Positions 1 through 64,000 of a stretch of 64,000 nt of DNA are shown here, in pieces; position 1 is the stretch's first letter, and every line of letters begins with the position of its first letter. This DNA is from a candidate division WOR-1 bacterium RIFOXYB2_FULL_45_9 (GTDB lineage: Bacteria > Margulisbacteria > WOR-1 > O2-12-FULL-45-9 > XYB2-FULL-48-7). The translations under genes and the position numbers were made by a program. The notes beneath the pieces are model-generated. The model saw only the letters and a list, made by a program, of their open reading frames with translations, was not told the DNA's origin and made no database searches. Where the stretch lies: assembly GCA_001771575.1 (NCBI GenBank), contig MEUD01000001.1, positions 506,984 to 570,983 on the forward strand, given 5' to 3'.

Positions 1-927
1 TTTAATCCCCTCCCAAACCAATTTTTCCATGAACGTGTCGGGGTTATCCCCTTCAGGGACGGTAAAGTCAGGAAGATGGAGTTTGCCGATCTCGATCTCC
101 AGATTGCATTTTTCAGCGATCTCCACCGTACTCTTGATCGCTTCAGGGGTCTCCCTGAAGAGCTCGATCATCTCCTCCGGCGACTTGTAGTAAAACTCCT
201 TGGTCTCCATCTTAAAACGGTTAGTGTCGGCATGAAAGGCGTTGGTCTGGATGCAGAGGAGAATATCCTGGTAATAGACATCTTCTTTATTGACGCAGTG
301 AACGTCGTTGGTCGCGACCAGTTTGACGGCGGTCTCTTTAGAAAGCCGGATCAGCTCCGGATTGAGACCGGCCAGCTCCGGCAGGCCAAGCTCCATGATC
401 TCAATGTAAAAGTCTTCACCGGCCAGCTCCTTGTACCAGAGGGCGGTTTTTTTGGCTTCGTCATAATGGCCTCCCCTGATCAGCTTGGCGATCTCCCCTC
501 CGGCACACCCCGACATCAGGACCAGATCTTTAGCGTACTGTTTAAGCAGATCTTTGTCGACCCTGGGCCTTGAGTAAAAACCTTCGATCGAAGCGATGGA
601 GACCATCTTGATCAGGTTCTTATAACCCGCCTCATTCTTGGCCAGAGCGGTCAAATGGAACGGGGAGCGGTCCTCTTTGGTCTCTTTATCAAAGCGGGTC
701 CGGGGGGCGACGTAGAGCTCGCACCCGATGATCGGTTTAATCCCCAGCTCTCTGGCCGCCAGGTAGAACTCGACCGCCGCGTACATGTTGCCGTGGTCGG
801 TCACCGCTACTGCCGTTTGGCCGTATTCCTTGGCCTTAGCCAGCAGGTCAGCTATCCGGCAGGCGCCGTCAAGCAGACTGTATTCGGTATGGTTATGGAG
901 ATGGACAAACTTCTTTCCGTGTGGCAT
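1..927 (-). CDS. dnaE: DNA polymerase III alpha subunit, N-terminal part (runs off window)
   Basis: Manual translation from ATG at 927: MPHGKKFVHLHNHTEYSLLDGACRI, the PHP-domain start of DnaE. Missing from the ORF track because it is truncated by the window edge. Confidence 0.95.
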   Translation of the reverse strand, partial: MPHGKKFVHLHNHTEYSLLDGACRIADLLAKAKEYGQTAVAVTDHGNMYAAVEFYLAARELGIKPIIGCELYVAPRTRFDKETKEDRSPFHLTALAKNEAGYKNLIKMVSIASIEGFYSRPRVDKDLLKQYAKDLVLMSGCAGGEIAKLIRGGHYDEAKKTALWYKELAGEDFYIEIMELGLPELAGLNPELIRLSKETAVKLVATNDVHCVNKEDVYYQDILLCIQTNAFHADTNRFKMETKEFYYKSPEEMIELFRETPEAIKSTVEIAEKCNLEIEIGKLHLPDFTVPEGDNPDTFMEKLVWEGIK

Positions 928-936
928 TGGGGGTTC

Positions 937-945
937 ATTATAACA
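937..945 (-). promoter_or_regulatory. Extended -10 promoter (TGtTATAAT) of dnaE
   Basis: TG-T-TATAAT 9 nt upstream of the ATG; no SD sequence. Confidence 0.55.
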
Positions 946-985
946 AAAAAGACCGCGCCGCTCAACGCGGCGTTCGGCCTTTTTT
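945..985 (-). terminator. Rho-independent terminator of the small Zn-ribbon gene (possibly bidirectional)
   Basis: GC stem ggccg-aa-cgccgc/gttga/gcggcg-cggtc followed by T6, with A/T tracts on both sides. Confidence 0.8.
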
Positions 986-1008
986 GCGTTCCGACTTAAT
1001 TAGAGAGA

Positions 1009-1155
1009 CTAGCCACCGATCTTAAACATGCTGGTGCCGCAAACAGGACATTTCCCCTTGGAGGCTTTGCGACCATTTTTCATCGTCACCTGTTTAACGT
1101 CATTCATGATCTGTTTCTTTTTGCACTTCACGCAATAAGCTTCAACATCTGCCAT
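1009..1155 (-). CDS. Small basic Zn-ribbon protein, DUF5679-like (48 aa)
   Basis: AYCVKCK...MKNGR...KGKCPVCGTSMFKIG; start moved to ATG 1155, which follows SD AAGGAGGTG. Confidence 0.85.
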   Translation of the reverse strand: MADVEAYCVKCKKKQIMNDVKQVTMKNGRKASKGKCPVCGTSMFKIGG

Positions 1156-1187
1156 CGAAAAATCCACCTCCTTACTGAATACGAGGC

Positions 1188-1215
1188 ATTTTACACTAAT
1201 GAAAAGAAGTGTCAA
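1188..1215 (-). promoter_or_regulatory. Sigma70-type promoter of the Zn-ribbon gene
   Basis: TTGACA-16 bp-TAAAAT. Confidence 0.7.
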
Positions 1216-1326
1216 GGGGGGAAGGAATGCGCTAAAAAAGAATCCTTGACCAAACAGCAGTTAGTTGCTTGGAGGAAACCTGCGACTTCGTGGTTCCTTG
1301 GGGAACACTGCCTCTGTCTCCCTTTA

Positions 1327-1354
1327 TTAACCGCGCAATTAATTGCGCGGTTAA
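1327..1354. repeat. Perfect 28-bp palindrome (REP-like)
   Basis: TTAACCGCGCAATT|AATTGCGCGGTTAA, intergenic. Confidence 0.9.
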
Positions 1355-1464
1355 ATGAAAGTACGGGTTCCCTTCTTCCCTCTTCCCTTGCTTTCCCCTG
1401 ATCCCTCTGTTAGAATGCCTCTTGAACGCATGTTTTTGGCTATTTAATACGATAAATATATATA

Positions 1465-2265
1465 ATGGCTGAACAATTCATTACCCCAATTGTTCCAAAT
1501 ATTGGCCCGGTCGGAGAAGCAGTCGCCGGGAACGCCGGAGCTGTTTTTACCGCAACAGACAAGAAAATAATCAAAGAACGGGTCGGCGACGAAGTAAATC
1601 CAACCAGAAACTTCGGGGAGGTCTTTCTAAGCCGGAGTTTAACCCCTAAAGTTGAAAATGAGCTTACCTCTGTTCAGCCGGAAGAGAACCCAAAAGAGAT
1701 CGAAAGCCGCCGTAAGGACCACGAGAGAATGCTCAAGCACGCCCCGATCGCCGTCGCTCGCGACCGGGTAGAGATCACAAACCTGACTCCGGAAGAGCGA
1801 TTAATGGAAAAGCCGGCCGAATTCAACGCTCCAGCGGATGAGACGATCACTATTGCCACGGAGGACGATCAAAAGCGGGAAGAACAGAAAAAACGCGAAA
1901 CACTCCGCAAAGAGACCTCCAAGATCGCGAAAGAGCTCCTGCTCAATTCAACTTCGCTTTTTGATCAATTCACGATCGAGCAAAACGAGCTTCACACCCT
2001 AGTCTCCCGGATCAAAGAACATCACCTAAAACGGCTCCTCTGCGCCAGCCGGGAAGAATTTGAGAAGCTGACCGAACAAATCAAAACGGAGACCCTGCAT
2101 TCCGCCAAACCGGAAGCAAAGGGATGGATCGAAGCGCAGTTAAAGGAACTGACCAAAAGCGCGGCTGATTACAAATTAAAACTTCTCCGTTCGCTTCAGG
2201 ATATGGGCTTTAACCCGATACGGGATAAGAACATCAAGTGGCTCGAGAAGATCGTTAACCTCTAA
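1465..2265 (+). CDS. Hypothetical protein, E/K-rich and probably helical
   Basis: 266-aa ORF with no competing gene; no family recognised. Confidence 0.75.
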   Translation: MAEQFITPIVPNIGPVGEAVAGNAGAVFTATDKKIIKERVGDEVNPTRNFGEVFLSRSLTPKVENELTSVQPEENPKEIESRRKDHERMLKHAPIAVARDRVEITNLTPEERLMEKPAEFNAPADETITIATEDDQKREEQKKRETLRKETSKIAKELLLNSTSLFDQFTIEQNELHTLVSRIKEHHLKRLLCASREEFEKLTEQIKTETLHSAKPEAKGWIEAQLKELTKSAADYKLKLLRSLQDMGFNPIRDKNIKWLEKIVNL

Positions 2266-3005
2266 GCCAGCCCCATAAGTTTATGAACCTGCGGGATCAC
2301 CCGAACGCTCTTCAACTTTCTTTTGGCCGCGGTGTGAAAAGCCAGGAGATGCTGAGCGTCGGGACGGTGCTTAACCAAACCATGAGGTGTGACCGGCTGG
2401 ATAATAAAAGGGATCCGCTCATCGACCTCGGCGACCAGAGCCGCCGCTTCTTCCAGCTCCTTGATCTTCGTCTCTTTCCCGACGACAACCTTAACGAAGA
2501 GCTCTTTTAAGAACGCCGTTTCGAGAAATTCGCGGTGTTCTTTCCAGTAAGCGGACTGGCCGGTCGTACTGGGAAGTTTAATGTCCATCGCCACAATGTC
2601 GACCTCTTCAATGATCTCCGCTAAAAAACCGGGCAAGACCCCGTTGCTTTCCAGGTAGATCGGTAGTTTGACCTCTTTTTTGACCACCGGTAAAAACTCT
2701 TTTAAAAAATTCACCTGCAGGAGGGGTTCTCCCCCGGTCAAGCTGATCGAGTGATGGACCCCGACCGGCTTGTTCAAGCCGGCCACTTCGCCGACCAACC
2801 GCTCGACGGAGACCGGGTTATCCAGATTTTCGGTCCTTTCGATCCGGTAACTTTTGGTCAGTTCCAGCGCGGCGGGAGAATCGCAATACTGGCAGTTCAG
2901 ATTGCAGGTCGCGAAGCGAACAAAGATCTGCCGCTCTCCGACATACGGCCCCTCTCCCTGAATTGAAGTAAAAAGCTCGTTAAGCTGGGCGTTCGTGGTG
3001 CTCAT
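2262..3005 (-). CDS. queE: 7-carboxy-7-deazaguanine synthase (radical SAM)
   Basis: ELFTSIQGEG, FVRFATCNLNCQYCD, LTGGEPLLQ, C-terminal IPQVHKLMG. Confidence 0.88.
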   Translation of the reverse strand: MSTTNAQLNELFTSIQGEGPYVGERQIFVRFATCNLNCQYCDSPAALELTKSYRIERTENLDNPVSVERLVGEVAGLNKPVGVHHSISLTGGEPLLQVNFLKEFLPVVKKEVKLPIYLESNGVLPGFLAEIIEEVDIVAMDIKLPSTTGQSAYWKEHREFLETAFLKELFVKVVVGKETKIKELEEAAALVAEVDERIPFIIQPVTPHGLVKHRPDAQHLLAFHTAAKRKLKSVRVIPQVHKLMGLA

Positions 3006-4029
3006 AAACCTTGACCCGAAGAAGGAGCATGGTAAAGCTCACAAAAAAGACCGCCACAATAAGCAGGAGGGCGAAAAACTGCTGGATATCGGCCCTGATC
3101 ATCGCCAGACCGATCGAGCCCAGGACGATCTGGACCGCGTACAGGGTCAAGACCGTCGCCTTCTGGGAAAAGCCCATCAGGTGGATCCGATGATGGGAAT
3201 GGTCCTTCCCCGGCTGGCTGAACTTTATCCGATGAAGAAAACGGTTGGAAAAAACAAAGTAGGTGTCAAAGATCGGGATCCCCAGGATGATCAGCGGCAC
3301 GACAAATGAAATGATCTGCAGACGCTCGATCCCCAGTGAGAGGGCGATGTTCCACAAAGTAAAGATATTGAGCTTGACCGCCAGCATCGCCATCAGGAAC
3401 CCTAGGAGGGTCGATCCGGCCTCGCCTAAAAAGATCGAAGCGGGATTAAAGTTGTAGCGTAAAAAGCCGAGCGCCCCCCCCATGATCGCCAGCGATAATA
3501 AAAGCAGGTCCTGCTGTCCGCTGTTAACCGCCAAAACGGCAAAAAATCCGGCCGTGAGGCAGGAGAGCCCGGCGACCAAACCATCCATCCCGTCGAGCAT
3601 GTTCATGGAGTTGGTCATAAAGGTGATAAAACAAGCGGTGATCAGCCAATTGATCCAATCCATGGAGAAAAAAGTTAACGTTATCCCGGAAAAATATATA
3701 AACATGAATGAAAAAAGCAGATGGGAAAGTATCTTGTTCCGGGCCCTGATCTTGATATCGGCATCATCGATCAAACCAAAAACAACAAAAAGGAAACCAA
3801 AGAGGAGGACCGACCATAATTCCCGCTGGTTTGGAAAATAAAAAAGCAAGCCCATGGCAATCGCTAAAAGGATTGCTTCCCCTCCCATTCGCGGGATCGG
3901 CTGGTCATGGATTTTGCGAAAGCCCGGTTTATCAAGGATCCCGGTCTTAACGGAGAGCCATTTGGCAAGCGGAGTAAAAATAAGCGCACCGATTAGCGAG
4001 ATAATAAAGACCATCAAATTTGTGACCAT
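2980..4029 (-). CDS. wecA: Undecaprenyl-phosphate HexNAc-1-phosphate transferase (WecA/TagO, MraY-like)
   Basis: RKIH..PIPRMGG, GLIDD, NMLDGMDGL, NFNPASIFLG, HSHHR; multi-TM. Confidence 0.88.
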   Translation of the reverse strand: MVTNLMVFIISLIGALIFTPLAKWLSVKTGILDKPGFRKIHDQPIPRMGGEAILLAIAMGLLFYFPNQRELWSVLLFGFLFVVFGLIDDADIKIRARNKILSHLLFSFMFIYFSGITLTFFSMDWINWLITACFITFMTNSMNMLDGMDGLVAGLSCLTAGFFAVLAVNSGQQDLLLLSLAIMGGALGFLRYNFNPASIFLGEAGSTLLGFLMAMLAVKLNIFTLWNIALSLGIERLQIISFVVPLIILGIPIFDTYFVFSNRFLHRIKFSQPGKDHSHHRIHLMGFSQKATVLTLYAVQIVLGSIGLAMIRADIQQFFALLLIVAVFFVSFTMLLLRVKVYEHHERPA

Positions 4030-4037
4030 TACAGGTA

Positions 4038-4066
4038 ATTATAGAACAATAAATGCTGGGGGGCAA
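4038..4066 (-). promoter_or_regulatory. Sigma70-type promoter of wecA-queE
   Basis: TTGCCC-17 bp-TATAAT, 8 nt before the ATG. Confidence 0.65.
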
Positions 4067-4078
4067 TTATTTAACCGC

Positions 4079-4123
4079 TAACCGCGGAATTCTTGCCCGC
4101 CGCAGGAGGGAATTCCGCGGTTA
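4079..4123. repeat. Inverted repeat (14-bp perfect stem) at the end of the long operon, related to the 1327 palindrome
   Basis: TAACCGCGGAATTC-17 nt-GAATTCCGCGGTTA; no U-tract. Confidence 0.85.
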
Positions 4124-5065
4124 AACTAATTTTCTCCAGTACTCCAAAATATCGACCAGGGTCTTTTCGATAGATATACCAGGCCGCCAGCCGGTCTCTT
4201 TTTGAAGTTTACGATTATCAATTTTCATGCTGGTCAGGTCGGAGGGCCGACAGCGCTCGGGATCAATTGTCACCTTGATCGGCACCCTGGCTAAACCGAT
4301 CAGTCGGTCCACCAGCTCTTTTAGCCGCCGGGTCTCTCCGCGGCAAATGTTATAGGCTTCGCCGCTTCTCCCTTTTTCCGCCATAAGGATGTAAGCATCC
4401 ACAACGTCACGGACATCGGTAAAATCACGATCCATCTCGATATTGCCGACCCTGATCTCCCCTCCTCCGGTCTTTTCCAGTTCGACGATCTGGCTGGCGA
4501 CGGAAGGGAGGAACAAAGGCTTTGTTTGTCGCGGGCCGATATAACTTGCTGGCCGGGCGATAATGATCTTTAGTCCGTAGTTTTTCGCGTAAACTTTCCC
4601 AAGCATATCAACCGATGCCTTGCTGACCGCGTAGTGGCTCCTGGGGAGGATCGGGGCCTCTTCATCAATTAACAAGTGATTAGTTAACGATTCGCCATAG
4701 ATCTCACTGGATGAAGCCAGCAACAAGGCCGCGCCGGGGAGTTTGAGCCGCGAGATCTCCAATAGATTTAAACTCCCTAAAACATTGACCTCAAAACACC
4801 GGCGGGGATCGCTTAAGGAGTCGTTGACGTTGCTGATCGCGGCCAGATGATATATTTCATCCGGTTTTTCGGCCAACAAAGCTTTTTCAAGCGAACGGTA
4901 ATCGTTGAGGTCCAACGTGATCAGAGATAATTTTGGAATTCCAGCGAGATTATCAAGCGGGGTCCCGGATTGAATTGAACCGGAAACTTGCCGTCCTTTT
5001 TTGATCAGGGATTCTGCCAGATAGCTCCCGGCAAAGCCGTTAATGCCGGTAATAAAGGCTTTCAT
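4121..5065 (-). CDS. rmd: GDP-4-keto-6-deoxy-D-mannose reductase (Rmd-like SDR)
   Basis: TGINGFAG, YAVSK, RDFTDVRDVV; directly after gmd. Confidence 0.75.
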   Translation of the reverse strand: MKAFITGINGFAGSYLAESLIKKGRQVSGSIQSGTPLDNLAGIPKLSLITLDLNDYRSLEKALLAEKPDEIYHLAAISNVNDSLSDPRRCFEVNVLGSLNLLEISRLKLPGAALLLASSSEIYGESLTNHLLIDEEAPILPRSHYAVSKASVDMLGKVYAKNYGLKIIIARPASYIGPRQTKPLFLPSVASQIVELEKTGGGEIRVGNIEMDRDFTDVRDVVDAYILMAEKGRSGEAYNICRGETRRLKELVDRLIGLARVPIKVTIDPERCRPSDLTSMKIDNRKLQKETGWRPGISIEKTLVDILEYWRKLV

Positions 5066-6025
5066 TTAGGCTTTTTGCTGAAGCTTAAGATCGGAATCAA
5101 CCATCATTTTCACCAGCGCGTCAAAACTGACCTTTGGTTTCCAGCCCAGGGTCTTTCGGGCTTTGGTATTGTCCGCGACCAAAGACTCGACTTCCGCCGG
5201 CCGCAAAAGACGCTTATCGATACTCACGTATTTTTTATAATCAAGGCCGACATACCCGAACGCGATCTCAAGAAATTCGCGCACGCTGTGAGATTCTCCG
5301 GTCCCAATGACAAAATCAGAAGCTTTAGGCTGTTGAAGCATTAGATACATCGCCTCAACGTAGTCCCCCGCGAAACCCCAATCCCGCCGGGCCTCCAGAT
5401 TGCCCAGCATCAGCTTGTCCAGCTTGCCAAGCTTGATCCTGGCGACGGAGTCGGAGATCTTGCGGGTAACAAACTCTTTTCCCCGCCGCGGCGATTCGTG
5501 GTTAAAAAGGATCCCGGAACAGGCGAATAAGTTATACGATTCCCGGTAGTTAACGGTGATAAAGTGCCCGTACGCTTTTGCCACTCCATAGGGACTTCGG
5601 GGATAGAATGGGGTCGTTTCTTTCTGCGGGCTCTCCAAAACCTTCCCGAACATCTCGCTTGAGGAAGCCTGGTAGTATTTGATCTTTGGATCGACCAGAC
5701 GGATCGCTTCCAGCATCCTGGTCACGCCCAAAGCGGTAAATTCACCGGTCAAGACCGGCTGGTTCCAGGAAGTTGGGACAAACGATTGGGCCGCCAGATT
5801 GTAAACCTCGACCGGTTTTACTTCCTGAATAACTTCGATGATCGACAGCTGGTCAAGCAGGTCAGCCTGCTTGAGCGATATTTTGTCCATCAAATGATTG
5901 ATGCGATCATAACTTTCGGTACTTGAGCGCCGGACCATGCCAAAAACTTCATACCCTTTGCTAAGTAAAAGTTCCGCTAAATATGACCCATCCTGTCCTG
6001 TTATCCCGGTAATTAGTGCTTTCAT
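5066..6025 (-). CDS. gmd: GDP-mannose 4,6-dehydratase
   Basis: [48 protein letters not shown]. Confidence 0.97.
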
Positions 6026-6041
6026 CTCCAACTCCTTAGTT

Positions 6042-7016
6042 CTACAACTGCTGGTTCAGCTTCAGCCATTTGATCGTTCGAGCGATCCCTTCCTTCAGCG
6101 TGAATGGTTGGGGACCGACGACTTCCTTTAGAGGGGACATGTCAAAAACATATTCGGTCAGGATATTTTTCAGCCTGAAGCTTTGCAGGGGAACGTTTTC
6201 CCAGCCCCGGCCCCTTAAAAAATCGCCGATAGCCGCGAGGACCTTTATCGGCATAAGCGGCAGATGGAAGATACGCCGGGCCTTCAATTGCGCCCCGATC
6301 TCATTGGCCATATCATACAGATCGGCCGGTTCGTAATCCGCTATGTAAAAAGTTTTCCCGGAAACCTTTTCCAGGGGGGCGCGCAGCAGCTTATAAATTG
6401 AAAACACGGCATTCTCGACATATCCCAGTGATCGCCGGTAGTGCCCGCCGCCGATATGAAAATACCACCCTTGTTTAATTGATCTGAATAAATTTATGTA
6501 CGGTTCTTCTCCCCAGGGGCCCCAAATGGAGATCGGCCTGATGATCGTCCAGGAGAAGTTCAAATCCTTTTGCTCGCGCACGATTTTTTCGCCGATCATT
6601 TTGCTCTCTCCGTAAAACGTCGACGGCTTATAGTCGGTGTCATGCTTGGGGATATAGCCCATTTGGCAAACAAGCAGAGATGAAGTAAAGATCGCTCTCT
6701 GGACCGCCGGGGCCAGCTTGAGCGCTTCGAACATGTTCCTTACTCCGACCATGTTCTCCGCGTAGCAATCAAGCCGCGCCCTGGTCAATCCTGTTTTAGC
6801 CGCTAAGTGAACCACCAATTCCGGATTGAAGGCTTGAATTTCTTTTTTGAGCGCTCCGAGGTCCAAAATATCGCATTGGCGCCAGTATTGGGAGTGCTTG
6901 TTTTCCCGAGGCGGCTTAATATCGATATTCAAAATATCGATATAGCCCTCTTTAAGAAGGAGTTCGATCATATTCGTGCCGATGAATCCGGAGCCCCCGG
7001 TAACCAGTACTTTAAT
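6042..7016 (-). CDS. NAD-dependent epimerase/dehydratase; probable ATT start codon
   Basis: The frame extends upstream of the track ATG (6971) to (I)[14 protein letters not shown]; SD AAGGAG lies 7 nt before ATT; YGESK motif. Confidence 0.85.
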
Positions 7017-7028
7017 AAAGACGCTCCT

Positions 7029-8066
7029 TTATTTGCAGACCATCGCCCTGACGGCCGAAGAGGCGCCCGGGCCAAAGCTGGCCGCTTGCTGGATATTTTC
7101 CCAGTTCTCCTTGAACCAGTCGATCGCTTGAGGCAAACCTTCTTCAAAGGTCGTGTTCGGAGTATAGCCGATCAGTTTATTGGCCCGTTCGACCGAAGCC
7201 AGGATCCTGGATTTGGTGTCCCATTTCCGCCGCGGCGCGAAATTGATCCCCGCCTTGTTCCCCGTCAATTTATTGATCATTTCAGCCAGCTGTTTGATCT
7301 GGATCTCCCGACCGGACGCCAGGTTGAACTCCTGTCCGACCGCTTCCGGCATGACGCCGGCCCTCAAGAGACCGTCGACGATGTCTTCAACAAAAGTAAA
7401 GTCGCGGGTCTCCTCGCCGGTCCCGGTAATGGGGAGTGGCTTGCCGCTCATCGCCCAGTAAATAAAATTAGGGATGACGTTCCGATACTGGCCGGGGATC
7501 TCTCCCGGACCATAAGAATTAAAGAACCTGGTTTTGACGCAGGGAACCTCGTACTGGTGCTGGAAAAAGTTGCAATACAATTCCCCCAGCATTTTAGTGA
7601 TCTGATACGGCGTGCTCAAATGCATCGACATGAAATCTTCCTTCAGCGGCATGGGAGCGTGACTGCCGTAGATCGAACAACCAGACGACGCGTAAACAAA
7701 GCGCTTAACCCCGGTCAGCGCGCTGTATTCCAACAATTTAAGAGTGCCGAAGCCGTTGACCTGCAGGTCGCGTTCCGGATGGTCGATCGAATTCTGGTTG
7801 GCAAAGAACGCCGCCAGATGAAAAACATATTCCGGCTCTTCGAAGAAGACCCTTTTCAGCTTGATCTCGTCGACGATATCCCCTTCGGAAAACAAGACGT
7901 TCGGCAGTGAAGGGACGTTCCACCTCTCCGATGAAGAGAGGTCGTCAAGGACGATGACTTTTCCGGCGCCTAAATTCCCCAACGCCTTGACCAGGTTCGA
8001 CCCAATGGCCCCCGCCCCACCCGTGACCAGGATCGTTTTTCCTTGATACTGTTTTTTATAATCCAT
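7029..8066 (-). CDS. NAD-dependent nucleotide-sugar epimerase
   Basis: VTGGAGAIGS, YQITK, RDFTFVEDIV. Confidence 0.9.
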   Translation of the reverse strand: MDYKKQYQGKTILVTGGAGAIGSNLVKALGNLGAGKVIVLDDLSSSERWNVPSLPNVLFSEGDIVDEIKLKRVFFEEPEYVFHLAAFFANQNSIDHPERDLQVNGFGTLKLLEYSALTGVKRFVYASSGCSIYGSHAPMPLKEDFMSMHLSTPYQITKMLGELYCNFFQHQYEVPCVKTRFFNSYGPGEIPGQYRNVIPNFIYWAMSGKPLPITGTGEETRDFTFVEDIVDGLLRAGVMPEAVGQEFNLASGREIQIKQLAEMINKLTGNKAGINFAPRRKWDTKSRILASVERANKLIGYTPNTTFEEGLPQAIDWFKENWENIQQAASFGPGASSAVRAMVCK

Positions 8067-9292
8067 TACTTCCTCCTTGAAAGGGCGTCATTGAATATTT
8101 TTTCGTAAATGGTAACGCAGTTTTCCCTGGAAAAGGCGGTTTCCGCCCCGTGGCGGCCATTTTTACCCATGGTTTCGCGCAACGACGAGTCATTATACAA
8201 TTTTCTAATAACCGCCGCAAGGTCGGCCGGATCGTCCGGCCTGGCGGCCAGCCCGCAATTAAATTCCGCCAGGATCTTTGGCGCGTCCCCCTGCAAAGGC
8301 ATACTGGCGACGACCGGTTTCCCAGCGGCCATAATGCTGAGCATTTTCCCGGGAACGACGGGAGTTGCCAGGTCTTTTCTTAAAGTAACGAGACAAAGAT
8401 CGGAAGCGTGCAGGATTTGCGGATAAATTTTAAGCGGCTGGGTCGGGACAAAAAGAACGTTCTCCAGTTTTTTCTCTCTGGCCAGCGCCTCCAGTTCCCC
8501 TTTTTTTACCCCATCCCCAACCAAAACGAACTGGATGTTCTTCTCTCCTTTTAATATTTCAGCCGCTCCGACCACAACCTCAAGCCCCTGCGCGAAACCC
8601 ATCACCCCGGCGAAAGAAATAACGAATTTTTCCTTAAGGCCGTGCTTGCGGCTAAAATCGTTATCCCTGGGGGACGGCTTGATCTCGTCAATGTCGACCC
8701 AGTTATGGACCACCTCGACCAGGTTACCGCTCGCGCCGTGCGACCTTACGTACTCCTGGTTGCCGGACGAATGGACGGTGATCGCGTCCGACTTCCGATA
8801 GATGAACTTTTCCATGCGGCGCGACACGTCGATCAGCAGTTTGTTTTTGAGCAGGCCGAGGTCGATGACCGTCTGCGGGTAGAGGTCCTGAATATTGACC
8901 ACCACGGGAGCGCGCTTGATCTTGCCGAGCCAAAAACCAGTCACGCCGAGCGGCAAAGGGGGCGAATAGACCAGAATAATATCCGGCCGACCGCTGAACA
9001 GCCCGCCCCAAAAAAAGATCCAGCCCAGGATAAAATGTTCAAATCCCCTGATCAGCGGGATGGTCCGGGCCAGCGGAGGGGTCCGCAGGCGCCGCACCTC
9101 AACGCCGGAAAGTTTTTCCCGCGCCGGGATGCCGGAGAGATCGGTCCCGTCGGCCACGTTATAACGGGGCATCCGGGTAATGACCGAGACCTCGTGCCCC
9201 CGTTTGACCAATGATTCCGCGAGCTCAAAAAATAAGGTCGACGCCGATTTGGTTTCCGGCGGAAAAGCTTCGGACAAAATAAGGATCCGCAT
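8066..9292 (-). CDS. Glycosyltransferase family 4 (WbuB-like)
   Basis: MRILILSEAFPPE, SPPLP, IQDLYP, PGKMLSIMAAGKP; start at TAATG overlap. Confidence 0.9.
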   Translation of the reverse strand: MRILILSEAFPPETKSASTLFFELAESLVKRGHEVSVITRMPRYNVADGTDLSGIPAREKLSGVEVRRLRTPPLARTIPLIRGFEHFILGWIFFWGGLFSGRPDIILVYSPPLPLGVTGFWLGKIKRAPVVVNIQDLYPQTVIDLGLLKNKLLIDVSRRMEKFIYRKSDAITVHSSGNQEYVRSHGASGNLVEVVHNWVDIDEIKPSPRDNDFSRKHGLKEKFVISFAGVMGFAQGLEVVVGAAEILKGEKNIQFVLVGDGVKKGELEALAREKKLENVLFVPTQPLKIYPQILHASDLCLVTLRKDLATPVVPGKMLSIMAAGKPVVASMPLQGDAPKILAEFNCGLAARPDDPADLAAVIRKLYNDSSLRETMGKNGRHGAETAFSRENCVTIYEKIFNDALSRRK

Positions 9293-11451
9293 TACAGGAC
9301 CGACTTGATCTCGACCGGCCGGCCGGTCTTTATCGACTCCATAATGGCGAAGGTCGCCAGAGTGGTGTTGACGTATTCGGAAAAATCGACCGGTATCGGG
9401 CGGCCGCTTTTCAGGCAATTAAAGAAGGTTTCAAACTCATTTTGATGCCCCCGGTCGATATTGAATTTTTTCTTCTTTTCCTTTTTTCCGTCCCGGACAA
9501 ATTCCATGCCGACATAATTATCGAGCACGTAACTCTGGTTGTTGCCGAAAACTTCGATCCTTTCCCGGGCGATCCCCTTATGGCCGACGGAGGTATAGAG
9601 CAGGGTCGCGACCGACCCGTTCTTCAGCTTCATGGTAACGGCGATATTATCCTCGTTCGTCACCTGATCGTTGCCTGATGAGATCGTTTCAGCGAATACC
9701 TTGACCGGGACCGAAGAGGTCGCGTATTGGATCGAATCGATGAAATGACATACTTCGCCGATGACCCGACCTCCCCCTTCATTGTTCAAGGTCCAGTGAG
9801 CTTTGGGCACGAAACCGGCATTGACCCGGCAATTGACGGTCACGGCGCCAACTTCTCCCATTAACTCCTTAGCCCGGACCGCCGAAGGCGCAAAGCGGCG
9901 ATTAAACCCGACCATTAAGCGTTTGCCCGATCTCTCATAAGCGTCCCTGATCTCTTTTAGCTCCGCTTCGTTCATGGCGAGCGGTTTTTCCACAAAAACG
10001 TCTTTGCCGGCGGCCAGTGCCTTGACGATCATTTTAGCGTGGAGATCGTGGCGCGTGGCAATGATGACCGCGTTGATCTTGTCGTCATGGAGGATCTCCT
10101 GATAATCGGTAGTACAGTACTCAAAGCCATACTGGCTGGCGACGTTACGTCCGGAAAGTCCGGTCGCCGTCGCCACCCCTCTCAAAGTAAGGCCGGAGAT
10201 CTTCTTTAAACATGGAAGAATGGTCACGTTGGTGAACAATCCAGCCCCGATCAGACCAACGACCGGTTGGCCGGGTTGATGATCGATCTTTGGAGAAGCA
10301 ACAACGATTTTTTTCTCCTGGGCGGGTTTTTCCTTGTACTGAAGCAAAACGCCAAGATAATAAGGATGGTCCTTGCTTAGGAGAAGATCATAAGCCTTTA
10401 AGGCGTCATCAATGCTAAAACGGTGGGTAATGACCGGAGCCATGGTTACCCGCCCGCCGGCGACCAGGTTCAGGTATTCCTTCATGTTCCCCGCCTGCGT
10501 CCAGCGGACCAAGCCGAGTGGATAATTATGGCCTTTTAGCTCCCAATCCGGGTCGAATTTCCCGGGGCCGGTCGCGCGGGAAACGATAAGGGAAAGCTCT
10601 TTTTCAAAAAACACGTTGCGCGGCACTTCAAGCTTGACCAGTCCGCACGCCACGATCTTTCCCTTCTCCCTGGTAATTTCCGCGGCCAGGTCCAATGGGT
10701 CATTGCTGTTAGTTGAAGCCATAATAATTGTCGCGTCAAAGCCCGGGCCACCGGTCAATAGCTTGGCTTTGGTCGCCAATTCCTGCCGATCGGTCGTCGC
10801 CCCCCTGGCCCCCAATTCGATTGCCAGACCGACTTTTCTCGCGTCAAGATCAAAACCGAACGCGTCACAGCCCCAGGCCCTCAAGACCTGGACCGAGATC
10901 TGGCCGAGCATTCCGAGTCCGATCACAGCAACCTTTGAGCCGAAGGTCAGGTCGGCGCTCCGGATGGCGTGGATGGCGATCGCCGCGATATAAGCAAACG
11001 CGGCGTCTTCTTCCGATACCCCATCGGGGACCTTAACACAGTCGTTTTTCGGCACCCAGGTGATTTCGGAATGGGTCGCGAACAGATCACTGCCGCAGGC
11101 GACGCGATCGCCGACTTTAAACTCATCAACCCCTTCGCCCACCGCCAGGACTTCGCCGGCAGAACTGTAGCCGAGCGGCTGTTGGGTTTCCATTCGCCCC
11201 TTGACCGCCTGATACGCTTCCATAACCCCTTCGGTTTTAACTTTGTCGATTAATCGGCGGACCAGGTCCGGCCGCGACATCGCCTTGCCGACCAAATTCT
11301 GCTGGGCCAGGTTAACGATCAGTTTTTCCGTGCCGACGCTGACCGCCGAGCGGGTGGTCTTGACCAGGACCCCGCCTGGCTTGACCTGCGGGGCCGGAAC
11401 ATCTACCAAGTTCAATTCTCCAGTTTTAAAGCTCTGCACGACTTGTTTCAT
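9292..11451 (-). CDS. Bi-domain oxidoreductase (MDR alcohol dehydrogenase + Gfo/Idh/MocA)
   Basis: SAVSVGTE, PLGYSSAG, GLGMLG; then GLIGAG, VFVEKP, VGFNRRF, GEVCHFID. Confidence 0.9.
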   Translation of the reverse strand: MKQVVQSFKTGELNLVDVPAPQVKPGGVLVKTTRSAVSVGTEKLIVNLAQQNLVGKAMSRPDLVRRLIDKVKTEGVMEAYQAVKGRMETQQPLGYSSAGEVLAVGEGVDEFKVGDRVACGSDLFATHSEITWVPKNDCVKVPDGVSEEDAAFAYIAAIAIHAIRSADLTFGSKVAVIGLGMLGQISVQVLRAWGCDAFGFDLDARKVGLAIELGARGATTDRQELATKAKLLTGGPGFDATIIMASTNSNDPLDLAAEITREKGKIVACGLVKLEVPRNVFFEKELSLIVSRATGPGKFDPDWELKGHNYPLGLVRWTQAGNMKEYLNLVAGGRVTMAPVITHRFSIDDALKAYDLLLSKDHPYYLGVLLQYKEKPAQEKKIVVASPKIDHQPGQPVVGLIGAGLFTNVTILPCLKKISGLTLRGVATATGLSGRNVASQYGFEYCTTDYQEILHDDKINAVIIATRHDLHAKMIVKALAAGKDVFVEKPLAMNEAELKEIRDAYERSGKRLMVGFNRRFAPSAVRAKELMGEVGAVTVNCRVNAGFVPKAHWTLNNEGGGRVIGEVCHFIDSIQYATSSVPVKVFAETISSGNDQVTNEDNIAVTMKLKNGSVATLLYTSVGHKGIARERIEVFGNNQSYVLDNYVGMEFVRDGKKEKKKKFNIDRGHQNEFETFFNCLKSGRPIPVDFSEYVNTTLATFAIMESIKTGRPVEIKSVL

Positions 11452-11471
11452 GGCAATTCCTTTCCATTCAT

Positions 11472-12707
11472 TTATTTCTTTCCGCGTCCCGCGACCTCGG
11501 CAAACAATTCCTCGTACTTTTTCGAACAAACGGCCAGAGAATAGTTGGCGATAACCCACTCTCTCCCCTGCCTGCCGAATTTTTCGCCTAGAGCGCGATC
11601 GCTGAACAATTTTAGCACGGCGTCGCGAAAAGCGGCGGCGTCTCCCGCCTTAACTACGAGCCCGGAACCGGACCTTTCGATAAATTTCGGCGCGTCGCCG
11701 AAAAGCGGCAAACTGGCCAGGACCGGCCGGCCAGCCGACATGATACTAAGCATTTTCGACGGTACGACCGGCGTCGCGACCGAGGCGTTTAGCGTCAGCA
11801 GACCGACGTCCGAAGCAGCCAACAGTTTAACATATTTATCGCGCGGCTGAATAGGGATCATGACGACGTTTTTTAGGCCGAGCTCCCGCCATCTGGCTTC
11901 GGTCTCGGCGTGCTTGGGACCGTTCCCGGCCAGCAGGAAGACGAGCTTCTCTTCGCCCTCCAAAAGCCTGGCGCAGTTAAAGATGATCTCCATGTCCTGC
12001 GATTCGGCGATGCATCCGGCAAAGGTCAGGACGAACTTGCCTCCCAGGCCCAAGGATTCGCGGAATTCATTCTCCTTTTCCCCCGGTTTAATGTAGTCGG
12101 TGTCAACCCAGTTGTAGACGACCGTCACCTTATCGGGATCGCCGGCGGTCTTTTCGACGATCGCCTTGTTGCTCTCCGACATCACCGTGATCCGGTCGAC
12201 CAGGCGGTAGATCAGCTTCTCCAGAAAACGCGACATCCCGATCAACAGCCGGTTCTTCATCAGACCAAGATCGATCAAGCTCTGGGGAAAAAGGTCCTGC
12301 ACGTTCATGACCACCCTGCTCCCGGTGATCGCCCTGATCAAAACGGCGGCGTACCCGACAACGATGGGTGGAGAATATACCAGCATAACGTCGGTCCGGC
12401 CGGCGCGCGCGGCGGCGACGACCAGGCAAACGATGTTCAGCAAGTGCTCGATCTCCCGGAGAAGGGGGATCCTTCTTGACAACTGCGGAATATTGACCCT
12501 GATCACCCTGACCCCATCCCGCGCCTCTTCGACAAACCAGCCGCCGCTATTTTTCGGCCAGAGCTCACGGGGAATATGGCGGGGAAATCTGGTAACTACG
12601 ACGACATCGTGCCCCTTCGCTTTAAGGTCCTGGGCCAATTCATAGAACTGATTGGCAGCGGCGCCGATCTCCGGAGGATAGCAATTGGTCAAGAGCAGTA
12701 TTTTCAT
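11472..12707 (-). CDS. Glycosyltransferase family 4 (WbuB-like)
   Basis: YPPEIGA, VQDLFP, PSKMLSIMSAGRP; paralog of 8066-9292. Confidence 0.9.
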   Translation of the reverse strand: MKILLLTNCYPPEIGAAANQFYELAQDLKAKGHDVVVVTRFPRHIPRELWPKNSGGWFVEEARDGVRVIRVNIPQLSRRIPLLREIEHLLNIVCLVVAAARAGRTDVMLVYSPPIVVGYAAVLIRAITGSRVVMNVQDLFPQSLIDLGLMKNRLLIGMSRFLEKLIYRLVDRITVMSESNKAIVEKTAGDPDKVTVVYNWVDTDYIKPGEKENEFRESLGLGGKFVLTFAGCIAESQDMEIIFNCARLLEGEEKLVFLLAGNGPKHAETEARWRELGLKNVVMIPIQPRDKYVKLLAASDVGLLTLNASVATPVVPSKMLSIMSAGRPVLASLPLFGDAPKFIERSGSGLVVKAGDAAAFRDAVLKLFSDRALGEKFGRQGREWVIANYSLAVCSKKYEELFAEVAGRGKK

Positions 12708-12710
12708 GGG

Positions 12711-13733
12711 TCAAAACACCCTCGGACAGCTGCTGCACAATTTTGAGCCCTGTCTCCCTCGCAAGATCAGCCGCCGGAGCGCCCGATAACGGTCGCCGTT
12801 CCAGAGCTTCTTTACTCCGCCGTCAAAAGCGTTGCCGACGACATAGGTCTCGTTGTAATCAAAACAGCACGGGACCACTTTTCCGTCCCAGCCGACGATA
12901 CAGCCGCTCCAGGCCCAGCCGCAGGTCCGATCGACTTTCATCACCGAAGGCATTATATTCTTGAACCGCTTATCCCTGGGGACATACTTCCCGGTATCTT
13001 TTTCACCGGCGGAATTTCCCAGATACATTTCCCAATAAGTTGAAAAATTGGCCTTGTCGACCCCTAGCTCTTTCGCCAGCGCCCGAAAAGTTTCCATTTC
13101 AGAGGTATTATTTTCCATCAGGATCATATTAATGGTCACGAACGGCCGCTTCAATCCAAGACGCTTCCTTAGTTCCATCAAACGTTTGATGTTTTCTTTA
13201 AGTCGATTAAAATCCCCTCCCGGCCGATTGACGCGGTAGGTCTCTTCTGAAGCGGCGTCGACCGAGACGATCAATTCTTCCAGGCCGGAGCGAACCAATT
13301 TTTCCGCTTTTTCGGCGTTGAGCGCGTTGCCGTTGGTGCTAAGCATGACCGAAATATTTTTGCCGCGAGCGTATTCGATCATCTTAAAGATGTCGGGATG
13401 CAGTAACGGTTCCCCCAGATTGAAAGGCCCAACCTTATACAGATAAGGGGCCATTTCATCGACGATCCGCTTGTAGTTTTCAAAAGACATCAGGCCCCTT
13501 TTTCTGACCGAATAGCCCTTGCCCGACGAGCACATCGGGCATTGCAGGTCGCAAGTGTTGTTTACCTCAATGCTCATGTGCATGGGATAGCCCAGCACCC
13601 GGTCGGATTTTAAGACACGCCGGGAGATCTGGTTCAGTACCAGGTTAAGCAGTCTTCGCGGCGTGTGCCGCCGCGGAAACCCGGTCATCTGATCGAATAA
13701 GAAATATTTAATATAATTCGTTCTTTTGTTCAT
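12711..13733 (-). CDS. Radical SAM protein with SPASM/twitch domain
   Basis: CDLQCPMC, GEPLLHP, STNG; C-terminal CGWAW...GKVVPCCFD...CSSC. Confidence 0.9.
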   Translation of the reverse strand: MNKRTNYIKYFLFDQMTGFPRRHTPRRLLNLVLNQISRRVLKSDRVLGYPMHMSIEVNNTCDLQCPMCSSGKGYSVRKRGLMSFENYKRIVDEMAPYLYKVGPFNLGEPLLHPDIFKMIEYARGKNISVMLSTNGNALNAEKAEKLVRSGLEELIVSVDAASEETYRVNRPGGDFNRLKENIKRLMELRKRLGLKRPFVTINMILMENNTSEMETFRALAKELGVDKANFSTYWEMYLGNSAGEKDTGKYVPRDKRFKNIMPSVMKVDRTCGWAWSGCIVGWDGKVVPCCFDYNETYVVGNAFDGGVKKLWNGDRYRALRRLILRGRQGSKLCSSCPRVF

Positions 13734-14833
13734 TTAATTTCTCCAAATATTTTAATTATTTCCAGCACGGTATTGTCCCAGGTGAATTTTTGCGCCTTCT
13801 CCCTCCCTTTATCCGACAATTCCCGGCGCAGTTTTTCATCGCCGATCAGTTTAACAATGAGCCCGGTAAGTTGCAATTGATCAAATGGATCAAAGGTCAA
13901 TCCGGAGGTCCCGATCATTTCAGGCAGACAGGTGGCATTGGAGGCGATCACCGGCATACCGGCCGCCATCGCTTCAATTATCGGCAAACTGAAGCTTTCC
14001 ACCAGCGACGGGAGGACAAAGATGAGCCCTTCGGCGTAAGCCCGGGTCAAAGCGTCTCCCGCGAGCATACCGGTAAAAATAATGTTATCGCGCGTTTTCC
14101 GATCAACGCATAACTCCAGCAGCTGCTCGCGGTATTTTGCGTCGACCGCTCCGACAAGCTTCAACTTGTGCCGGTTTTTGATCTCCGCCGGCAGGGAATC
14201 GTAAGCCTTGATCAGCACTTCATAATTTTTACGGCTGGAAATATTGGAGACCGAAAGGATACCGCTCCGCGGGCGGCCCGCTTCCGGCATGGAAAAACGC
14301 TCTATATCGGCGCCCAAAAATATCCGCCGCGTCTTGCGGCGGTCGATGCCGGTCGCCTTCAGAGCCAGTTCCCTGGAATAATCCGAAGAAAAGATAACGA
14401 CGTCGGAAAATCTCATCGACAGCACGGTGATCTGTTTCAGGAGCCAAACCCTCAAACGTTTAAGCGCGCTCTCCCCGGCCACCTGAACGAACGGATCGAT
14501 GTTTTGGATCCAAAGGACTTTTTTGCAAGGCGCGAAAAACGGGGCGATGTTCGCCGGACAGAACAGAACGTCGATCTTTTTATTAAAAATTATCAAGGGG
14601 ACGATGAATTGCTCTTTCAGCAGGCGGTTGATCAGGCCGGCGACTTTAATGACCACAACCCTGACCCGGCTGGCGAGGAGTTCCTTATCGCATAGTTTTT
14701 CGTAATTCTCGTTGGAAACCAATAATTGATAATCATTGCCGGAGTCCATTTTCACGAGACGCGGAACGATGTTCTGAATGTAAGTTATGCCGCCGCCAAG
14801 TTTGGCGGACAGGGCGTTAATCGCGATCTTCAT
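13730..14833 (-). CDS. Glycosyltransferase family 4
   Basis: RKN, PSLVESFSLPIIEAMAAG, FTWD. Confidence 0.9.
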   Translation of the reverse strand: MKIAINALSAKLGGGITYIQNIVPRLVKMDSGNDYQLLVSNENYEKLCDKELLASRVRVVVIKVAGLINRLLKEQFIVPLIIFNKKIDVLFCPANIAPFFAPCKKVLWIQNIDPFVQVAGESALKRLRVWLLKQITVLSMRFSDVVIFSSDYSRELALKATGIDRRKTRRIFLGADIERFSMPEAGRPRSGILSVSNISSRKNYEVLIKAYDSLPAEIKNRHKLKLVGAVDAKYREQLLELCVDRKTRDNIIFTGMLAGDALTRAYAEGLIFVLPSLVESFSLPIIEAMAAGMPVIASNATCLPEMIGTSGLTFDPFDQLQLTGLIVKLIGDEKLRRELSDKGREKAQKFTWDNTVLEIIKIFGEIK

Positions 14834-16125
14834 TTTGAACGCTCCAGAGCTAAAGCCCTTTTTCGCTTAAGATTGACCGCTCCTTCGGAAAAAAGCTGAA
14901 CGATAAAGATCAGGAGCAACACTGAAAACACATTCTGGGTAAAATATCGGAAACACCAGGCGAATTTCTCGCTGACGATGTCGACGCCGGCCACCCCAAG
15001 AAAACTGTAATAAAAAAACTGGCCCGATAGCCCGCGGCGGCGCATTCTCTCGAAAAAAATAAAAATAAAGGCCAGCAAAGCGCTAAAAGCGATTATCCCA
15101 AAAAAACCTCCTGCCGCCATAGCTTCGGCAATGTAATGAAAACCTCCTTGAGGTGACATCCTGCCTATTCCGCCGTTATCATCCTGCCAAGAGGCCAGAA
15201 GGCCGCTTTCGGCGATCTTATTTTCCCCGCTCGCGGCATATACAAAGTTTGGCACGTAGATTAAAACCGAATCGACCAGATAGTGAGTAAACATCGTATA
15301 ATAGGTGATCCCTCCTCTTTGCCAACGATCGATGATATACAAAGCGGGATACGCGGAAAAAACGCTGTCGGCATAGATCGGCATCAGGAGATATTTCGGC
15401 GTCCGCACGACCCGATCGATTATGTTGGAACGATAAAGCGCTATCGCTGATAAAAAAAGCGATCCGACCAAGCCTAGGATCACCAGATGCCTGACGTTAA
15501 TGATCCGCCGATTAAAAAGATAAGCCATATACGCCGCGGTGGCGACCAACAGATACATCCGTCCGCCGTAAAGAAAGGTCGAAAAGCAAAAGCCCAAAAA
15601 AACAATAAGTGTCAATAATTCAATTTTCTCAACCAACATATAGTAAATAAATACCCCGACAAAAACATTCCTGATATTGGCGTTGATCGAATGGGTTAGC
15701 CAGTCCGCCCCCATGTATCGCGTCTTAACGCTAAGAACAAGCATCAAAACGTTAAAAATGGTCAAGATCAAAAAAATGAAGAAAACATGCTTTTTGGCGT
15801 ACTTCTTTTCTACCGGCGGCTCAAACGTTCTCGCGGCAGAGCGATCGATCCTGCCAAAAACCAGGTAAATAAGCGAGAACACAAAAAGGGAAAGCGCGTT
15901 AAACAACAAAAACACGCTAACAACCTCGCCATTGTTGTTGAGCGCCATTCCGCCAAAAACATTGTTCGGGAAAAAACCAATGATAATTAAATAAGTGCCA
16001 AGCCAATAATACAACCATTGGATACCAAAAAAAGAATAAAGCGAAAGCAGTCCCGGCCGACGCTTAATATAAACGTAGACGTAAAATATTGCCGATAATA
16101 TTAAGACAAATATCGCGTTTTCCAT
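14830..16125 (-). CDS. wzy: Putative O-antigen/polysaccharide polymerase
   Basis: About 10-11 hydrophobic segments, GGR motif, large loop, AT-rich, located among GT genes. Confidence 0.65.
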   Translation of the reverse strand: MENAIFVLILSAIFYVYVYIKRRPGLLSLYSFFGIQWLYYWLGTYLIIIGFFPNNVFGGMALNNNGEVVSVFLLFNALSLFVFSLIYLVFGRIDRSAARTFEPPVEKKYAKKHVFFIFLILTIFNVLMLVLSVKTRYMGADWLTHSINANIRNVFVGVFIYYMLVEKIELLTLIVFLGFCFSTFLYGGRMYLLVATAAYMAYLFNRRIINVRHLVILGLVGSLFLSAIALYRSNIIDRVVRTPKYLLMPIYADSVFSAYPALYIIDRWQRGGITYYTMFTHYLVDSVLIYVPNFVYAASGENKIAESGLLASWQDDNGGIGRMSPQGGFHYIAEAMAAGGFFGIIAFSALLAFIFIFFERMRRRGLSGQFFYYSFLGVAGVDIVSEKFAWCFRYFTQNVFSVLLLIFIVQLFSEGAVNLKRKRALALERSK

Positions 16126-16135
16126 TGAGGTTAAA

Positions 16136-17347
16136 TCATCGTTCCCCGCTTACCGGACCCAGCAGACGATACGTAATCCTTTCTAATTCCCGATAGCAAA
16201 TATTTTGATCGGCCCGTTCCCTGATTATCTCCGCGTTTCGCCGGCCAAATAAAGACCGTACTTCGCGATCTCTAATGACCTCTATAATAGCTTTTGCGGC
16301 CCCACCCACATCATCGGGCCTTAACAAGTAGCCGTTCCAACCAGGCTTGATCCATTCTCTGATGTTTGGCAGGTCTGAAACCACGGGAGTTGCCCCGCAA
16401 GCCATTGCTTCCAGCATTGATAAAGATCCGGAATCGGTAAAAGAAAGAGAGGCATAAACGTCGGCGCAACGATAATATCGTCCCATGCTTTCGTACTCGG
16501 ATTTTCCAATCCATATGATCTTATCATATATTCCAAGAGACTTGGACAAATTTTCAAACTTATTTATTTCCGGAGCTGAATAATATTTCAGGATCAAGCG
16601 CGCGGCCGGAACTTCAGCGACAACCAGGGCAAACGCTTTTAGCAGTCCGGAAATATTGTAATATTTATCGAACAGTCCCCTCGTGCTCAATACAATGGGA
16701 TGACCGTTCAGTCCAAATCTGTCAAGCAACGGTTGGGGATCGATCTCCGGATTAAAAAGCGAAAGATCAACGCCAAAGTGCTGGTACGCGGTCTTTTCGC
16801 TTGGCGCGCCCAGTTCTATGGCGAGCTGGTTTGACTCTTCGGAAGGATGAACAATGAAATCGGCCCTTTTTAGAATATATCTGGTGATCAATCTGTGCGA
16901 AAGGAATTTTCTTGGAAAAAACATGATATCAGCCCCACCCGTACAGATCATAAATGGATGAAAACCGGTAAAGATCCCGATATAGCCGCCAAACCCGATA
17001 TAAAAAGCCTGCAAAATATCGGGTCGCAGTTCACGAATTATTTTTCTAGCCCGGTAAATATATAACGGATACTTTAAGTAACTCAAATAATAAAACTTGA
17101 TCTTCGCAATGAATTCCCGGATATAACCATCTTTTGTTTTCGCGGCCGTCGCTTCAGCGCTTCCCTTAACCGGCAAACGTTTGCCGGACAGAGAATGCAC
17201 GGTTACTCCGGGCACGGGACAATCGGAATTAGACAAGAGATGCACCTCATGGCCCTGTCCGGCAAACCATTTGACCCAGCGCTGCACATGGATACTATCG
17301 GACCAGCCGATAAAACAAATTTTTAATTTTTTATTTTTTTTATCCAT
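16136..17347 (-). CDS. Glycosyltransferase family 4
   Basis: SIHVQRW, GVDLSLF, DSGSLSMLEAMACG. Confidence 0.88.
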   Translation of the reverse strand: MDKKNKKLKICFIGWSDSIHVQRWVKWFAGQGHEVHLLSNSDCPVPGVTVHSLSGKRLPVKGSAEATAAKTKDGYIREFIAKIKFYYLSYLKYPLYIYRARKIIRELRPDILQAFYIGFGGYIGIFTGFHPFMICTGGADIMFFPRKFLSHRLITRYILKRADFIVHPSEESNQLAIELGAPSEKTAYQHFGVDLSLFNPEIDPQPLLDRFGLNGHPIVLSTRGLFDKYYNISGLLKAFALVVAEVPAARLILKYYSAPEINKFENLSKSLGIYDKIIWIGKSEYESMGRYYRCADVYASLSFTDSGSLSMLEAMACGATPVVSDLPNIREWIKPGWNGYLLRPDDVGGAAKAIIEVIRDREVRSLFGRRNAEIIRERADQNICYRELERITYRLLGPVSGER

Positions 17348-18237
17348 TTAATCAGTCTCCGCCATATCATTTCCAAGCTCAGACTGGTAGCGTAATAAGG
17401 ATTATTCAACAAAGACATTGCCGCTGTCCGCAAACCCTGCCGTAATTGGCCATATAAAAAATGTCGATAACTCAATCGAAGATAGATCCTGGACAAAGAA
17501 GAGCGGTAAAGCAGGAACTTATCGAGCGGATAACGGGAAACATACCCTTGAAAGTGCTTTCGCACGACCCTAAGCTCATTGTTGAAAGCCGTCGTGAAAT
17601 CATGACTTAGATTGTTCTTATGGATCCGATAATCTCCCAATGTTTCGTTAAGGAAAAAAAACTTCTTTCCTCGAGCGGCCAATCGGAGCCAGGTTTCGTA
17701 ATCTTCAACATGAACGAACCCTTTGTCCCCATCGAACCCTCCGATCTCGTCCATCGCTATTTTCTTGACCACGGTCGCGCTTCCCAGAACGCAATTGCCC
17801 AGCAAAAGGGAGCGAAAAGCATCGCCTTTTTCCGGACCAACGAACAAAATCCCTCCCGGCCTCCCATGGACAACCGTGCGCAGGTCATGCGTCACCAGAT
17901 CAACTTCTGGATTTTCTGCGAATATTTTCATGACCCTGGCCAGCTTCTCCGGATACCAGGAATCATCTGAATCAAGATAGGCCAAATACTCTCCCCGTGC
18001 CAATTTCCCGCCGGTATTGCGCGGCCCGGCGACCGATCCGGTATCGGACTGATAATGATAACGTAATTTATCCCAGGCCAGCCGCTCCACCACTTCTCTG
18101 GTATTGTCTGTTGATCCGTTATCGATCACGATCACTTCGTAGTCCAAATAGGTTTGCGCTTTGACCGAACCAAGGCAGTCAGGAAGAAAATGAGCGTGAT
18201 TGTGCGCGGCGATAACGACCGATACCTTCGGGGTCAT
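17323..18237 (-). CDS. Glycosyltransferase family 2
   Basis: VSVVIAAHN, DNGSTD, YLDSDD, EDYETWLR. Confidence 0.92.
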   Translation of the reverse strand: MTPKVSVVIAAHNHAHFLPDCLGSVKAQTYLDYEVIVIDNGSTDNTREVVERLAWDKLRYHYQSDTGSVAGPRNTGGKLARGEYLAYLDSDDSWYPEKLARVMKIFAENPEVDLVTHDLRTVVHGRPGGILFVGPEKGDAFRSLLLGNCVLGSATVVKKIAMDEIGGFDGDKGFVHVEDYETWLRLAARGKKFFFLNETLGDYRIHKNNLSHDFTTAFNNELRVVRKHFQGYVSRYPLDKFLLYRSSLSRIYLRLSYRHFLYGQLRQGLRTAAMSLLNNPYYATSLSLEMIWRRLIKWIKKIKN

Positions 18238-19094
18238 TGCCCCAATTCCTTGAACATCACTTTAACGTAGCGGTCGATCGCTTCTTCCCAGGTTGGGAGC
18301 GGCGCCAAACCGAGGTATTTTAAGTTCCAGTTATGCAGGATCTCGCAGTTGGGGACGTTCGCCCTGCGGGGGAAGGCGCTGGAATCGACCGCTTCGACCG
18401 CCGTCTTCAGGCCACAACTCTTAACGATCTGTTTAACATAGTCGGCCCGGCTCCCGCCGCCGGAATTGGTCACGTGGTAAAGACCGGTCTCGCCGGTCTT
18501 TACGATCTCATCGATCTTGGGAACCAGGTCTTCAACCAGGGTCGGCGTCCCGAATTTGTCTCCGGCCGATTTCAAGATCTGGTTCTTTTGCGCTTCCAGA
18601 TAGCGCTGGTAAACAAAATTCTTCTTATGTTTCACGCTCCCGCCGAAGAGCCAGCCGGGACGGATGGCGTAGGTACGGGGATTTTCCCGCAGGGCCAGGA
18701 CCTCCCCTTCATACTTCGAGCGGGCATAAACGGTCTTCAAAACAACAGGGTCATACTCGGAATAAGGCTTGACCTCGTCGCCAAAATAACCGCAGGAACT
18801 AATATAGATCAGCTCAATTTTCTGTTTAGCGCAAGCTCTGGCCAGTTGAGCCGAGGCCCAGCTGTTCAGTTTGTATGCCAGTTCCGGATCGTTCTCGCTG
18901 GCGTCAACGTGAAGACAAGCGGTGTGAAAAACTTGATCGGGCTTAAAAGCGGCCAGCGCGTCGGCGACCGCTTTTCGGTCCATGACGTCAAGCTCGGCAT
19001 GGGTCGGCGCTTTGACCTCCACCCCATTCGCTCGGTAGTAGCTTTCCAGCGCCGTCGCCAGCATTCCCTTGCCTCCGGTAATTAGGATCTTCAT
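18234..19094 (-). CDS. NDP-4-dehydrorhamnose reductase family (RmlD-like)
   Basis: MKILITGGKGML, YARSKYEGE, GTPTLVEDL. Confidence 0.85.
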   Translation of the reverse strand: MKILITGGKGMLATALESYYRANGVEVKAPTHAELDVMDRKAVADALAAFKPDQVFHTACLHVDASENDPELAYKLNSWASAQLARACAKQKIELIYISSCGYFGDEVKPYSEYDPVVLKTVYARSKYEGEVLALRENPRTYAIRPGWLFGGSVKHKKNFVYQRYLEAQKNQILKSAGDKFGTPTLVEDLVPKIDEIVKTGETGLYHVTNSGGGSRADYVKQIVKSCGLKTAVEAVDSSAFPRRANVPNCEILHNWNLKYLGLAPLPTWEEAIDRYVKVMFKELGQ

Positions 19095-19540
19095 CGGTGG
19101 ACCAGGCTCCAGTCGTATTTGATGTGGCTCTTGAGCGGATCGTAGCGGAGCATCTCGTTTTGTTCGTGCGGCTCGGTGGCGCAATTGGCGACGATTGCCG
19201 GTTTCACGCCGATAGTTTTGTAGCCGTTGACCACGCCGACCGGGATCCTGATCAACTGATAGTTGTCTTCACCGGTAAAGATCTCCATCAGTTCGCCGTA
19301 GGTCTTGGAATCTTTCCGTTCATCGTACATTACCAGTTTGATCATCCCCGAAATGACGGCGTAGAACTGGGTCTGCTTGGTGTGGAGGTGCCACCCTTTG
19401 ATAACCCCCGGATAAGCGACGGAAAAATAAACTTCGCCGAACTTCTCAAAATGCGGGTCAGTCGTTCGAAGCATGTGCAGGATCATCCCCCGCTCGTCCG
19501 GAATCTTCTTTAACGGAATAATTTTAACCCCTTCGATCAT
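19091..19540 (-). CDS. NDP-4-dehydrorhamnose 3,5-epimerase family (RmlC-like cupin)
   Basis: DERG, IKGWHLH, IPVGVVNG; SD GGAGG before ATG 19540. Confidence 0.85.
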   Translation of the reverse strand: MIEGVKIIPLKKIPDERGMILHMLRTTDPHFEKFGEVYFSVAYPGVIKGWHLHTKQTQFYAVISGMIKLVMYDERKDSKTYGELMEIFTGEDNYQLIRIPVGVVNGYKTIGVKPAIVANCATEPHEQNEMLRYDPLKSHIKYDWSLVHR

Positions 19541-19550
19541 GATTTCCTCC

Positions 19551-20585
19551 TTATTTTTTCGTCCAATAAAAATCTTGGTCGAGCTTGCCTTCTTTCTGCA
19601 GAAGGGCCAGGTGCTTGAGCCGGATAAATTTCTCCCCTTCGAACGCTTTAAGATCAAGGTTGTTCCGCTGGTAGGCGGCGTAAAGTTCCTCGACCCCTTT
19701 CAAAACGTTCCAGGTCGGCTTGAAGTAATCTTTCAAAACGGTGTTGATCTTGGTGAAATCAACCTTATATGTCCGGGTATCGGCCCCATGCTCGCCGGTA
19801 TATTCGACGCTGCAGCCGGGAATGACCTTTTTGACCGCGTCGGCCAGGTCTTTGACCTGGTAATTCTCGCTGTTCTGGCCGACGTTGAAGACCTGGTTGT
19901 GGATCAGCTCTTTGGGAGCCTTCAGGGCGGCGATAAAAGCGCGACTGAAATCCTGGATGTGGATCAGCGGCCGCCAGGGGGAGCCGTCGCTCATGATCTT
20001 GATCTTCCCGGCGGTGTAACCCCAGGCGGTCAGATTGTTGACGACCAGGTCGAGGCGGAGGAGCGGCGAAGCGCCGTAAACGGTGGCGTTCCGCATGAAG
20101 ACCGGGGAAAAATTATCATCAGCCAGCGGCGCGACCCCTTGCTCGGTCCCGATCTTCGATTTGGCATAGGCGGTCACCGGATTGAGTGCCCCGGTCTCGT
20201 CGATCGCCTTTCCTTCTTCGGCGATCCCATAAACACTGCAGGAAGAGGCAAAGACAAACCGGTTGACCCCGGCCTGCCTGGCAAGCTGGGCGCATTTGAC
20301 GGAGGCATCCAGGTTAATGACCTCGGTTATCCCGGGGTTGAGCTCGCCGATCGGATCGTTGGAGAGGCCGGCCAGGTGGATAACGGCGTCAATCCCCTGG
20401 AAGTCTGCCTCTTCGATCTGGCGGATATCTTTGATAATCTGCTTAATCTTAACTTTTCTTTTTTCAAATTCGCAGTCGTCAAAATAATTCGAATCGAGGC
20501 CGATAACGTCGAACCCTTCCGCCATAAGCATCGGGCACATGACGTTGCCGATATAACCATTATTTCCGGTAACCAGTACTTTCAT
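19551..20585 (-). CDS. NAD-dependent epimerase/dehydratase (probably acts on a CDP-sugar)
   Basis: VTGNNGYIG, HLAGLSND, YAKSK, LRLDLVVN; follows rfbF. Confidence 0.88.
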   Translation of the reverse strand: MKVLVTGNNGYIGNVMCPMLMAEGFDVIGLDSNYFDDCEFEKRKVKIKQIIKDIRQIEEADFQGIDAVIHLAGLSNDPIGELNPGITEVINLDASVKCAQLARQAGVNRFVFASSCSVYGIAEEGKAIDETGALNPVTAYAKSKIGTEQGVAPLADDNFSPVFMRNATVYGASPLLRLDLVVNNLTAWGYTAGKIKIMSDGSPWRPLIHIQDFSRAFIAALKAPKELIHNQVFNVGQNSENYQVKDLADAVKKVIPGCSVEYTGEHGADTRTYKVDFTKINTVLKDYFKPTWNVLKGVEELYAAYQRNNLDLKAFEGEKFIRLKHLALLQKEGKLDQDFYWTKK

Positions 20586-21367
20586 TGCCATTTCCTCCAA
20601 AACGCTTTATTTTTCAGCCAAAGATTGTTCAGATGTTCCGTTTCCCTGACCGTATCCATGCACTCCCAAGATCCCTTATGATCGTAAACCATCAGCTGTT
20701 TTTCTTCGGCCAATTTTTCCAGCGCCCCCAGTTCAAAGTCGCACGCTTCGTCTTCGGTTAAATAGTCGAAAATCTTCCGGTTGAGGACGAAATAACCACC
20801 GTTGATCAAACCGGCTGAAGCCTGTGGTTTTTCGGTGAATTTTTTCACCTGCCCGTTCTCCACGATCAAGTCGCCAAAACGGGAAGGCGGGCGGACGCCG
20901 GTCAACGTCCCGATTTTACCATGTTTATCATGAAAGGCGATCAGGTCCTTAAGATCAACGTCAGCAATCCCGTCACCGTAAGTCAACATGAACTTGTCAC
21001 CGTCAATGTACTTCTCGATCTTCTTGATCCTGGCCCCTTTGAGAGCGTTGAGCCCGGTATCGACCAGGGTCACCTGCCAATCGACCTCATCAGCCTGGTT
21101 GTGGTATGACACTTCCCGCTTGCCGTCAAGCTTGATGGTAAAATCGTTCATCAGGACGTTGTAGTGGTAGAAATAATCCTTGATCATGTCGCCTTTGTAG
21201 CCGAGACAGAGAACGAATTCGTTGAAACCGTAGTGCGCGTAGCCTTTCATGATGTGCCAGAGGATCGGCCGACCGCCGATCTCGACCAGCGGCTTGGGCC
21301 GCATTTCGGTCTCTTCCCTCATTCGGGTCCCTTTACCGCCGCACAGAATCACGACTTTTGTGGACAT
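20582..21367 (-). CDS. rfbF: Glucose-1-phosphate cytidylyltransferase
   Basis: LCGGKGTRMREET, PKPLVEIG, LTYGDG, WECMDT. Confidence 0.93.
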   Translation of the reverse strand: MSTKVVILCGGKGTRMREETEMRPKPLVEIGGRPILWHIMKGYAHYGFNEFVLCLGYKGDMIKDYFYHYNVLMNDFTIKLDGKREVSYHNQADEVDWQVTLVDTGLNALKGARIKKIEKYIDGDKFMLTYGDGIADVDLKDLIAFHDKHGKIGTLTGVRPPSRFGDLIVENGQVKKFTEKPQASAGLINGGYFVLNRKIFDYLTEDEACDFELGALEKLAEEKQLMVYDHKGSWECMDTVRETEHLNNLWLKNKAFWRKWQ

Positions 21368-21378
21368 ATTTGCTCCTC

Positions 21379-22374
21379 CTATACGTTATATATATCCGGC
21401 TTATACCTGTCAAGATTTTTAGCGATAAAATCGATCGTCTCTTTCAACCCGTTTTCCAGCGAGTACTTTGGCCGCCAGCCGGTATATTCCAGCGCTTTTT
21501 TATTATCGCTGATCAGTCTCATGACTTCGCTTTTTTCCGGCCTGACCCGCTGTTCGTCGCTGATAATTTCAACTTTTGTTCCCATCAAGCTGATGATCTT
21601 ATCGGCCAATTCCCCAACCGTCACCCCGCTCCCAACCCCCAGATTGATCACTTCGCCGCTACTCCGGTCACTCTCGGCAATATTAACAAATCCTTCAACG
21701 GTATCTTTAACATAGGTCAGGTCACGGACCGGGGTCAGAGAACCAAGCTTGATCTTTTTCGCCCCCGCCGCGATCTGGCTGATGATCGTCGGAATGACCG
21801 CCCGGGCCGATTGCCGGGGGCCGTAAGTGTTGAACGGCCGGCAGGTCGCCACCGGCAGGTTGAAAGAGCGGTAAAAACTTTCGGCGATCATGTCGGCGCC
21901 GATCTTTGAGGCCGAGTAAGGCGACTGCCCCTGGAGAGGATGTTTTTCGTCGATCGGCACGTAAATGGCGGTCCCGTAAGTTTCGCTGGTCGAAGTGTGG
22001 ACAAACTTGGAGACTTTTTGGTCCCGCGCCGCCTGCAAAACATTCAGCGTCCCCATGACGTTGGTCGAGACGTATGATTCGGGCGAGTAATAGGAATATG
22101 GAATAGCAATGAGAGCCGCCAGATGAAAAACGACATCGATCCCGTCCATCGCCTGCCGAACATTATAAGCTTCGCAAATATTTCCGGTAAAAACTTCTAC
22201 CTTAGCCAGTTCCGTCTTAGGCAAAGTCTCCAGCCAGCCCCAGTTGTTAAATGAATTATAAAGAACAAAAGCGCGAACATCGGCCCCCAGCACGACCAAC
22301 CGCTCGACCAGATGACTGCCGATAAACCCTTCCGACCCGGTCACTAAAACTTTCTTTCCTTTTAAATCCATCAT
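21379..22374 (-). CDS. legB: NDP-GlcNAc 4,6-dehydratase (LegB-like)
   Basis: YNSFNNWGWL, HLAALIAIPYSY, QSPYSASK, RPEKSEVMRL. Confidence 0.85.
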   Translation of the reverse strand: MMDLKGKKVLVTGSEGFIGSHLVERLVVLGADVRAFVLYNSFNNWGWLETLPKTELAKVEVFTGNICEAYNVRQAMDGIDVVFHLAALIAIPYSYYSPESYVSTNVMGTLNVLQAARDQKVSKFVHTSTSETYGTAIYVPIDEKHPLQGQSPYSASKIGADMIAESFYRSFNLPVATCRPFNTYGPRQSARAVIPTIISQIAAGAKKIKLGSLTPVRDLTYVKDTVEGFVNIAESDRSSGEVINLGVGSGVTVGELADKIISLMGTKVEIISDEQRVRPEKSEVMRLISDNKKALEYTGWRPKYSLENGLKETIDFIAKNLDRYKPDIYNV

Positions 22375-22386
22375 TTTCGCCCCTTT

Positions 22387-23091
22387 TTATTCATATTTTA
22401 ACAGGTCACTGACCAGGCTCTTGGGGAGCCGGACCAGCCGGTCCAGGATTATCAGGTCGTAGATCGAATTGACCATTCGGGAATCGTGGAAATCCAGCTC
22501 GCAGTAGCCGATCCTCGCCTCCGGCCCGCCGCGCCACTTTTCACTCCCAAGATTATACGCGTAGATCCCGCCGAGCTCTTCAAACTTCTTGACCGCCCGT
22601 TGCCGGCTCGTCCGCTCCTTGTCGATCATTAATTTCAGCCCTTTTGGCCCCTCTTCCCAAAAATAATTCTGATGGCCGAAAAGCGGAATGACCAGGTCGT
22701 TTTTTTCCGCCTGATCAAGGAAACGCTGGATCAACTCCCTGCTTTTAAACGGCGCGTTCGGGTAAAGATTGAGCAGGTAATCAAACTTCTCCCCTTTGGC
22801 CTGGAAATGAACCAGCATCTCTTCAATGATCGGCACCATGACGGTATTTTCCGCCGCCAATTGTCCGGAGCGGAGAAAAGGAACTTCAACGCCAAGCGAA
22901 CAACAATAATCGGCAATTGTCTGGTCTTCGGTCGAAACGACCAGCCGGTCGATAAAATCACACGCCTGCGCCGCCTTGATCGTGTAATAGATCAAAGGCT
23001 TTCCACCAAGCTCGCGCATGTTCATTTGCTTCAGTCCGTCATGCCCGCCGCGGGCAGGGATCAGGGCGATAACTTTTTTTCCTTTGTGCAT
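22387..23091 (-). CDS. Acylneuraminate cytidylyltransferase family (NeuA-like, divergent)
   Basis: ALIPARGG, GKPLIYYTI, VVSTED, VPFLR. Confidence 0.8.
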   Translation of the reverse strand: MHKGKKVIALIPARGGHDGLKQMNMRELGGKPLIYYTIKAAQACDFIDRLVVSTEDQTIADYCCSLGVEVPFLRSGQLAAENTVMVPIIEEMLVHFQAKGEKFDYLLNLYPNAPFKSRELIQRFLDQAEKNDLVIPLFGHQNYFWEEGPKGLKLMIDKERTSRQRAVKKFEELGGIYAYNLGSEKWRGGPEARIGYCELDFHDSRMVNSIYDLIILDRLVRLPKSLVSDLLKYE

Positions 23092-23093
23092 AA

Positions 23094-23966
23094 TTATTTG
23101 ATCCGTCCTTCGGTTTTAAGGAGATCGGCCAGTCCAGCCGCAAAATCGTAGCGCGGCTCCCACCCCAGTTCCAGGCGGGCCCGGGTAATATCGGCGACCG
23201 TGTCCATGATCTCGTTTTTCCGGCTCTTTCCGGCCGATTCAATCGGTTTCCGGCGGCCGCTAAGCTTGAAGATCAGCTCCACCGCTTCGCCAACCGAATA
23301 AGAAGCGCCGCACCCCAGGTTATAGGTCCGCGTTCCCGGCGCGTTCGACTGGCAGGCGCGCCACATCGCTTCGACCACGTCCTTTATGTAAATGTAATCC
23401 CGCTTCGGATTGAGGTCGGCCACTTTGATCGCCGGCGATTCCGAATAGAGCTGGGCAATGACCGAAGGAATCAGGAACCTGGGGCTCTGCCCCGGACCGT
23501 AAACATTAAAATTCCGCAGGATTGAAGCGGCTATCCCAAAATCCTCGCTGTAAGCGGTGACCAGCTGTTCGCCAATAAGTTTGCTCCGGCCATACGGATT
23601 ATTGATCATGACCGGATGAGTTTCATCGATCGGCAGAGTTTGCGGCCGGCCGTAAACATATGAGCTGGAATAAATAATCCGTTGGACCCGATTAAGACGA
23701 CAATATTCCAGGAGATTGAGAGTGCCAAGCAGGTTATCGCGGTAAATAGGGAACGGCTTTTCAAACGCGGTCTGGACGTTGGTATTAGCGGCCAGGTGAA
23801 CGACGATCGCCGCCGGCGGCAGGGCCAGTGTCTGTTTCAGGTCAAGCAGATCGTGCCCCAGGGAGAGATCGCATTCAATAAGCTCAACCGCTTCGGAACG
23901 GAGGCGTTCGATAAGCGACCGGCCGATAAAGCCGGCGGAACCGGTGATCAAGATCTTATTTGCCAT
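23094..23966 (-). CDS. NAD-dependent epimerase/reductase
   Basis: ITGSAGFIG, YGRSK, RDYIYIKD. Confidence 0.88.
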   Translation of the reverse strand: MANKILITGSAGFIGRSLIERLRSEAVELIECDLSLGHDLLDLKQTLALPPAAIVVHLAANTNVQTAFEKPFPIYRDNLLGTLNLLEYCRLNRVQRIIYSSSYVYGRPQTLPIDETHPVMINNPYGRSKLIGEQLVTAYSEDFGIAASILRNFNVYGPGQSPRFLIPSVIAQLYSESPAIKVADLNPKRDYIYIKDVVEAMWRACQSNAPGTRTYNLGCGASYSVGEAVELIFKLSGRRKPIESAGKSRKNEIMDTVADITRARLELGWEPRYDFAAGLADLLKTEGRIK

Positions 23967-24660
23967 TTTCAATCTTCTCCAATAGCTCTATCGCTTTTTC
24001 GTAATCTTCTGCCCGGCCGATATCGAACCAGAAGCCCTGGATCTTATGAGTAATAACTTTTTCCCCATCACCGGTCAGCAGCTTTATGACCTCGGGAAAA
24101 TCGATCCGCTGGCCATTGATGTGCTTAAAAACTATCGGAGATAAAACGTTAATCCCGGCGCTGATCAGATAATTTTCGACCGGTTTCTCTTTCACGCCGA
24201 TAAATTCACCTTTCGGCCCGCTCTCAACCACTCCGTACGGGACCTGCATGGCGTAATCCTTGACCCCCAGGGTCAAAGCGGCCCCCGCCTGTTCATGGCC
24301 GGCCGCCAGCGCGGCGACGTCGACCCGGTTAATGATGTCGGCGTTAATGACCAGGAACGAACCGGACAGATCCGTTTTTATCTTATGGATCCCGCCGATC
24401 GTCCCGGATTTCGCGTCTTCCTTGACCAGTTTGATCTTCACCCCGTATTTCTTTTGATAATCGAGGCAGACCTGGAACTTTTCATGCTGATAATAGACCA
24501 GGATAAAGACCTCTTTGATCCCCTGCTCCGCCAGGCCGCGAATAATATATTCGATCACCGTGTAATCGCGCAGCGGCAGAAGGGGCTTAGGTATAGCGTA
24601 GGTCAAAGGCCGCAAACGGACCCCTTCACCACCGGCCATGATCACCGCCTGTTTGATCAT
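23956..24660 (-). CDS. Sugar-phosphate nucleotidyltransferase (PtmE/LegX-like catalytic domain)
   Basis: MAGGEGVRLRPLT, PKPL, VPYGVV, WFDIG. Confidence 0.85.
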   Translation of the reverse strand: MIKQAVIMAGGEGVRLRPLTYAIPKPLLPLRDYTVIEYIIRGLAEQGIKEVFILVYYQHEKFQVCLDYQKKYGVKIKLVKEDAKSGTIGGIHKIKTDLSGSFLVINADIINRVDVAALAAGHEQAGAALTLGVKDYAMQVPYGVVESGPKGEFIGVKEKPVENYLISAGINVLSPIVFKHINGQRIDFPEVIKLLTGDGEKVITHKIQGFWFDIGRAEDYEKAIELLEKIENGK

Positions 24661-25361
24661 TTTATTTTCCTCGGATGGCTGGGACCGGTCTTATATTCCA
24701 ACCCATATTTGGCAGCGATCTGACAGCCGGTCGCTTCGATCAATTTGGTATTATCGCTCATGCTCGCGCCGTGGACCCGGTATTCGAACAACGGCCCGGC
24801 CAGGTGCCGGCCAACGATCTTGTTTTTCATCAGCCGAAGGATGAGCTCATAGCTCTCCAGCGTCGGTAAATTTTCGTCATACAGGCCGACCCGGTCAAAA
24901 AGTGAGCGTCTAAACATCGTCCCGCCGCTTAAAAAATCTCCCCGGCCAAGGAGCTCGTCGCGATCAAAGGCGGGCAGTGTTTTACGGACCGTTTCTCCGG
25001 TCTCTTCAATTAAATAGTTGTAGTCGGGATAAACAAAATCGACCGGCTCTTTATCCAGAACGGCCGCTTCTTTGGCCAGGATCCCCGGATAGAAAATATC
25101 ATCGGCATCGAGCCGGATCACATATTCCCCCCCGGCCTTTTTAATCCCAATATTACTGGCATTCGCCAATCCCTGCCCGGTCTGCTTGATGATCTTGATC
25201 TTATCCCGATAGCCGGCCAAAACCTGTTCAGTGCTGTCGCCCGATGGCCGGTAAACCACCAGAATCTCAAAATCCGGATAATCCTGCGCCAGGGCGCTGT
25301 CCAGCGCCCCTTTCAGGTATTGTCCGTAATTATAACTTGTTATGATAACGCTGACCTTCAC
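24657..25361 (-). CDS. Glycosyltransferase family 2
   Basis: VSVIITSYN, RLDADD. Confidence 0.88.
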   Translation of the reverse strand: MKVSVIITSYNYGQYLKGALDSALAQDYPDFEILVVYRPSGDSTEQVLAGYRDKIKIIKQTGQGLANASNIGIKKAGGEYVIRLDADDIFYPGILAKEAAVLDKEPVDFVYPDYNYLIEETGETVRKTLPAFDRDELLGRGDFLSGGTMFRRSLFDRVGLYDENLPTLESYELILRLMKNKIVGRHLAGPLFEYRVHGASMSDNTKLIEATGCQIAAKYGLEYKTGPSHPRKIK

Positions 25362-26423
25362 TTAGATCATGCTCCAATTAAGGATCTCGTCTTCGTTAAT
25401 GTTGACCTTGGCTTCGCGCCCGACGATCTGTTCCAGGAAACGGGGATAGATCCCGGTCCCGGGCCGCTTGCAGGCAAGCATCGACGCGGTGATCCTGGTC
25501 CCCTTTTTGATCGGCTTGATCGCGACGACACTTTTCCGCGCTAAGGCGTGAGCCTTGGCTTCCGCTTCGTAATATCCGCTTAGGGATGTGCCGATCGCCG
25601 ATTCAACCCGGCGGACATCTTTCATGAAACCGGGCAATTCTTCCGCGCTTAAGGAAAGCCCGTGGTCGGGACTGTCGGGTAGACTTTTATCTACAGTGTA
25701 ATGTTTCTCGATCGACCGCGCCCCCATGGCAACCGCCGCCAGCGGGATCAGGCTCCCTAAAGTGTGGTCGGAATAACCGACCGGGATCTCCGGGAAGATC
25801 TGCTTTAAGCGGAGCATTTTGGCCAGGTTGGCATCTTTATCCTTGCAGGGATAACTTAAAACACAGTGCTGGAGCGCGACCTGCTTGTTCCCGGTCTGAA
25901 AGATCGTCTGCAGGGCGTCTTCCACTTCGCCGATGGTGCAGGCCCCGGTCGAGAGGATGATCGGCTTACCGGTCTCGGCAACCAACCGGATCAGCGGCAA
26001 ATTGGGGACCTCGGCCGAAGCGATCTTATAAAAATCAACGTCGAGCTTGATCAGAAATTTCGCGCTCTCCATATCAAAGGGTGAAGAAGAAAAAGCGACC
26101 TTCAGTTTTTTGGCGTATGCTTTCAGTTCAAAGTAAGCGTCTTTGGGAAGCGAGTCGACTTTCTTGAACATGTCGTACTGACTGCCGCCGCCATCGGTAT
26201 CAAGCTTTGAATCCCAGTAGCGGGGCGCTTTCCGGGTGCTGATCCCCCCGGCAGTGTAAGTCTGGAACTTGATCGCGTCGGCCCCCCCGTCTTTGGCAGT
26301 TTTGATCAGGTCTTTTGCTCTTTGGACATCATTATTATGGTTAACGCCGGCGTCAAGCAGGATCACGCAGTGGTGATCTCCCCCTAGTTTAACGCCGTTC
26401 CCAAGATTTATCGCTCTTTGCAT
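25362..26423 (-). CDS. N-acetylneuraminate synthase family (NeuB-like)
   Basis: DAGVNHNN, ADAIKFQTY, KIAS, GYSDHT, IEKH, C-terminal SAF domain (KRPGTGI). Confidence 0.9.
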   Translation of the reverse strand: MQRAINLGNGVKLGGDHHCVILLDAGVNHNNDVQRAKDLIKTAKDGGADAIKFQTYTAGGISTRKAPRYWDSKLDTDGGGSQYDMFKKVDSLPKDAYFELKAYAKKLKVAFSSSPFDMESAKFLIKLDVDFYKIASAEVPNLPLIRLVAETGKPIILSTGACTIGEVEDALQTIFQTGNKQVALQHCVLSYPCKDKDANLAKMLRLKQIFPEIPVGYSDHTLGSLIPLAAVAMGARSIEKHYTVDKSLPDSPDHGLSLSAEELPGFMKDVRRVESAIGTSLSGYYEAEAKAHALARKSVVAIKPIKKGTRITASMLACKRPGTGIYPRFLEQIVGREAKVNINEDEILNWSMI

Positions 26424-26432
26424 GTTAGCCTC

Positions 26433-27170
26433 CTATTTGAACTTGATCTGGTTTTTTATTTCCGCCGCCGCGACCGGATCGTTTACGACCCGGGGATATT
26501 CCGTTAAAGTCTTGCAATACGCGACGACTTCTTGCAGGGATGGGATCCGGCCGAAATGGTCAAAGATCTTTTGGATAAAGATCAGGTCCGATTCGTAATC
26601 GACGGTCAGCCGAAGTTCCGGAAAGCGGTGTTCCGGTCTCACTTCGTAGAGAGTATTTTTAATGAATGGGGCCATTTCAAAAAAGTAGGTCATGTATTCG
26701 GTCAGATCGTGCGACAGGGTCCGGCGGCTAAGTTCGCGCAGGGCTTCGGTCCGGATCACTTCGCAGGCGGTCCCGAGCGGCACCCCCATTTGGCGGGAAT
26801 AATCCCCCCGGTTCGCCTTCATGTAATCGAAGCATTCGCGCATGGTCAGGAAATCGGTCAGCGGGTTATCGCCGGTGATCCGGACGACATATTCTGATGG
26901 GACAAGGGCTGTCGCTCCCAGAAACCGGTCGAGAACATTTTTTACTTCACCGCGGTAACATTTCACCTTTTTGGCCCGGCAAAACTCTTCGACTTTGTCG
27001 TCCGAGGGATTGACGGTCGTGCAAATAATAAAATCGTCCAGTTCCTTGGTCGCCAGTAAACGGTCGACCAGGACCTCCAAGAGCGGTTTGCCGGCCAGCG
27101 GACGGAACGCTTTCCCCGGCAGACGGGTCGATTCGGTCCGGACCGCGACCAGTCCAACGATCTCTTTCAT
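26433..27170 (-). CDS. SpsF-like cytidylyltransferase
   Basis: STRLPGK, NVLDRF, VRITGDNP, LRLTVD. Confidence 0.85.
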   Translation of the reverse strand: MKEIVGLVAVRTESTRLPGKAFRPLAGKPLLEVLVDRLLATKELDDFIICTTVNPSDDKVEEFCRAKKVKCYRGEVKNVLDRFLGATALVPSEYVVRITGDNPLTDFLTMRECFDYMKANRGDYSRQMGVPLGTACEVIRTEALRELSRRTLSHDLTEYMTYFFEMAPFIKNTLYEVRPEHRFPELRLTVDYESDLIFIQKIFDHFGRIPSLQEVVAYCKTLTEYPRVVNDPVAAAEIKNQIKFK

Positions 27171-28159
27171 CGTAAATTCTCCTTCAAAATAATTTCTCCG
27201 GCCGGCAAGTCCAGTTTCAAGGTCCGGCCGATAAGTCCGGTTTCATTCCGATGGAACGGCCGGTCAATCGCTTTGAAATCGATCCGCAGGAACCGAATGT
27301 CTTTCGCCGCTAGTTTTTCGCCCGCTTTCAGGTCGCGTCCGGCAACAGCACAGCGCCGGTATTTTTTCCGGTATTCCTGCTCCAGTTCGCTAAGCGAATA
27401 ATTCGACTTACCCAGGGCGGCGGCGGTCATTTCCAGGTCCGCTTTGAGCTGGTCAAGTTCGGCCGGATCAAAAGCCGATTGCCAATCGTATTTGGTCTTT
27501 AAATCCTTCAGGAAAACGTGTTTTTCTATTGTACACGCCCCTTTCAGTAATGCCAAGCAGGGTAAGGTCCGGGCAAATTGGGTCTCCCGGCCAACGTGGT
27601 CCATATAACCGACCGCGCAGCGATAGCGCTCTTTCAAAAAGGTCAGGCGGTTGAGATTGGCTTCCTCCGCCGGGGTCGGAAAGTTTTGAAAACCGACCAT
27701 CAGACAAACGGTCCGCCCTTTGGCCAGTCTCATGACCCGGTCGATCTCCGGCAGGGTCGCGCCGCCGGTCGAGAGCATCAGCGGCAATTTGGCTTTGACG
27801 ATCTTGGCGATCAGCGCCAGGTTATCGAAATCCATGGCATGGATCTTCACGAAGTCGACCCGGCATTTAAGGGCCAAAGCGAGCGATTCTTCGCCGTAAA
27901 CGTCGAAGGCGACTTTTTTACCGGTCTCTTTCACTTTACCGATCAATTCAACCCAAAGCTCAGTCTTAAATTCCAACTCTTTAAAGATCTGGTACTGGCT
28001 GTGCCGGGCGGAAATAAATTCCGCCGCGATGATCGGCTGGAACTTGACCGCGTCGGCCCGCGACTTAAGCAGTTGGGAAAGCAATTGCCGCAAATACTTT
28101 TCGTCCCCGCCGTGGCAATTGGCGACTTCGGCAATCAGAGAGGGAAATATAAACTTCAT
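27167..28159 (-). CDS. N-acetylneuraminate synthase family (divergent NeuB-like)
   Basis: AEVANCHGG, ADAVKFQ, LSTGG, GYMDH, IEKH, SAF tail. Confidence 0.85.
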   Translation of the reverse strand: MKFIFPSLIAEVANCHGGDEKYLRQLLSQLLKSRADAVKFQPIIAAEFISARHSQYQIFKELEFKTELWVELIGKVKETGKKVAFDVYGEESLALALKCRVDFVKIHAMDFDNLALIAKIVKAKLPLMLSTGGATLPEIDRVMRLAKGRTVCLMVGFQNFPTPAEEANLNRLTFLKERYRCAVGYMDHVGRETQFARTLPCLALLKGACTIEKHVFLKDLKTKYDWQSAFDPAELDQLKADLEMTAAALGKSNYSLSELEQEYRKKYRRCAVAGRDLKAGEKLAAKDIRFLRIDFKAIDRPFHRNETGLIGRTLKLDLPAGEIILKENLR

Positions 28160-29154
28160 AGGTAATTGACCTCACAGCCGACACAGGCGGCAACGTCGTC
28201 ATAACGATGCTTCAAGTGAAGTTCACGGATCGCGTTCAGTTTTGCTCCCCGCCAGATCTCGGCTAACGGCGTTTCCTTAGCGTTGCCGATTGGGCTCCGC
28301 ATGTGGTGGTCACCACAGCACATCAGGACCGTGCCGTCCCAGAGAACGACCATTCTCTGCCAGAGCTGGGAACAAGGAAACCGTTCGCCAAATTTCTGGA
28401 CCCGTCCCTTTTCCCCAACCCGGTTCTCGCCGCTCCGGTAGCGGGAAAAACCGATCCGGTTAACCTTGTTCTCCCAGAACTTAATGTAATCGAGCGCTTC
28501 CTCCTGGTTATCCGCCATATAAACCATCTGGACCTGGACGCTGGGGAGCTTGCGGCCGAGAGAGTTACGGATCTCAATAAATTTCTCGATCTTGGGGATC
28601 GTCTGATCGTAAGTCGTGCCGCGACGGATCGAATTATAAACTTCCGGGGTCACGCCATCGACCGAGAACTTGATCCGGTCGAGCCCCGCTTCGATCAATC
28701 CCCGGGAAAGGTCATCAGTTAAAAGGGCTCCGTTGCTGTTGAACTGGACCTCCAAGACCCCCGCCTCTTTCGCCAGACGGACAAATTCAACGATCTTCGG
28801 ATGCATCAGCGGTTCACCCCGGAAATTAAATTTGACCGACGGCAGGAAGTGCTGCTTAACTTCACTCAAAACTTTTTTGTAGAGCTCAATGTCCATATAG
28901 CCGCTCTCCATCTTGCCGAACGGGATCTGGCACATGGTACAGCGGAGGTTGCAGGTGTTGGATGTTTCCAGGTCGAGATGGAGCGGAAAATCACCGACGA
29001 TATGCTCCCTGGGATTTTTCTGCCAGGCGGCCCGGTAAGCGGCAAATTTCTCCCCCATCAGTTTATTGGCATCCTCGACCCGATCGGTCCCCAGGACCTC
29101 GAAAAAATCAGGGCTAACCCGGTTGATCAGCGACGCGTCAATTTTATCGAGCAT
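28156..29154 (-). CDS. Radical SAM protein with SPASM/twitch domain
   Basis: CNLRCTMC, GEPLMHP; CSQLW...MCCGD...CVGC. Confidence 0.9.
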   Translation of the reverse strand: MLDKIDASLINRVSPDFFEVLGTDRVEDANKLMGEKFAAYRAAWQKNPREHIVGDFPLHLDLETSNTCNLRCTMCQIPFGKMESGYMDIELYKKVLSEVKQHFLPSVKFNFRGEPLMHPKIVEFVRLAKEAGVLEVQFNSNGALLTDDLSRGLIEAGLDRIKFSVDGVTPEVYNSIRRGTTYDQTIPKIEKFIEIRNSLGRKLPSVQVQMVYMADNQEEALDYIKFWENKVNRIGFSRYRSGENRVGEKGRVQKFGERFPCSQLWQRMVVLWDGTVLMCCGDHHMRSPIGNAKETPLAEIWRGAKLNAIRELHLKHRYDDVAACVGCEVNYL

Positions 29155-30817
29155 AACTACTCCTTTTTTCCGTGAACAACATCATTTTTTCCGGCGTGAC
29201 CGCGGCCAGGTAACGTTTAACAAACTCCACCCCTTTTTCGGCCATTTCCAACCGTTGTCCGCCGTCCATGGCCATGATCCAGGCAACTTTGCTCAAAAGC
29301 TCGGACGGGGAAGAAGCTTCGCTCTTCCCCCGAAAGCCAAGCAAAGGATCAAAGCTCAACAGATCATCGAAGCGGAGATGAACGACCGGCCGGCCAAGGG
29401 CTAACGCTTCCAGTCCGACCGCGCTTAGATCATACAATACGACCGCCGCTTCAGTCAGGTCGGTTAGCAGGTCAGAGTTCGAAACAGTGAAAGGGACTTT
29501 TCCTCTCAATGGCGAGGCGGGATGAGGCCGCAGGACAACCTGATAATCGGTCCGCTGGAAAGCCTGGGTTAGCCAGTCGATCATCATCCCCGCTCGCGGC
29601 TGACAGCCAAGGACCGTCAGGACCTTTTTCCCGCTGGGCGGAAGCAGAGCCGTTCCGGTCTTGAAACGGAGAGCACAGCCGACCTTTATCTTATCCCGCT
29701 CGTACCCGCCTTTGTTGATCAGGAAATCGGCGGTCACTTCCCCCAGGGTGATGATCCGGTCAGGGAAGGGGACGATCTTTTGCTCCGCCGGGCCCAGATA
29801 AACATTGGTCAGGGCCGGATAGAGGGCGCTGTGCTGATAACCAATCGTCGCCGCCTTAGCGGCGTATCGTTTGATCGCCAGCAGGGACATTTTTTCCCAG
29901 GGATAATTCTCGTGGGTCAGGATATAACGTTCGACCGCGACTTTTTCCGCCAGCCTCCGGGCGTAATAATAGTAAATCGAGTTGTTCAATGTCTGGCCTT
30001 GTTCATGCTCTTGCCGCAAAGTCGCGTTGAGCAACGCACTTATCTCTTTGCCGTTGAACAGGACCGGCCTTTTAACCTGGATCAGGCCATGGCGATCATC
30101 CAATACCGCCCGTAATGGATCAAAGATTTTCAGGAATGTTTCCTGGGCCAGGAGGGGAGCCGGGTTCTTGGCCATTGCTTTGATCGTCCGCCAATAGTTA
30201 CCAAGCACTCCGCCGACGATCAGCAGGTTATATTCTTTCAAATACTCCGGCAGAGCGCCAAAGTAATCGTCAACAAAGGGACAGCGGACAACGCTCCGCT
30301 CAAGAAGCCAGGTACGTAAAACCGTCACCCCCACCCGATCGAACGTTTTTAATTTGCGCGCCAGATAAAATCTGGCGATCATGGTTTTACCTATTTCTTT
30401 AGCCACAAAAAGCAAGCGATTCTTCAGCCGGACCAGCCAGCTTTTTACCGGCCGGACAAGCCTTGCAAATCGAGCTTCAATTATCGTCACCGGGAGCGAT
30501 CGCTCCCGGCAATAAGCGACCAGCGCCGCGCGCAACGCCCGCGACGGCACGTAAACAATAAATGACTGCCGCCGTTTCAATTCTTCAACGATCTGGTCAA
30601 AACAAACCAGGTCGCTAAAAAAAGCGGAACTGTAATAATCCTTGGAGGCAAGCGGATAGCGCCACCAGGCGTCGGACTGGTAATCGCGGCTCAATTCGCC
30701 GATCAGCTTAACGTACTCGCGCAGGTAGGCTTCGCCGTCAACCCGATTCGCGAGGAAAAGTTCGCCGGTCCCGCCGGGTTTAAGCCGATTAAGGTTATCG
30801 ATGATCGTTAAGCTCAT
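29144..30817 (-). CDS. Surface carbohydrate biosynthesis protein, putative GT-B ulosonate transferase
   Basis: ENYPWEK, IGYQHS, LRPHP, SAVGLEALALGRP. Confidence 0.6.
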   Translation of the reverse strand: MSLTIIDNLNRLKPGGTGELFLANRVDGEAYLREYVKLIGELSRDYQSDAWWRYPLASKDYYSSAFFSDLVCFDQIVEELKRRQSFIVYVPSRALRAALVAYCRERSLPVTIIEARFARLVRPVKSWLVRLKNRLLFVAKEIGKTMIARFYLARKLKTFDRVGVTVLRTWLLERSVVRCPFVDDYFGALPEYLKEYNLLIVGGVLGNYWRTIKAMAKNPAPLLAQETFLKIFDPLRAVLDDRHGLIQVKRPVLFNGKEISALLNATLRQEHEQGQTLNNSIYYYYARRLAEKVAVERYILTHENYPWEKMSLLAIKRYAAKAATIGYQHSALYPALTNVYLGPAEQKIVPFPDRIITLGEVTADFLINKGGYERDKIKVGCALRFKTGTALLPPSGKKVLTVLGCQPRAGMMIDWLTQAFQRTDYQVVLRPHPASPLRGKVPFTVSNSDLLTDLTEAAVVLYDLSAVGLEALALGRPVVHLRFDDLLSFDPLLGFRGKSEASSPSELLSKVAWIMAMDGGQRLEMAEKGVEFVKRYLAAVTPEKMMLFTEKRSSYAR

Positions 30818-32790
30818 TGGCTCCCCTTCACTATTTTATCGCTCCCCCAGGCTTTGGCATATTGCTCGTCAGCGTAAGCCAGCGCTACCTGACGGTCAGC
30901 CCCCTGGTTCAATTTCTCCAATAAGTTTTCCAGATAAGTTGCCATCCGCTTGGCCGCCTGTCCATCCTGAAACGGATCTTTTTCCTTCAAGTTGGGGACT
31001 AAGTCCGCCCGGCCGATCGCCACGCCCGGATCGCGGCGGACCTGGTCGATCGCCGACATTAAGGCTTCGAGGTCGTCAAAAACAAGTGTCCCTTTCCCCC
31101 ACTGATATTCTTCGTATGAATAAAGTTTTTCCAGATCGAGGTAAACGACCCGGGAACCGGCCAGAAAACATTCCAGGGCGGTCGTCCCGCCGAGCAGAAG
31201 CGTGATCGTGATATCGGCCGCCAGCGAGGCTTGGGCCGGATAGCTCTCCGTTCCGTATTCGCCTTCGAGAAAGACACAGCGGCCGGTCGCTTTAGCCTGG
31301 TCAATAAGCTGGGCAATTTCCGGCAACCGCTTAAGGAGAGTTTGTGGACGCTTGGGACTGCAGATCAAGCCAAGGGATTTATCCGCTAAAACGGCGTTAA
31401 GAAGTTTTTTATAGACCTTTAGGCTCCGGTCGTTGGGAATAATGCTCAAGCTGTCGTCAGAGGAATTCTCGTCAAAGTAGCAGATTATAAACTGTGCCCC
31501 TTTAGCTTGCAGTTTTTTTCTTAGTTCGTCCCCTTTAGCCCGTGCGGCAGGAAAAGAGTAATCGGTCGGATAACCGGCAAAGAGGTAACGCCCGCAGCGT
31601 GAACCGACCGCCCGCTGGCGCGTCAGATAATACGGCCCAAAAAGAAATAGGAGATCGGCCCCCGACGCCAGGATCGGGTTGGGGAGCGGCCAATTGGAAT
31701 TCTGGTAACTGACTCCGATCCCGCCATTGGCCGCGATGGCCAGATGCCGGGCGATCCGGTAGGGATCAAAGTCAACGAAGTCGACGTTCACTTTAACCCC
31801 CTGTTGGAGATAAAAATCATGATAACGGGCATATTCGGCAATAAAGCGGAACGACCAGACCAGATAATATAAAGAACGCATCCCGCCGCCATAACGGAGA
31901 TAATAATAGATCGTTTTGATTATAGGCTTACTTTGCCGAATAAAATCGAGCGACGGACGGTAGACCTGAACATCAGCGGTCGCGGCCGCTTTCGCCGTCA
32001 GAGCGGCAGACTTGATCTTACGACTGGCCAATTCCTTGACCATTCCCCCGGTTACCGGCAGATCTTCCCGTTCAAAATAGAGCAGGGATTTTTCGCCCGG
32101 AAATTGCAAAAGCCAGGGAAAATCGGAACGCTTATCGGTCGCGAAGTTAAAGCCCTTTAAAGTGTACAAATTACCAAGCAAGCCATTTCCCGTCGGCCGG
32201 ACCGGTTTTAATTTCAGCAACGCGGCTAACCAGCCTTTAACAAAGCGCCAGATCATAAAGCCAAGTTTCGCTCCCTGGGTAAAAAGATCGGCCAAAGAAT
32301 AACGGCTGACCACTTTGATCCCGTATTTTTTAGCGGCATGATCCGCTAAGGCGGGAACAAATGGCGACCAAGGGAGAAGATAGACAAACGTTCGTTCCTC
32401 CTGCTTTGCCAGCCAGGCCAACGCTTTTAGGACAATGACCTGTCGTTCAAGAAGATTGTTGGCGCTCTTTTTGAAGAAAAGGGCCATTTTCTCCGGTTCG
32501 CCAAAAAGTGCGCCGAACAGTTTCACGAACTCGTTTTGGGCGATCGCTTTTTCCGCTTCATTAACAACACTCAACAGATCCTGCCGATAAACCAGGGGAA
32601 AGGAAGATCCGCCATCATCTTCCATTAGTTCATAGAAATGGAAGGCCAACGGCCGCAAACGACCTTCCAGCTTCAAAACTTTAATTAATTTCCGCCCCAG
32701 GCTGGTCGCGCGGAAGTATCTTCCCTTCCCCCTGGAGCAGGCAAAAGCGAGTACCTCCCAGCTATTTAGCTGATAATAGCAACTGTTCAA
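30814..32790 (-). CDS. Large hypothetical polysaccharide biosynthesis protein, putative transferase
   Basis: 658 aa; C-terminal TTALEC and DPFQDGQAAKR resemble a GT-B tail. Confidence 0.55.
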   Translation of the reverse strand: MNSCYYQLNSWEVLAFACSRGKGRYFRATSLGRKLIKVLKLEGRLRPLAFHFYELMEDDGGSSFPLVYRQDLLSVVNEAEKAIAQNEFVKLFGALFGEPEKMALFFKKSANNLLERQVIVLKALAWLAKQEERTFVYLLPWSPFVPALADHAAKKYGIKVVSRYSLADLFTQGAKLGFMIWRFVKGWLAALLKLKPVRPTGNGLLGNLYTLKGFNFATDKRSDFPWLLQFPGEKSLLYFEREDLPVTGGMVKELASRKIKSAALTAKAAATADVQVYRPSLDFIRQSKPIIKTIYYYLRYGGGMRSLYYLVWSFRFIAEYARYHDFYLQQGVKVNVDFVDFDPYRIARHLAIAANGGIGVSYQNSNWPLPNPILASGADLLFLFGPYYLTRQRAVGSRCGRYLFAGYPTDYSFPAARAKGDELRKKLQAKGAQFIICYFDENSSDDSLSIIPNDRSLKVYKKLLNAVLADKSLGLICSPKRPQTLLKRLPEIAQLIDQAKATGRCVFLEGEYGTESYPAQASLAADITITLLLGGTTALECFLAGSRVVYLDLEKLYSYEEYQWGKGTLVFDDLEALMSAIDQVRRDPGVAIGRADLVPNLKEKDPFQDGQAAKRMATYLENLLEKLNQGADRQVALAYADEQYAKAWGSDKIVKGSQ

Positions 32791-33569
32791 TGGCTTTTAT
32801 CCTTGGCAAATAATTGGATTGTATTATTAATGTAAACGTCTTTCTCTTCGTATGGAAATGGAAATTCCCTGCACCCTTCAGAAAAGAGCTTGCTCATTAC
32901 CAGTTTTAACCCGGCCCGCTCGAAAAGCTTTTTAAAATCGCGCGGATAAGCGAAGAGACTTCCTTCGTTTTCCAGGATCAGGACCATTTTTTTGCTCACT
33001 CTGGCTATTTCCCGGAAAATATAATTATATTTTGGATGGATATTGACCAGGACCGAATGGCAAAAGACCAGGTCATATTCGGCGGTCGGGATCTTTCTAA
33101 TTTCCAGCGGGGCGCTGCCGACGATCAACCTGCTATCCCCGGCCATTTCCGGAAAAACCGTTTGGGACATTTCAACCGCTTTGGGACCGATCTCTATCCC
33201 GGTGAGATTCTTAAAACCAAGCTTATGGAGATAATTGAGGGACCGCCCAACGTTACAGCCGAGTTCCAGGATCTTGCTCTCTTTATTGAGATACGGCAGA
33301 ACTTCTTTAAATAGTTCAACCAGAGAACTGTCTTCCTTAATATATGTCTCCGGCCGGTCGGCGCTCCCTTCGGTCCCCTGTCTCTGCCAGCGTTTTGCCA
33401 GATCCGAAGAAGCCAGCGGCGGTTGGAGCCCCAGCCCACCCAAGATAGCCGCCAGCCTTAAATATTGATATTTCAGGTAACGGTTGTTCAAGACCAATTG
33501 ACTGGCCCGATATTGTAATTTCAACGCTAAAGCGGAAACGATTCTTTTTAATGTTTTCAAGATCAACAT
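32787..33569 (-). CDS. Class I SAM-dependent methyltransferase
   Basis: ILELGCNVG, GIEI, YDLVF; SD AAGGAG before ATG 33569. Confidence 0.85.
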   Translation of the reverse strand: MLILKTLKRIVSALALKLQYRASQLVLNNRYLKYQYLRLAAILGGLGLQPPLASSDLAKRWQRQGTEGSADRPETYIKEDSSLVELFKEVLPYLNKESKILELGCNVGRSLNYLHKLGFKNLTGIEIGPKAVEMSQTVFPEMAGDSRLIVGSAPLEIRKIPTAEYDLVFCHSVLVNIHPKYNYIFREIARVSKKMVLILENEGSLFAYPRDFKKLFERAGLKLVMSKLFSEGCREFPFPYEEKDVYINNTIQLFAKDKSH

Positions 33570-33576
33570 ACTCCTT

Positions 33577-34335
33577 TTACCAGGCGCTCCAGCCGCCATC
33601 GACGCTTAAAACTTCGCCGGTTACGTAATCGGACATCGAAGAAGCCAGGTACAAACAGGCATTGGCAACGTCGCCGGCGCTCCCCCACTTCTTCTGCGGC
33701 GTCCGGTCCAAAGTGAACTGGTACAGATCTTTATTCTGCTTAAAATTGTCAGCATAGGAGGTTTCGCAAAAACCGGGAGCAATGACGTTAACATTAATGC
33801 TATGCCCCGCCCATTCGACCGCCAAACACTTGGTCAACGTAATGATCCCTCCCTTTGAAGCGCCGTAAGCGGAAAGATCGGGGAGCCCCAAAGTCCCAAT
33901 AATCGAGGCCAGATTAATAATCTTCCCGGCTTTTTGCTTAACCATAAGACGTCCAACCTCTCGGCACATCAGATAAACAGTGCCGAGGTTGGTGTTAATG
34001 ACCTTCTGCCACTCTTCGGTCCCGATCTCCAGGAACGGTTTGCGAAATCGGATCCCGGCATTATTGACCAGGACGTCAAAACGGCCGAACATGGCCAACG
34101 CCTGGCCAATAAAATCGACGACGATTTTCTCCTCCGAAACGTCGCCGGCATAGGTCAAAACCCGGTCGTCGGCAAAGCCCTCTGCCTTTTTCAAACCGGC
34201 CAGATCGGCCGGATCGCGGGAGATCAGGGCAAGCTTGGCCCCCTCCCGGTAAAAAAGCTTCGCCGTTTCCAGGCCAATCCCTTTCCCCGCTCCGGTAATG
34301 ACGCAAACCTTATCCTTCAATATTTCTTTTTCCAT
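33577..34335 (-). CDS. Classical SDR oxidoreductase (gluconate 5-dehydrogenase-like)
   Basis: TGAGKGIG, NNAG, YGASK, VDGG. Confidence 0.9.
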   Translation of the reverse strand: MEKEILKDKVCVITGAGKGIGLETAKLFYREGAKLALISRDPADLAGLKKAEGFADDRVLTYAGDVSEEKIVVDFIGQALAMFGRFDVLVNNAGIRFRKPFLEIGTEEWQKVINTNLGTVYLMCREVGRLMVKQKAGKIINLASIIGTLGLPDLSAYGASKGGIITLTKCLAVEWAGHSINVNVIAPGFCETSYADNFKQNKDLYQFTLDRTPQKKWGSAGDVANACLYLASSMSDYVTGEVLSVDGGWSAW

Positions 34336-34344
34336 ATTTCACTC

Positions 34345-35472
34345 CTATATAATGGTCGCTTGGAACGCTTGCTCGATCAGGGCGAAAGGCACGTCATTAT
34401 AAACGGTGCTCCGACCGATCTCCTTGACCAAAACCATTCTGATCGCGTGATCTTTTCGTTTCTTGTCTTTCTTGACGTTGCGGAGACACTCTTTGATCAA
34501 CACTCCACGATCAAAGCCGATCTTGGTTGAATCGACGGAGACCGGAAGCTGGTATTGCTCAAAAATCCTTTGCTGAGCCGCGGCCGTTTCGTCCGTAAGC
34601 CCCAAATGGTTCCGGGCAATGAACACCGCCGCCATGATCCCCAACGCGACCCCCTCGCCATGCCGATAAGTATCCCCTTTTTCGGTCACGGTGGATACTT
34701 CGATCGCGTGGCCAAGTGTGTGCCCGTAATTAAGTTTTAGCCGGGCTCCCCCTTCATGGACATCGCCGGTCACGTGCTCGATCTTGATCTCGATCGATCG
34801 CTCGATCACCTTCAGCAGATCCGCTTCCTCTTTTTTCAGGATCGCGACCCGCCGGCCCAAAAGAAACTGGAAGAAATTGGCGTCCGCGATGATCGCGCAT
34901 TTGATCGCCTCGGCCAGACCGGCCCGGTAATCGCGAAGCGGCAAAGCGTCGATAAAATCAAGATCGATCAGGTTAATGATCGGATGGTAATAACTGCCGA
35001 TCGCGTTGATCGTTTTACGAAAGTTAATGGCGACCTTCCCGCCCAAACTGCTGTCGATCATCGCCATCAGGGTCGTCGGGACATGGACCAGATTAATCCC
35101 GCGCAAATATGTACTGGCAACAAAGCCCCCCAGATCGCCGACCACTCCGCCGCCAACCGCGATCAGCGTCGAATCGCGGGAAAAGTCCTGGCTTTCCAGG
35201 AGACCGTAGATCTTGAGCGCTTCGTTGATATTCTTGTTGACCTTCCCTCCCTCGAGCGGATGGAGAAGGACGCGGAAACCGGCGGCCCGCAGGCTGGCGG
35301 CCAGTTTGTCATTGATTGAGGCTTCGAAATAATTATCGTAAACGATCAAAACGTCGCGATTCCTGGTCCGCTCGGCCAGCAACCCGGCCAGCTCGGTAAG
35401 GGTCCCCCGCCCGATCAGGAGCGGGTAACTCGACCGGTCAAAAACGACTTCTTTTTTAATCAATATGCTCAT
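34345..35472 (-). CDS. 3-dehydroquinate synthase-like sugar-phosphate cyclase
   Basis: GGGVVGD, YLRG, VPTTL, DSSLGGK, AEAIK, LNYGHTLGHAIE, HGEGV, DKK. Confidence 0.88.
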   Translation of the reverse strand: MSILIKKEVVFDRSSYPLLIGRGTLTELAGLLAERTRNRDVLIVYDNYFEASINDKLAASLRAAGFRVLLHPLEGGKVNKNINEALKIYGLLESQDFSRDSTLIAVGGGVVGDLGGFVASTYLRGINLVHVPTTLMAMIDSSLGGKVAINFRKTINAIGSYYHPIINLIDLDFIDALPLRDYRAGLAEAIKCAIIADANFFQFLLGRRVAILKKEEADLLKVIERSIEIKIEHVTGDVHEGGARLKLNYGHTLGHAIEVSTVTEKGDTYRHGEGVALGIMAAVFIARNHLGLTDETAAAQQRIFEQYQLPVSVDSTKIGFDRGVLIKECLRNVKKDKKRKDHAIRMVLVKEIGRSTVYNDVPFALIEQAFQATII

Positions 35473-36137
35473 TTTAGTGGTTGGAAAAAGCCGGCATTTA
35501 CCATCAGCTCGGCAATCTCAAAATCTTCCGGCGTGTCTATGTCGTGCCCCTCAAAATGATCGATGTTCTTGATGTAAGGCTTATCACCGATCCGGCGGTG
35601 GCGGCTCTGAAACAGATCCCGCCGAAAGACGTACAGGGACGATTGTTCGATCACGACCGGATCGATGTCCTGGGTCCGCGGCGTAGGCAGGTCAAGTGAA
35701 TAATTAAGCGGCTTTCCCCTGAACCAGGCAAATTTCTTGAAAGCGTAAGCGGTAAAAGCGGAATCGTGCTCGCCGGAGACCACCTTGTCGATACATTCGG
35801 CGATCGTCGCCGGCTTAAGGAACGGCGAAGTGATGTGGAGTAAAACAATAATGTCGGCATCGGATAATTTCAGGAACTCACCGATGATATCCTGGATCGT
35901 CGCGGTCTGGGTATCGAGCGACTTCGGCCGTTCGAGAAAAGTATACTTCAAGTCGGCCTCGATGTGCTTCGTAATGCTCGGCTCTGAAGCAAATAAGACC
36001 AGATCGTTTAAGGCTTTTACCTTGTTCAGCGCCCGCAGGGAATAGTTGATCAGCGGCACCCCCCCCAGCAGTTTGACGTTCTTGGACGGGACCCGTTCAC
36101 TGTTCAATCGTGATGGGACAAAGGCGACGATTTTCAT
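35469..36137 (-). CDS. Acylneuraminate cytidylyltransferase family
   Basis: SERVPSKN, TSPF, PRTQD, DIDTPEDF. Confidence 0.88.
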   Translation of the reverse strand: MKIVAFVPSRLNSERVPSKNVKLLGGVPLINYSLRALNKVKALNDLVLFASEPSITKHIEADLKYTFLERPKSLDTQTATIQDIIGEFLKLSDADIIVLLHITSPFLKPATIAECIDKVVSGEHDSAFTAYAFKKFAWFRGKPLNYSLDLPTPRTQDIDPVVIEQSSLYVFRRDLFQSRHRRIGDKPYIKNIDHFEGHDIDTPEDFEIAELMVNAGFFQPLK

Positions 36138-37999
36138 AAAACTCCTTTGCCGCTAAGCGCGGACTTCACATATTTGTACAAATTAGCTTCGTAATTATCA
36201 TTGTATTTATAATTTAAAAAGTTAAGGTCCTTTTTAAAGCCCCGGATCGCGTTAGCCAGCTGATCGGCTTGATCGACATAAACAACCGGCTGGTCGATCA
36301 AGCCGCCCCGATAAACCGGCAATTTAAAATGGTTATAGCGGGCCCACTTGTCAAAAAGAATGACCGGCCGTTCATTGAGGAGCGCTTCGTCCAGGGCGGT
36401 CGAAGAGTAACTGACCAGGATATCGGTCGCCGCCAGAACGGCAGCAAATGGGCCCTGACGATTAATAGTGTACTTCTCTGAAGGCGGCAATAACAATTTA
36501 AATTCCTCGTCGCTCAATTCAAAACCGGGATGAACCCGGATAATCAGTCTTGTATTTGGCAACTGGTCGATGGTTCTAACCAAGTCAGCCAAGCTGGCAA
36601 TAAATTCATCAAGCGTCTCCAGAAAATAAAACCGCTCCGTTCCTCTCTTCTTTGAAGTCACGGCGTGAGTAACGATCGTCTCGTCGGCTGAAAACCCGAT
36701 TTTAAACTTAGCGGTCCGCTTCTCGACCCCGTTAAGATCGGCAAAAACGACCGGACCGGTCTTCAATTCGTTCGCTTTTACCCAGGGATATTTCTTAAAA
36801 TACTTCAGGTGAGCTTCCTGGACTGGGGTAGCAAGCGCGACATCGGTATATTCGCTCAACATAAATCCGCGGCATAACTCGACCAGCTCCATTTCGTGGA
36901 CTTCATCGATCGGGACCGGATGCGCACCGTGCGAAACAAAAAGCGACTTGATCCCAACCTGGCGGGAGAGCTCTCCCGCGCCATACCAAAACCCGCGAGA
37001 GAACGGTGAAACGACCAATTTTATTTCCAGACTTTTAACCATACTTTTCAGGGCCGATAGCTGGCCGCTATGCTCGGTAAAATATGGAGCTAGAGCGCCG
37101 ACGGCCTTCTTTTCAATGATCGGAGCCAACGCTACTCCTTTATAATTAAAAGCTACTGTGCCCCGGAAAACAGCGGTTAATTTCTCCCGTAAAATGTCCT
37201 CGTTTGCTTCGCTTCCCTTAAAGTCCAGCCAAAAATGTCGGTTGGCGACGCCAAAGAGGAAAAGCGCCAGATATTTTATCGGCGACCTGACTAATTTCTC
37301 CGGACAGGGAGAAAGAAACGCCACTCCGGGAACCGCCTTGAAAAGTTTTTCTTTCAGTCCGGCAAACCCGTACCCATTCCCCGGGATCAGGACCAATTTT
37401 TTTCTAAAGAACAAGAGATACGCCTTGAGCAAGCAGATCATTAACCAATTGAACCTTGAAGCTTTCTTTTTGCGCTTAGAGACGTTTGATTTTTGCCCGA
37501 CGGCAATATCGATAAACTTCAACGAATGGTTGGCTGCGTAAGTCTTAACTAAGGCTCCTAAATATCGGTCCACCGGTATAATCATCGGGTTCCCAGAGTG
37601 TGGTTCGGCGACCGCGGCATAAAGTTCGACCGGCCCGGCCCGGCGGACGCAATTATCGATAATCTCTATCAGACTCATTAAATGAAAAAGATAGAACCGA
37701 ACGTAAAACTGCAGGTCGGTCAGATATACCGAGGATAAACCGCTAGGATCGGTATATTGAAAGGTCTCATTGATCCGCTCGACCGCCTTCTGGGCACTGA
37801 TGATCATTGCCCGATGAGAATCATTATTAAAATAAGGAAGAGAATTATGGTAGTCGACACCAAACTTCTTTAGATAAGCCTGCAGTTTCGGTTCCAGGGC
37901 AATAATATTAAAAGCGCTTAAAGCCTCGCCCCGCTTCTTAACCTGCCGGCAAAAAGCTTCGTACTCGTCAATAAATTCCAAAAAAACCAGTTTTTTCAT
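36134..37999 (-). CDS. Large hypothetical, putative GT-B transferase for a CMP/CDP-activated donor
   Basis: VSHG, IRVHP, SSTALDEALLNERP. Confidence 0.55.
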   Translation of the reverse strand: MKKLVFLEFIDEYEAFCRQVKKRGEALSAFNIIALEPKLQAYLKKFGVDYHNSLPYFNNDSHRAMIISAQKAVERINETFQYTDPSGLSSVYLTDLQFYVRFYLFHLMSLIEIIDNCVRRAGPVELYAAVAEPHSGNPMIIPVDRYLGALVKTYAANHSLKFIDIAVGQKSNVSKRKKKASRFNWLMICLLKAYLLFFRKKLVLIPGNGYGFAGLKEKLFKAVPGVAFLSPCPEKLVRSPIKYLALFLFGVANRHFWLDFKGSEANEDILREKLTAVFRGTVAFNYKGVALAPIIEKKAVGALAPYFTEHSGQLSALKSMVKSLEIKLVVSPFSRGFWYGAGELSRQVGIKSLFVSHGAHPVPIDEVHEMELVELCRGFMLSEYTDVALATPVQEAHLKYFKKYPWVKANELKTGPVVFADLNGVEKRTAKFKIGFSADETIVTHAVTSKKRGTERFYFLETLDEFIASLADLVRTIDQLPNTRLIIRVHPGFELSDEEFKLLLPPSEKYTINRQGPFAAVLAATDILVSYSSTALDEALLNERPVILFDKWARYNHFKLPVYRGGLIDQPVVYVDQADQLANAIRGFKKDLNFLNYKYNDNYEANLYKYVKSALSGKGVL

Positions 38000-38904
38000 G
38001 CCTGGGCGATCGCTAAAAGCGCGTCACTCCTCCCTTTTCTTTCCAATAACTCGCGGTAGTAGTCGTCGACAGCCGCGTAATCCCTGTTGATTTCAAAGAC
38101 CGGCCGCTCGATCTGCGGCTTCCCGTAAAGGAGCCAGTTGCTTAGGTTGAGGAGCCCGTAGCGCTGGGCGTAAACCAGTTTGATCTTCTTAAAGCCTGCC
38201 GCCGTAAAAGCCCGTTTCAACGTTTGGCCGCTAAAGTAATTCAAGTGGGCCCTGATCCAATAAAAATCGTGATACTCCCTGGAGTTCGCCAGCAACTGGT
38301 CGGATACATTTGGGACCTCGCAGATGAATGTCCCTTTAGGTTTGAGCAGGGTTTTGATCTGCTTAAGAAAGGCGATCGGATCGGTCGTATGTTCAAGGAC
38401 GTGAAAAAGCGTCGCGACATCATACCGGCCGATAATTTCCGCTCCGGCGGCGACGTCGTGTTCCAGGATCTGCGCCGGCGTGTGCGCCTGGGCGATCGTC
38501 CGGCGTTCCCGCGAGATCTCAATCCCTTTGACCCTTTTAAAACCGGCGTCATGCAAAGCGGCGACAAAGAAGCCGTAACCGGCCCCTATATCCAGGACCG
38601 AAACTTTCCTGGGGAATAGTTTTCTGATCAGCGCGACATGGCGATCGGTGTCAAAGCGCTGGTTAGCCGCCAGCTTTTCGTAATCGATCTCTTTGCCGCG
38701 GTTCTTATCCTGCTGGTTTTGATCGTAAAATTCCTTATCATCCTCCGCGGTCGGCTTTGGGAGCAACTGGACGTGACCGCACTGTTGGCAGTCATAAACC
38801 TTGAACTTGGCCTGGTCGTCACGGAGGAAAGATTTGACCAGTTTAAATTTCCCGCCGCCGCAAAGATTACACCGGCTCAATTGTTTGTTCGGCAACTTTA
38901 CCAC
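37996..38904 (-). CDS. Class I SAM-dependent methyltransferase with N-terminal Zn ribbon
   Basis: CNLC..CQQC, LDIGAGYG, FHVLEH, EVPN. Confidence 0.88.
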   Translation of the reverse strand: MVKLPNKQLSRCNLCGGGKFKLVKSFLRDDQAKFKVYDCQQCGHVQLLPKPTAEDDKEFYDQNQQDKNRGKEIDYEKLAANQRFDTDRHVALIRKLFPRKVSVLDIGAGYGFFVAALHDAGFKRVKGIEISRERRTIAQAHTPAQILEHDVAAGAEIIGRYDVATLFHVLEHTTDPIAFLKQIKTLLKPKGTFICEVPNVSDQLLANSREYHDFYWIRAHLNYFSGQTLKRAFTAAGFKKIKLVYAQRYGLLNLSNWLLYGKPQIERPVFEINRDYAAVDDYYRELLERKGRSDALLAIAQA

Positions 38905-40354
38905 CTCTTTTAAACATTTTCATAAGCATCTCAAAACGATGCCGGCGAACTATTCCGGCCTGATAACCGATGAACAGAAAAACACCAAAAAACGCCAGTT
39001 TGATCGGCATCAGCAACAAGAACGGATAATCGATCATTTGCAAATAGAGGATCGAGGAGGAGGCGCCGTAAACCAGCGCGTAAAGAGGGAATATATGTCC
39101 CCATTCATAATCAACTTTGTAAAGGCGCTGGCCAATAACCGCCAAAGTAAAGTTCAATACCAAATAGCTGGTCAGAAACGACAGGGCTCCTCCGATCAGC
39201 CCAAACCTTGGGATCAAAACAATATTAGCCGCGACGTTTGCCAAGGTCCCCAAGATCGTGATCGGAAAGATCAAATACGCTTTCTTGGTATAAGCATATT
39301 GCAGACCGACAAAAACCCCGAATATATTGCTGGCATAGGCGCAAGCAATTATAATAATTACCGGGATCGCGGAGTAATAAGAAGGGGGAGCCATTATCAT
39401 GATGATCTCCCGGGCAAATATAACCGCCATCATAACCGGGACCATGGTCAGGTATAAAAAAACCGTGAACAATCGACCGACCGGCCTTGCCGCGGCGGCC
39501 CCTTTATCAAACACCTCGCGATAAAAAACCGGCTGGAACGAATTCCAAACCGCGCTAATTAAATTAAAAATTATCACCCCGATGTTCTGGCCGATATTAT
39601 AAATACCGACCGCGGAAAGCGAAAGCATGTTATTTAACAGATACTTATCAAAGAACCTGTTAACAAAGCCGGTCAATACTTTTGGGACTAATTGCAGTCC
39701 AAAAAGCAGGTTCTCTCCTAAAATACGTAAATTTATCTTGAAAGAAAAACCTGAATTAAAGATCAGCGCGATAACGATCGTCAGAAAAAAGTTAACGGTC
39801 AAGGTGCTAAGCAACGGCCCCATATATGACATTTTTAAGATCCCAACATAAAAAAGATTCAGCAAACTGATCAGAGTGTTCTGAACAATCATTACAACCG
39901 CGAAAAGCTTTGCTTTCTCCATTCCCTGCAAGATCGTCAAATAAAAGGTGATAATATAAGCAAAATAAACTCCCAAATAAGCGGCCAGGACAGCGTGGCC
40001 ATAGCCGGACTGTCCAATAATCAATCTGGAAATATCATCCTTAAGAAAAAATACCGCAATTGAGCTGACCGACAGCATAAAGTATAAAAATACTTGCGAA
40101 GAAACGACCAGGCCATCAAGCCTTTCTTTATCCAGGCGGTATTGGAAATAATTCCGCTGGGTGGCGCTCACCAGACCAAAGGTCAGGAGCCCGACCGCGA
40201 TCGCCGGAAAAAGATTGGCCATGATGATGATCCCGTAATCGGCCGGCCGCAGGAGCCTGGTCATGATCGGCATGGTGATCAGGCTCAAGGCGTAACCCAC
40301 AAAATTGGGGGCAGTGTAAATAATGATGTTTCGAATGTTTTTTTCTTTAAGCAA
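38867..40354 (-). CDS. wzx: Oligosaccharide flippase
   Basis: TRLLRPADYG, DKYLL, VGIY, LIPRFGLIG; 12-14 TM. Confidence 0.85.
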   Translation of the reverse strand: MLKEKNIRNIIIYTAPNFVGYALSLITMPIMTRLLRPADYGIIIMANLFPAIAVGLLTFGLVSATQRNYFQYRLDKERLDGLVVSSQVFLYFMLSVSSIAVFFLKDDISRLIIGQSGYGHAVLAAYLGVYFAYIITFYLTILQGMEKAKLFAVVMIVQNTLISLLNLFYVGILKMSYMGPLLSTLTVNFFLTIVIALIFNSGFSFKINLRILGENLLFGLQLVPKVLTGFVNRFFDKYLLNNMLSLSAVGIYNIGQNIGVIIFNLISAVWNSFQPVFYREVFDKGAAAARPVGRLFTVFLYLTMVPVMMAVIFAREIIMIMAPPSYYSAIPVIIIIACAYASNIFGVFVGLQYAYTKKAYLIFPITILGTLANVAANIVLIPRFGLIGGALSFLTSYLVLNFTLAVIGQRLYKVDYEWGHIFPLYALVYGASSSILYLQMIDYPFLLLMPIKLAFFGVFLFIGYQAGIVRRHRFEMLMKMFKRGGKVAEQTIEPV

Positions 40355-40895
40355 CAGACCGATCCTTTTTTAAAAGTCCGACTATTAATCCATCGACCAT
40401 TTTGTTTTTCAACCGATACCGCTCGCGAAGTATCGCCTCGATCTTGAACCCGGCCTTCTTAAAGATCGCGATCGATCCTAGATTATTGGCGTAGATCCCA
40501 GCTTCGATCCGTTTGAGCTTCAATTTTTTAAAACCGTAAGCGACCAGCAGTTTGATCGCTTCAGTCCCGATCCCCTTTCCCCAAAACGATTTTCGGCCAA
40601 CGGCAATACCGATCACCCCGTAGCCGTGCCGATGATTAAGATCGGAAAAAGAAATATTGCCGATGTGCAAACCGGCCGCCCGGTCAAAGATCCCGAAAAG
40701 CAATTTACGATCGCACCCCGCAAAGGAACGGACATAGGCTTCTACGGTCTTCTTCGTCTGCTTAACGTAACGCGACTCCAAATACTGGTTGACCTCGGGA
40801 TCGTTCAGCCAGTTGATGTAATCAGAGGTAATATCGCTGACCTGAAATTCCTTCAAATAAATATTTTTCCCTAAAATGATCAGCGGTTTCTTCAT
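40347..40895 (-). CDS. GNAT N-acyltransferase (RimJ/RimL-like)
   Basis: HIGNI, WGKGIGTEA, NLGSI..FKKAGF. Confidence 0.85.
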   Translation of the reverse strand: MKKPLIILGKNIYLKEFQVSDITSDYINWLNDPEVNQYLESRYVKQTKKTVEAYVRSFAGCDRKLLFGIFDRAAGLHIGNISFSDLNHRHGYGVIGIAVGRKSFWGKGIGTEAIKLLVAYGFKKLKLKRIEAGIYANNLGSIAIFKKAGFKIEAILRERYRLKNKMVDGLIVGLLKKDRSVA

Positions 40896-41932
40896 ATCAT
40901 CTCCCGGCGGACGGGCGTCCCCTTTTTGATATCCCGATTGACCTTTTTGCCAAGCAGACCGTCATAGAATTTAGGCGCCAAACCATAACCCGGCCGGATC
41001 ACCCGCAGGTTCTGTTTATTAAAAGTTTCCCCCGCTTTTATATCCTGAGCGACATAAAGCGACCGCTTATAGATCAGCGATCTTTTCTCTTCGGCGGTAG
41101 GCTCATAGCTCACCTTGCCCAATGCTTCCCAGGCCCGCCCGCTTTCTTCGACCAGCTGTTTCAATTCGGCCGGCTCGAGCGAAAAAGCGGCGTCCACTCC
41201 GCCATCAGCGCGAGATAAAGTGAAGTGCTTCTCAATAACTGTCGCGCCCAGGGCAACAGCCGCGATCGCCGCCCCCAACCCTAACGTATGGTCCGAGATC
41301 CCCGCCTGGCATTTAAAGGTTTGCCGGAGACTAGGAATCGTTAATATATTGGAGTTTTTTGGGGAAGAAGGATATGAGCTGGTGCATTTGAGCAAGACCA
41401 GGTCGCGGCAACCGGCACGGCGAGCGGCTTGGACCGTTTCCTTAAGTTCGGCAAAAGTCGCCAGACCGGTGGAAAGAATTATCGGCTTACCGGTCTTGGC
41501 AACCTTGCGGATCAGCGGCAGATCGGTATTCTCAAAAGAAGCGATCTTATAAAAAGGAACTTTCAGTTCTTCCAGAAAATCGACCGCCGTTTCATCAAAA
41601 GGAGTGCTAAAACCAATTATCCCCAATTTCTTGCACAGCTTAAAGATCGGTTTGTGCCATTCCCAAGGCGTCGCCGCTTTTTGGTAAAGGTCGTAAAGGG
41701 AAGAACCGTACCAGGGACTTTTCTTATCGCCAATGAAAAATTCACCTTTGGCAAGGTTAAGCGTCATGGTATCGGCGGTATAAGTCTGGAGTTTGAGGGC
41801 GTGGGCCCCCGCTTTCGCCGCCGCTTCAACGATCGCCAGCGCCCGGTCGAGGGACTGATTATGGTTCCCCGACATTTCCGCGATAACGAACGGCCGGTGC
41901 CCGGCCCCGATCTTGAACTTATCAAGGCTCAT
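40892..41932 (-). CDS. pseI: Pseudaminic acid synthase
   Basis: IAEMSGNHN, KLQTYTADT, TPWEWH, KIASFE, DGGVDAAFS, IRPGYGL. Confidence 0.9.
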   Translation of the reverse strand: MSLDKFKIGAGHRPFVIAEMSGNHNQSLDRALAIVEAAAKAGAHALKLQTYTADTMTLNLAKGEFFIGDKKSPWYGSSLYDLYQKAATPWEWHKPIFKLCKKLGIIGFSTPFDETAVDFLEELKVPFYKIASFENTDLPLIRKVAKTGKPIILSTGLATFAELKETVQAARRAGCRDLVLLKCTSSYPSSPKNSNILTIPSLRQTFKCQAGISDHTLGLGAAIAAVALGATVIEKHFTLSRADGGVDAAFSLEPAELKQLVEESGRAWEALGKVSYEPTAEEKRSLIYKRSLYVAQDIKAGETFNKQNLRVIRPGYGLAPKFYDGLLGKKVNRDIKKGTPVRREMI

Positions 41933-42390
41933 TATCTTAACTCCTTTGCTTTGGCCAGGACCTGAATTTGGTCTCCGGCTTTGTTTTGATAATCAAATAA
42001 TTCGTTGAAGCCGGCCTTCTTGAACGCTTTGATCGAGCCGATATTGTTCGTTTTGGCCCGGGCGATAAGCAAATCGGTCATTGGGATCGCCGCCAGAACC
42101 TTAGCGCCAAATCCCCGGCCCCTCATTTCCGGCGCGAGGTTAATGCCGACTTCCCGGGAAAAATCGTTCAACCGGTCAAAACGCAAAAGGCCGATCTTCC
42201 GCCCGCCAGACTCGACGATCAACAGTTCGCGCTCCGGGTCAGCCAGCGACTTTTGAAACCACTTCTGATGATCGACGAAACCGATCTCCGCCGAAGAAAA
42301 ACTGGCCCGCCGAGTCTCCTCGTCATTGCGCCAGCGATAAACGTCGGCGCAATCGTCCTGGGTGGCCGGCCTCATTATTATTTCAGACAT
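41932..42390 (-). CDS. pseH: GNAT acetyltransferase (PseH-like)
   Basis: WRNDEETR, HQKWF, RGRGFG; adjacent to pseI. Confidence 0.7.
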   Translation of the reverse strand: MSEIIMRPATQDDCADVYRWRNDEETRRASFSSAEIGFVDHQKWFQKSLADPERELLIVESGGRKIGLLRFDRLNDFSREVGINLAPEMRGRGFGAKVLAAIPMTDLLIARAKTNNIGSIKAFKKAGFNELFDYQNKAGDQIQVLAKAKELR

Positions 42391-43141
42391 GCTTTAAGAC
42401 CTCCAAGTCGGCGACAAAATCGTTAAGGTTGGCCGGATCGCTTTTAACCGTTTCCACCGTGATCCAGCTTTCCGCCGGGATCAGCGCCAGCAATTTAGGC
42501 AGATCGTAATCCCCCCGGCCGAAATGGCGGTGGGAATCGCGATCGCTTTGGCTGTCACCGTCGGTCAAATGGAACAGTTTCGGCTTAAGGGCTAAATATT
42601 CATTCAGATAAGCGAAAGGTTCCCGGCGCTGGGCGTTGGCCGAACAGATCGCGTGCCCGATATCAAGGCAAAAACCGGCTCCAGTTTCCCTAATAATCTG
42701 CGCGATCGCTTCCGGCGAATGGCCGTTGCAGATCTTTTGGCCGTCAACCGTCACGTACGGTTTGTTCTCGATCACGATCCGCCGGTCGCCCATGAGTTTA
42801 AGCTGGCGGACCGTTTCAGCTTCCGTTCCGCCGATCCCCGGATGAAAGATCACTATTTCAGAGCCAAGCTCGTCGGCAAAATGAAACGCTTCACCAGCCA
42901 GGCGCTGATTATCGGCGGCCGCAGAAGGAACCGCCAAATTTAACCCATGCCCGTAATGCGCGGCGTGAATAATGACCGGCACCCCTTCATCTTTCAGCGC
43001 CCGCCACAGCGGCAAAGCTTCGGCTGTTTCCGGCACGACATAAAGCTCCAGAAATTGGTAAGTCCCTTTCTGGAAAAGCCGCCGCGCTTCCGGCAGGTAT
43101 TGCCGGTTGGTCGACCATAGCTTTAAGCCGTAATTAAACAT
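42383..43141 (-). CDS. Metal-dependent TIM-barrel protein (AP endonuclease 2/xylose isomerase-like)
   Basis: HAAH, FHPG, IENKP, CLDIGH, FHLTD, DSH. Confidence 0.75.
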   Translation of the reverse strand: MFNYGLKLWSTNRQYLPEARRLFQKGTYQFLELYVVPETAEALPLWRALKDEGVPVIIHAAHYGHGLNLAVPSAAADNQRLAGEAFHFADELGSEIVIFHPGIGGTEAETVRQLKLMGDRRIVIENKPYVTVDGQKICNGHSPEAIAQIIRETGAGFCLDIGHAICSANAQRREPFAYLNEYLALKPKLFHLTDGDSQSDRDSHRHFGRGDYDLPKLLALIPAESWITVETVKSDPANLNDFVADLEVLKHV

Positions 43142-43149
43142 CTTGCTCC

Positions 43150-44451
43150 TTAGGTTAAGCGTTTGAAGCCGGAATGGCAGACCGGCCCTTTCAGGCATTT
43201 TTTCGGATCGCCGGCCGCCGCTTTGGCCAGGAACGCAAAGACTTCATCGATCGCCTGGCAATAACTGTCGACCTGTTTCGCCTGATGGGCGAAGGAAGCG
43301 TAAAAAGCGGTTGTCGCCAGAAAACCAAGTTCCAGCATCCGTTGAGTATATAAAGTTTTCATGACCAGCGGTTCAGCGGCCTTGAAAGAAAAATGGCCGA
43401 GCGGATCGATCCCACCGATCTCGATCGGCAGATTATATTTAGCGGAGGCCGCTTGCCAGGCCGCTTTGACCTGCCGCCCAACTTTGATCAGATGGGCCGG
43501 GACATTCTCTTTTTCCAGTTTGTTGATCGTCGCCAGCGAGGCGACCGGACCAAGCCGTTCGGTCCAGTAAGTACTGCTGATAAAACTATCCTGCGCCCGT
43601 TCCATGACCGATTGGCGGCCAATGATCGCCGCCATCGGATAACCGTTGCTGATCGCTTTGCCGAAGACCGCGATATCAGGCTCGAGGCCGTAAAGCAGAT
43701 GCGCTCCACCGATATTAAGCCGCCAGCCCGAGGTAATCTCGTCCAAGATCAGGACGATCCCCTTCTTGGTCGCGACCTCCCGGACGGTCTGTAAGAATTT
43801 TTTGTCCGGTTCGTCGTTCCTGATCGTTTCCATGACGATCGTTCCGACTTCATTGTCTTCGACTAGTTTCAAAAAGGCTTCGGTATCGTTATATTTAAAA
43901 GCTAACGCTGTCCCGGCCAGAGCGCGCGGCACGCCGAGCGGATTGAGGCCAGGGAGGAGATGCCCGTCAAGCGAGCGGTCATCGGAGAGGTTCGCCGCCA
44001 AGTACCAATCATGCCAGCCGTGATAGCCGCAAAAGACAACTTTATCTTTCCCCGATTTCGCCCGGCCGATCCGGACCGCGACCCCAACCGCTTCGCCGCC
44101 GCTCCGGGCGTAGCGGACCATCTGGGCCCAGGGATGAAGCTGGACCAATTTTTCCGCCAGTTCAACTTCTTCCGGCACGTTCAGGGTCGTCATGCTCCCA
44201 TTATCAACCGCCGCTTTGACCGCTTTGTTAACGTCTTGGTCGGCGTAACCGAGGATACAGGCCCCGATCCCCATGTAACTGACGTCAAGATACTTCTTCC
44301 CGTCCAGGTCCCAAACCTCGCACCCTTGCGCTTTGTCATAATAAGCCGGCCAGAAATCCGGCAGAAATAGTTCGGGTCGTTTGGAAAGGAGCTGGGTCCC
44401 GCCCGGGATCAATTTCTTCGCTTTTTTATAGAGATCTTGTGATTTGCCCAT
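43150..44451 (-). CDS. Class III PLP aminotransferase (glutamate-semialdehyde aminomutase-like)
   Basis: IPGGTQLLSK, GYHGWHDW, DEITSGWR, FGKAISNG. Confidence 0.9.
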   Translation of the reverse strand: MGKSQDLYKKAKKLIPGGTQLLSKRPELFLPDFWPAYYDKAQGCEVWDLDGKKYLDVSYMGIGACILGYADQDVNKAVKAAVDNGSMTTLNVPEEVELAEKLVQLHPWAQMVRYARSGGEAVGVAVRIGRAKSGKDKVVFCGYHGWHDWYLAANLSDDRSLDGHLLPGLNPLGVPRALAGTALAFKYNDTEAFLKLVEDNEVGTIVMETIRNDEPDKKFLQTVREVATKKGIVLILDEITSGWRLNIGGAHLLYGLEPDIAVFGKAISNGYPMAAIIGRQSVMERAQDSFISSTYWTERLGPVASLATINKLEKENVPAHLIKVGRQVKAAWQAASAKYNLPIEIGGIDPLGHFSFKAAEPLVMKTLYTQRMLELGFLATTAFYASFAHQAKQVDSYCQAIDEVFAFLAKAAAGDPKKCLKGPVCHSGFKRLT

Positions 44452-44461
44452 TGGTTCGCTC

Positions 44462-45334
44462 CTATCTCTTCAGTTCCGGGAAAAGCCCGCCAAGCTTCGC
44501 GATAAAATCGCGCGGCTCGACCAGCCGTTTCTGTTCATCCAGAATAATATGCTTCTTCCCCGACTGAACGATCGAATACAGCGGTTTTTCGGTAAGGTTG
44601 GCGCTCTGTTGTTCGCACCCTTTGATCCCGACCTGCATGTTCATTCTGGCGACGTCGGGATTATCGTCGAGCCAGGTATAGACCTCGCGCAGGTCGAGCG
44701 GCCGCCCCTTATAAAGCGCTTCGTATATTTTAGTGATCATATCGATATCGATCTTTTCGTCGATCGTCAGCCGGTATTCCGGCCGGCAAAGGTCGATGTC
44801 GATCTCGATCCCCCGGGACTTAAACTCTTCGAGATGCTCTTTAATGTAAAGCGAGATCGCCGCTCCCCGGTAATGTTTATGGACTTCGCGCATCGCGTCG
44901 AGGGAAAGCAGTTCCGATAAGGTCCCCTGGATCATCGTCATATTGGAAACGTATACCAGGTCCTGATAATTCTTCTTAAATTCTTCGACAAAACGCGATG
45001 CACTGTCGATATCAAAGATCGGCGAGTCGCAGGTCACCCGGATAAAAGCGTCAGCCCCTTCCCGTTCGCAAAGTTGAATGTGGCGATCGACGATATCTTG
45101 TTCCGCGCCGGCAAACCAGCCGCAGCCCAGGCTTTCCGCTTCTTCGATCAATGGCTTATTTTTGGGATCGTTCGAGGTCGCCAAAAACACTCCGTCCAAC
45201 CCTTGCACCGCTTTCATCCTTTCAACGTGATGGGCAAAGATCGACTTGCCAGCCATCTTTAAAAGGACTTTCCCCGGCAAACGGGTCGAAGACATCCGGG
45301 CTGTGATGGCGCCGATAACCTTTTTATTCGCCAT
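44462..45334 (-). CDS. SpsF-like cytidylyltransferase (candidate PseF function)
   Basis: ARMSSTRLPGKVL, RVTCDSP, YRLTID. Confidence 0.85.
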   Translation of the reverse strand: MANKKVIGAITARMSSTRLPGKVLLKMAGKSIFAHHVERMKAVQGLDGVFLATSNDPKNKPLIEEAESLGCGWFAGAEQDIVDRHIQLCEREGADAFIRVTCDSPIFDIDSASRFVEEFKKNYQDLVYVSNMTMIQGTLSELLSLDAMREVHKHYRGAAISLYIKEHLEEFKSRGIEIDIDLCRPEYRLTIDEKIDIDMITKIYEALYKGRPLDLREVYTWLDDNPDVARMNMQVGIKGCEQQSANLTEKPLYSIVQSGKKHIILDEQKRLVEPRDFIAKLGGLFPELKR

Positions 45335-45336
45335 AT

Positions 45337-46320
45337 TTAGATCCTTTCCCATTTTTTTGCGGCGGCCGCCCGGTCGGCGGCAAGCGCCAATTTAAGAACA
45401 GGGATATTTTTTTCGATCGAGTTGAACGTTTCCCGTCCGGCGGCGGCGCAGGCCAGAAAATATTTGATCTCGTCGACGTACATCTGGTTGTATAAAACTT
45501 CCAGTTCCATCTTTTGCCAGGCCCATTCCGGCTTTTTGACACTGATCGTGCCGATCCGGCCAAAAGCAAAATCCCAGACTGCCGTCCCCTCCTCGCTCAC
45601 CACTTTACAGCGCCGGGAGTAACCATGTTGAAGATAGTCCAAATGAATGGTCGCCACCACGCCGGATTTGAACCTGACGATCAGCTCAACGTGGTCTTCG
45701 GTGTCCATCTTTAAATTAGAGAGCATCCCTTTATCGCAAATGACCTCGACCGGTTCGCCAAAGAACCAAACCGCGTAATCAAGCTCGTGAATTGCGTCGA
45801 AAATCAAGTTGCCACCCATTTTCCGGTTCGCCATATAATGGGTTTGATAATCCTTTTTCGCGAAGGGGAGAAAAAAACCGAATTCCAGGTTCGCCCAGAG
45901 GATCCGTTTGAATTCCGGATCGGTGGTCAGGATTTCGTGGAGGAGGGCGACCGCCGGGTGAAAACGGAGGTTGCAACCGACCATCGTCACCAATTTTTTT
46001 TCCTTGACCAAGGAGGCCAGTTCCGCGACCCCGTCGAGCGAAATAGCCAGCGGTTTTTCAATGAAGAGATGGCACCCGGCGGTGGCGCAAGCCTTAGCCG
46101 GCTCTAAATGCTGATTGCTGAAAGTGCAAATGAAGGCGGCCTCCGGTTTAACTTTCGCTAACGCTTCTTCAAGCGAGAGAAAAGTTCCCCGGGTCCGGTC
46201 GGCAATTTTTTTTAAATTCTCGGCGTTCAAATCGACCGCGTAGACATCGTGCCCCAGTTCGGCCAGATTCTCGATATGCCGGCCGCCGATCGAACCGGCG
46301 CCAACTACCAGGGCCTTCAT
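45337..46320 (-). CDS. Gfo/Idh/MocA oxidoreductase
   Basis: GAGSIGGRH, FIEKP, NLRFHP, HELDY. Confidence 0.9.
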   Translation of the reverse strand: MKALVVGAGSIGGRHIENLAELGHDVYAVDLNAENLKKIADRTRGTFLSLEEALAKVKPEAAFICTFSNQHLEPAKACATAGCHLFIEKPLAISLDGVAELASLVKEKKLVTMVGCNLRFHPAVALLHEILTTDPEFKRILWANLEFGFFLPFAKKDYQTHYMANRKMGGNLIFDAIHELDYAVWFFGEPVEVICDKGMLSNLKMDTEDHVELIVRFKSGVVATIHLDYLQHGYSRRCKVVSEEGTAVWDFAFGRIGTISVKKPEWAWQKMELEVLYNQMYVDEIKYFLACAAAGRETFNSIEKNIPVLKLALAADRAAAAKKWERI

Positions 46321-47819
46321 TTTTTTTCTCCCTGGACGGTTTTTTGTTCTTTGGCCGCCCGTTTCCGGTAAAAAGCGGTCAGGAATTTCTTGAAAAGCAG
46401 TTTGTCGATTGGTATCTTGTAGAACATAAAATGATTGCGAAGCCCGGCTATCTTAATAAACAGGGTGTTGATCAGCCGATCTCGCCCATTATCGAGCTGA
46501 TGGTTGCCGACCCGCGATTCCGATTCCATGTTTAGATAGTAAGCGGCGCTTTCGGAAAATTTGCCGTTCACCTGCCAGGGACGGACATATTCGGACGCGG
46601 TGTACATGTCAATGACCGCCCGGCTGGTCCATTCTTTAAAATCTTTCGGTTCGGTCAGATACCCTTCTTTTAACAGTTGTTGGGTCAATTCGCATTTTGG
46701 ATATGGGCGAAAAGTCCCGACCCCGCAGGTAAACAATGGGTAGCGCCGCAATTTATTGATAAACGCGACCGTCTGCTTGATGTCGCCAAGCTTTTCCCCC
46801 GGGATCTCCAGGATAAAAGATGACCGCGGGATAATCCCGTGTTCATCGCATTTTTTGACCGCGTGTTCCGCTTGTTGGGGAGTGATCCCCTTCTTCATCA
46901 GTTTAAGGGTGTGCGGCGAGCCAGATTCGATCCCCAGCGTCAACTGGATCAAGCCAGACTCTCTCGCCAGGGCGAGCGTATCGTCGTTAAGCATCGTTTC
47001 ATTGAAATAATCGACACGGCATTCCCCGTCCCAGGTGATATTCAAGCCAAGTTTAATGATCCCGGCGCAGATCGCCCGGACCCGGTCGCAATCGACGAAG
47101 AAATTGTCGTCCAGTATCTTGAGGTGGGTCAGCCGGTACTTTTTGACGATCTGTTCGATCTCGGCCAGGACCTTGGCGGCGCTTTTTTTCCGGTAGCGCC
47201 GGTTATCGGCCACAACATTGATGCAGAAAGTGCATTTTGACGGACAGCCCCGACTGCTCTCGTACGGGAGCCAGCGCATCGGTTGGGGAACGAATTCCGA
47301 AAGTTTATCGGTGAGATAACTGTTGATGAACGTCTCAATATGCTCTTCCAGGCTGTAGTCCGGAAAAGGCAACTTTTCCATATCGAGGATCTGTTTCGGA
47401 AAGATCTTCTTCTCGATCTTCCGGCCCTCTTTCAGGGCAGTCGCGATCTCCAGAATATGATCTTCCCCTTCCCCGGCGATCACGTAGTCAACATACTCGC
47501 ACTTGGCCATCTGTTCCGGAAAAAGAGTGCAATGCCATCCGCCCACAACCACGGGAACATTGGTATTTTCCTTGATGAATTTGATGGTTTCGTAGGCATC
47601 GGGGGCCTCCGAGGTCAGGATCGCGACGGCCGCCATCAAGGCCCCTTCCAGTTCTTTCTTGATGGTGACAAGATGGTCCTGCTCAAAGGCGCTATTAATA
47701 ATTTTTATCTCAAAGCCGGCGGCATGGAGCTTGGAACCGAGCAAGATCAGGTTAAGAGGCGGATAATTATTATAGTTATAAACGTTCTTTGGCCGGATCA
47801 GGACGATCTTATCTGCCAT
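46317..47819 (-). CDS. B12-binding radical SAM protein (class B methyltransferase-like)
   Basis: PPLNL, GGWHCT, GEGE, SSRGCPSKCTFC, DDNF, GIESGS. Confidence 0.9.
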   Translation of the reverse strand: MADKIVLIRPKNVYNYNNYPPLNLILLGSKLHAAGFEIKIINSAFEQDHLVTIKKELEGALMAAVAILTSEAPDAYETIKFIKENTNVPVVVGGWHCTLFPEQMAKCEYVDYVIAGEGEDHILEIATALKEGRKIEKKIFPKQILDMEKLPFPDYSLEEHIETFINSYLTDKLSEFVPQPMRWLPYESSRGCPSKCTFCINVVADNRRYRKKSAAKVLAEIEQIVKKYRLTHLKILDDNFFVDCDRVRAICAGIIKLGLNITWDGECRVDYFNETMLNDDTLALARESGLIQLTLGIESGSPHTLKLMKKGITPQQAEHAVKKCDEHGIIPRSSFILEIPGEKLGDIKQTVAFINKLRRYPLFTCGVGTFRPYPKCELTQQLLKEGYLTEPKDFKEWTSRAVIDMYTASEYVRPWQVNGKFSESAAYYLNMESESRVGNHQLDNGRDRLINTLFIKIAGLRNHFMFYKIPIDKLLFKKFLTAFYRKRAAKEQKTVQGEKK

Positions 47820-48942
47820 TGACGCACTCCTTTACCACCGTAATCACTGTTTCGACTTCCTGATCGCTCATCTTCGGATAGAGCGGCAGAGTGATGGTGC
47901 TTTCATAATAAGCTTCGGCCCGTGGACAAAGCCCTTTCTGATAACCTAATTGGCTATAGTACGGCTGCCAGTAAACGGGGATGTAATGAACGTTAACACC
48001 AAGTCCTTTGGCGCGCAGGGCGTCAAATATCTTTCGCCTGTTCCCTTTGACCATGATCGGATAAATATGCCAGGCGGAACGGCAATCGGTTTTTCCCTGA
48101 ATGGTCGCCAGCCCGGGCACATTTTTAAAAGCGGCCTGATAGCGGGCGACTATCTCCCGCCGACGGGCGACAAATTGGTCGAGCTTTTTCAGTTGGCTCA
48201 TCCCCAACGCCGACTGAAAATCGGTCAGGCGGTAGTTAAAACCAAGCGCCTGCATTTCGTAAACCCAGGGGCCGGGATCTTTTTCGGCAAGAAGTTTTGG
48301 GTCGCGGGTGATCCCATGGGTGCGGAAGGTTTTAAGTTTTTCATAAAAGTCTTTATTGTTCGTCAAAACCATCCCCCCCTCGCCGGTGGTAATGTGCTTG
48401 ACCGCGTGAAAGCTAAGGATGGTCATGTCAGAATACTGGCCGGCGCCGATCTTTTTCCCCTGATAATCGGCACCCAGCGCGTGGCAAGCGTCTTCGATCA
48501 CCGTTAAATTTCGCTCTTTGGCCAATTTAGAGAGGGCCGCCATTTCGCAAGGCTGTCCGGCATAATGGACCGGCAAGATCGCTTTGGTCTTGGCGGTAAT
48601 TTGTCCGGCAACGGCGGTTGGATCAAGATTGATGGTCTGGGGATCGATGTCGGCAAAGAGCGGCTTGGCGCCGCAGTAAAGGACGGCGTTGGCGGTCGCT
48701 ACAAAGGTGATCGGGGAAGTGATCGCTTCATCCCCCGCTTTGAGCCCGGCGGCAAAACAGGCGCCGTGCAGGGCCGAAGTCCCGGAGTTGAATGCGACCG
48801 CGTATTTGGCGCCGCAGTAGCCGGCCGTTTTAGCTTCAAATTCGTCGACCAGCGGCCCCTGTGTCAGGTAAGCGGTTTTTAGCGCCTGGGCGACCGCCGC
48901 GATATCCTCATCATCAACCCATTGCGTCGCGTATGGGATCAT
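47809..48942 (-). CDS. pseC: UDP-4-amino-4,6-dideoxy-N-acetyl-beta-L-altrosamine transaminase
   Basis: MIPYATQ, LTQGP, SFHAVKHITTGEGG, LGFNYR, VHYIP. Confidence 0.9.
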   Translation of the reverse strand: MIPYATQWVDDEDIAAVAQALKTAYLTQGPLVDEFEAKTAGYCGAKYAVAFNSGTSALHGACFAAGLKAGDEAITSPITFVATANAVLYCGAKPLFADIDPQTINLDPTAVAGQITAKTKAILPVHYAGQPCEMAALSKLAKERNLTVIEDACHALGADYQGKKIGAGQYSDMTILSFHAVKHITTGEGGMVLTNNKDFYEKLKTFRTHGITRDPKLLAEKDPGPWVYEMQALGFNYRLTDFQSALGMSQLKKLDQFVARRREIVARYQAAFKNVPGLATIQGKTDCRSAWHIYPIMVKGNRRKIFDALRAKGLGVNVHYIPVYWQPYYSQLGYQKGLCPRAEAYYESTITLPLYPKMSDQEVETVITVVKECVNGR

Positions 48943-48944
48943 GG

Positions 48945-50172
<1,228 letters not shown>

Positions 50173-50179
50173 ATAATAT

Positions 50180-50208
50180 AGTATAGGAGGTTATTCAGGG
50201 GCTGTCAA
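50180..50208 (-). promoter_or_regulatory. Sigma70-type promoter heading the glycan operon
   Basis: TTGACA-17 bp-TATACT, 7 nt before the HTH ATG. Confidence 0.8.
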
Positions 50209-50211
50209 GTC

Positions 50212-50249
50212 CTAGTCAGATCTAGTCATTACTAGTCTTTCCACTAGTT
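50212..50249 (-). repeat. 10-bp-phased direct repeats (GACTAG x3 plus AACTAG)
   Basis: CTAGTC at 50212, 50222, 50232 and CTAGT at 50244 on the + strand. Confidence 0.8.
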
Positions 50250-51330
50250 GAGCGATCGCCATTGAAGCGGTCAGACCTGGGGATTCGATCCCGATCAGAT
50301 TGATAAAACCGGGATAACCGTTAGCCGACTCCTCTTTAATAACAAAGTCGCGGAAACCGTCGTCCGGGCCCTGAAGTTTTGGCCTGATCCCGGAAGTATC
50401 CGGGCTAAGCATCTCTTCTTTCAACCAGGGGAAATAGGTCCTGGCCGCGTGGTAAAACTCCGTCCGCTTAGCCGGGTCGACCTCATAATTTAAATTCTCG
50501 CCATAATGGGCATCAGGCCCTAAACGGATCTGTCCGGTCAGGTCTAGCGTGGCGTGGACTCCAAGTCCATATCCTTTCTTATGAGGGACCGGATAAACCA
50601 GATGGTGAATTTTCCCTTTGGCCCCGGGAATGGAAAAGTAATCTCCTTTGCATGGATAAAGATTATAATGCAGTTTTTTGACATCGAAACCGGCCAATCC
50701 AGCAACCTGGTCCGAACCCAGCCCGGCCGCGTTAATAACCTGTTCAGCCAGGATTTTTTCGCCGTTCGAAGTTTCAATTATATATCCACCGGATTGTTTA
50801 CTGATACCGGTAACTTCATGATTAAAAGCAAAAAGCGTTCCATTGGCCTGCGCCTGCTGGTAGTAATATTTCATTAAACCGTGGGAATCAATGATCCCGG
50901 TCGTGGCCGACATGATCCCGGTCAGGGCAAAAACATTCGGTTCCAGCTTTTTAACTTCGGCTTCGGTCAGCAGGCTGATCCCCGGAACGCCGATCGCCTG
51001 GCAATTCTGATAGATATTCTCGATCTCTTTTTTTTCTTCTTCATTGGTGGAAATGATCACTTTTCCGCAATTTTGGTATTTGATCCCGGCCGCTTTGCAA
51101 AGTTGATAAAGGAGCGGGTTTCCCTCAAGGCATAGTCGGCTCTTCAGAGTATTGGGAGGATAATAAATACCGGCGTGGATAACTTCGCTGTTCCGACTGC
51201 TGGTCTCCTGGCCGAAACCGTCATGTTTCTCAAAGACTATCAGATCACCGTCATGTCGGTCACTTAACACCTTGGCAATGGCCAGGCCGACAACGCCGGC
51301 GCCGATTATTGAAACAGCCACCTTTTCCAA
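50212..51330 (-). CDS. FAD-dependent oxidoreductase (L-2-hydroxyglutarate oxidase family)
   Basis: IGAGVVGLA, TSSRNSEVIHAGIYY, GLGVHAT, GIRPKL, GIESPGLTAS. Confidence 0.88.
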   Translation of the reverse strand: MEKVAVSIIGAGVVGLAIAKVLSDRHDGDLIVFEKHDGFGQETSSRNSEVIHAGIYYPPNTLKSRLCLEGNPLLYQLCKAAGIKYQNCGKVIISTNEEEKKEIENIYQNCQAIGVPGISLLTEAEVKKLEPNVFALTGIMSATTGIIDSHGLMKYYYQQAQANGTLFAFNHEVTGISKQSGGYIIETSNGEKILAEQVINAAGLGSDQVAGLAGFDVKKLHYNLYPCKGDYFSIPGAKGKIHHLVYPVPHKKGYGLGVHATLDLTGQIRLGPDAHYGENLNYEVDPAKRTEFYHAARTYFPWLKEEMLSPDTSGIRPKLQGPDDGFRDFVIKEESANGYPGFINLIGIESPGLTASMAIAQLVERLVMTRSD

Positions 51331-51333
51331 TGA

Positions 51334-52230
51334 CTAGACCTTTTTATAAGTGGAGCTTGAAATATTCTGCCAATATTCAAGAAAAAACGCCAAAAACACC
51401 GAACAAAACGCACCAAAAACAAATCCAATCACAAAATTAAGCACGATTTTATGCTTCAACGGTTTTACTGGTCTTTCCGCTGGATCAATTATTGAGAACG
51501 GGGTCAACTCTTTTGACTCGTCAAGCTTTGCAGACTCATACTCTTTTCGCAACATTACGTATGTTGAATTTTGGATCTCATATTCCCGTTCCAATCTTTT
51601 CAGCTCAACACCTTGCAGTTCATTCGGATCACTGGATAGAAGAGTGAATTTCTTTATCGCGTTTTCAGCGAGCCGCAGTTCGCCCTCAATCCTGGGTAAT
51701 TGACTTTCAATATATTCTTTTTTCTTTCTGGCTTCAGTATAATTAATTTTTTTCCAATATTGTTCCCCTGCCGCGACCATCGCATTGGCTATATCGGCGG
51801 ATAGAATGGGATCTTCAGTTAAAACCTTTATTTCCATTAAATCGGTACCGGATATGTCAACCATCGACATCAATGATTTGATCAATTCCTGTTTTTTAAT
51901 TTCCGGGGAATCCCATCCTGTTATTTTCTTGTCCAAACGAAGCGAATCAAATACTATCTCCGCCACGCTACGGCTTTCCATGATCTTCGGAAATTCGGCC
52001 GCTCCACTCCCTGTTTTAAAACCCAACATACTCGCCAATTGACCGGTAGCCGATGAGCCCGAACCGGTAGTCTCTTTTAATAAGATCGATACTTTCGCCT
52101 CATATACGTCTTTCCTTGACAAAGAAGGTAAACCAAAGAACAACATCGCGCCAACAGTGATAACCAGTACCAGTGGCCACCTTTTGATTACTACCGCCAA
52201 ATAATCGCGAAGATTAATATCTTCATCCAT
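51334..52230 (-). CDS. Wzz/GumC-like chain-length determinant (no kinase domain)
   Basis: INLRDYLAVVIKRW, two TM segments, coiled coil, IIDPAERPVKP. Confidence 0.82.
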   Translation of the reverse strand: MDEDINLRDYLAVVIKRWPLVLVITVGAMLFFGLPSLSRKDVYEAKVSILLKETTGSGSSATGQLASMLGFKTGSGAAEFPKIMESRSVAEIVFDSLRLDKKITGWDSPEIKKQELIKSLMSMVDISGTDLMEIKVLTEDPILSADIANAMVAAGEQYWKKINYTEARKKKEYIESQLPRIEGELRLAENAIKKFTLLSSDPNELQGVELKRLEREYEIQNSTYVMLRKEYESAKLDESKELTPFSIIDPAERPVKPLKHKIVLNFVIGFVFGAFCSVFLAFFLEYWQNISSSTYKKV

Positions 52231-52246
52231 CTCTGGTTGCTCCTTT

Positions 52247-52987
52247 CTATCTAGCAAACGTGTTATACAATGCAACAAAAGTCAGGATCATCGAAGAAAA
52301 ACTGCCGAAATCGGAAAAATAGAAGAATTGCGCCGGGACATTGATAACATCACCGGGCTCGATCGCCATATCATCTTTCGCGTTGCCATTAAAAATAACC
52401 TCCGAACCATTAATATTGTATTTTTTGTCCTTTCTGGTAATAGTAGAAAAAGTAATGTTCGCTCGCGGAGTCGGACCTCCGGCATAGCTGATGTAATCGG
52501 AATATTTCCTCTCCGGGATATATTCAAACCGCCCCGCCTTGGCAACTTCCCCGTAGACCGACACATACTTCTTCTCGCCAACATACAAAGGCTTATCTTC
52601 CGACCCCGTTAAATATATTTGAACTTTACGCGGCTGGATAAGTCTAAAAGAAAAAAGATATTTTTCCGAATATACCCCTTTTATCTTATCGCTGATCAAT
52701 TTTTTCGCTTCAGGAAGGGTCTTCCCCAAAAGCAACATTTCTCCAACTTTGGGAAAAAAGATCTTTCCATCCGGGCCAACGGTAAACTTATAATTCAAAG
52801 AAAGGTCGTTCTCACCGACTATTAAATTCGCTTCAACCATATCCCCCGGCGCCAGTTTATAAACCGATTCATCAATATTATCTCCAACTATGTATCCGTC
52901 ATTCATATCCGCCACTGAACTATCTAATTGCGGAAAAACAGGAGAAACAAGGGTAAGAATCAGGCCAATTATTATATATTTTTTCAT
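52247..52987 (-). CDS. Polysaccharide export protein (Poly_export + SLBB; short Wza-like)
   Basis: Signal peptide, YKLAPGD, VGPDGKIFFPKVG, VYGEV, AGGPT, PGDVINVP. Confidence 0.82.
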   Translation of the reverse strand: MKKYIIIGLILTLVSPVFPQLDSSVADMNDGYIVGDNIDESVYKLAPGDMVEANLIVGENDLSLNYKFTVGPDGKIFFPKVGEMLLLGKTLPEAKKLISDKIKGVYSEKYLFSFRLIQPRKVQIYLTGSEDKPLYVGEKKYVSVYGEVAKAGRFEYIPERKYSDYISYAGGPTPRANITFSTITRKDKKYNINGSEVIFNGNAKDDMAIEPGDVINVPAQFFYFSDFGSFSSMILTFVALYNTFAR

Positions 52988-53082
52988 CGGTTTCCTTCCT
53001 CGCTTATCAATACATACGTAACAGAAGCGCTCCTGTTTTATGGCAATAAATTGCGGAAAATGGAGCGGAATAAATCGTGTTA

Positions 53083-53111
53083 ATTATGGCATTTTAGACG
53101 TAAAATGTCAA
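53083..53111 (-). promoter_or_regulatory. Sigma70-type promoter of wza-wzz with an overlapping palindrome
   Basis: TTGACA-17 bp-(TGC)CATAAT; CATTTTA-gacg-TAAAATG at 53090-53107. Confidence 0.7.
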
Positions 53112-53175
53112 TTATCAGGCGTCGCGATTTAAAATTTGGCAATTATGATAATAATGCTATATAATCAACAAATAA

Positions 53176-54210
53176 ATGAATTTTAGACGCGCTATTCTAA
53201 TATTATTGCTGACAATACCTTGTTTTTCAGCTTTTGCCGAAGAGATCAATATCCCCTTCCAAAAAACACCCGGCCAGGACTATCTCGAAAGCCCGGCAAT
53301 GATGATCGATTCGCTGGAAAACTCGACTTTGAGCTTGAAGCTCAACTGCTCAAATGACGGATTGGCACGTCTTTATTGGATCACTTCGTACGATCAGCGC
53401 TTTGAGCAGTCAAAAAGCATCTGGTTTTACACCAAAAGGGGCGTTCATACCTATTATTTAAATATCCCCTCTCAAAACCCCTATTGGATCGGCTGGATCA
53501 AGCGGCTGATCATTGCACCGGAAAGCCCCGGCAAAATCGAAATCCTCGCCTCAACCGTGAGCCGGGGGAACTGGCTGACTTTCCTGGCTTCCGGCTGGCA
53601 GGAATTTTGGGGGCCAAAAGGACGAGCGCAAACCGGATTTTCGATCAATGTCACCCACAGCAGTCCTTTGTACGGAAATTCGATCAATGTCTATTTTTAC
53701 TGGCTAATTGGGCTGGCTTTTATTTTTTCTTTTGTCTTTTACCTGTTTAAGGCAAGGCCAAAAAGTTTTGAAGAATACCTGATCCCTTTTAATTCAGCCG
53801 CAAAAACGGCTTTTGCGGCTATTCTCGCCTCCTGGCTCCTGCTCGCGCTGAACGCCGATCTTAATTATTTTTCTCTTTTTAAAGTCAATTATCAAAAATA
53901 TTTCGGCAAAACCATCGACCAAAAACATGCCGAAGCTTATGGAGAGGACTATTTAACCTTCCTGAAGTTTACCGCCGATAAGCTTCCCAGGAAGCCGGTT
54001 TCTTTCGTGGTCTATTCATCGATCAATTCACCGGAATTGGCGGGACGACTCTTCCTCGCCCCGCATATTTTAGCGAGCGACGTCAACAAATTACCTGACT
54101 ATATTTTGGTTTTCTATCCAACACCCGACCAGATCAAACAACTGCGCGGTTTGCCGGTTTTGGCCAAACTTGACGCCAATAAGTATATCGTTAAGGGAAA
54201 AAAGAAATGA
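53176..54210 (+). CDS. Hypothetical exported/membrane protein
   Basis: Signal peptide, beta-rich N-terminal domain, two internal TM segments. Confidence 0.75.
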   Translation: MNFRRAILILLLTIPCFSAFAEEINIPFQKTPGQDYLESPAMMIDSLENSTLSLKLNCSNDGLARLYWITSYDQRFEQSKSIWFYTKRGVHTYYLNIPSQNPYWIGWIKRLIIAPESPGKIEILASTVSRGNWLTFLASGWQEFWGPKGRAQTGFSINVTHSSPLYGNSINVYFYWLIGLAFIFSFVFYLFKARPKSFEEYLIPFNSAAKTAFAAILASWLLLALNADLNYFSLFKVNYQKYFGKTIDQKHAEAYGEDYLTFLKFTADKLPRKPVSFVVYSSINSPELAGRLFLAPHILASDVNKLPDYILVFYPTPDQIKQLRGLPVLAKLDANKYIVKGKKK

Positions 54211-55655
54211 CAATTATAAAACTACTATTCGCTGTTTTGGTCCCGCTCCTGCTTGGTTTTAGCGCGACTTCTTTGCTGATCAGGGAAAAGATCGCCTTCC
54301 TGGAAAGAGCATCATTGGCCTGGGGGATCGGATTGGGCTTAATGGGGATCGAAATGTACACGATGTCCCTATTGGGGATAAGCCTTAATTTAAGGAACGT
54401 TCTCGTCCCAACCATTGGTATTATCGGGCTATTGCTCTCATACTCTTTTTATCACAGAAATAGTCTTTCTTCCCCAGCGGAAAACCAGCGGCAATATCGC
54501 CGCGGTTTCCTGGAACTTCCCCAGGGACTTAATAACGCGGAAAAGCTGTTAATTATACTAATTGGGCTGACGATTGCTTATGTTTTTTTTGACGCTCTGG
54601 TCAAACCGACCGTTGAGTTTGACGCTATGTGGCGCCAGGGAACGATCGCAAAGATCATCTTTACCACCGGCCAGGTCGCGACTGAACAGGCGAAAGCAGT
54701 CGCCGGTCCTCATCCTTACCTTAATCCATTAGCCCAGGCATGGATCTATATGTCGCTCGGTTATTGGGACGACGCGCTGGGAAAAGTAATTTTCCCTCTT
54801 TGCTTTACTTCCATGCTCTTCATCTTTTACTGTCGCCTGCGAGCTCAAACCTCCCGGCTTAAAGCCTTGATCTTTACTTACCTGCTCACTTCATTCCCGC
54901 TGATAATCCTCCACTCCGGCAACGCCTATTCAGACCTGATGCAGACTTTTTATTATTCAGCCGGAGCTATCTACCTCCTCTCCTGGTTTAAAGAAAATAA
55001 AACGCACCTGCTGTTCTCATCTGCTATTCTTTTTGGCATCGGTAATTTTGTGAAGCAGTCCGGGATCCCTCTCTGGGGAATGTCGGTCGTAGTTCTGGCC
55101 ATTTTTCTCCTTTTCGAGCGACCCAAAGAAAGCTGGAACGGACTCAAAAGCCTGGGTCTTGCGGCCATGATCTCTGCCCCCTGGATTTTTTCGCCAAATA
55201 GTTTTTTGTACGGCTTTATAAGCAGTATAGCGACACGGCTCTCCCCTTCCGCCCCAACCAATGCCCCGCTGGTTTCCGGAGGTATTGCCGCTCAACCAGC
55301 CAATCCGGCCCTTGCCGACCTGGTCTATCATCTCGGACGGAGAATGTTCACTTACGCCGACTGGCAAATTCTCTGGTTCGTTTTTATCGTCGTTTCGGTT
55401 TTGGGAGCGAAATTGATCTGGCAAAGTTATTTAAAATACGGCTTTATCTTGATCGTCGCCAATCTGGCCATGATCATTTACGCCTTTTCCAGCCCCGGAA
55501 CGTATCAATACCTCGTCGATGGGACGCTGGTCAACCGGCTAATGATGTATCAAATCCCGTTTGTCCTATATTTCTGCGCGATAATAATTACGCTCGACGC
55601 ATCAAAGGATGAACCAGCGGTTAAAATAAAAGGAAAGAAAAAAAGAGTTAGATAA
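54207..55655 (+). CDS. Multi-TM protein, putative GT-C (PMT/ArnT-like) glycosyltransferase
   Basis: About 12 TM, FDAMW acidic loop, HPYLNP, AYSDL, FVKQSG. Confidence 0.55.
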   Translation: MTIIKLLFAVLVPLLLGFSATSLLIREKIAFLERASLAWGIGLGLMGIEMYTMSLLGISLNLRNVLVPTIGIIGLLLSYSFYHRNSLSSPAENQRQYRRGFLELPQGLNNAEKLLIILIGLTIAYVFFDALVKPTVEFDAMWRQGTIAKIIFTTGQVATEQAKAVAGPHPYLNPLAQAWIYMSLGYWDDALGKVIFPLCFTSMLFIFYCRLRAQTSRLKALIFTYLLTSFPLIILHSGNAYSDLMQTFYYSAGAIYLLSWFKENKTHLLFSSAILFGIGNFVKQSGIPLWGMSVVVLAIFLLFERPKESWNGLKSLGLAAMISAPWIFSPNSFLYGFISSIATRLSPSAPTNAPLVSGGIAAQPANPALADLVYHLGRRMFTYADWQILWFVFIVVSVLGAKLIWQSYLKYGFILIVANLAMIIYAFSSPGTYQYLVDGTLVNRLMMYQIPFVLYFCAIIITLDASKDEPAVKIKGKKKRVR

Positions 55656-56802
55656 CTTCCCTTAGCACAGCAAGAATACTTTCTCGATATTTTGTCAGGC
55701 TATGGTCGCGAAGCACTTCGCTTCTGGCCCGTTCACCGATCAGCCGGCTTTTCCCCTTATCCAGACAAGCGGAAATCATAAGTTCCGCCAGCTTTTCCCG
55801 ATCGCCGGCCCGGTATAAGTAACCGGTTTGCCCGTTTGTCATGACTTCCGCTTGCCCCCCATTGTCAGTCGCGATCACGACCTTGCCAGCGGCCATCGCT
55901 TCCAATACCACAAGAGGCCCGGCTTCCGGTTCGACCGATGGCAGGACCAAAACATCAAGGGCGGAATACAAACGATTAAGATCCTCAACGTAACCTATTA
56001 ATTTTACTTTTTCTGTCAGACCTAATTTTTGGATCAACGTTTTAATCGATTCCAAATAAGCGTCCTCTTCGGCGCCCCCGAACATCACCCGACCAACAAT
56101 AAAGAAAAACGCCTTAGGCATTCTTTTTGAAACTGTTGACGCCGCTTCAATATAGTCGGTCAAGCCCTTGAGCCGGGTAATTCGACCCACATAAGCAAAA
56201 AGACTATCTCCCGAAGTAAGACGCCAGTCCGCTTTGGCCGATACTTGATCGGACAAAGAATGAAAACAGTCGGTTTCAATCCCGTTGTGAACAACCTTGA
56301 TCCTGGTTTTCAAGTCGCCTGTTTCAAATGGTCGAGCGGCTACCCTGGAATCAGCGATCATTAGCGAAACTCCCAGTTTCGCGGTCAGCAGGGCAAAACT
56401 CAACTCAAGACCTTTAAATATTGAATGGAGATGCCAAACAATCGGCTTGCGGCATAATCTGGCGGCAATCGTTCCCCAAAAAAATGTCCTGGGAGCCTTG
56501 GCGTAAATCAAGTCTATATTTTCCGCTCGAACAACCTTCATAGCGATAATTATCAGTGAAATGGAATGGTAAAAATAACTGATGAGGTCGACAATGCTTT
56601 TTCTGCCAAGCGATAAGTTCCCCATTGGGGAACAGTAATACTTAACACCAAGTTTTTTAAGTTCCCGAGCCAATTCTCCTTCGGATGGAAGGATCACTAC
56701 CGGACCGTAAGATGTCCGATCAAGCCCTTTAATAAATTGCAATAACATCTTCTGGCCGCCGGACACGCTCGAAAACTGCTCGAGGAAAAGAATGTTTTTC
56801 AT
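55648..56802 (-). CDS. Glycosyltransferase family 4
   Basis: SGGQ, VHNGI, VGRI..KG, PEAGPLVVLEAMAAG. Confidence 0.9.
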   Translation of the reverse strand: MKNILFLEQFSSVSGGQKMLLQFIKGLDRTSYGPVVILPSEGELARELKKLGVKYYCSPMGNLSLGRKSIVDLISYFYHSISLIIIAMKVVRAENIDLIYAKAPRTFFWGTIAARLCRKPIVWHLHSIFKGLELSFALLTAKLGVSLMIADSRVAARPFETGDLKTRIKVVHNGIETDCFHSLSDQVSAKADWRLTSGDSLFAYVGRITRLKGLTDYIEAASTVSKRMPKAFFFIVGRVMFGGAEEDAYLESIKTLIQKLGLTEKVKLIGYVEDLNRLYSALDVLVLPSVEPEAGPLVVLEAMAAGKVVIATDNGGQAEVMTNGQTGYLYRAGDREKLAELMISACLDKGKSRLIGERARSEVLRDHSLTKYRESILAVLREVI

Positions 56803-56853
56803 AATTAACCGCTGTTTATCCATCCACGGCGGATTCTGCAAACTAAAAGAAAA

Positions 56854-56926
56854 AGCCGACGAGCGGGATCGAACCGCTGACCTGCTGTTTACGAAACAGC
56901 TGCTCTACCAACTGAGCTACGTCGGC
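56854..56926 (-). tRNA. tRNA-Thr(CGT)
   Basis: Cloverleaf GCCGACG...GCTGT-TT-CGT-AA-ACAGC...GGTTCGATCC; CCA not encoded. Confidence 0.95.
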
Positions 56927-56965
56927 AAGCTCGAGATTTGTATCAGTTTGCGCCACAAAAGTAAA

Positions 56966-57038
56966 AGCCGACGGCCAGAGTTGAACTGGCGACCTACTGA
57001 TTACAAATCAGTTGCTCTACCAGCTGAGCTACGTCGGC
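56966..57038 (-). tRNA. tRNA-Thr(TGT)
   Basis: Cloverleaf with ACTGA-TT-TGT-AA-TCAGT anticodon arm. Confidence 0.95.
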
Positions 57039-57043
57039 AAATA

Positions 57044-58474
57044 TTACCACCGGCTCATTAAAAGCCGGGCGTTATCATTGTGCGGCGCAACCCGCTTGGT
57101 GTCGATATCGACCATCCAGTCGAAAGATTCAAGCCCACCGCCGCTTTGCTCGCAAAGATAGCTGACCAGGAATTTCTCCCCCTGCCGCTTTATCTTCCAC
57201 CCCTTTTCAGCGATCGGGGTCCCGACCGACTTGGTCAGGCTAATGACCGATTTAATGGCCGCTTCGATCCTTGTCCCCTTGCTGGTCTTTTCATCCTTAA
57301 CGATCCGGAGCGAATCGTCCGCGACCATGGAAGGGACCGGCCCCACCGCCAGACTATTCGGGTCAACCCCTTTGATCTTTAAAGCGGCTAAAAGCTGAGA
57401 GTTTTGAGGATCAAATCTTAACCCTTCCCGCCAGGCATCCCTGGCTTCTGAATTAAGGCCAAGCTTTAGCAGGCTTTCTCCCAGGTCGACCCAGGCCTTT
57501 GTCGAATTGGGATCAAGGGCAAGCGCTTCGCGGTATGAAGCGACCGCCTCATGATAACGCTTGGCGCGATAGCGCAGGTTCGCTTGAGACAGAAATCTCT
57601 TGGCTAAAGCATTGGCGACGACCCGGCTGTTTATGTCTCGCGGGTTAAGCTGGAGGGCCTGCTTGATCGCTTCTGCGGCTGATACCAGGTCCCCATCGGC
57701 CGAATAACTCTTCGCCAGCCAGAGATAGCCTTTGATCAGTTGAGGATTTATCGTTACCGCGTCGCGGTAATACTTGACCGCGGCGGAATATTTTTTAGCC
57801 TGATAAGCTCTGAAACCCATGTAAAAGTAATCTTCGGTCGGCTCCTTCACGTAGGCGGCGGAGACCCATCCTTCTTTGCCGTCATCAAAGATGACTTTGT
57901 ACCAGGGAACTTTTGAGATGCCGATCAATATAGATCCGGTCGTCAGCTGACGGGTAGCCTGGCCGGAAAGGGCGGTGCAGGTCGAGGTCACGGTCAACGG
58001 CCAACCGGAGGTTTTAGCTTTTTCTCCCTTATTAATGGAGGAAACAGCGCGCGGGACCCAGCTCTGCTTTTCGACAAAAAACTCAACGGTTCGCTGGATC
58101 ACTCCTCCGCTTTTGCCAATGATCTTATAACGAACGACGTGAACTCCGACTGTCGCGGTATCCGGAAGAGAGTAGGTCGTGCTCCAGGACATATTATCAT
58201 TGGTGGAAAGATTGATCGGATTGGCGGAGAAATCGAAGGTCGCCTGAATTTCTTTGACCCTGGAAGCGGTCCGCACCCCTAAAGAGATGATTTTTTCGTC
58301 CTTGACAGTTTTGGGGTAAACTATCGCTTCGACCCAGACCAGGGATAATCCTTCGCCCGGTTCGGTGGGGCCGGCTTTTAGGCTGATATTTTCCCTGTCC
58401 CCGGAAATATCCAGAGAAAAAACGCTGCCAACGGCCAGGACCAAAAAAAGTAAAGCCAACCAACCTTTTTTCAT
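57044..58474 (-). CDS. Exported tetratricopeptide-repeat protein with SH3-like segment
   Basis: Signal peptide, WYKV...GKEGWV, several TPR helices (A..LDP/LNP). Confidence 0.8.
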   Translation of the reverse strand: MKKGWLALLFLVLAVGSVFSLDISGDRENISLKAGPTEPGEGLSLVWVEAIVYPKTVKDEKIISLGVRTASRVKEIQATFDFSANPINLSTNDNMSWSTTYSLPDTATVGVHVVRYKIIGKSGGVIQRTVEFFVEKQSWVPRAVSSINKGEKAKTSGWPLTVTSTCTALSGQATRQLTTGSILIGISKVPWYKVIFDDGKEGWVSAAYVKEPTEDYFYMGFRAYQAKKYSAAVKYYRDAVTINPQLIKGYLWLAKSYSADGDLVSAAEAIKQALQLNPRDINSRVVANALAKRFLSQANLRYRAKRYHEAVASYREALALDPNSTKAWVDLGESLLKLGLNSEARDAWREGLRFDPQNSQLLAALKIKGVDPNSLAVGPVPSMVADDSLRIVKDEKTSKGTRIEAAIKSVISLTKSVGTPIAEKGWKIKRQGEKFLVSYLCEQSGGGLESFDWMVDIDTKRVAPHNDNARLLMSRW

Positions 58475-58514
58475 TCAAGCACCCCCTCATTAATCGAAGT
58501 TAATTTATTTTTCA

Positions 58515-59162
58515 TCAATATGTCAGCAGAATATTGTCGACCCTGGTCTCGATCTCTCCTTTTGGTTGATTGGTCAAAACGATCATCTGGATCTTCAGCA
58601 GTCCGCCGGAACTCTCTCTCTGGTTCGGATTCCATTCGCCATCCCCGGCACCGGGATTTTCCAGCCGGAACGCGGTGAACGGGATCGAAACCCTGGTAAA
58701 TCCCCGCCCCAGGACAGGAACCTCCGCGACCCATTTATCGTCATTGGTCGGGATCCAATCCTTGTCCGAATCCTGCTCTAAAGCGTAATTATTATTATCG
58801 TCATCGAACAGTTCAACTTTGATCTTGCCTTCTCCGCCTGCCCCGTAAATATCCATTTGGATCCTGGAAAACAGGGTCGCGTCAACGTTCAGATCGCTCC
58901 CTATCCCGCCCACATAATAATTAAGCGAACTTCCTTTTAAACCCAAAGAATAGTCCCCGCAGGATTCATTGATCGTGTCGCGTCCCTCGGGGGTCCCGTT
59001 TTCAACTATACCAGCCGTCATTTCTCCGAATTTATACCACTTATCAAACCTGCCCGATTCAAAATTGTCGATCATAAAGAAAGACAATTCCGCGCTCGCC
59101 GCCACACCCAAGACCATCAAAAAAAACACGCAGACAAAGGGACGAAAACTTATCTTTATCAT
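58515..59162 (-). CDS. Exported carbohydrate-binding-module-like protein (CBM11/CIA30-like)
   Basis: Signal peptide, IDNFE, VSIPFTAF, VDNI. Confidence 0.6.
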   Translation of the reverse strand: MIKISFRPFVCVFFLMVLGVAASAELSFFMIDNFESGRFDKWYKFGEMTAGIVENGTPEGRDTINESCGDYSLGLKGSSLNYYVGGIGSDLNVDATLFSRIQMDIYGAGGEGKIKVELFDDDNNNYALEQDSDKDWIPTNDDKWVAEVPVLGRGFTRVSIPFTAFRLENPGAGDGEWNPNQRESSGGLLKIQMIVLTNQPKGEIETRVDNILLTY

Positions 59163-59668
59163 TTCTTTTTCATTGAAACTCTTTTTGGTTTTCGGTCCTC
59201 CTTTTTCTGGATTACCTTAAAGCGCTTACTGCTGGCGCTCACTAATTTAATGGATGCTTTTTGCCGCAGCAAAGCATTCTCCTGTTTGTGTTTTTCCAAT
59301 TCCAGGGCGCAGGCGGTATGACTATGCCGGAGCCCTTCTTCTGACCGCTTAATCTCCTCCGCCGCTTGAAGCTGGCATTGCATTTCCTGGTTCCGCCAGA
59401 TCAACCTTTCCTTATCGCGCTTGAGCTCGTTTACGAGGAAGATCAATTTTTCGATCTCTTCATTCGTTTCGATCTCCTCAAGAGCCGGAGAGCATTCGAT
59501 CATTCCGCCGGTTAGCTTTCCCCGTCGATAAAGATGGAGCCCTTTTATCGCGGAAAAAGTCGCCGCCGCTATCGTCGCGATCGAGGCCGCCAGCAACGCC
59601 GGGTTCCACAGCGAAAAACTCGGACCAGCTGATAAAACTTCCGAAAATGCCATGGCCATTAAGCTCAC
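59159..59668 (-). CDS. Hypothetical membrane-anchored coiled-coil protein
   Basis: One hydrophobic segment followed by a heptad-rich region. Confidence 0.65.
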   Translation of the reverse strand: MSLMAMAFSEVLSAGPSFSLWNPALLAASIATIAAATFSAIKGLHLYRRGKLTGGMIECSPALEEIETNEEIEKLIFLVNELKRDKERLIWRNQEMQCQLQAAEEIKRSEEGLRHSHTACALELEKHKQENALLRQKASIKLVSASSKRFKVIQKKEDRKPKRVSMKKK

Positions 59669-59693
59669 CTCTCTTTTGGAGTTATTTTAAAAA

Positions 59694-59766
59694 TGCCGCA
59701 GGGCGGAATTGAACCGCCGACGCACGCCTTTTCAGGGCGTCGCTCTACCATCTGAGCTACCGCGGC
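59694..59766 (-). tRNA. tRNA-Phe(GAA)
   Basis: Cloverleaf with ACGCC-CT-GAA-AA-GGCGT anticodon arm. Confidence 0.95.
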
Positions 59767-59771
59767 GCAAA

Positions 59772-59844
59772 TGACCGGCCTGGGACTCGAACCCAGCACC
59801 ACTTGCTTAAAAGGCAAGTGCTCTACCTGATGAGCTAGCCGGTC
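59772..59844 (-). tRNA. tRNA-Lys(TTT)
   Basis: Cloverleaf with CTTGC-CT-TTT-AA-GCAAG anticodon arm. Confidence 0.95.
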
Positions 59845-59852
59845 CAACCTTA

Positions 59853-59881
59853 ATTTTATCTTATCACATACCTGTTGTAAA
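59853..59881 (-). promoter_or_regulatory. Promoter of tRNA-Lys/tRNA-Phe
   Basis: TTTACA-17 bp-TAAAAT just upstream of tRNA-Lys. Confidence 0.65.
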
Positions 59882-59886
59882 GAAAT

Positions 59887-60897
59887 TTAATGTCGGGCTT
59901 CGAGCCAGCTCATCTTGAATTCGGACTGCTTTTTTTTGGTATTTTTCCACCACGATCTGTTTTCACGGTACCAAGAGATAGTTTCCTTGAGGCCGTCCTC
60001 AAATGATTTGGCCGGCCGCCAACCGAGTTTTTTGATCTTACCGCAATCAACGGAATAGCGACGATCGTGTCCGGGCCTATCCTTGACCGGCTCGATCCAT
60101 TTTTTCGGATCGAGATCAAGGGTTTCTAATATTATTCTGGTTATCTCCAGGTTCTGCCGCTCATTGCCGCCGCCAATGTTATAGACTTCGCCAATCTCTC
60201 CTTCGCGCAAGACCAGATCGATCGCCGAGCAATTATCCTCTACATAAAGCCAATCTCTGACATTCTTCCCATCGCCATAAAGCGGGACCTTTTTCTTTTC
60301 CAATAAATTCGTGATAAAAAGCGGGATTAATTTTTCCGGATATTGATAAGGACCATAGTTATTGGAAGAACGGGTTATAACCGCCGGGACCCCATATGTT
60401 TTGCAATACGAGCGAACGATCAGGTCCCCTCCCGCCTTTGAAGCGGCGTAAGGGGAATTGGGCTCCAGACCGGACCTTTCGTTGAACGAACCCCGTTCGA
60501 CACTGCCGTAAACTTCATCGGTTGAAATATGAAGATAGCGGGCGATCTTGTGCTTGCGAACCGCCTCCAGCAAGACCATGGTCCCAAAAACATCGGTCTG
60601 AATAAATGATCCGGCGGAAACGATCGATCGGTCGACATGGGTCTCGGCTGCAAAATTAACGATCAGCCCTTTCGCGCCAAGCCGGGAGACCGCTTTTTCG
60701 ACCGCTTTGGGGTCACAAATATCACCTTTGATAAACGAATATCGAGGATCGTGCTCAATATCGGTCAGATTTTCCAGGTTGCCGGCGTATGTTAGCTTAT
60801 CAAAATTAATAACCTCGACCTCTGAATAATTGGATAAAATATAGCGGATAAAGTTACTTCCGATAAAACCGGCCCCGCCGGCGACTAAAAGCCTCAT
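59887..60897 (-). CDS. rmlB: dTDP-glucose 4,6-dehydratase
   Basis: GGAGFIGSNF, DKLTYAGN, AAETHVDRSI, STDEVYG, DRPGHDRRY. Confidence 0.96.
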   Translation of the reverse strand: MRLLVAGGAGFIGSNFIRYILSNYSEVEVINFDKLTYAGNLENLTDIEHDPRYSFIKGDICDPKAVEKAVSRLGAKGLIVNFAAETHVDRSIVSAGSFIQTDVFGTMVLLEAVRKHKIARYLHISTDEVYGSVERGSFNERSGLEPNSPYAASKAGGDLIVRSYCKTYGVPAVITRSSNNYGPYQYPEKLIPLFITNLLEKKKVPLYGDGKNVRDWLYVEDNCSAIDLVLREGEIGEVYNIGGGNERQNLEITRIILETLDLDPKKWIEPVKDRPGHDRRYSVDCGKIKKLGWRPAKSFEDGLKETISWYRENRSWWKNTKKKQSEFKMSWLEARH

Positions 60898-61626
60898 TTA
60901 CCTCTCACCATTCTCCGCCAATTGAGTCGCCCGCTCAAGCGACTCGAATGTCCCGGCGTCGGTCCACCAGCCGCTGACAATATCAAACGTCAATCCGCCT
61001 TGTTTGGCGTAGTGCCGGTTTACGTCGGTTATCTCCAACTCTCCCCTGCCGGAAGGCTTCAGCTTTTTCACGACGTTAAACACTTCGGCGTCATAAAAAT
61101 AAATCCCGGTCACCGCGAACTTGCTCTTAGGACGTTTTGGTTTTTCTTCTATGGAAATTATCCGATCTCCCCGCATTTCCACTACTCCAAAGCGGCAAGG
61201 ATCGGCTACTTCTTTGATCAGGATCTTGGCGCCACGCGTCTGTTTTAAATACTTTTCCGCGAAAGGGGTCAAATCGTCCTGAAAAATATTGTCCCCCAAA
61301 ATAACGATCATTTTATCCGAGCCGACAAAATTTTTCGCCAGGCCCAGAGCCTGGGCGATGCCGCCGGCCTCGTCTTGGACCTTATATGTAAATTGGCAAT
61401 TAAATTCCTTCCCGCTCCCCAACAGATTGACGATATCCCCCATGTGCTCGACGCCGGTAACGATCAGGATCTCTTCAACCCCGGCGTTGGTCAATTTTTT
61501 TATTGGATGATAGATCATCGGCCAGCGACCGACCGGTAAAAGATGCTTATTGGTCACTTTGGTCAATGGATAAAGGCGTGAACCGGTCCCGCCCGCAAGA
61601 ATAATCCCTTTGATTTTTGGCTTCAT
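60898..61626 (-). CDS. rmlA: Glucose-1-phosphate thymidylyltransferase (short SpsI-like form)
   Basis: [41 protein letters not shown]. Confidence 0.9.
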
Positions 61627-62318
61627 GATTTATGTCCCAATACTTTTTTCTGGACCGCGATCAGCTGATGGATCGCCTTCCCCCCCTGGTCAACCAGTTT
61701 ATCCAGGGTCGCTTTGGAAAAAGGCTCCTGCTCCGCCGTCCCCTGGATCTCAACCAGCCGGCCGGAGGCGGTCATCACCAGGTTCAGGTCGACTTCCGCC
61801 TGAGAATCCTCGTCGTAGGCCAGATCGACCAGACAATCCGAATCAACCACTCCCACACTGACCGCCGCCACGAATTCCTTGATCGGCACGGGACCAATCG
61901 CGTCATACAGAGCGACAAAACTGCCGGTGATCGCCGCGGTCCTGGTCCCGCCGTCGGCCTGAATAACGTCGGCATCGATGATCACTGTCTTCTCCCCCAG
62001 TTTTTCCAGATCGACCACGGCACGCAGAGCCCGGCCGATCAGCCGCTGGATCTCGTGGGTACGTCCTTTGACCCGGCCGTTGCTTTCCCTCTGGTAGCGG
62101 CCGCTGGTCGCGCCCGGAAGCATCCCGTATTCCGCCGTGATCCATCCGGAGCCTGTTCCTCTTTTATGGTCAGGGACCTTTTCCTGGATCGACGCGCTGC
62201 AAATGACTTTGGTGTTCCCCATCTCGATCAAGACCGACCCGGCCGGATACTTCAGGTATTTTCTGATTATCCTGACCGGCCTGGTCTGATTGGGGGTCCG
62301 GTTATCAGATCTTTTCAC
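61623..62318 (-). CDS. rph: Ribonuclease PH
   Basis: [39 protein letters not shown]. Confidence 0.96.
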
Positions 62319-62743
62319 TTCTCTTCCTTAACCTGGGTCGTTTTTGACAACTGCTCACGCCCCGCCTTGATCGTTCTCAATATTCTGACCGAGGTCGCTT
62401 CCAGATTGGCCAGAACTTCATCGGCGTATTTATCCGCTCCTCCGCGGATCTCTTTGGCCAGCTGGTAAGCCTGCTCAATTACCTCTTGAGTTTTGCCTTC
62501 AAATCCCTCTTTATGCGGCTCATGTCCCTCTCCTCCCACTTGAGAATGAACAGCCGCATCGCCGGCGTCATGGCGCACGATTGCCTTCTTGGCAAAGTCG
62601 GAACCGCCCTGCAAAACCAAACGGATCTTATCGATGATCGAAAGGACCTTCACTTCGTCAACAATAACTTTCTTGGAAAACGGGACTTTGGTACTGTCGA
62701 GAATAATCGATTCTAAAGTATCCAGCAAACCTAATATTTCCAT
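62315..62743 (-). CDS. Conserved coiled-coil hypothetical protein downstream of coaD
   Basis: [20 protein letters not shown]...[10 protein letters not shown]. Confidence 0.75.
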
Positions 62744-62747
62744 GTTT

Positions 62748-63233
62748 TTAACGCGCTCCTTTTTTTAGCTTCTGCAGGCGCTTGGCGACCGGACCGGGGA
62801 CCAAACTGGAAACGTCACCGCCCAAACGGGCGATCTGCTTCACGAAACTGGAACTTAAATATGAATAGCGGTAATCGGTCATGAGAAAGACCGTTTCGAT
62901 CTCCGGCGCCATCCGGCGGTTGGTCAGCGCCATCTGAAATTCATAATCAAAATCGGAAACGGCGCGCAAACCACGGACGACCGCCCCAGCCTTTTTTTCC
63001 CGGACATAATCGACCAGCAGGCCGTCAAAGCTGTCGATCTCGACGTTATCGCAATGAAAAGAAGAAGATTTTAGCATTTCGAAGCGGTCCTTAAGAGAGA
63101 AAAAAGATCTCTTTTCCGGGTTCCTGATAATGGAGACAATGACCTTGTCAAAAAGCTTAGCAGCCCTCTCGATAACATCCAGATGGCCATTGGTGATCGG
63201 GTCAAAGCTTCCCGGATAAACTGCTATTTTCAT
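62748..63233 (-). CDS. coaD: Phosphopantetheine adenylyltransferase
   Basis: YPGSFDPITNGH, RGLRAVSDFDYE, LSSS. Confidence 0.97.
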   Translation of the reverse strand: MKIAVYPGSFDPITNGHLDVIERAAKLFDKVIVSIIRNPEKRSFFSLKDRFEMLKSSSFHCDNVEIDSFDGLLVDYVREKKAGAVVRGLRAVSDFDYEFQMALTNRRMAPEIETVFLMTDYRYSYLSSSFVKQIARLGGDVSSLVPGPVAKRLQKLKKGAR

Positions 63234-63784
63234 GTTGTGTAAAAGTTTAAGACTGTTTCCCCGTATTTGGCTTCCCGGTACAATTTAATTTTACCATAGA
63301 ACGGGTCCAATTGATGCTGTTTGCGGTGCTCCGCGATCAAAATTCCATCCGGCTTCAAAAGCTCCGATTCAGCGATCTTCTCAATGACCTTGGCAAGTAT
63401 CGGACTATCGTAGGGGGCGCCGATAAAAATCAGATCGAACCGTTCCCCTTTCCCAGAGAGCAAACCGATCGCCCTAAGGGCGTCGGCCAGAAAGACTTCG
63501 GCCCGCTCGCTAAACCCGGTCAGGGCTAAATTTTCCCTGATCAGTTCGACCGCCTTCCGGTTAAGCTCAACAAAAACCGCCCGGCTGGCGCCGCGAGACA
63601 GGGCTTCAATGCCGACCGCGCCGGTCCCGGCAAAAAGGTCGAGAAATTCGCTCTCGACCGCTTTCGCGGAGAGAATATTGAACAGCGCCCCCCTGACCCG
63701 GTCAGTTAAAGGCCGAGTGTTCGATCCCTTGGGGGTTTTCAGCTGACGCCCCTTGACCAGCCCAGCGATTACGCGCACTTTCAA
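63230..63784 (-). CDS. rsmD: 16S rRNA m2G966 methyltransferase
   Basis: RVIAG, TRP..DRVR.ALFNIL, LDLFAGTGAVGIEALSRGA. Confidence 0.92.
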   Translation of the reverse strand: MKVRVIAGLVKGRQLKTPKGSNTRPLTDRVRGALFNILSAKAVESEFLDLFAGTGAVGIEALSRGASRAVFVELNRKAVELIRENLALTGFSERAEVFLADALRAIGLLSGKGERFDLIFIGAPYDSPILAKVIEKIAESELLKPDGILIAEHRKQHQLDPFYGKIKLYREAKYGETVLNFYTT

Positions 63785-64000
63785 TGTCCTTTTCTATCAA
63801 CGCCTGGGCGGAAGCCCTGGCTTGTTGGATGATTTTTTCGTCCCTTATTATATCAGCAACCCTAAACGTTGGCAAACCAGACTGTCTGACGCCAAAAAAG
63901 TCTCCCGGACCGCGCAAACGGAGGTCGGCTTCGGCGATCTTGAAGCCATCGCTGGTCTCCACCATCGCTTTGATCCTGGCCTTGGCTTCCGGCGTTTTGG
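63702..64000 (-). CDS. recG: ATP-dependent DNA helicase RecG, C-terminal part
   Basis: DGFKIAEADLRLRGPGDFFGVRQSG. Confidence 0.93.
   Translation of the reverse strand, partial: KTPEAKARIKAMVETSDGFKIAEADLRLRGPGDFFGVRQSGLPTFRVADIIRDEKIIQQARASAQALIEKDIESARNRWAGQGASAENPQGIEHSAFN

What the first reader, a model, noticed from the sequence alone, without database searches (positions are those of the whole stretch)
32787..38904. Dehydroquinate-synthase-like cyclase coupled to a cytidylyltransferase, SDR, transferase and methyltransferases: candidate CMP-carbasugar pathway
Seen: directly after wzx, a tightly coupled run MTase-transferase-NeuA-like-DHQS-like-SDR-MTase. No other aro gene is in the window. 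The cyclase keeps the NAD/metal motifs (GGGVVGD, AEAIK, LNYGHTLGHAIE, HGE), which is the DHQS-type Asn rather than the DOIS/EEVS acidic residue. However, the usual KN(L/M)IG motif reads TINAIG, having lost the Lys. Established: DHQS cyclises a PEP-derived 3-deoxy-ulosonate phosphate (DAHP), and its homologs make the cyclitols of aminoglycosides and valienamine. Inference: a ulosonate phosphate (DAHP or a product of a divergent NeuB) is cyclised, reduced by the SDR to a quinate-like carbocycle, CMP-activated and built into the surface polymer. This would be an undescribed carbocyclic glycan residue pathway.
Basis: partly seen in the sequence, partly recalled or inferred. Interest (0 to 1): 0.82.

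Follow-up and report, generated by a model that had tools for sequence, protein, structure and literature searches.

The report
Glycan-locus AroB paralogue with CMP-transferase
A second, specialised copy of the shikimate-pathway enzyme dehydroquinate synthase sits with a reductase and a sialic-acid-type CMP-activating enzyme inside a huge surface-sugar gene cluster, and most likely diverts an aromatic amino acid precursor into an undescribed building block of the cell-surface polymer.

Summary
On the minus strand, wzx is followed by tightly coupled genes for a methyltransferase, a 621-aa GT-B transferase, a NeuA-like cytidylyltransferase (CT222), an AroB-like protein, an SDR and a second methyltransferase. 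All sit in a ~50 kb Pse/Leg-type polysaccharide locus.

- The genome has a separate housekeeping aroB next to aroK.
- The glycan-locus copy belongs to its own clade (at least 51% identity inside it, at most 39% to other AroBs; SH-aLRT 98-99).
- The CT/AroB-like/SDR set recurs in all 10 contexts of that clade, across several phyla and one virus-classified contig.

New evidence:
- CT222 and the paralogue occur in exactly the same 6 of 146 genomes of the phylum, whereas PseI occurs in 34.
- On the virus-classified contig the CT domain is fused to a type I-beta DAHP synthase (7 protein clusters).
- Two divergent CT-linked AroB-like genes join the same branch.

Every DHQS catalytic residue is kept. 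So DAHP is very probably drawn into a CMP-activated C7 acid. No paper on this was found. Interest is high.

The parts
38867..40354 (-). Wzx-type flippase, first gene of the conserved block
   Evidence: Polysacc_synt 64.8 bits. An ortholog precedes MT302-TF621-CT222 in L003, L122, L120, L005 and L008.
37996..38904 (-). MT302, class I SAM methyltransferase
   Evidence: Methyltransf_23 100 bits. Overlaps TF621 by 4 nt. Conserved upstream of TF621 in L003, L122, L120 and L008.
36134..37999 (-). TF621, GT-B transferase of the LIC12162 / TagF / KpsC-S-like kind; candidate transferase for the CMP-activated product
   Evidence: Weak matches to Glyphos_transf, BFO_1060 and TIGR04396 in the C-terminal part. 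Atlas neighbours carry PF27859 LIC12162, PF04464 and PF05159. No PDB sequence match. Lies directly upstream of CT222 in L003, L004, L005, L008, L120 and L122.
35469..36137 (-). CT222, NeuA-like CTP_transf_3 cytidylyltransferase bound to the paralogue
   Evidence: CTP_transf_3 66.6 bits; PseF 75 bits against a 205.7 cut-off. Best PDB relatives are CMP-sialic acid synthetases aligned over the full length. Overlaps the DHQS gene by 4 nt. Found in the same 6 of 146 genomes as the paralogue. Its domain is fused to DAHP synthase in L128.
34345..35472 (-). Glycan-locus AroB paralogue (DHQS-type sugar-phosphate cyclase, protein P0001)
   Evidence: TIGR01357 307.9 bits against a 305 cut-off. Housekeeping aroB lies elsewhere. 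All DHQS catalytic positions are invariant. Separate clade, SH-aLRT 98-99.
33577..34335 (-). SDR252, classical SDR ketoreductase always directly downstream of the paralogue
   Evidence: adh_short_C2 208 bits. FabG, gluconate 5-DH and KduD-like. An ortholog at 60-86% identity follows the paralogue in all 9 other contexts.
32787..33599 (-). MT270, methyltransferase (Pse-associated methylase-like)
   Evidence: TIGR03587 58 bits against a 112 cut-off. Follows the SDR in L003, L122, L120 and L005; elsewhere in the locus in L008.
30814..32790 (-). TF658, paralogue of TF621 (second GT-B transferase)
   Evidence: TIGR04396 17 bits only. Conserved in L003, L122, L120, L004, L005 and L008.

Best explanation
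The gene is a specialised, horizontally mobile paralogue of 3-dehydroquinate synthase. It works with the SDR next to it and a NeuA-type cytidylyltransferase as one cassette.

Proposed path:
1. DAHP comes from the cell's own DAHP synthase, or from a DAHP synthase fused to the cytidylyltransferase in some carriers.
2. The paralogue takes DAHP and performs the DHQS chemistry: NAD-dependent oxidation at C5, loss of the 7-phosphate, and re-reduction.
3. Ring opening and aldol closure then most likely follow, giving 3-dehydroquinate.
4. The SDR reduces the remaining ketone to a quinate-like 1-hydroxy-1-carboxy cyclohexane, which is the carba-analogue of a 3-deoxy-2-ulosonic acid.
5. CT222 joins it to CMP.
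6. The product is used by the LIC12162/TagF/KpsC-like transferases and methyltransferases of the locus to decorate a Wzx-exported, nonulosonic-acid-rich polysaccharide.

Shown here: the gene set, its strict coupling, its separate clade, and the link to DAHP synthase. Inferred: substrate, order of steps, cyclisation, what the SDR reduces, the CMP linkage and the transfer.

My odds: about 0.6 that the cassette makes a CMP-activated DAHP-derived C7 acid. Within that, about 0.35 overall that the acid is carbocyclic.
For: 1. Second copy. G000 has aroB at 131989-133038 (382.5 bits) directly after aroK, plus the window copy (307.6 bits). The same pattern of two copies holds in G001, G002 and G004.

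2. Separate clade. Identity to P0001 is at least 51% for clade members and at most 39% for the 101 other DHQS-like ORFs of at least 300 aligned residues. In a 78-row tree the 29 clade rows are one side of a branch, SH-aLRT 99. In a 131-row tree the figure is 98 for 30 rows.

3. Chemistry kept. P0001 residues R124, D140, K146, N156, E188, K191, K230, R244, N248, H251, H255, H271 and K338 are invariant in 20 clade members plus the housekeeping AroB. They map onto the DHQS substrate, metal and phosphate residues; that list is recalled from the A. nidulans structure papers and comes from no call. The nearest solved relatives are DHQS (192 bits), not ValA (109), BtrC (102) or DDGS (82).

4. Coupling. 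The SDR lies directly downstream in 10 of 10 clade contexts: the window, L003, L004, L005, L006, L007, L008, L120, L122 and L128. A CT222-type CT lies directly upstream in 8 of 10. In L128 the CT is fused to DAHPS two genes downstream. In L007 a KdsB-type CT follows the SDR. A CT lies within 3 kb in 8 of 8 clade loci against 2 of 97 others.

5. Co-occurrence. The paralogue is in 6 of 146 genomes of the phylum. CT222 orthologs (76-100% identity) are in the same 6 and in no other. PseI above cut-off is in 34 of 146, of which only 4 carry the module. Two module carriers (G111, G140) lack a PseI above cut-off. So CT222 is not the general PseF.

6. Rosetta stone. L128 12498-13994 is one 498-aa ORF. 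Residues 1-222 are 26-30% identical to the CT222 ortholog in the window and in each of the 8 paralogue loci that carry one; L007, which has no CT222-type gene, gave no hit. Residues 233-495 score 286 bits to T. maritima DAHP synthase, against about 76 bits to KDO8P synthase. The same architecture (PF02348 plus PF00793) is found in 7 clusters of 498-507 aa from several sources.

7. Older link. Two divergent DHQS-like genes are also CT-linked: L054 (SDR, KdsB-like CT, DHQS-like, overlapping genes) and L057 (KdsB-like CT overlapping DHQS-like). They join the clade on one branch, SH-aLRT 99.3, against 99 other AroBs.

8. In L054 the next gene is a radical SAM protein whose only PDB match is BtrN, which I recall as a cyclitol dehydrogenase. 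The match is 28 bits and is a lead only.
Against: - No chemistry was tested. The product is inferred from residues and neighbours.
- A CMP ester of a tertiary carbocyclic alcohol lacks the ring oxygen that supports glycosyl transfer. Synthetic CMP-quinic acid is cited as a basis for sialyltransferase inhibitors (reference list only). How TF621 could use such a donor is therefore unexplained.
- DHQS-like sequence does not fix the substrate. A published tree notes that confirmed 2-epi-valiolone synthases would be taken for DHQS by phylogeny (passages of PMC5133447).
- G003, a 0.7 Mb genome binned as Zambryskibacteria, has the paralogue, the SDR and a KdsB-like CT. It has no match to DAHP synthase class I or II, NeuB, HpcH aldolase or chorismate synthase. 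Its completeness is not given and the contig could be misbinned.
- In Margulisiibacteriota, Omnitrophota and L005 the module always lies among NeuB-family genes, so a role tied to a nonulosonic acid is not excluded.
- KdsB-like neighbours may only reflect Kdo as a co-component. L120 has true KdsA plus KdsB in the same operon.
- L054 and L057 are long, AT-rich branches, so their placement could be long-branch attraction.
- Several contexts are kin: the window, L003 and L122 are one genus.
Confidence: 0.55

Rival explanations
1. Same cassette and same substrate, but no carbocycle. The paralogue removes the 7-phosphate of DAHP by the DHQS oxidation/elimination/reduction steps and releases 3,7-dideoxy-hepto-2,6-diulosonate instead of closing the ring. 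The SDR reduces the 6-ketone. The result is a 3,7-dideoxy-heptulosonic acid, a small 7-deoxy cousin of Kdo and pseudaminic acid. It is a normal substrate for NeuA/KdsB-type enzymes and a normal CMP donor for GT-B ulosonic-acid transferases.
For: - It explains the CT types (NeuA-like CT222; KdsB-like in L006, L007, L054 and L057) and the KpsC/TagF/LIC12162-like transferases without unusual transfer chemistry.
- SDR252 scores about as well to 2-dehydro-3-deoxygluconate 5-dehydrogenase and gluconate 5-dehydrogenase models as to FabG.
- It parallels synthase, phosphate removal and CT in the CMP-Kdo route (established knowledge, recalled).
- Clade-specific substitutions lie next to catalytic residues: TIN for GKN, YYHP for FYQP, IKC for IKY, and His233.
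Against: - All residues of DHQS, including those credited with the later steps, are invariant.
- By recalled mechanistic work, the enol-pyranose left after phosphate loss cyclises to dehydroquinate on its own. Avoiding closure would therefore need an extra protonation step for which there is no evidence.
- I know of no such sugar in a glycan (recall; not searched by that name).
Confidence: 0.22
2. CT222 is a specialised CMP-synthetase for a modified pseudaminic or legionaminic-type acid. The paralogue and SDR make a DAHP-derived substituent or acceptor (for example a quinate-like group) that ends up on, or next to, that nonulosonic acid. They do not make the CT's own substrate.
For: - CT222 aligns over its full length with CMP-sialic acid synthetases and PseF.
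- The block pseB-pseC-B12 rSAM-GFO-CT296-aminotransferase...pseI...CT222-DHQS-SDR is conserved between the window and an Omnitrophota genome.
- MT270 resembles the Pse-associated methylase.
- NeuB-family genes lie within about 16 kb in all Margulisiibacteriota contexts.
Against: - 30 of 34 PseI-bearing genomes of the phylum lack CT222 and the paralogue, and 2 module carriers lack a PseI above cut-off.
- L128 holds DHQS, SDR and CT-DAHPS with no NeuB-type synthase found in the 17 kb held. The only NeuB-query match there is the DAHPS domain itself.
- L007's genome has no NeuB match.
- No ligase or acyl-activating gene is part of the conserved set.
- The window has 4 CTP_transf_3 genes for 3 NeuB-type synthases, so one CT is spare.
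Confidence: 0.12
3. The paralogue is a cyclase for another sugar phosphate, such as sedoheptulose 7-phosphate (as in 2-epi-valiolone synthase). It makes a C7 cyclitol that is reduced and nucleotide-activated.
For: - Confirmed EVS enzymes fall among DHQS-like sequences (passages of PMC5133447).
- G003 has the module but no DAHP synthase match.
- The radical SAM neighbour in L054 has BtrN as its only PDB match, at 28 bits.
Against: - The CT-DAHP synthase fusion lies beside the paralogue.
- The DHQS-type Asn and all other DHQS positions are kept.
- PDB scores are much higher to DHQS than to ValA, BtrC or DDGS.
- No EEVS, DDGS or DOIS family appeared among the 8 NCBIfam matches.
- NeuA- and KdsB-type CTs act on alpha-hydroxy or keto acids (recalled).
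Confidence: 0.07
4. It is merely a redundant or differently regulated aroB isozyme that happens to lie in the glycan locus and feeds aromatic amino acid synthesis.
For: It scores just above the aroB equivalog cut-off (307.9 against 305), keeps all catalytic residues, and is named 3-dehydroquinate synthase by the sources.
Against: - Translational coupling to CT222.
- Conserved neighbours across phyla.
- A separate clade with patchy spread: 6 of 146 in its own phylum, and 0 of 400 in each of two other phylum samples besides the known carrier.
- It is present in a genome with no chorismate synthase match.
Confidence: 0.02

Closest known systems
3-dehydroquinate synthase AroB (TIGR01357; PF01761 plus PF24621)
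   Same: Same fold family. Score just above the equivalog cut-off. All metal, NAD-side, phosphate and substrate residues are conserved. DAHP is probably the substrate.
   Different: It is a second copy outside any aro context. It forms its own clade at 29-39% identity to ordinary AroBs. It has clade signatures (FRKTINAIGxYYHP, IKC, KIxHVxGD) and a 10-residue deletion relative to the housekeeping copy. It is always joined to an SDR and a CTP_transf_3 enzyme.
Secondary-metabolism sugar phosphate cyclases (aminoDHQ synthase, EVS, EEVS, DDGS, DOIS, EboD)
   Same: DHQS homologues recruited outside the shikimate pathway, followed by tailoring enzymes. The superfamily is described in passages of PMC4426668 and PMC5133447.
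   Different: Those feed antibiotics, sunscreens or unknown lipids, not CMP-transferases in polysaccharide loci. PDB scores to ValA, BtrC and DDGS are 82-109 bits against 192 for DHQS. No reference sequences of these classes were in my trees.
CMP-Kdo and CMP-nonulosonic acid routes (KdsA-KdsC-KdsB; PseI-PseF; NeuB-NeuA)
   Same: A PEP-condensing synthase of the DAHPS/KDO8PS family, a step that removes the phosphate, a CTP_transf_3 enzyme, then GT-B transferases, all in a surface glycan locus.
   Different: The phosphate is removed by a DHQS-type lyase/cyclase rather than a phosphatase, and a ketoreductase is added. The product has 7 carbons and may be carbocyclic. CT222 fails the PseF cut-off (75 against 205.7 bits) and does not track PseI.
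Synthetic CMP-quinic acid (Schaub, Mueller, Schmidt 1998)
   Different: I know it only as a man-made basis for sialyltransferase inhibitors; I saw only the title in a reference list. That speaks against its use as a donor. No natural occurrence was found in my searches.
Pseudo-glycosyltransfer of carbasugars (validamycin VldE with GDP-valienol), recalled and not tested here
   Same: A nucleotide-activated carbocycle is joined to an acceptor by a glycosyltransferase-fold enzyme.
   Different: That donor is an NDP ester of an unsaturated cyclitol, which gives allylic help. Here the donor would be a CMP ester of a saturated tertiary alcohol next to a carboxylate.

Membership tests
3-dehydroquinate synthase (AroB, shikimate pathway) | Matches the aroB equivalog model above its curated cut-off | tested here: met
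   TIGR01357 307.9 bits against a 305 cut-off. This is marginal; the housekeeping copy scores 382.5.
3-dehydroquinate synthase (AroB, shikimate pathway) | Zn ligands and the DAHP/phosphate-binding residues are present | tested here: met
   R124, D140, K146, N156, E188, K191, K230, R244, N248, H251, H255, H271 and K338 are invariant in A1. The reference list of residues is recalled, not taken from a call.
3-dehydroquinate synthase (AroB, shikimate pathway) | Orthology with housekeeping AroB (groups with them; serves the aro pathway of the genome) | tested here: not met
   Separate branch, SH-aLRT 98-99. Housekeeping aroB follows aroK elsewhere. It is present in G003, which has no chorismate synthase match.
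3-dehydroquinate synthase (AroB, shikimate pathway) | Converts DAHP to 3-dehydroquinate | not testable with these tools
   Indirect support only: a DAHP synthase fused to the partner CT in L128 and 7 clusters.
   Asn248 is invariant in 21 of 21 sequences.
SH7P / G6P cyclases (EEVS, DDGS, DOIS) | Closer in sequence to these than to DHQS | tested here: not met
   PDB scores: DHQS 132-192 bits, ValA 109, BtrC 102, DDGS 82. None of these families was among the NCBIfam matches. EVS-type enzymes cannot be excluded this way.
Pseudaminic acid cytidylyltransferase PseF (for CT222) | Matches TIGR03584 above its cut-off | tested here: not met
   75.1 bits against 205.7, although aligned over the full length.
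Pseudaminic acid cytidylyltransferase PseF (for CT222) | Distribution follows PseI | tested here: not met
   PseI is in 34 of 146 genomes and CT222 in 6 of 146. Only 4 genomes have both, and 2 have CT222 without a PseI above cut-off.
CMP-ulosonic acid cassette (synthase, dephosphorylation, CTP_transf_3, GT-B transferase) | CTP_transf_3 enzyme and ulosonic-acid-type GT-B transferase encoded together | tested here: met
   CT222 lies next to TF621, of the LIC12162 / Glyphos_transf / Capsule_synth-like kind.
CMP-ulosonic acid cassette (synthase, dephosphorylation, CTP_transf_3, GT-B transferase) | Dedicated PEP-condensing synthase in the cassette | tested here: inconclusive
   Present as a CT-DAHPS fusion in L128 and 7 clusters. 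It is absent from the window module, where the genome's single DAHPS lies at 18.5 kb.
CMP-ulosonic acid cassette (synthase, dephosphorylation, CTP_transf_3, GT-B transferase) | Activated unit is a 2-ulosonic acid with a ring oxygen | not testable with these tools
   This depends on whether the paralogue closes the carbocycle. Quinate and 3,7-dideoxy-heptulosonate are isomers.

The most novel reading that the evidence does not exclude
Bacteria of many phyla, and at least one virus-classified element, make a natural CMP-activated carbocyclic 'pseudo-ulosonic acid': a quinate-type ring made from DAHP by a dedicated AroB paralogue and an SDR. LIC12162/TagF-like transferases then install it in surface polysaccharides. 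This would be the first carbasugar residue delivered through a CMP donor, and it would need a new kind of transfer chemistry at a tertiary carbon.
Probability: 0.3. Interest if true: 0.92.

Novelty: new variant of a known kind. Interest (0 to 1): 0.8.

Why it matters
If right, this is an undescribed branch point. The first committed intermediate of aromatic amino acid synthesis would be diverted into a nucleotide-activated building block of cell-surface glycans, using the shikimate enzyme's own chemistry in place of the phosphatase of the Kdo and sialic acid routes.

It matters for four reasons:
- It would add a new C7 acid, possibly a carbocycle, to the repertoire of bacterial surface sugars.
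- It would correct the automatic name '3-dehydroquinate synthase' for the members of this clade. The 119 relatives listed share 51-93% identity with P0001, and 24 of them carry a source name that includes '3-dehydroquinate synthase'.
- It gives a clear marker trio for genome mining.
- It offers a natural source of CMP-quinate-like molecules, whose synthetic counterpart is used as a basis for sialyltransferase inhibitors.

It is directly testable with three purified enzymes and commercially accessible substrates.

Tried and rejected
Leads that gave nothing
- The metagenome-contig scan with alignment A2 used generic DHQS motifs.
- Sampling 400 further genomes of the phylum of G003 and 400 of the phylum of G002 with the A2 profile found no further carrier. 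I write 'not found in those searched'.
- The GenBank phage collection holds no close relative of the L128 paralogue: 15 records, all at most 36% identity.
- TF621 has no PDB sequence match, nor do the L128 218-aa and L054 447-aa proteins.
- Five literature searches found nothing on this association: dehydroquinate synthase with pseudaminic acid; with cytidylyltransferase and legionaminic; with CMP-Kdo; dehydroquinate with nonulosonic; and CMP-quinic acid. Subscription papers and supplements are not covered.
- A search for the DHQS residue names found nothing. The three papers that hold the active-site fingerprints (PMC3127856, PMC4095911, PMC3405187) are not held. The residue list and the EEVS/DOIS differences therefore rest on recall.

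Ideas considered and dropped
- Kdo 8-phosphate or a nonulosonate 9-phosphate as substrate. The phosphate would not be beta to the carbonyl that the enzyme makes (reasoning only).
- The KdsB-like neighbour as proof of a Kdo-like product. This is weakened because L120 carries true KdsA plus KdsB, and G002 and G004 have housekeeping KdsB as well.
- neuB330 as the source of the substrate. It is not conserved with the module.

Not done
- No structure prediction, complex prediction, read mapping or RNA search was run. None would have settled the chemistry.
- The viral nature of L128 was not verified. The only signs are 29% GC and viral neighbours of one protein in the Atlas.
- My a priori label 'housekeeping' wrongly included L057, which later proved to be CT-linked.
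- The 49 'housekeeping' rows were 4 chosen rows plus 45 drawn at random from 97. One search used all 131 rows. That is every DHQS-like ORF kept (alignments of 300 residues or more), plus the window protein, 20 proteins and the L128 paralogue, which I added by hand. The DHQS-like genes of L129-L131 were not in any tree.

Full report
WHAT IS THERE

All genes of the finding lie on the minus strand:
- wzx 38867-40354
- methyltransferase MT302 37996-38904
- 621-aa transferase TF621 36134-37999
- cytidylyltransferase CT222 35469-36137
- AroB-like protein (P0001) 34345-35472
- short-chain dehydrogenase SDR252 33577-34335
- methyltransferase MT270 32787-33599
- TF658 30814-32790

Four of the junctions are 4-nt overlaps, so the run is translationally coupled. 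Pfam and NCBIfam confirm each assignment.

The window as a whole is one large polysaccharide locus:
- a Wza-like exporter and Wzz at 51-53 kb;
- pseB, pseC, a B12 radical SAM enzyme, a GFO oxidoreductase, CT296, an aminotransferase, two GNATs and pseI upstream;
- TF557, a radical SAM/SPASM enzyme, a divergent NeuB (neuB330), CT245, a LegI-like NeuB, legB, CT234 and many glycosyltransferases and NDP-sugar enzymes downstream.

There are 4 CTP_transf_3 genes for 3 NeuB-type synthases.

IS IT THE HOUSEKEEPING aroB?

No. The genome (1.67 Mb, one contig, 98% complete) has a second match to the aroB model at 131989-133038. It scores 382.5 bits against 307.6 for the window copy. That gene follows aroK directly and reads GKNLIG where the window copy reads TINAIG.

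DAHP synthase (one copy, 350-aa frame) and chorismate synthase lie elsewhere. Three other carriers (G001, G002, G004) also have an ordinary aroB plus the glycan-locus copy.

A SEPARATE CLADE

- The protein search returned 119 relatives at 51-93% identity, from sources naming Margulisiibacteriota, Saganbacteria, Sulfurovum, Oceanicoccus, Ignavibacteriae and Deltaproteobacteria. 24 of them carry a source name that includes '3-dehydroquinate synthase'; the rest carry none or only coordinates.
- Among 109 DHQS-like ORFs taken from fetched loci there is a gap: 8 at 51-91% identity, then nothing above 39%.
- In a 78-row maximum-likelihood tree the 29 clade rows are one side of a branch with SH-aLRT 99.
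- In a 131-row tree, with every row I held, the support is 98 for 30 rows.

Within the clade, branch lengths are short although the hosts span phyla. Distribution is patchy: 6 of 146 genomes of the window's phylum, and none of 400 further genomes in each of two other phyla that hold a carrier. This pattern fits an accessory gene moved horizontally.

CHEMISTRY KEPT

In an alignment of 20 clade members plus the housekeeping AroB, these positions of P0001 are invariant: R124, D140, K146, N156, E188, K191, K230, R244, N248, H251, H255, H271, K338. By my recollection of the A. nidulans DHQS structures they correspond to R130, D146, K152, N162, E194, K197, K250, R264, N268, H271, H275, H287 and K356. 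I could not fetch the papers that list these.

Other clade signatures are YYHP, IKC, KIxHVxGD and a 10-residue deletion.

The nearest solved structures are DHQS (up to 192 bits). ValA, BtrC and DDGS score 109, 102 and 82. One caveat: a published superfamily tree notes that confirmed 2-epi-valiolone synthases would pass for DHQS.

THE MODULE RECURS

I examined 10 contexts of the clade:
- the window;
- L003 and L122 (same genus);
- L004, L120 and L005 (same phylum);
- L008 (Omnitrophota);
- L006 (Bermanella);
- L007 (binned as Zambryskibacteria);
- L128 (an IMG/VR contig).

The SDR ortholog (60-86% identity) is directly downstream in 10 of 10. A CT222-type gene is directly upstream in 8 of 10.

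L007 instead has a KdsB-like cytidylyltransferase after the SDR (280 bits to NF003952). L006 has both kinds.

Across 105 loci, a CTP_transf_3 gene lies within 3 kb of the DHQS-like gene in 8 of 8 clade loci and in 2 of 97 others.

TF621 orthologs precede CT222 in 6 contexts. TF621 is a GT-B protein whose Atlas neighbours carry LIC12162, Glyphos_transf and Capsule_synth domains.

WHOSE CYTIDYLYLTRANSFERASE IS CT222?

Its best solved relatives are CMP-sialic acid synthetases over the full length, and it aligns end to end with PseF at 75 bits against a 205.7 cut-off. It could therefore have been the PseF of the neighbouring pse genes. Its distribution says otherwise:
- CT222 orthologs occur in exactly the 6 genomes that have the paralogue and in none of the other 140.
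- PseI above cut-off occurs in 34 of the 146 genomes.
- Only 4 genomes have both.
- Two carriers of the module have no PseI above cut-off.

THE DAHP LINK

On L128 the order is paralogue (53% identity), SDR (61%), a 218-aa protein, then one 498-aa ORF.
- Residues 1-222 of that ORF match the CT222 ortholog in the window and in each of the 8 paralogue loci that carry one, at 26-30% identity. L007, which has no CT222-type gene, gave no hit.
- Residues 233-495 match type I-beta DAHP synthases at 286 bits, covering the whole catalytic barrel of the T. maritima enzyme. KDO8P synthases reach about 76 bits.

The same two-domain architecture is recorded for 7 protein clusters of 498-507 aa from several data sources. 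The next-best hits are ordinary DAHP synthases of Marinimicrobia, 64-68% identical to the C-terminal half.

A fusion of the pathway's CT with the enzyme that makes DAHP, beside the paralogue and the SDR, is the strongest evidence here that DAHP is the entry substrate and that the CT belongs to the same pathway.

One further lead: the fusion cluster P0124 and the clade member P0082, which is the nearest relative of the L128 paralogue at 72%, have longest contigs of the same length, 280,140 bases.

AN OLDER LINK

The two non-clade loci with a nearby CT are divergent relatives.
- L054 has SDR, KdsB-like CT and a DHQS-like gene as overlapping genes, followed by a radical SAM protein whose only PDB match is BtrN at 28 bits.
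- L057 has a KdsB-like CT overlapping a DHQS-like gene in which the His255 position is Gln.

In the 131-row tree these two join the clade on one branch, SH-aLRT 99.3, against 99 other AroBs. Both are long, AT-rich branches, so attraction is possible.

WHAT IT MOST LIKELY DOES

DAHP is taken by the paralogue, and the retained residues argue for the full DHQS reaction. The SDR then reduces the ketone that remains. The CT makes a CMP ester. The GT-B transferases and methyltransferases of the block use or finish the product for a Wzx-exported polymer.

Quinate is a close carba-analogue of a 3-deoxy-2-ulosonic acid, which fits NeuA/KdsB-type enzymes.

The weak point is the last step. A CMP ester of a tertiary carbocyclic alcohol has no ring oxygen to assist transfer, and synthetic CMP-quinic acid is cited as a basis for sialyltransferase inhibitors.

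The main rival keeps everything but the ring closure. A 3,7-dideoxy-heptulosonate would be an ordinary CMP donor. The two products are isomers, so only NMR or aroB complementation will tell them apart.

EVIDENCE AGAINST, AND LIMITS

- G003 (0.7 Mb) has the paralogue, SDR and a KdsB-like CT but no match to DAHP synthase class I or II, NeuB, HpcH aldolase or chorismate synthase. Either the substrate differs there, it is imported, or the bin is incomplete or mixed.
- KdsB-like neighbours may only mean that Kdo is a co-component. L120 has KdsA and KdsB in the operon. G004 has a second KdsB-like gene in a separate sub-cluster 13 kb away.
- In most contexts the module sits among NeuB-family genes, so a role tied to a nonulosonic acid cannot be excluded.
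- My trees lack characterised non-DHQS cyclases and an outgroup.
- Several contexts are kin.

COMPARISON AND NOVELTY

The enzyme passes the sequence tests for AroB but fails orthology and pathway context. It is best described as a new clade of DHQS-type enzymes recruited to glycan synthesis.

The cassette works like a CMP-Kdo or CMP-nonulosonate route in which the phosphatase is replaced by a DHQS-type step plus a reductase.

Five full-text searches found no description of it. Subscription journals and supplements were not searchable.

I rate it a new variant of a known kind, with a 0.3 chance of the much bolder reading, a natural CMP-carbasugar built into a glycan.

Noticed in passing
window 43150-47819; L127 4433-9087: A four-gene insert sits between pseC and the rest of the pse genes: a B12-binding radical SAM enzyme, a GFO/IDH/MocA oxidoreductase, the 296-aa CTP_transf_3 protein and a GSA-aminomutase-like aminotransferase. 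It is conserved at 54-66% identity in an Omnitrophota genome. It suggests a modified pseudaminic-type acid; its function is unknown.
   Followed up: partly
window 25362-29154: The block radical SAM/SPASM (332 aa), divergent NeuB (330 aa; 134 bits to NeuB against a 400 cut-off), CT245 and a LegI-like NeuB is conserved in L003, L004, L005 and L122. It may encode a third, unusual ulosonic acid route involving a radical SAM step.
   Followed up: partly
L126 5654-10887 (G004 contig C120): About 13 kb from the module in the Omnitrophota genome lies this sub-cluster: SIS isomerase, transaldolase/FSA-like aldolase, HpcH/HpaI aldolase, HAD hydrolase, two SDRs, a second KdsB-like cytidylyltransferase and a D-2-hydroxyacid dehydrogenase. 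It looks like a KdsA-independent, pyruvate-aldolase route to a CMP-activated keto-deoxy acid.
   Followed up: no
L126 13724-17662: The same locus carries a pyruvate kinase barrel fused to a PUA domain and ATP sulfurylase (737 aa), an APS kinase and a sulfotransferase. This points to a sulfated glycan and an odd PK-sulfurylase fusion.
   Followed up: no
L054 2506-6236; L057 2-1745: A second, divergent lineage of CT-linked DHQS-like genes (32-38% identity to P0001). It is paired with KdsB-like cytidylyltransferases. In L057 a Gln replaces the His255 position. In L054 the next gene is a radical SAM enzyme whose only PDB match is BtrN.
   Followed up: partly
L128 9989-13994 (IMG/VR contig, 29% GC): A compact cassette on a virus-classified contig: paralogue, SDR, a 218-aa protein and the CT-DAHPS fusion. 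The Atlas neighbours of the 218-aa protein are mostly viral, with a weak MptE/Maf-like signal in 13% of members. The viral origin was not verified.
   Followed up: partly
L007 / genome G003: A 0.7 Mb genome binned as Zambryskibacteria carries the paralogue, the SDR and a KdsB-like CT next to Wzm/Wzt and an O-antigen-ligase-like TPR protein. It has no match to DAHP synthase, NeuB or chorismate synthase.
   Followed up: partly
window 9292-11559: A 755-aa ORF combines zinc-type alcohol dehydrogenase domains with a GFO/IDH/MocA oxidoreductase. A second radical SAM/SPASM gene lies at 12711-13733.
   Followed up: no
L129, L130, L131: Three giant-virus metagenome bins (GVMAG) encode DHQS-like proteins at 31-32% identity to P0001. 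Their contexts were not examined.
   Followed up: no

Follow-up and report, generated by a model that had tools for sequence, protein, structure and literature searches.

Helically phased TGAC-core repeats as a predicted autoregulatory operator at the head of a surface-glycan operon in a candidate division WOR-1 bacterium

The locus and its phased repeats

The window analysed here, a 64,000-nucleotide stretch of the genome of a candidate division WOR-1 bacterium, carries on its minus strand a small helix-turn-helix (HTH) gene, which is followed by a long run of glycan genes and preceded by an oxidoreductase gene and export genes (Table 1). The first of the glycan genes, that for PseB, begins with an ATG at 49934 that is preceded by a Shine-Dalgarno sequence and lies 13 nt past the HTH stop codon, and its product is recognized at the equivalog level (543 bits vs a cut-off of 407.75). 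It is followed, in order, by genes for a DegT/PseC aminotransferase, a B12-radical SAM protein, a GFO oxidoreductase, a cytidylyltransferase, a class-III aminotransferase, a TIM-barrel protein, a GNAT protein, NeuB, another GNAT protein, a Wzx-type flippase, and a methyltransferase, after which come the seven ORFs of the operon tail (29144-37999), of which the one that was scanned had no Pfam hit. The pseudaminic-acid gene set is therefore represented by PseB at the equivalog level and by DegT, NeuB, CTP_transf_3, and GNAT at the domain level, and, judged from the gene order, the HTH gene is the first cistron of a ~21-kb pseudaminic-acid/polysaccharide operon. On its other side, the FAD oxidoreductase also gives an L-2-hydroxyglutarate-oxidase-like match below the cut-off, and the wza-like and wzz-like genes have a promoter-like site of their own at 53111-53083, at which the phased array described below is absent.

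Table 1. Coordinates of the genes and DNA elements around the phased repeats
Feature	Position	Strand	Remarks
Glycan operon, co-directional	29144..49934	-	No inter-ORF gap >13 nt in the ORF list
HTH_17 gene, 74 aa	49948..50172 (genome 556934-557155)	-	First cistron, as read from gene order; presumed array binder
-10 hexamer TATACT	50180..50185	-	7 nt before the ATG at 50172
-35 hexamer TTGACA	50203..50208	-	GAC 11 bp past repeat 3, in phase
DAO-family FAD oxidoreductase	50212..51330	-	PF01266, E 1.4e-65
Repeat 3 TGACTAG	50212..50218	-	~-46..-40 from predicted transcription start; TAG at 50214-50212 is the upstream oxidoreductase stop codon
Repeat 2 TGACTAG	50222..50228	-	~-56..-50; unchanged in 4/4 same-genus genomes
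Repeat 1 aGACTAG	50232..50237	-	~-66..-60 from predicted transcription start
Distal partial copy ACTAG	50244..50248	-	12 bp 5' of repeat 1; sequence reading
wza-like (Poly_export/SLBB) and wzz-like (Wzz/GNVR) export genes	51334..52987	-	Pfam domains

Between the oxidoreductase and HTH genes, and extending back into the former, the minus strand holds the geometry that had been described from the letters alone in an earlier, sequence-only reading of this DNA, and which re-reading bears out: three GACTAG copies (50237-50232, 50227-50222, and 50217-50212) start exactly 10 bp apart, an ACTAG stands 12 bp before the first of them, so that the start-to-start spacings run 12, 10, and 10 bp, and the TGAC of the -35 hexamer falls 11 bp beyond the last. 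We read this TTGACA as a fourth repeat unit of the array. The distal ACTAG, which the same reading had counted as a fourth copy, is missing at the equivalent position in all three other same-genus genomes, one of which has a GACTAT unit 11 bp upstream in its place, and is probably not a member of the conserved array, so that this part of the description needs qualifying; in repeat 1, GACTA is unchanged in 4/4 same-genus genomes, with the final base being A in one of them. Downstream of the repeats, the promoter scan reports TTGACA, a 17-bp spacer, and TATACT, with 11 of 12 consensus positions matched, and a promoter of this quality should fire without an activator. Because the -10 hexamer ends only 7 nt 5' of the ATG, the mRNA is predicted to be leaderless or to have a leader of 1-2 nt; no Shine-Dalgarno sequence precedes the HTH ATG at 50172 in our reading of the sequence, no in-frame start codon occurs 5' of this ATG before a stop is reached, and the initial methionine is invariant in 25 homologues. 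A search of sequencing runs found none recorded as RNA that contains this locus.

The last 26 nt of the oxidoreductase gene (50237-50212) contain all three GACTAG repeats, and its ORF ends ...gaa aga cta gta atg act aga tct gac tag, with the copies occupying three different codon frames of the 50212-51330 translation, for which reason they are not a peptide repeat, just as the sequence-only reading had stated. The scan lists no terminator-like site from the oxidoreductase stop codon to the -35 hexamer, a gap of just 3 bp. Over the array and the -35 hexamer (50240-50203), 33 of 38 columns are invariant in the four same-genus genomes vs 29 of 49 in the adjacent upstream coding sequence, and we argue from this alignment that selection acts on the array at the DNA level. 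One of these genomes carries an 11-bp insertion that amounts to one extra unit, and its oxidoreductase ORF stops at an earlier GACTAG, which leaves the remaining units intergenic.

The tetranucleotide CTAG occurs 23 times in the window, vs 249 expected from mononucleotide composition and 32 from a Markov expectation, and four of these 23 occurrences sit in the array. Across the 1,668,697-bp genome, the corresponding figures are 631 observed vs 6501 and 1255, a roughly 10-fold depletion relative to the mononucleotide expectation, so that the earlier impression of scarcity was, if anything, an understatement, CTAG being depleted in both window and genome on both expectations. Genome sites with at least two CTAG no more than 20 bp apart number 13, and the array alone has more than two; the pattern GACTAG-N4-GACTAG has the array as its sole genome match, the reversed control pattern having none. 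Chains of at least three TGAC at 10/11 bp number two in the 1.67-Mb genome, one of them being the array, which is also the only three-unit GAC[TA]A[GC] chain in these 1.67 Mb. The GACTAG family was missed by a repeat search with seed 7 and minimum length 10, for which its units are too short.

These counts bear on the notion that the repeats are a product of chance or a by-product of coding, or else a tract whose slipped-strand phase variation changes the C-terminal end of the upstream oxidoreductase, and we consider there to be hardly any likelihood of this. The extra unit that shifts the stop codon in one same-genus genome speaks for such slippage or a by-product, but the CTAG, GACTAG-N4-GACTAG, and TGAC-chain statistics oppose chance, the use of three frames excludes a peptide repeat, and in many homologous loci the repeats are intergenic or lie behind another gene (wzz). 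Three imperfect 10-bp units are also poor substrates for slippage. Finally, the contigs of four DNA runs over 49900-50500 show no variants, indels, or joints, which is weak evidence against length variation. Two of them are identical to the window (and possibly its source), two span 50359-50500 only, and all are blind to rare forms.

Phased arrays upstream of homologues

Of 61 related genomes, 33 have a homologue of the HTH protein (25 among the 36 high-quality ones), and a collection of species-representative genomes gave 239 matching stretches, from which 79 loci, mostly of Patescibacteria lineages, were kept. The upstream DNA taken from 109 loci yielded 89 distinct 100-bp sequences. Sense-strand distances between TGAC cores in these 89 regions are concentrated at multiples of 10 bp, with 81 pairs at 10 bp, 31 at 20, and 12 at 30, next to nine at 21 bp and at most four at every other distance within 4-32, and antisense pairs amount to no more than one per distance. 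Two or more same-strand cores chained at 10-11 bp are present in 64 of the 89 regions for TGAC and in 75 for TGA[CT], vs 13 and 99, respectively, of 4701 control 100-bp windows from the same loci, for which either strand was scored. Nine of the 14 chain-less regions have a TGACAC-type array farther upstream (~100-240 nt in eight, ~490 nt in L065), and the other five (L007, L013, L018, L022, and L024) lack a TGA[CT] chain over the first 500 bp upstream. By eye, degenerate 10-bp-phased units can be made out at L007 and L022.

Phased same-strand 10-bp TGAC-core repeats thus precede homologues of the HTH gene in two groups, the Margulisbacteria/Saganbacteria and the Patescibacteria. The sequence-only reading had set down beforehand that its proposal should be abandoned if orthologous genes lacked phased repeats upstream, and the opposite outcome was obtained (75/89 regions with TGA[CT]). 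What the homologues do change is the identity of the motif: the phased array itself stands, whereas the conserved unit is TGAC followed by two or three lineage-specific bases and not CTAG itself.

The two groups differ in how the array is laid over the promoter. In the Margulisbacteria/Saganbacteria layout, two or three units, the third often degenerate, are followed by an in-phase TTGACA, which is exact in 28 of 30 loci of this type, and the distance from the -10 end to the ATG is 6-7 nt in 13 of the 30 and at most 14 nt in 24. The Patescibacteria consensus is TTGACAC-(C/T)TT in two or three copies, and here, as judged by eye, the first unit is the -35, the last unit, often TGATAC, is at the -10, and units coincide with the spacer too. 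The overlap of the array with the 3' end of the oxidoreductase gene recurs in further lineages (L010, L011, L030, and L032), in which the gene ends by the TGA of a TGAC unit or has its stop just past the last unit.

The bases that follow the core appear to vary together with the protein. At the 20 loci with 'S-D-ST-FR-RL' proteins, 42 of the 52 units have A at the second position past TGAC and none has C; at the 41 loci with the Patescibacteria 'ST-xK-RL' proteins, C stands there in 101 of 110 units and A in one; and at the 12 loci with 'ST-FL-RL' proteins, 27 of 31 units carry C or T. Expressed per locus, TGAYA[CT] units are in the majority at 0/20 'FR', 37/41 'xK', and 8/12 'FL' loci. Both repeat types are met within single assemblies, each beside its own paralogue (L043/L056, L040/L084, G025, and G014). 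The type of repeat unit thus seems to track the type of recognition helix, a covariation that is statistically weak, since the tree shows a single change of protein class and so offers one independent pair.

The arrays are also close to exclusive. Across the 61 related genomes, TGAC-N6-TGAC-N6-TGAC has 13 matches vs six for the reversed control, and nine of the 13 lie within ~120 bp upstream of an HTH homologue on the same strand; of the four others, the one inspected falls within a coding frame. TGACAC-N4-TGACAC is present in all five Patescibacteria genomes searched (0.6-1.0 Mb), twice in one of them and once in each of the rest, and five of its six matches are the site before the HTH gene. 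In the genomes examined, phased arrays are therefore nearly exclusive to promoters of the HTH family. The HTH gene is, in turn, the sole gene constantly linked to the array, while the genes after it differ: in Margulisbacteria/Saganbacteria, PseB/PseC follow one protein type and wza/wzz the second, and the 50 directly downstream genes of the remaining, mostly Patescibacteria loci include 11 for GDP-mannose-dehydratase/epimerase proteins, eight for ABC transporters, six for GT1 glycosyltransferases, and five each for Polysacc_synt_2 proteins, flippases, and ABC-2 exporters. The tie of the array and the HTH gene to surface-glycan operons therefore holds widely, and the link to glycan synthesis that had been drawn from the window alone is upheld, both by the PseB/PseC/NeuB/flippase operon that the HTH gene heads and by the sugar-nucleotide, glycosyltransferase, flippase, and ABC-exporter genes headed by its homologues.

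This pattern of linkage is what has to be set against two explanations in which the HTH protein would not bind the array. OmpR/PhoB-type response regulators use direct repeats of about one helical turn beside the -35. A different factor of this kind could therefore occupy the repeats, with the HTH gene being merely the first gene under its control, and direct repeats abutting the -35 are indeed described as typical of response regulators (PMC5859096, in excerpt). We nevertheless deem it improbable, because the HTH gene alone is constantly linked to the array in two phyla while the downstream genes vary, because a genome has hardly any such array besides the one at the HTH gene, and because a single genome can contain both array types, each by its own paralogue. 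The other explanation dispenses with a dedicated regulator altogether, and the TTGAC-like units would then be -35-like or UP-like elements whose role is to recruit or retain RNA polymerase and to adjust the strength of the promoter. The unit core TGAC is the core of the -35 consensus, and the first of the Patescibacteria units serves as the -35; on the other side, no -10-like hexamer is found 16-18 bp past repeats 1-3 and the scan lists one promoter there, a general device of this sort would be expected at other promoters and yet the arrays are essentially confined to the HTH family, and the lineage-specific tails (TAG, AAG, TAC, and AC), which lie beyond the bases contacted by sigma, are kept within each array. 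We rate such polymerase-holding elements as very improbable.

The HTH_17 protein as a candidate autoregulator

The product of the HTH gene matches HTH_17 (PF12728) over residues 8-55 with 50 bits vs a gathering score of 27, and the TIGR01764 excisionase-family domain with 40.7 bits vs a cut-off of 28.8. It consists of a single winged HTH (wHTH) domain without the coiled-coil dimerization or effector domain of MerR, and no sensor domain is present within its 74 residues. An AlphaFold model (pLDDT 84.8) places helices at 11-18 and 22-30, a two-strand wing at 37-46, a helix at 47-54, and a short C-terminal helix at 60-73. Among known structures, the model best matches Pukovnik Xis (4J2N; Z 7.5, rmsd 2.1, 55 aa), BldC (6AMA_A, Z 7.0, rmsd 1.6, 53 aligned residues; 6AMK_B, Z 6.8, rmsd 1.3, 50 aligned), RdfS (8DGL; Z 6.1), and lambda Xis (2IEF/1RH6; Z 5.5-5.7), structural Z values of 6-7.5 being in the middling to modest range for so small a domain; the top Foldseek match is BldC (E 0.0097). 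A search of PDB sequences with the family profile gives nothing at E <= 1, and the structure-based identity to BldC is 20-24%. A homo-oligomer prediction with three HTH copies scored 0.29 and 0.12 relative to a mark of 0.42, which we count neither for nor against oligomerization. Since the profile reaches no PDB sequence and the repeat unit differs from that of BldC, the binding mode discussed below is borrowed by analogy.

The family comprises at least 1191 sequence clusters at E <= 1e-10, and the names among the 120 family rows listed are 'excisionase family', 'helix-turn-helix domain-containing', and 'hypothetical' only. The nearest named record is a protein of a Candidatus Margulisiibacteriota MAG with 99% identity, and many relatives are labelled Saganbacteria. 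Two other candidate assignments were tried and set aside: identity with MamR (NF040990), for which the protein scores 39.1 bits vs an equivalog cut-off of 100, and a link to a BY-kinase, prompted by a conserved Tyr66 beside the Wzz/GNVR gene, for which the best TIGR01007 match in the genome has 58 bits vs 108.

The excisionase-like profile and fold call for a further alternative to be weighed, namely that the HTH protein is an excisionase (a recombination directionality factor) and that the repeats are the arm-type sites of a recombination site on a mobile glycan island. The TIGR01764 match and the place of Xis among the best fold matches both fit this, whereas the context does not: the nearest of the six Phage_integrase (PF00589) matches in the genome is ~179 kb away, the synteny of the wza/wzz/pseB glycan genes is conserved across families, the array forms one piece with a consensus promoter, and no excised circles, att junctions, or joints were seen in the contigs, rare forms being beyond their reach. 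An excisionase role at this locus is hence extremely improbable, and we rejected it on grounds of context.

From the constant linkage, the predicted fold, and the tracking of unit tail and recognition helix, we infer that the adjacent HTH protein is the binder of the array. The reading that we prefer is that the three GACTAG units and the in-phase -35 hexamer form the predicted autoregulatory operator of this HTH_17 protein, through which it would lower transcription, and we assign to it a probability of roughly 0.68; the earlier interpretation of the array is in this sense partly supported. In the mechanism that we envisage, monomers would bind one per unit, in a single orientation and along one face of the helix, in the head-to-tail manner of BldC, Xis, and RdfS, and binding to the array would, by the same analogy, be cooperative. 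Starting at sites near -63, -53, and -43, occupancy would extend to the -35 hexamer, where the bound protein would compete with sigma region 4, with the result that its own predicted-leaderless mRNA would be transcribed less. This mRNA would run on into the ~21-kb pseudaminic-acid/polysaccharide operon, and, because the proposed self-repression would act on a transcript that continues into the operon, the protein may serve one target only, as an autoregulator dedicated to adjusting how strongly a costly set of glycan genes is expressed.

The sign of this control is the less certain element, and we would put the odds at about two to one in favour of repression over activation. If the HTH protein were to bind the array and activate, it would do so through contact with alpha-CTD or sigma region 4 (class I/II), and the resulting positive feedback might make glycan expression bistable. 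The centres near -43, -53, and -63 match the usual positions of class I/II activators, the strong units of the Margulisbacteria type lie upstream of the -35 and not over it, and positive autoregulation would suit the 'switch' that the sequence-only reading had in mind. The promoter, however, already matches the consensus at 11 of 12 positions, with exact TTGACA retained in 28/30 loci, the -35 itself appears to be an in-phase unit, and the Patescibacteria units fall on the promoter elements themselves, overlapping the -35, the spacer, and the -10 in a way that is hard to square with activation. Activation consequently strikes us as unlikely, and the same three features, that is, a consensus promoter, a -35 that doubles as a unit, and units placed on promoter elements, are those that favour repression.

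Beyond repression at a single locus, a broader and more tentative proposal is that the HTH gene and its 10-bp TGAC array constitute a portable cassette for operon heads, of ancient origin and common to Patescibacteria and Margulisbacteria/Saganbacteria. Its units would at the same time be the promoter, with the -35 itself as one of them and, in Patescibacteria, the -10 as the last. The leaderless cistron would in that case encode a sensorless mini-regulator that contends with sigma region 4 base for base and determines the dose of the glycan operon. As the array lies inside the end of the upstream gene and no terminator is present, a filament bound there could, in addition, block read-through and so insulate the operon. 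Paralogues with diverged recognition helices and unit tails might, finally, represent orthogonal copies of the device within one cell.

Relation to known head-to-tail DNA-binding systems

To our knowledge, almost nothing is known of transcription control in Patescibacteria (CPR) and Margulisbacteria, and both groups have small genomes and few regulators and are not known to have genetic systems. Against this background, the present analysis provides a regulator family with a precise predicted operator, a predicted single target, and a surface-glycan output, which together open the module to direct tests with synthetic DNA, be it in vitro or in E. coli, and the natural pairs of paralogue and operator are suited to specificity-swap work. 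In the literature searched, with supplements and subscription journals lying outside the search, we found no description of the module, of the function of the family, or of TGAC-type phased repeats at HTH_17 genes. By its fold and presumed mode, this HTH_17 member would work like BldC, Xis, and RdfS.

The closest comparison is with BldC of Streptomyces, which binds 9-bp direct repeats, AATTXXXX(C), head-to-tail in variable number, reads its units largely via minor-groove shape, and controls a regulon of many genes (PMC5859096, in excerpt), and whose protomers on the smeA-ssfA promoter are placed one DNA turn apart (PMC11963761, in excerpt). Like BldC, the protein described here is a small single wHTH without a coiled-coil or effector domain, and the two superpose with an rmsd of 1.3-1.6 A over 50-53 residues. 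They differ in that the unit here is 10 bp long, with a GC-containing TGAC core and a lineage-specific tail, in that there is one array per genome, at the regulator's own promoter, in place of a many-gene regulon, and in that the HTH protein has the additional C-terminal helix 60-73. The comparison with BldC-like direct repeats that was made in the sequence-only reading accordingly holds for the oriented 10-bp phasing and for the fold, but not for the unit, which is unlike the AT-rich 9-bp repeat of BldC. A strict BldC orthologue was rejected as an identification on account of the different length and sequence of the unit and of the lack of a detectable sequence match to the BldC chains.

Excisionases of the Xis type assemble cooperatively and head-to-tail on DNA and form micro-filaments (PMC11963761, in excerpt, and the title of entry 2IEF). 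The HTH protein shares with Xis and RdfS the fold and the TIGR01764 match, and is set apart from them by the lack of a recombinase partner or att site nearby and by its location at a chromosomal, syntenic glycan operon with the array fused to the promoter. A precedent for an Xis-like protein that is used purely as a repressor is Gp36 of mycobacteriophage D29, which is described as an HTH_17/MerR-like monomeric excisionase homologue that acts on direct repeats and represses downstream genes, the repeats carrying GCGGC and the gp59.2 set being spaced 15-19 nt (PMC12266134, in excerpt). Gp36, however, is a phage protein, whereas the present system has a strict 10-bp spacing, is cellular and predicted to be autoregulatory, and is found in two phyla.

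Set beside these systems, three features of the module appear from the sequences to be new: a strict 10-bp, oriented TGAC-core array that is fused to, or constitutes, a consensus promoter; a single predicted target per genome, which is the regulator's own predicted-leaderless gene; and the conservation of what we read as a cassette across Margulisbacteria/Saganbacteria and Patescibacteria at the heads of glycan operons. If borne out, they would extend the head-to-tail mode of BldC and Xis to a sequence-specific, 10-bp-phased, and autoregulatory design.

Unit number and tetramer composition of the array

The putative operator ahead of the HTH_17 gene, which consists in the window of three minus-strand GACTAG repeats, can be compared directly with that of the homologue locus L004 from the related genome G001. 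When the latter is aligned with window positions 50160-50300, it carries an 11-bp insertion that corresponds to one additional repeat unit (4 units vs 3), and owing to this insertion the upstream oxidoreductase ORF has its stop codon at an earlier GACTAG; at the level of aligned sequence, the copy number of the putative array is thus seen to change by whole units within the genus. Across the window's own genome, CTAG is under-represented approximately 10-fold, with 631 occurrences against 6501 expected from base composition, and the putative operator of this genus is therefore made of the rarest palindromic tetramer of the genome. GATC, which is located between repeats 2 and 3 of the array, is over-represented within the window (776 observed, with 526 expected under a Markov model and 249 under a mononucleotide model). 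A single isolated TGACTAG unit, oriented opposite to the array, was also observed at the junction of the wzz stop and the oxidoreductase start.

Coordinates of features discussed in this part
Feature	Position	Strand	Remark
621-aa ORF	36134-37999	-	Nonulosonic-acid operon; no Pfam match at E <= 1e-5 (Pfam scan)
B12-binding radical-SAM enzyme	46317-47819	-	Nonulosonic-acid operon
Inverted repeat, first arm	50178-50190		-10 region, containing CCTCC
Inverted repeat, second arm	49939-49951		Shine-Dalgarno of pseB, AGGAGG
Lone TGACTAG	51331-51337	+	
wza promoter	53111-53083		No array

An inverted repeat and the content of the operon

The -10 region and the pseB ribosome-binding site form a 13-nt inverted repeat, the arms of which are 85% complementary and lie 226 nt apart. 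The pairing would occur solely in read-through transcripts from upstream, being absent from the predicted leaderless mRNA, and it may be due to chance; its conservation was looked for in the related genome G002 and was not found. Further downstream, the 621-aa ORF and the radical-SAM enzyme suggest an unusual sugar modification.

Homologue records and a second paralogue type

Several records holding the family are labelled, for example, "uncultured Gammaproteobacteria" or "Desulfotomaculaceae" (L041, L057, L072, L075 and others; L040/L084), and their HTH proteins and arrays resemble those of records labelled as Patescibacteria or Margulisbacteria; such organism labels may be unreliable. Three Patescibacteria loci (L095, L096, and L065) show further motifs with a period of about 10 bp, of the AACTT, ATTCG, and AATTT types, which lie downstream of the distal TGACAC array and ahead of the start codon.

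The HTH_17 gene is present in a single copy in the window's genome. A second paralogue type, with the recognition helix S-(Q/R)-STFL-RL (loci L050, L052-L056, L074, and L084; genomes G025 and G014), heads the wza-wzz export operon in other Saganbacteria/Margulisbacteria, where it is accompanied by TGACA(C/T) repeats, and it sometimes occurs together with the PseB-linked type in one genome.
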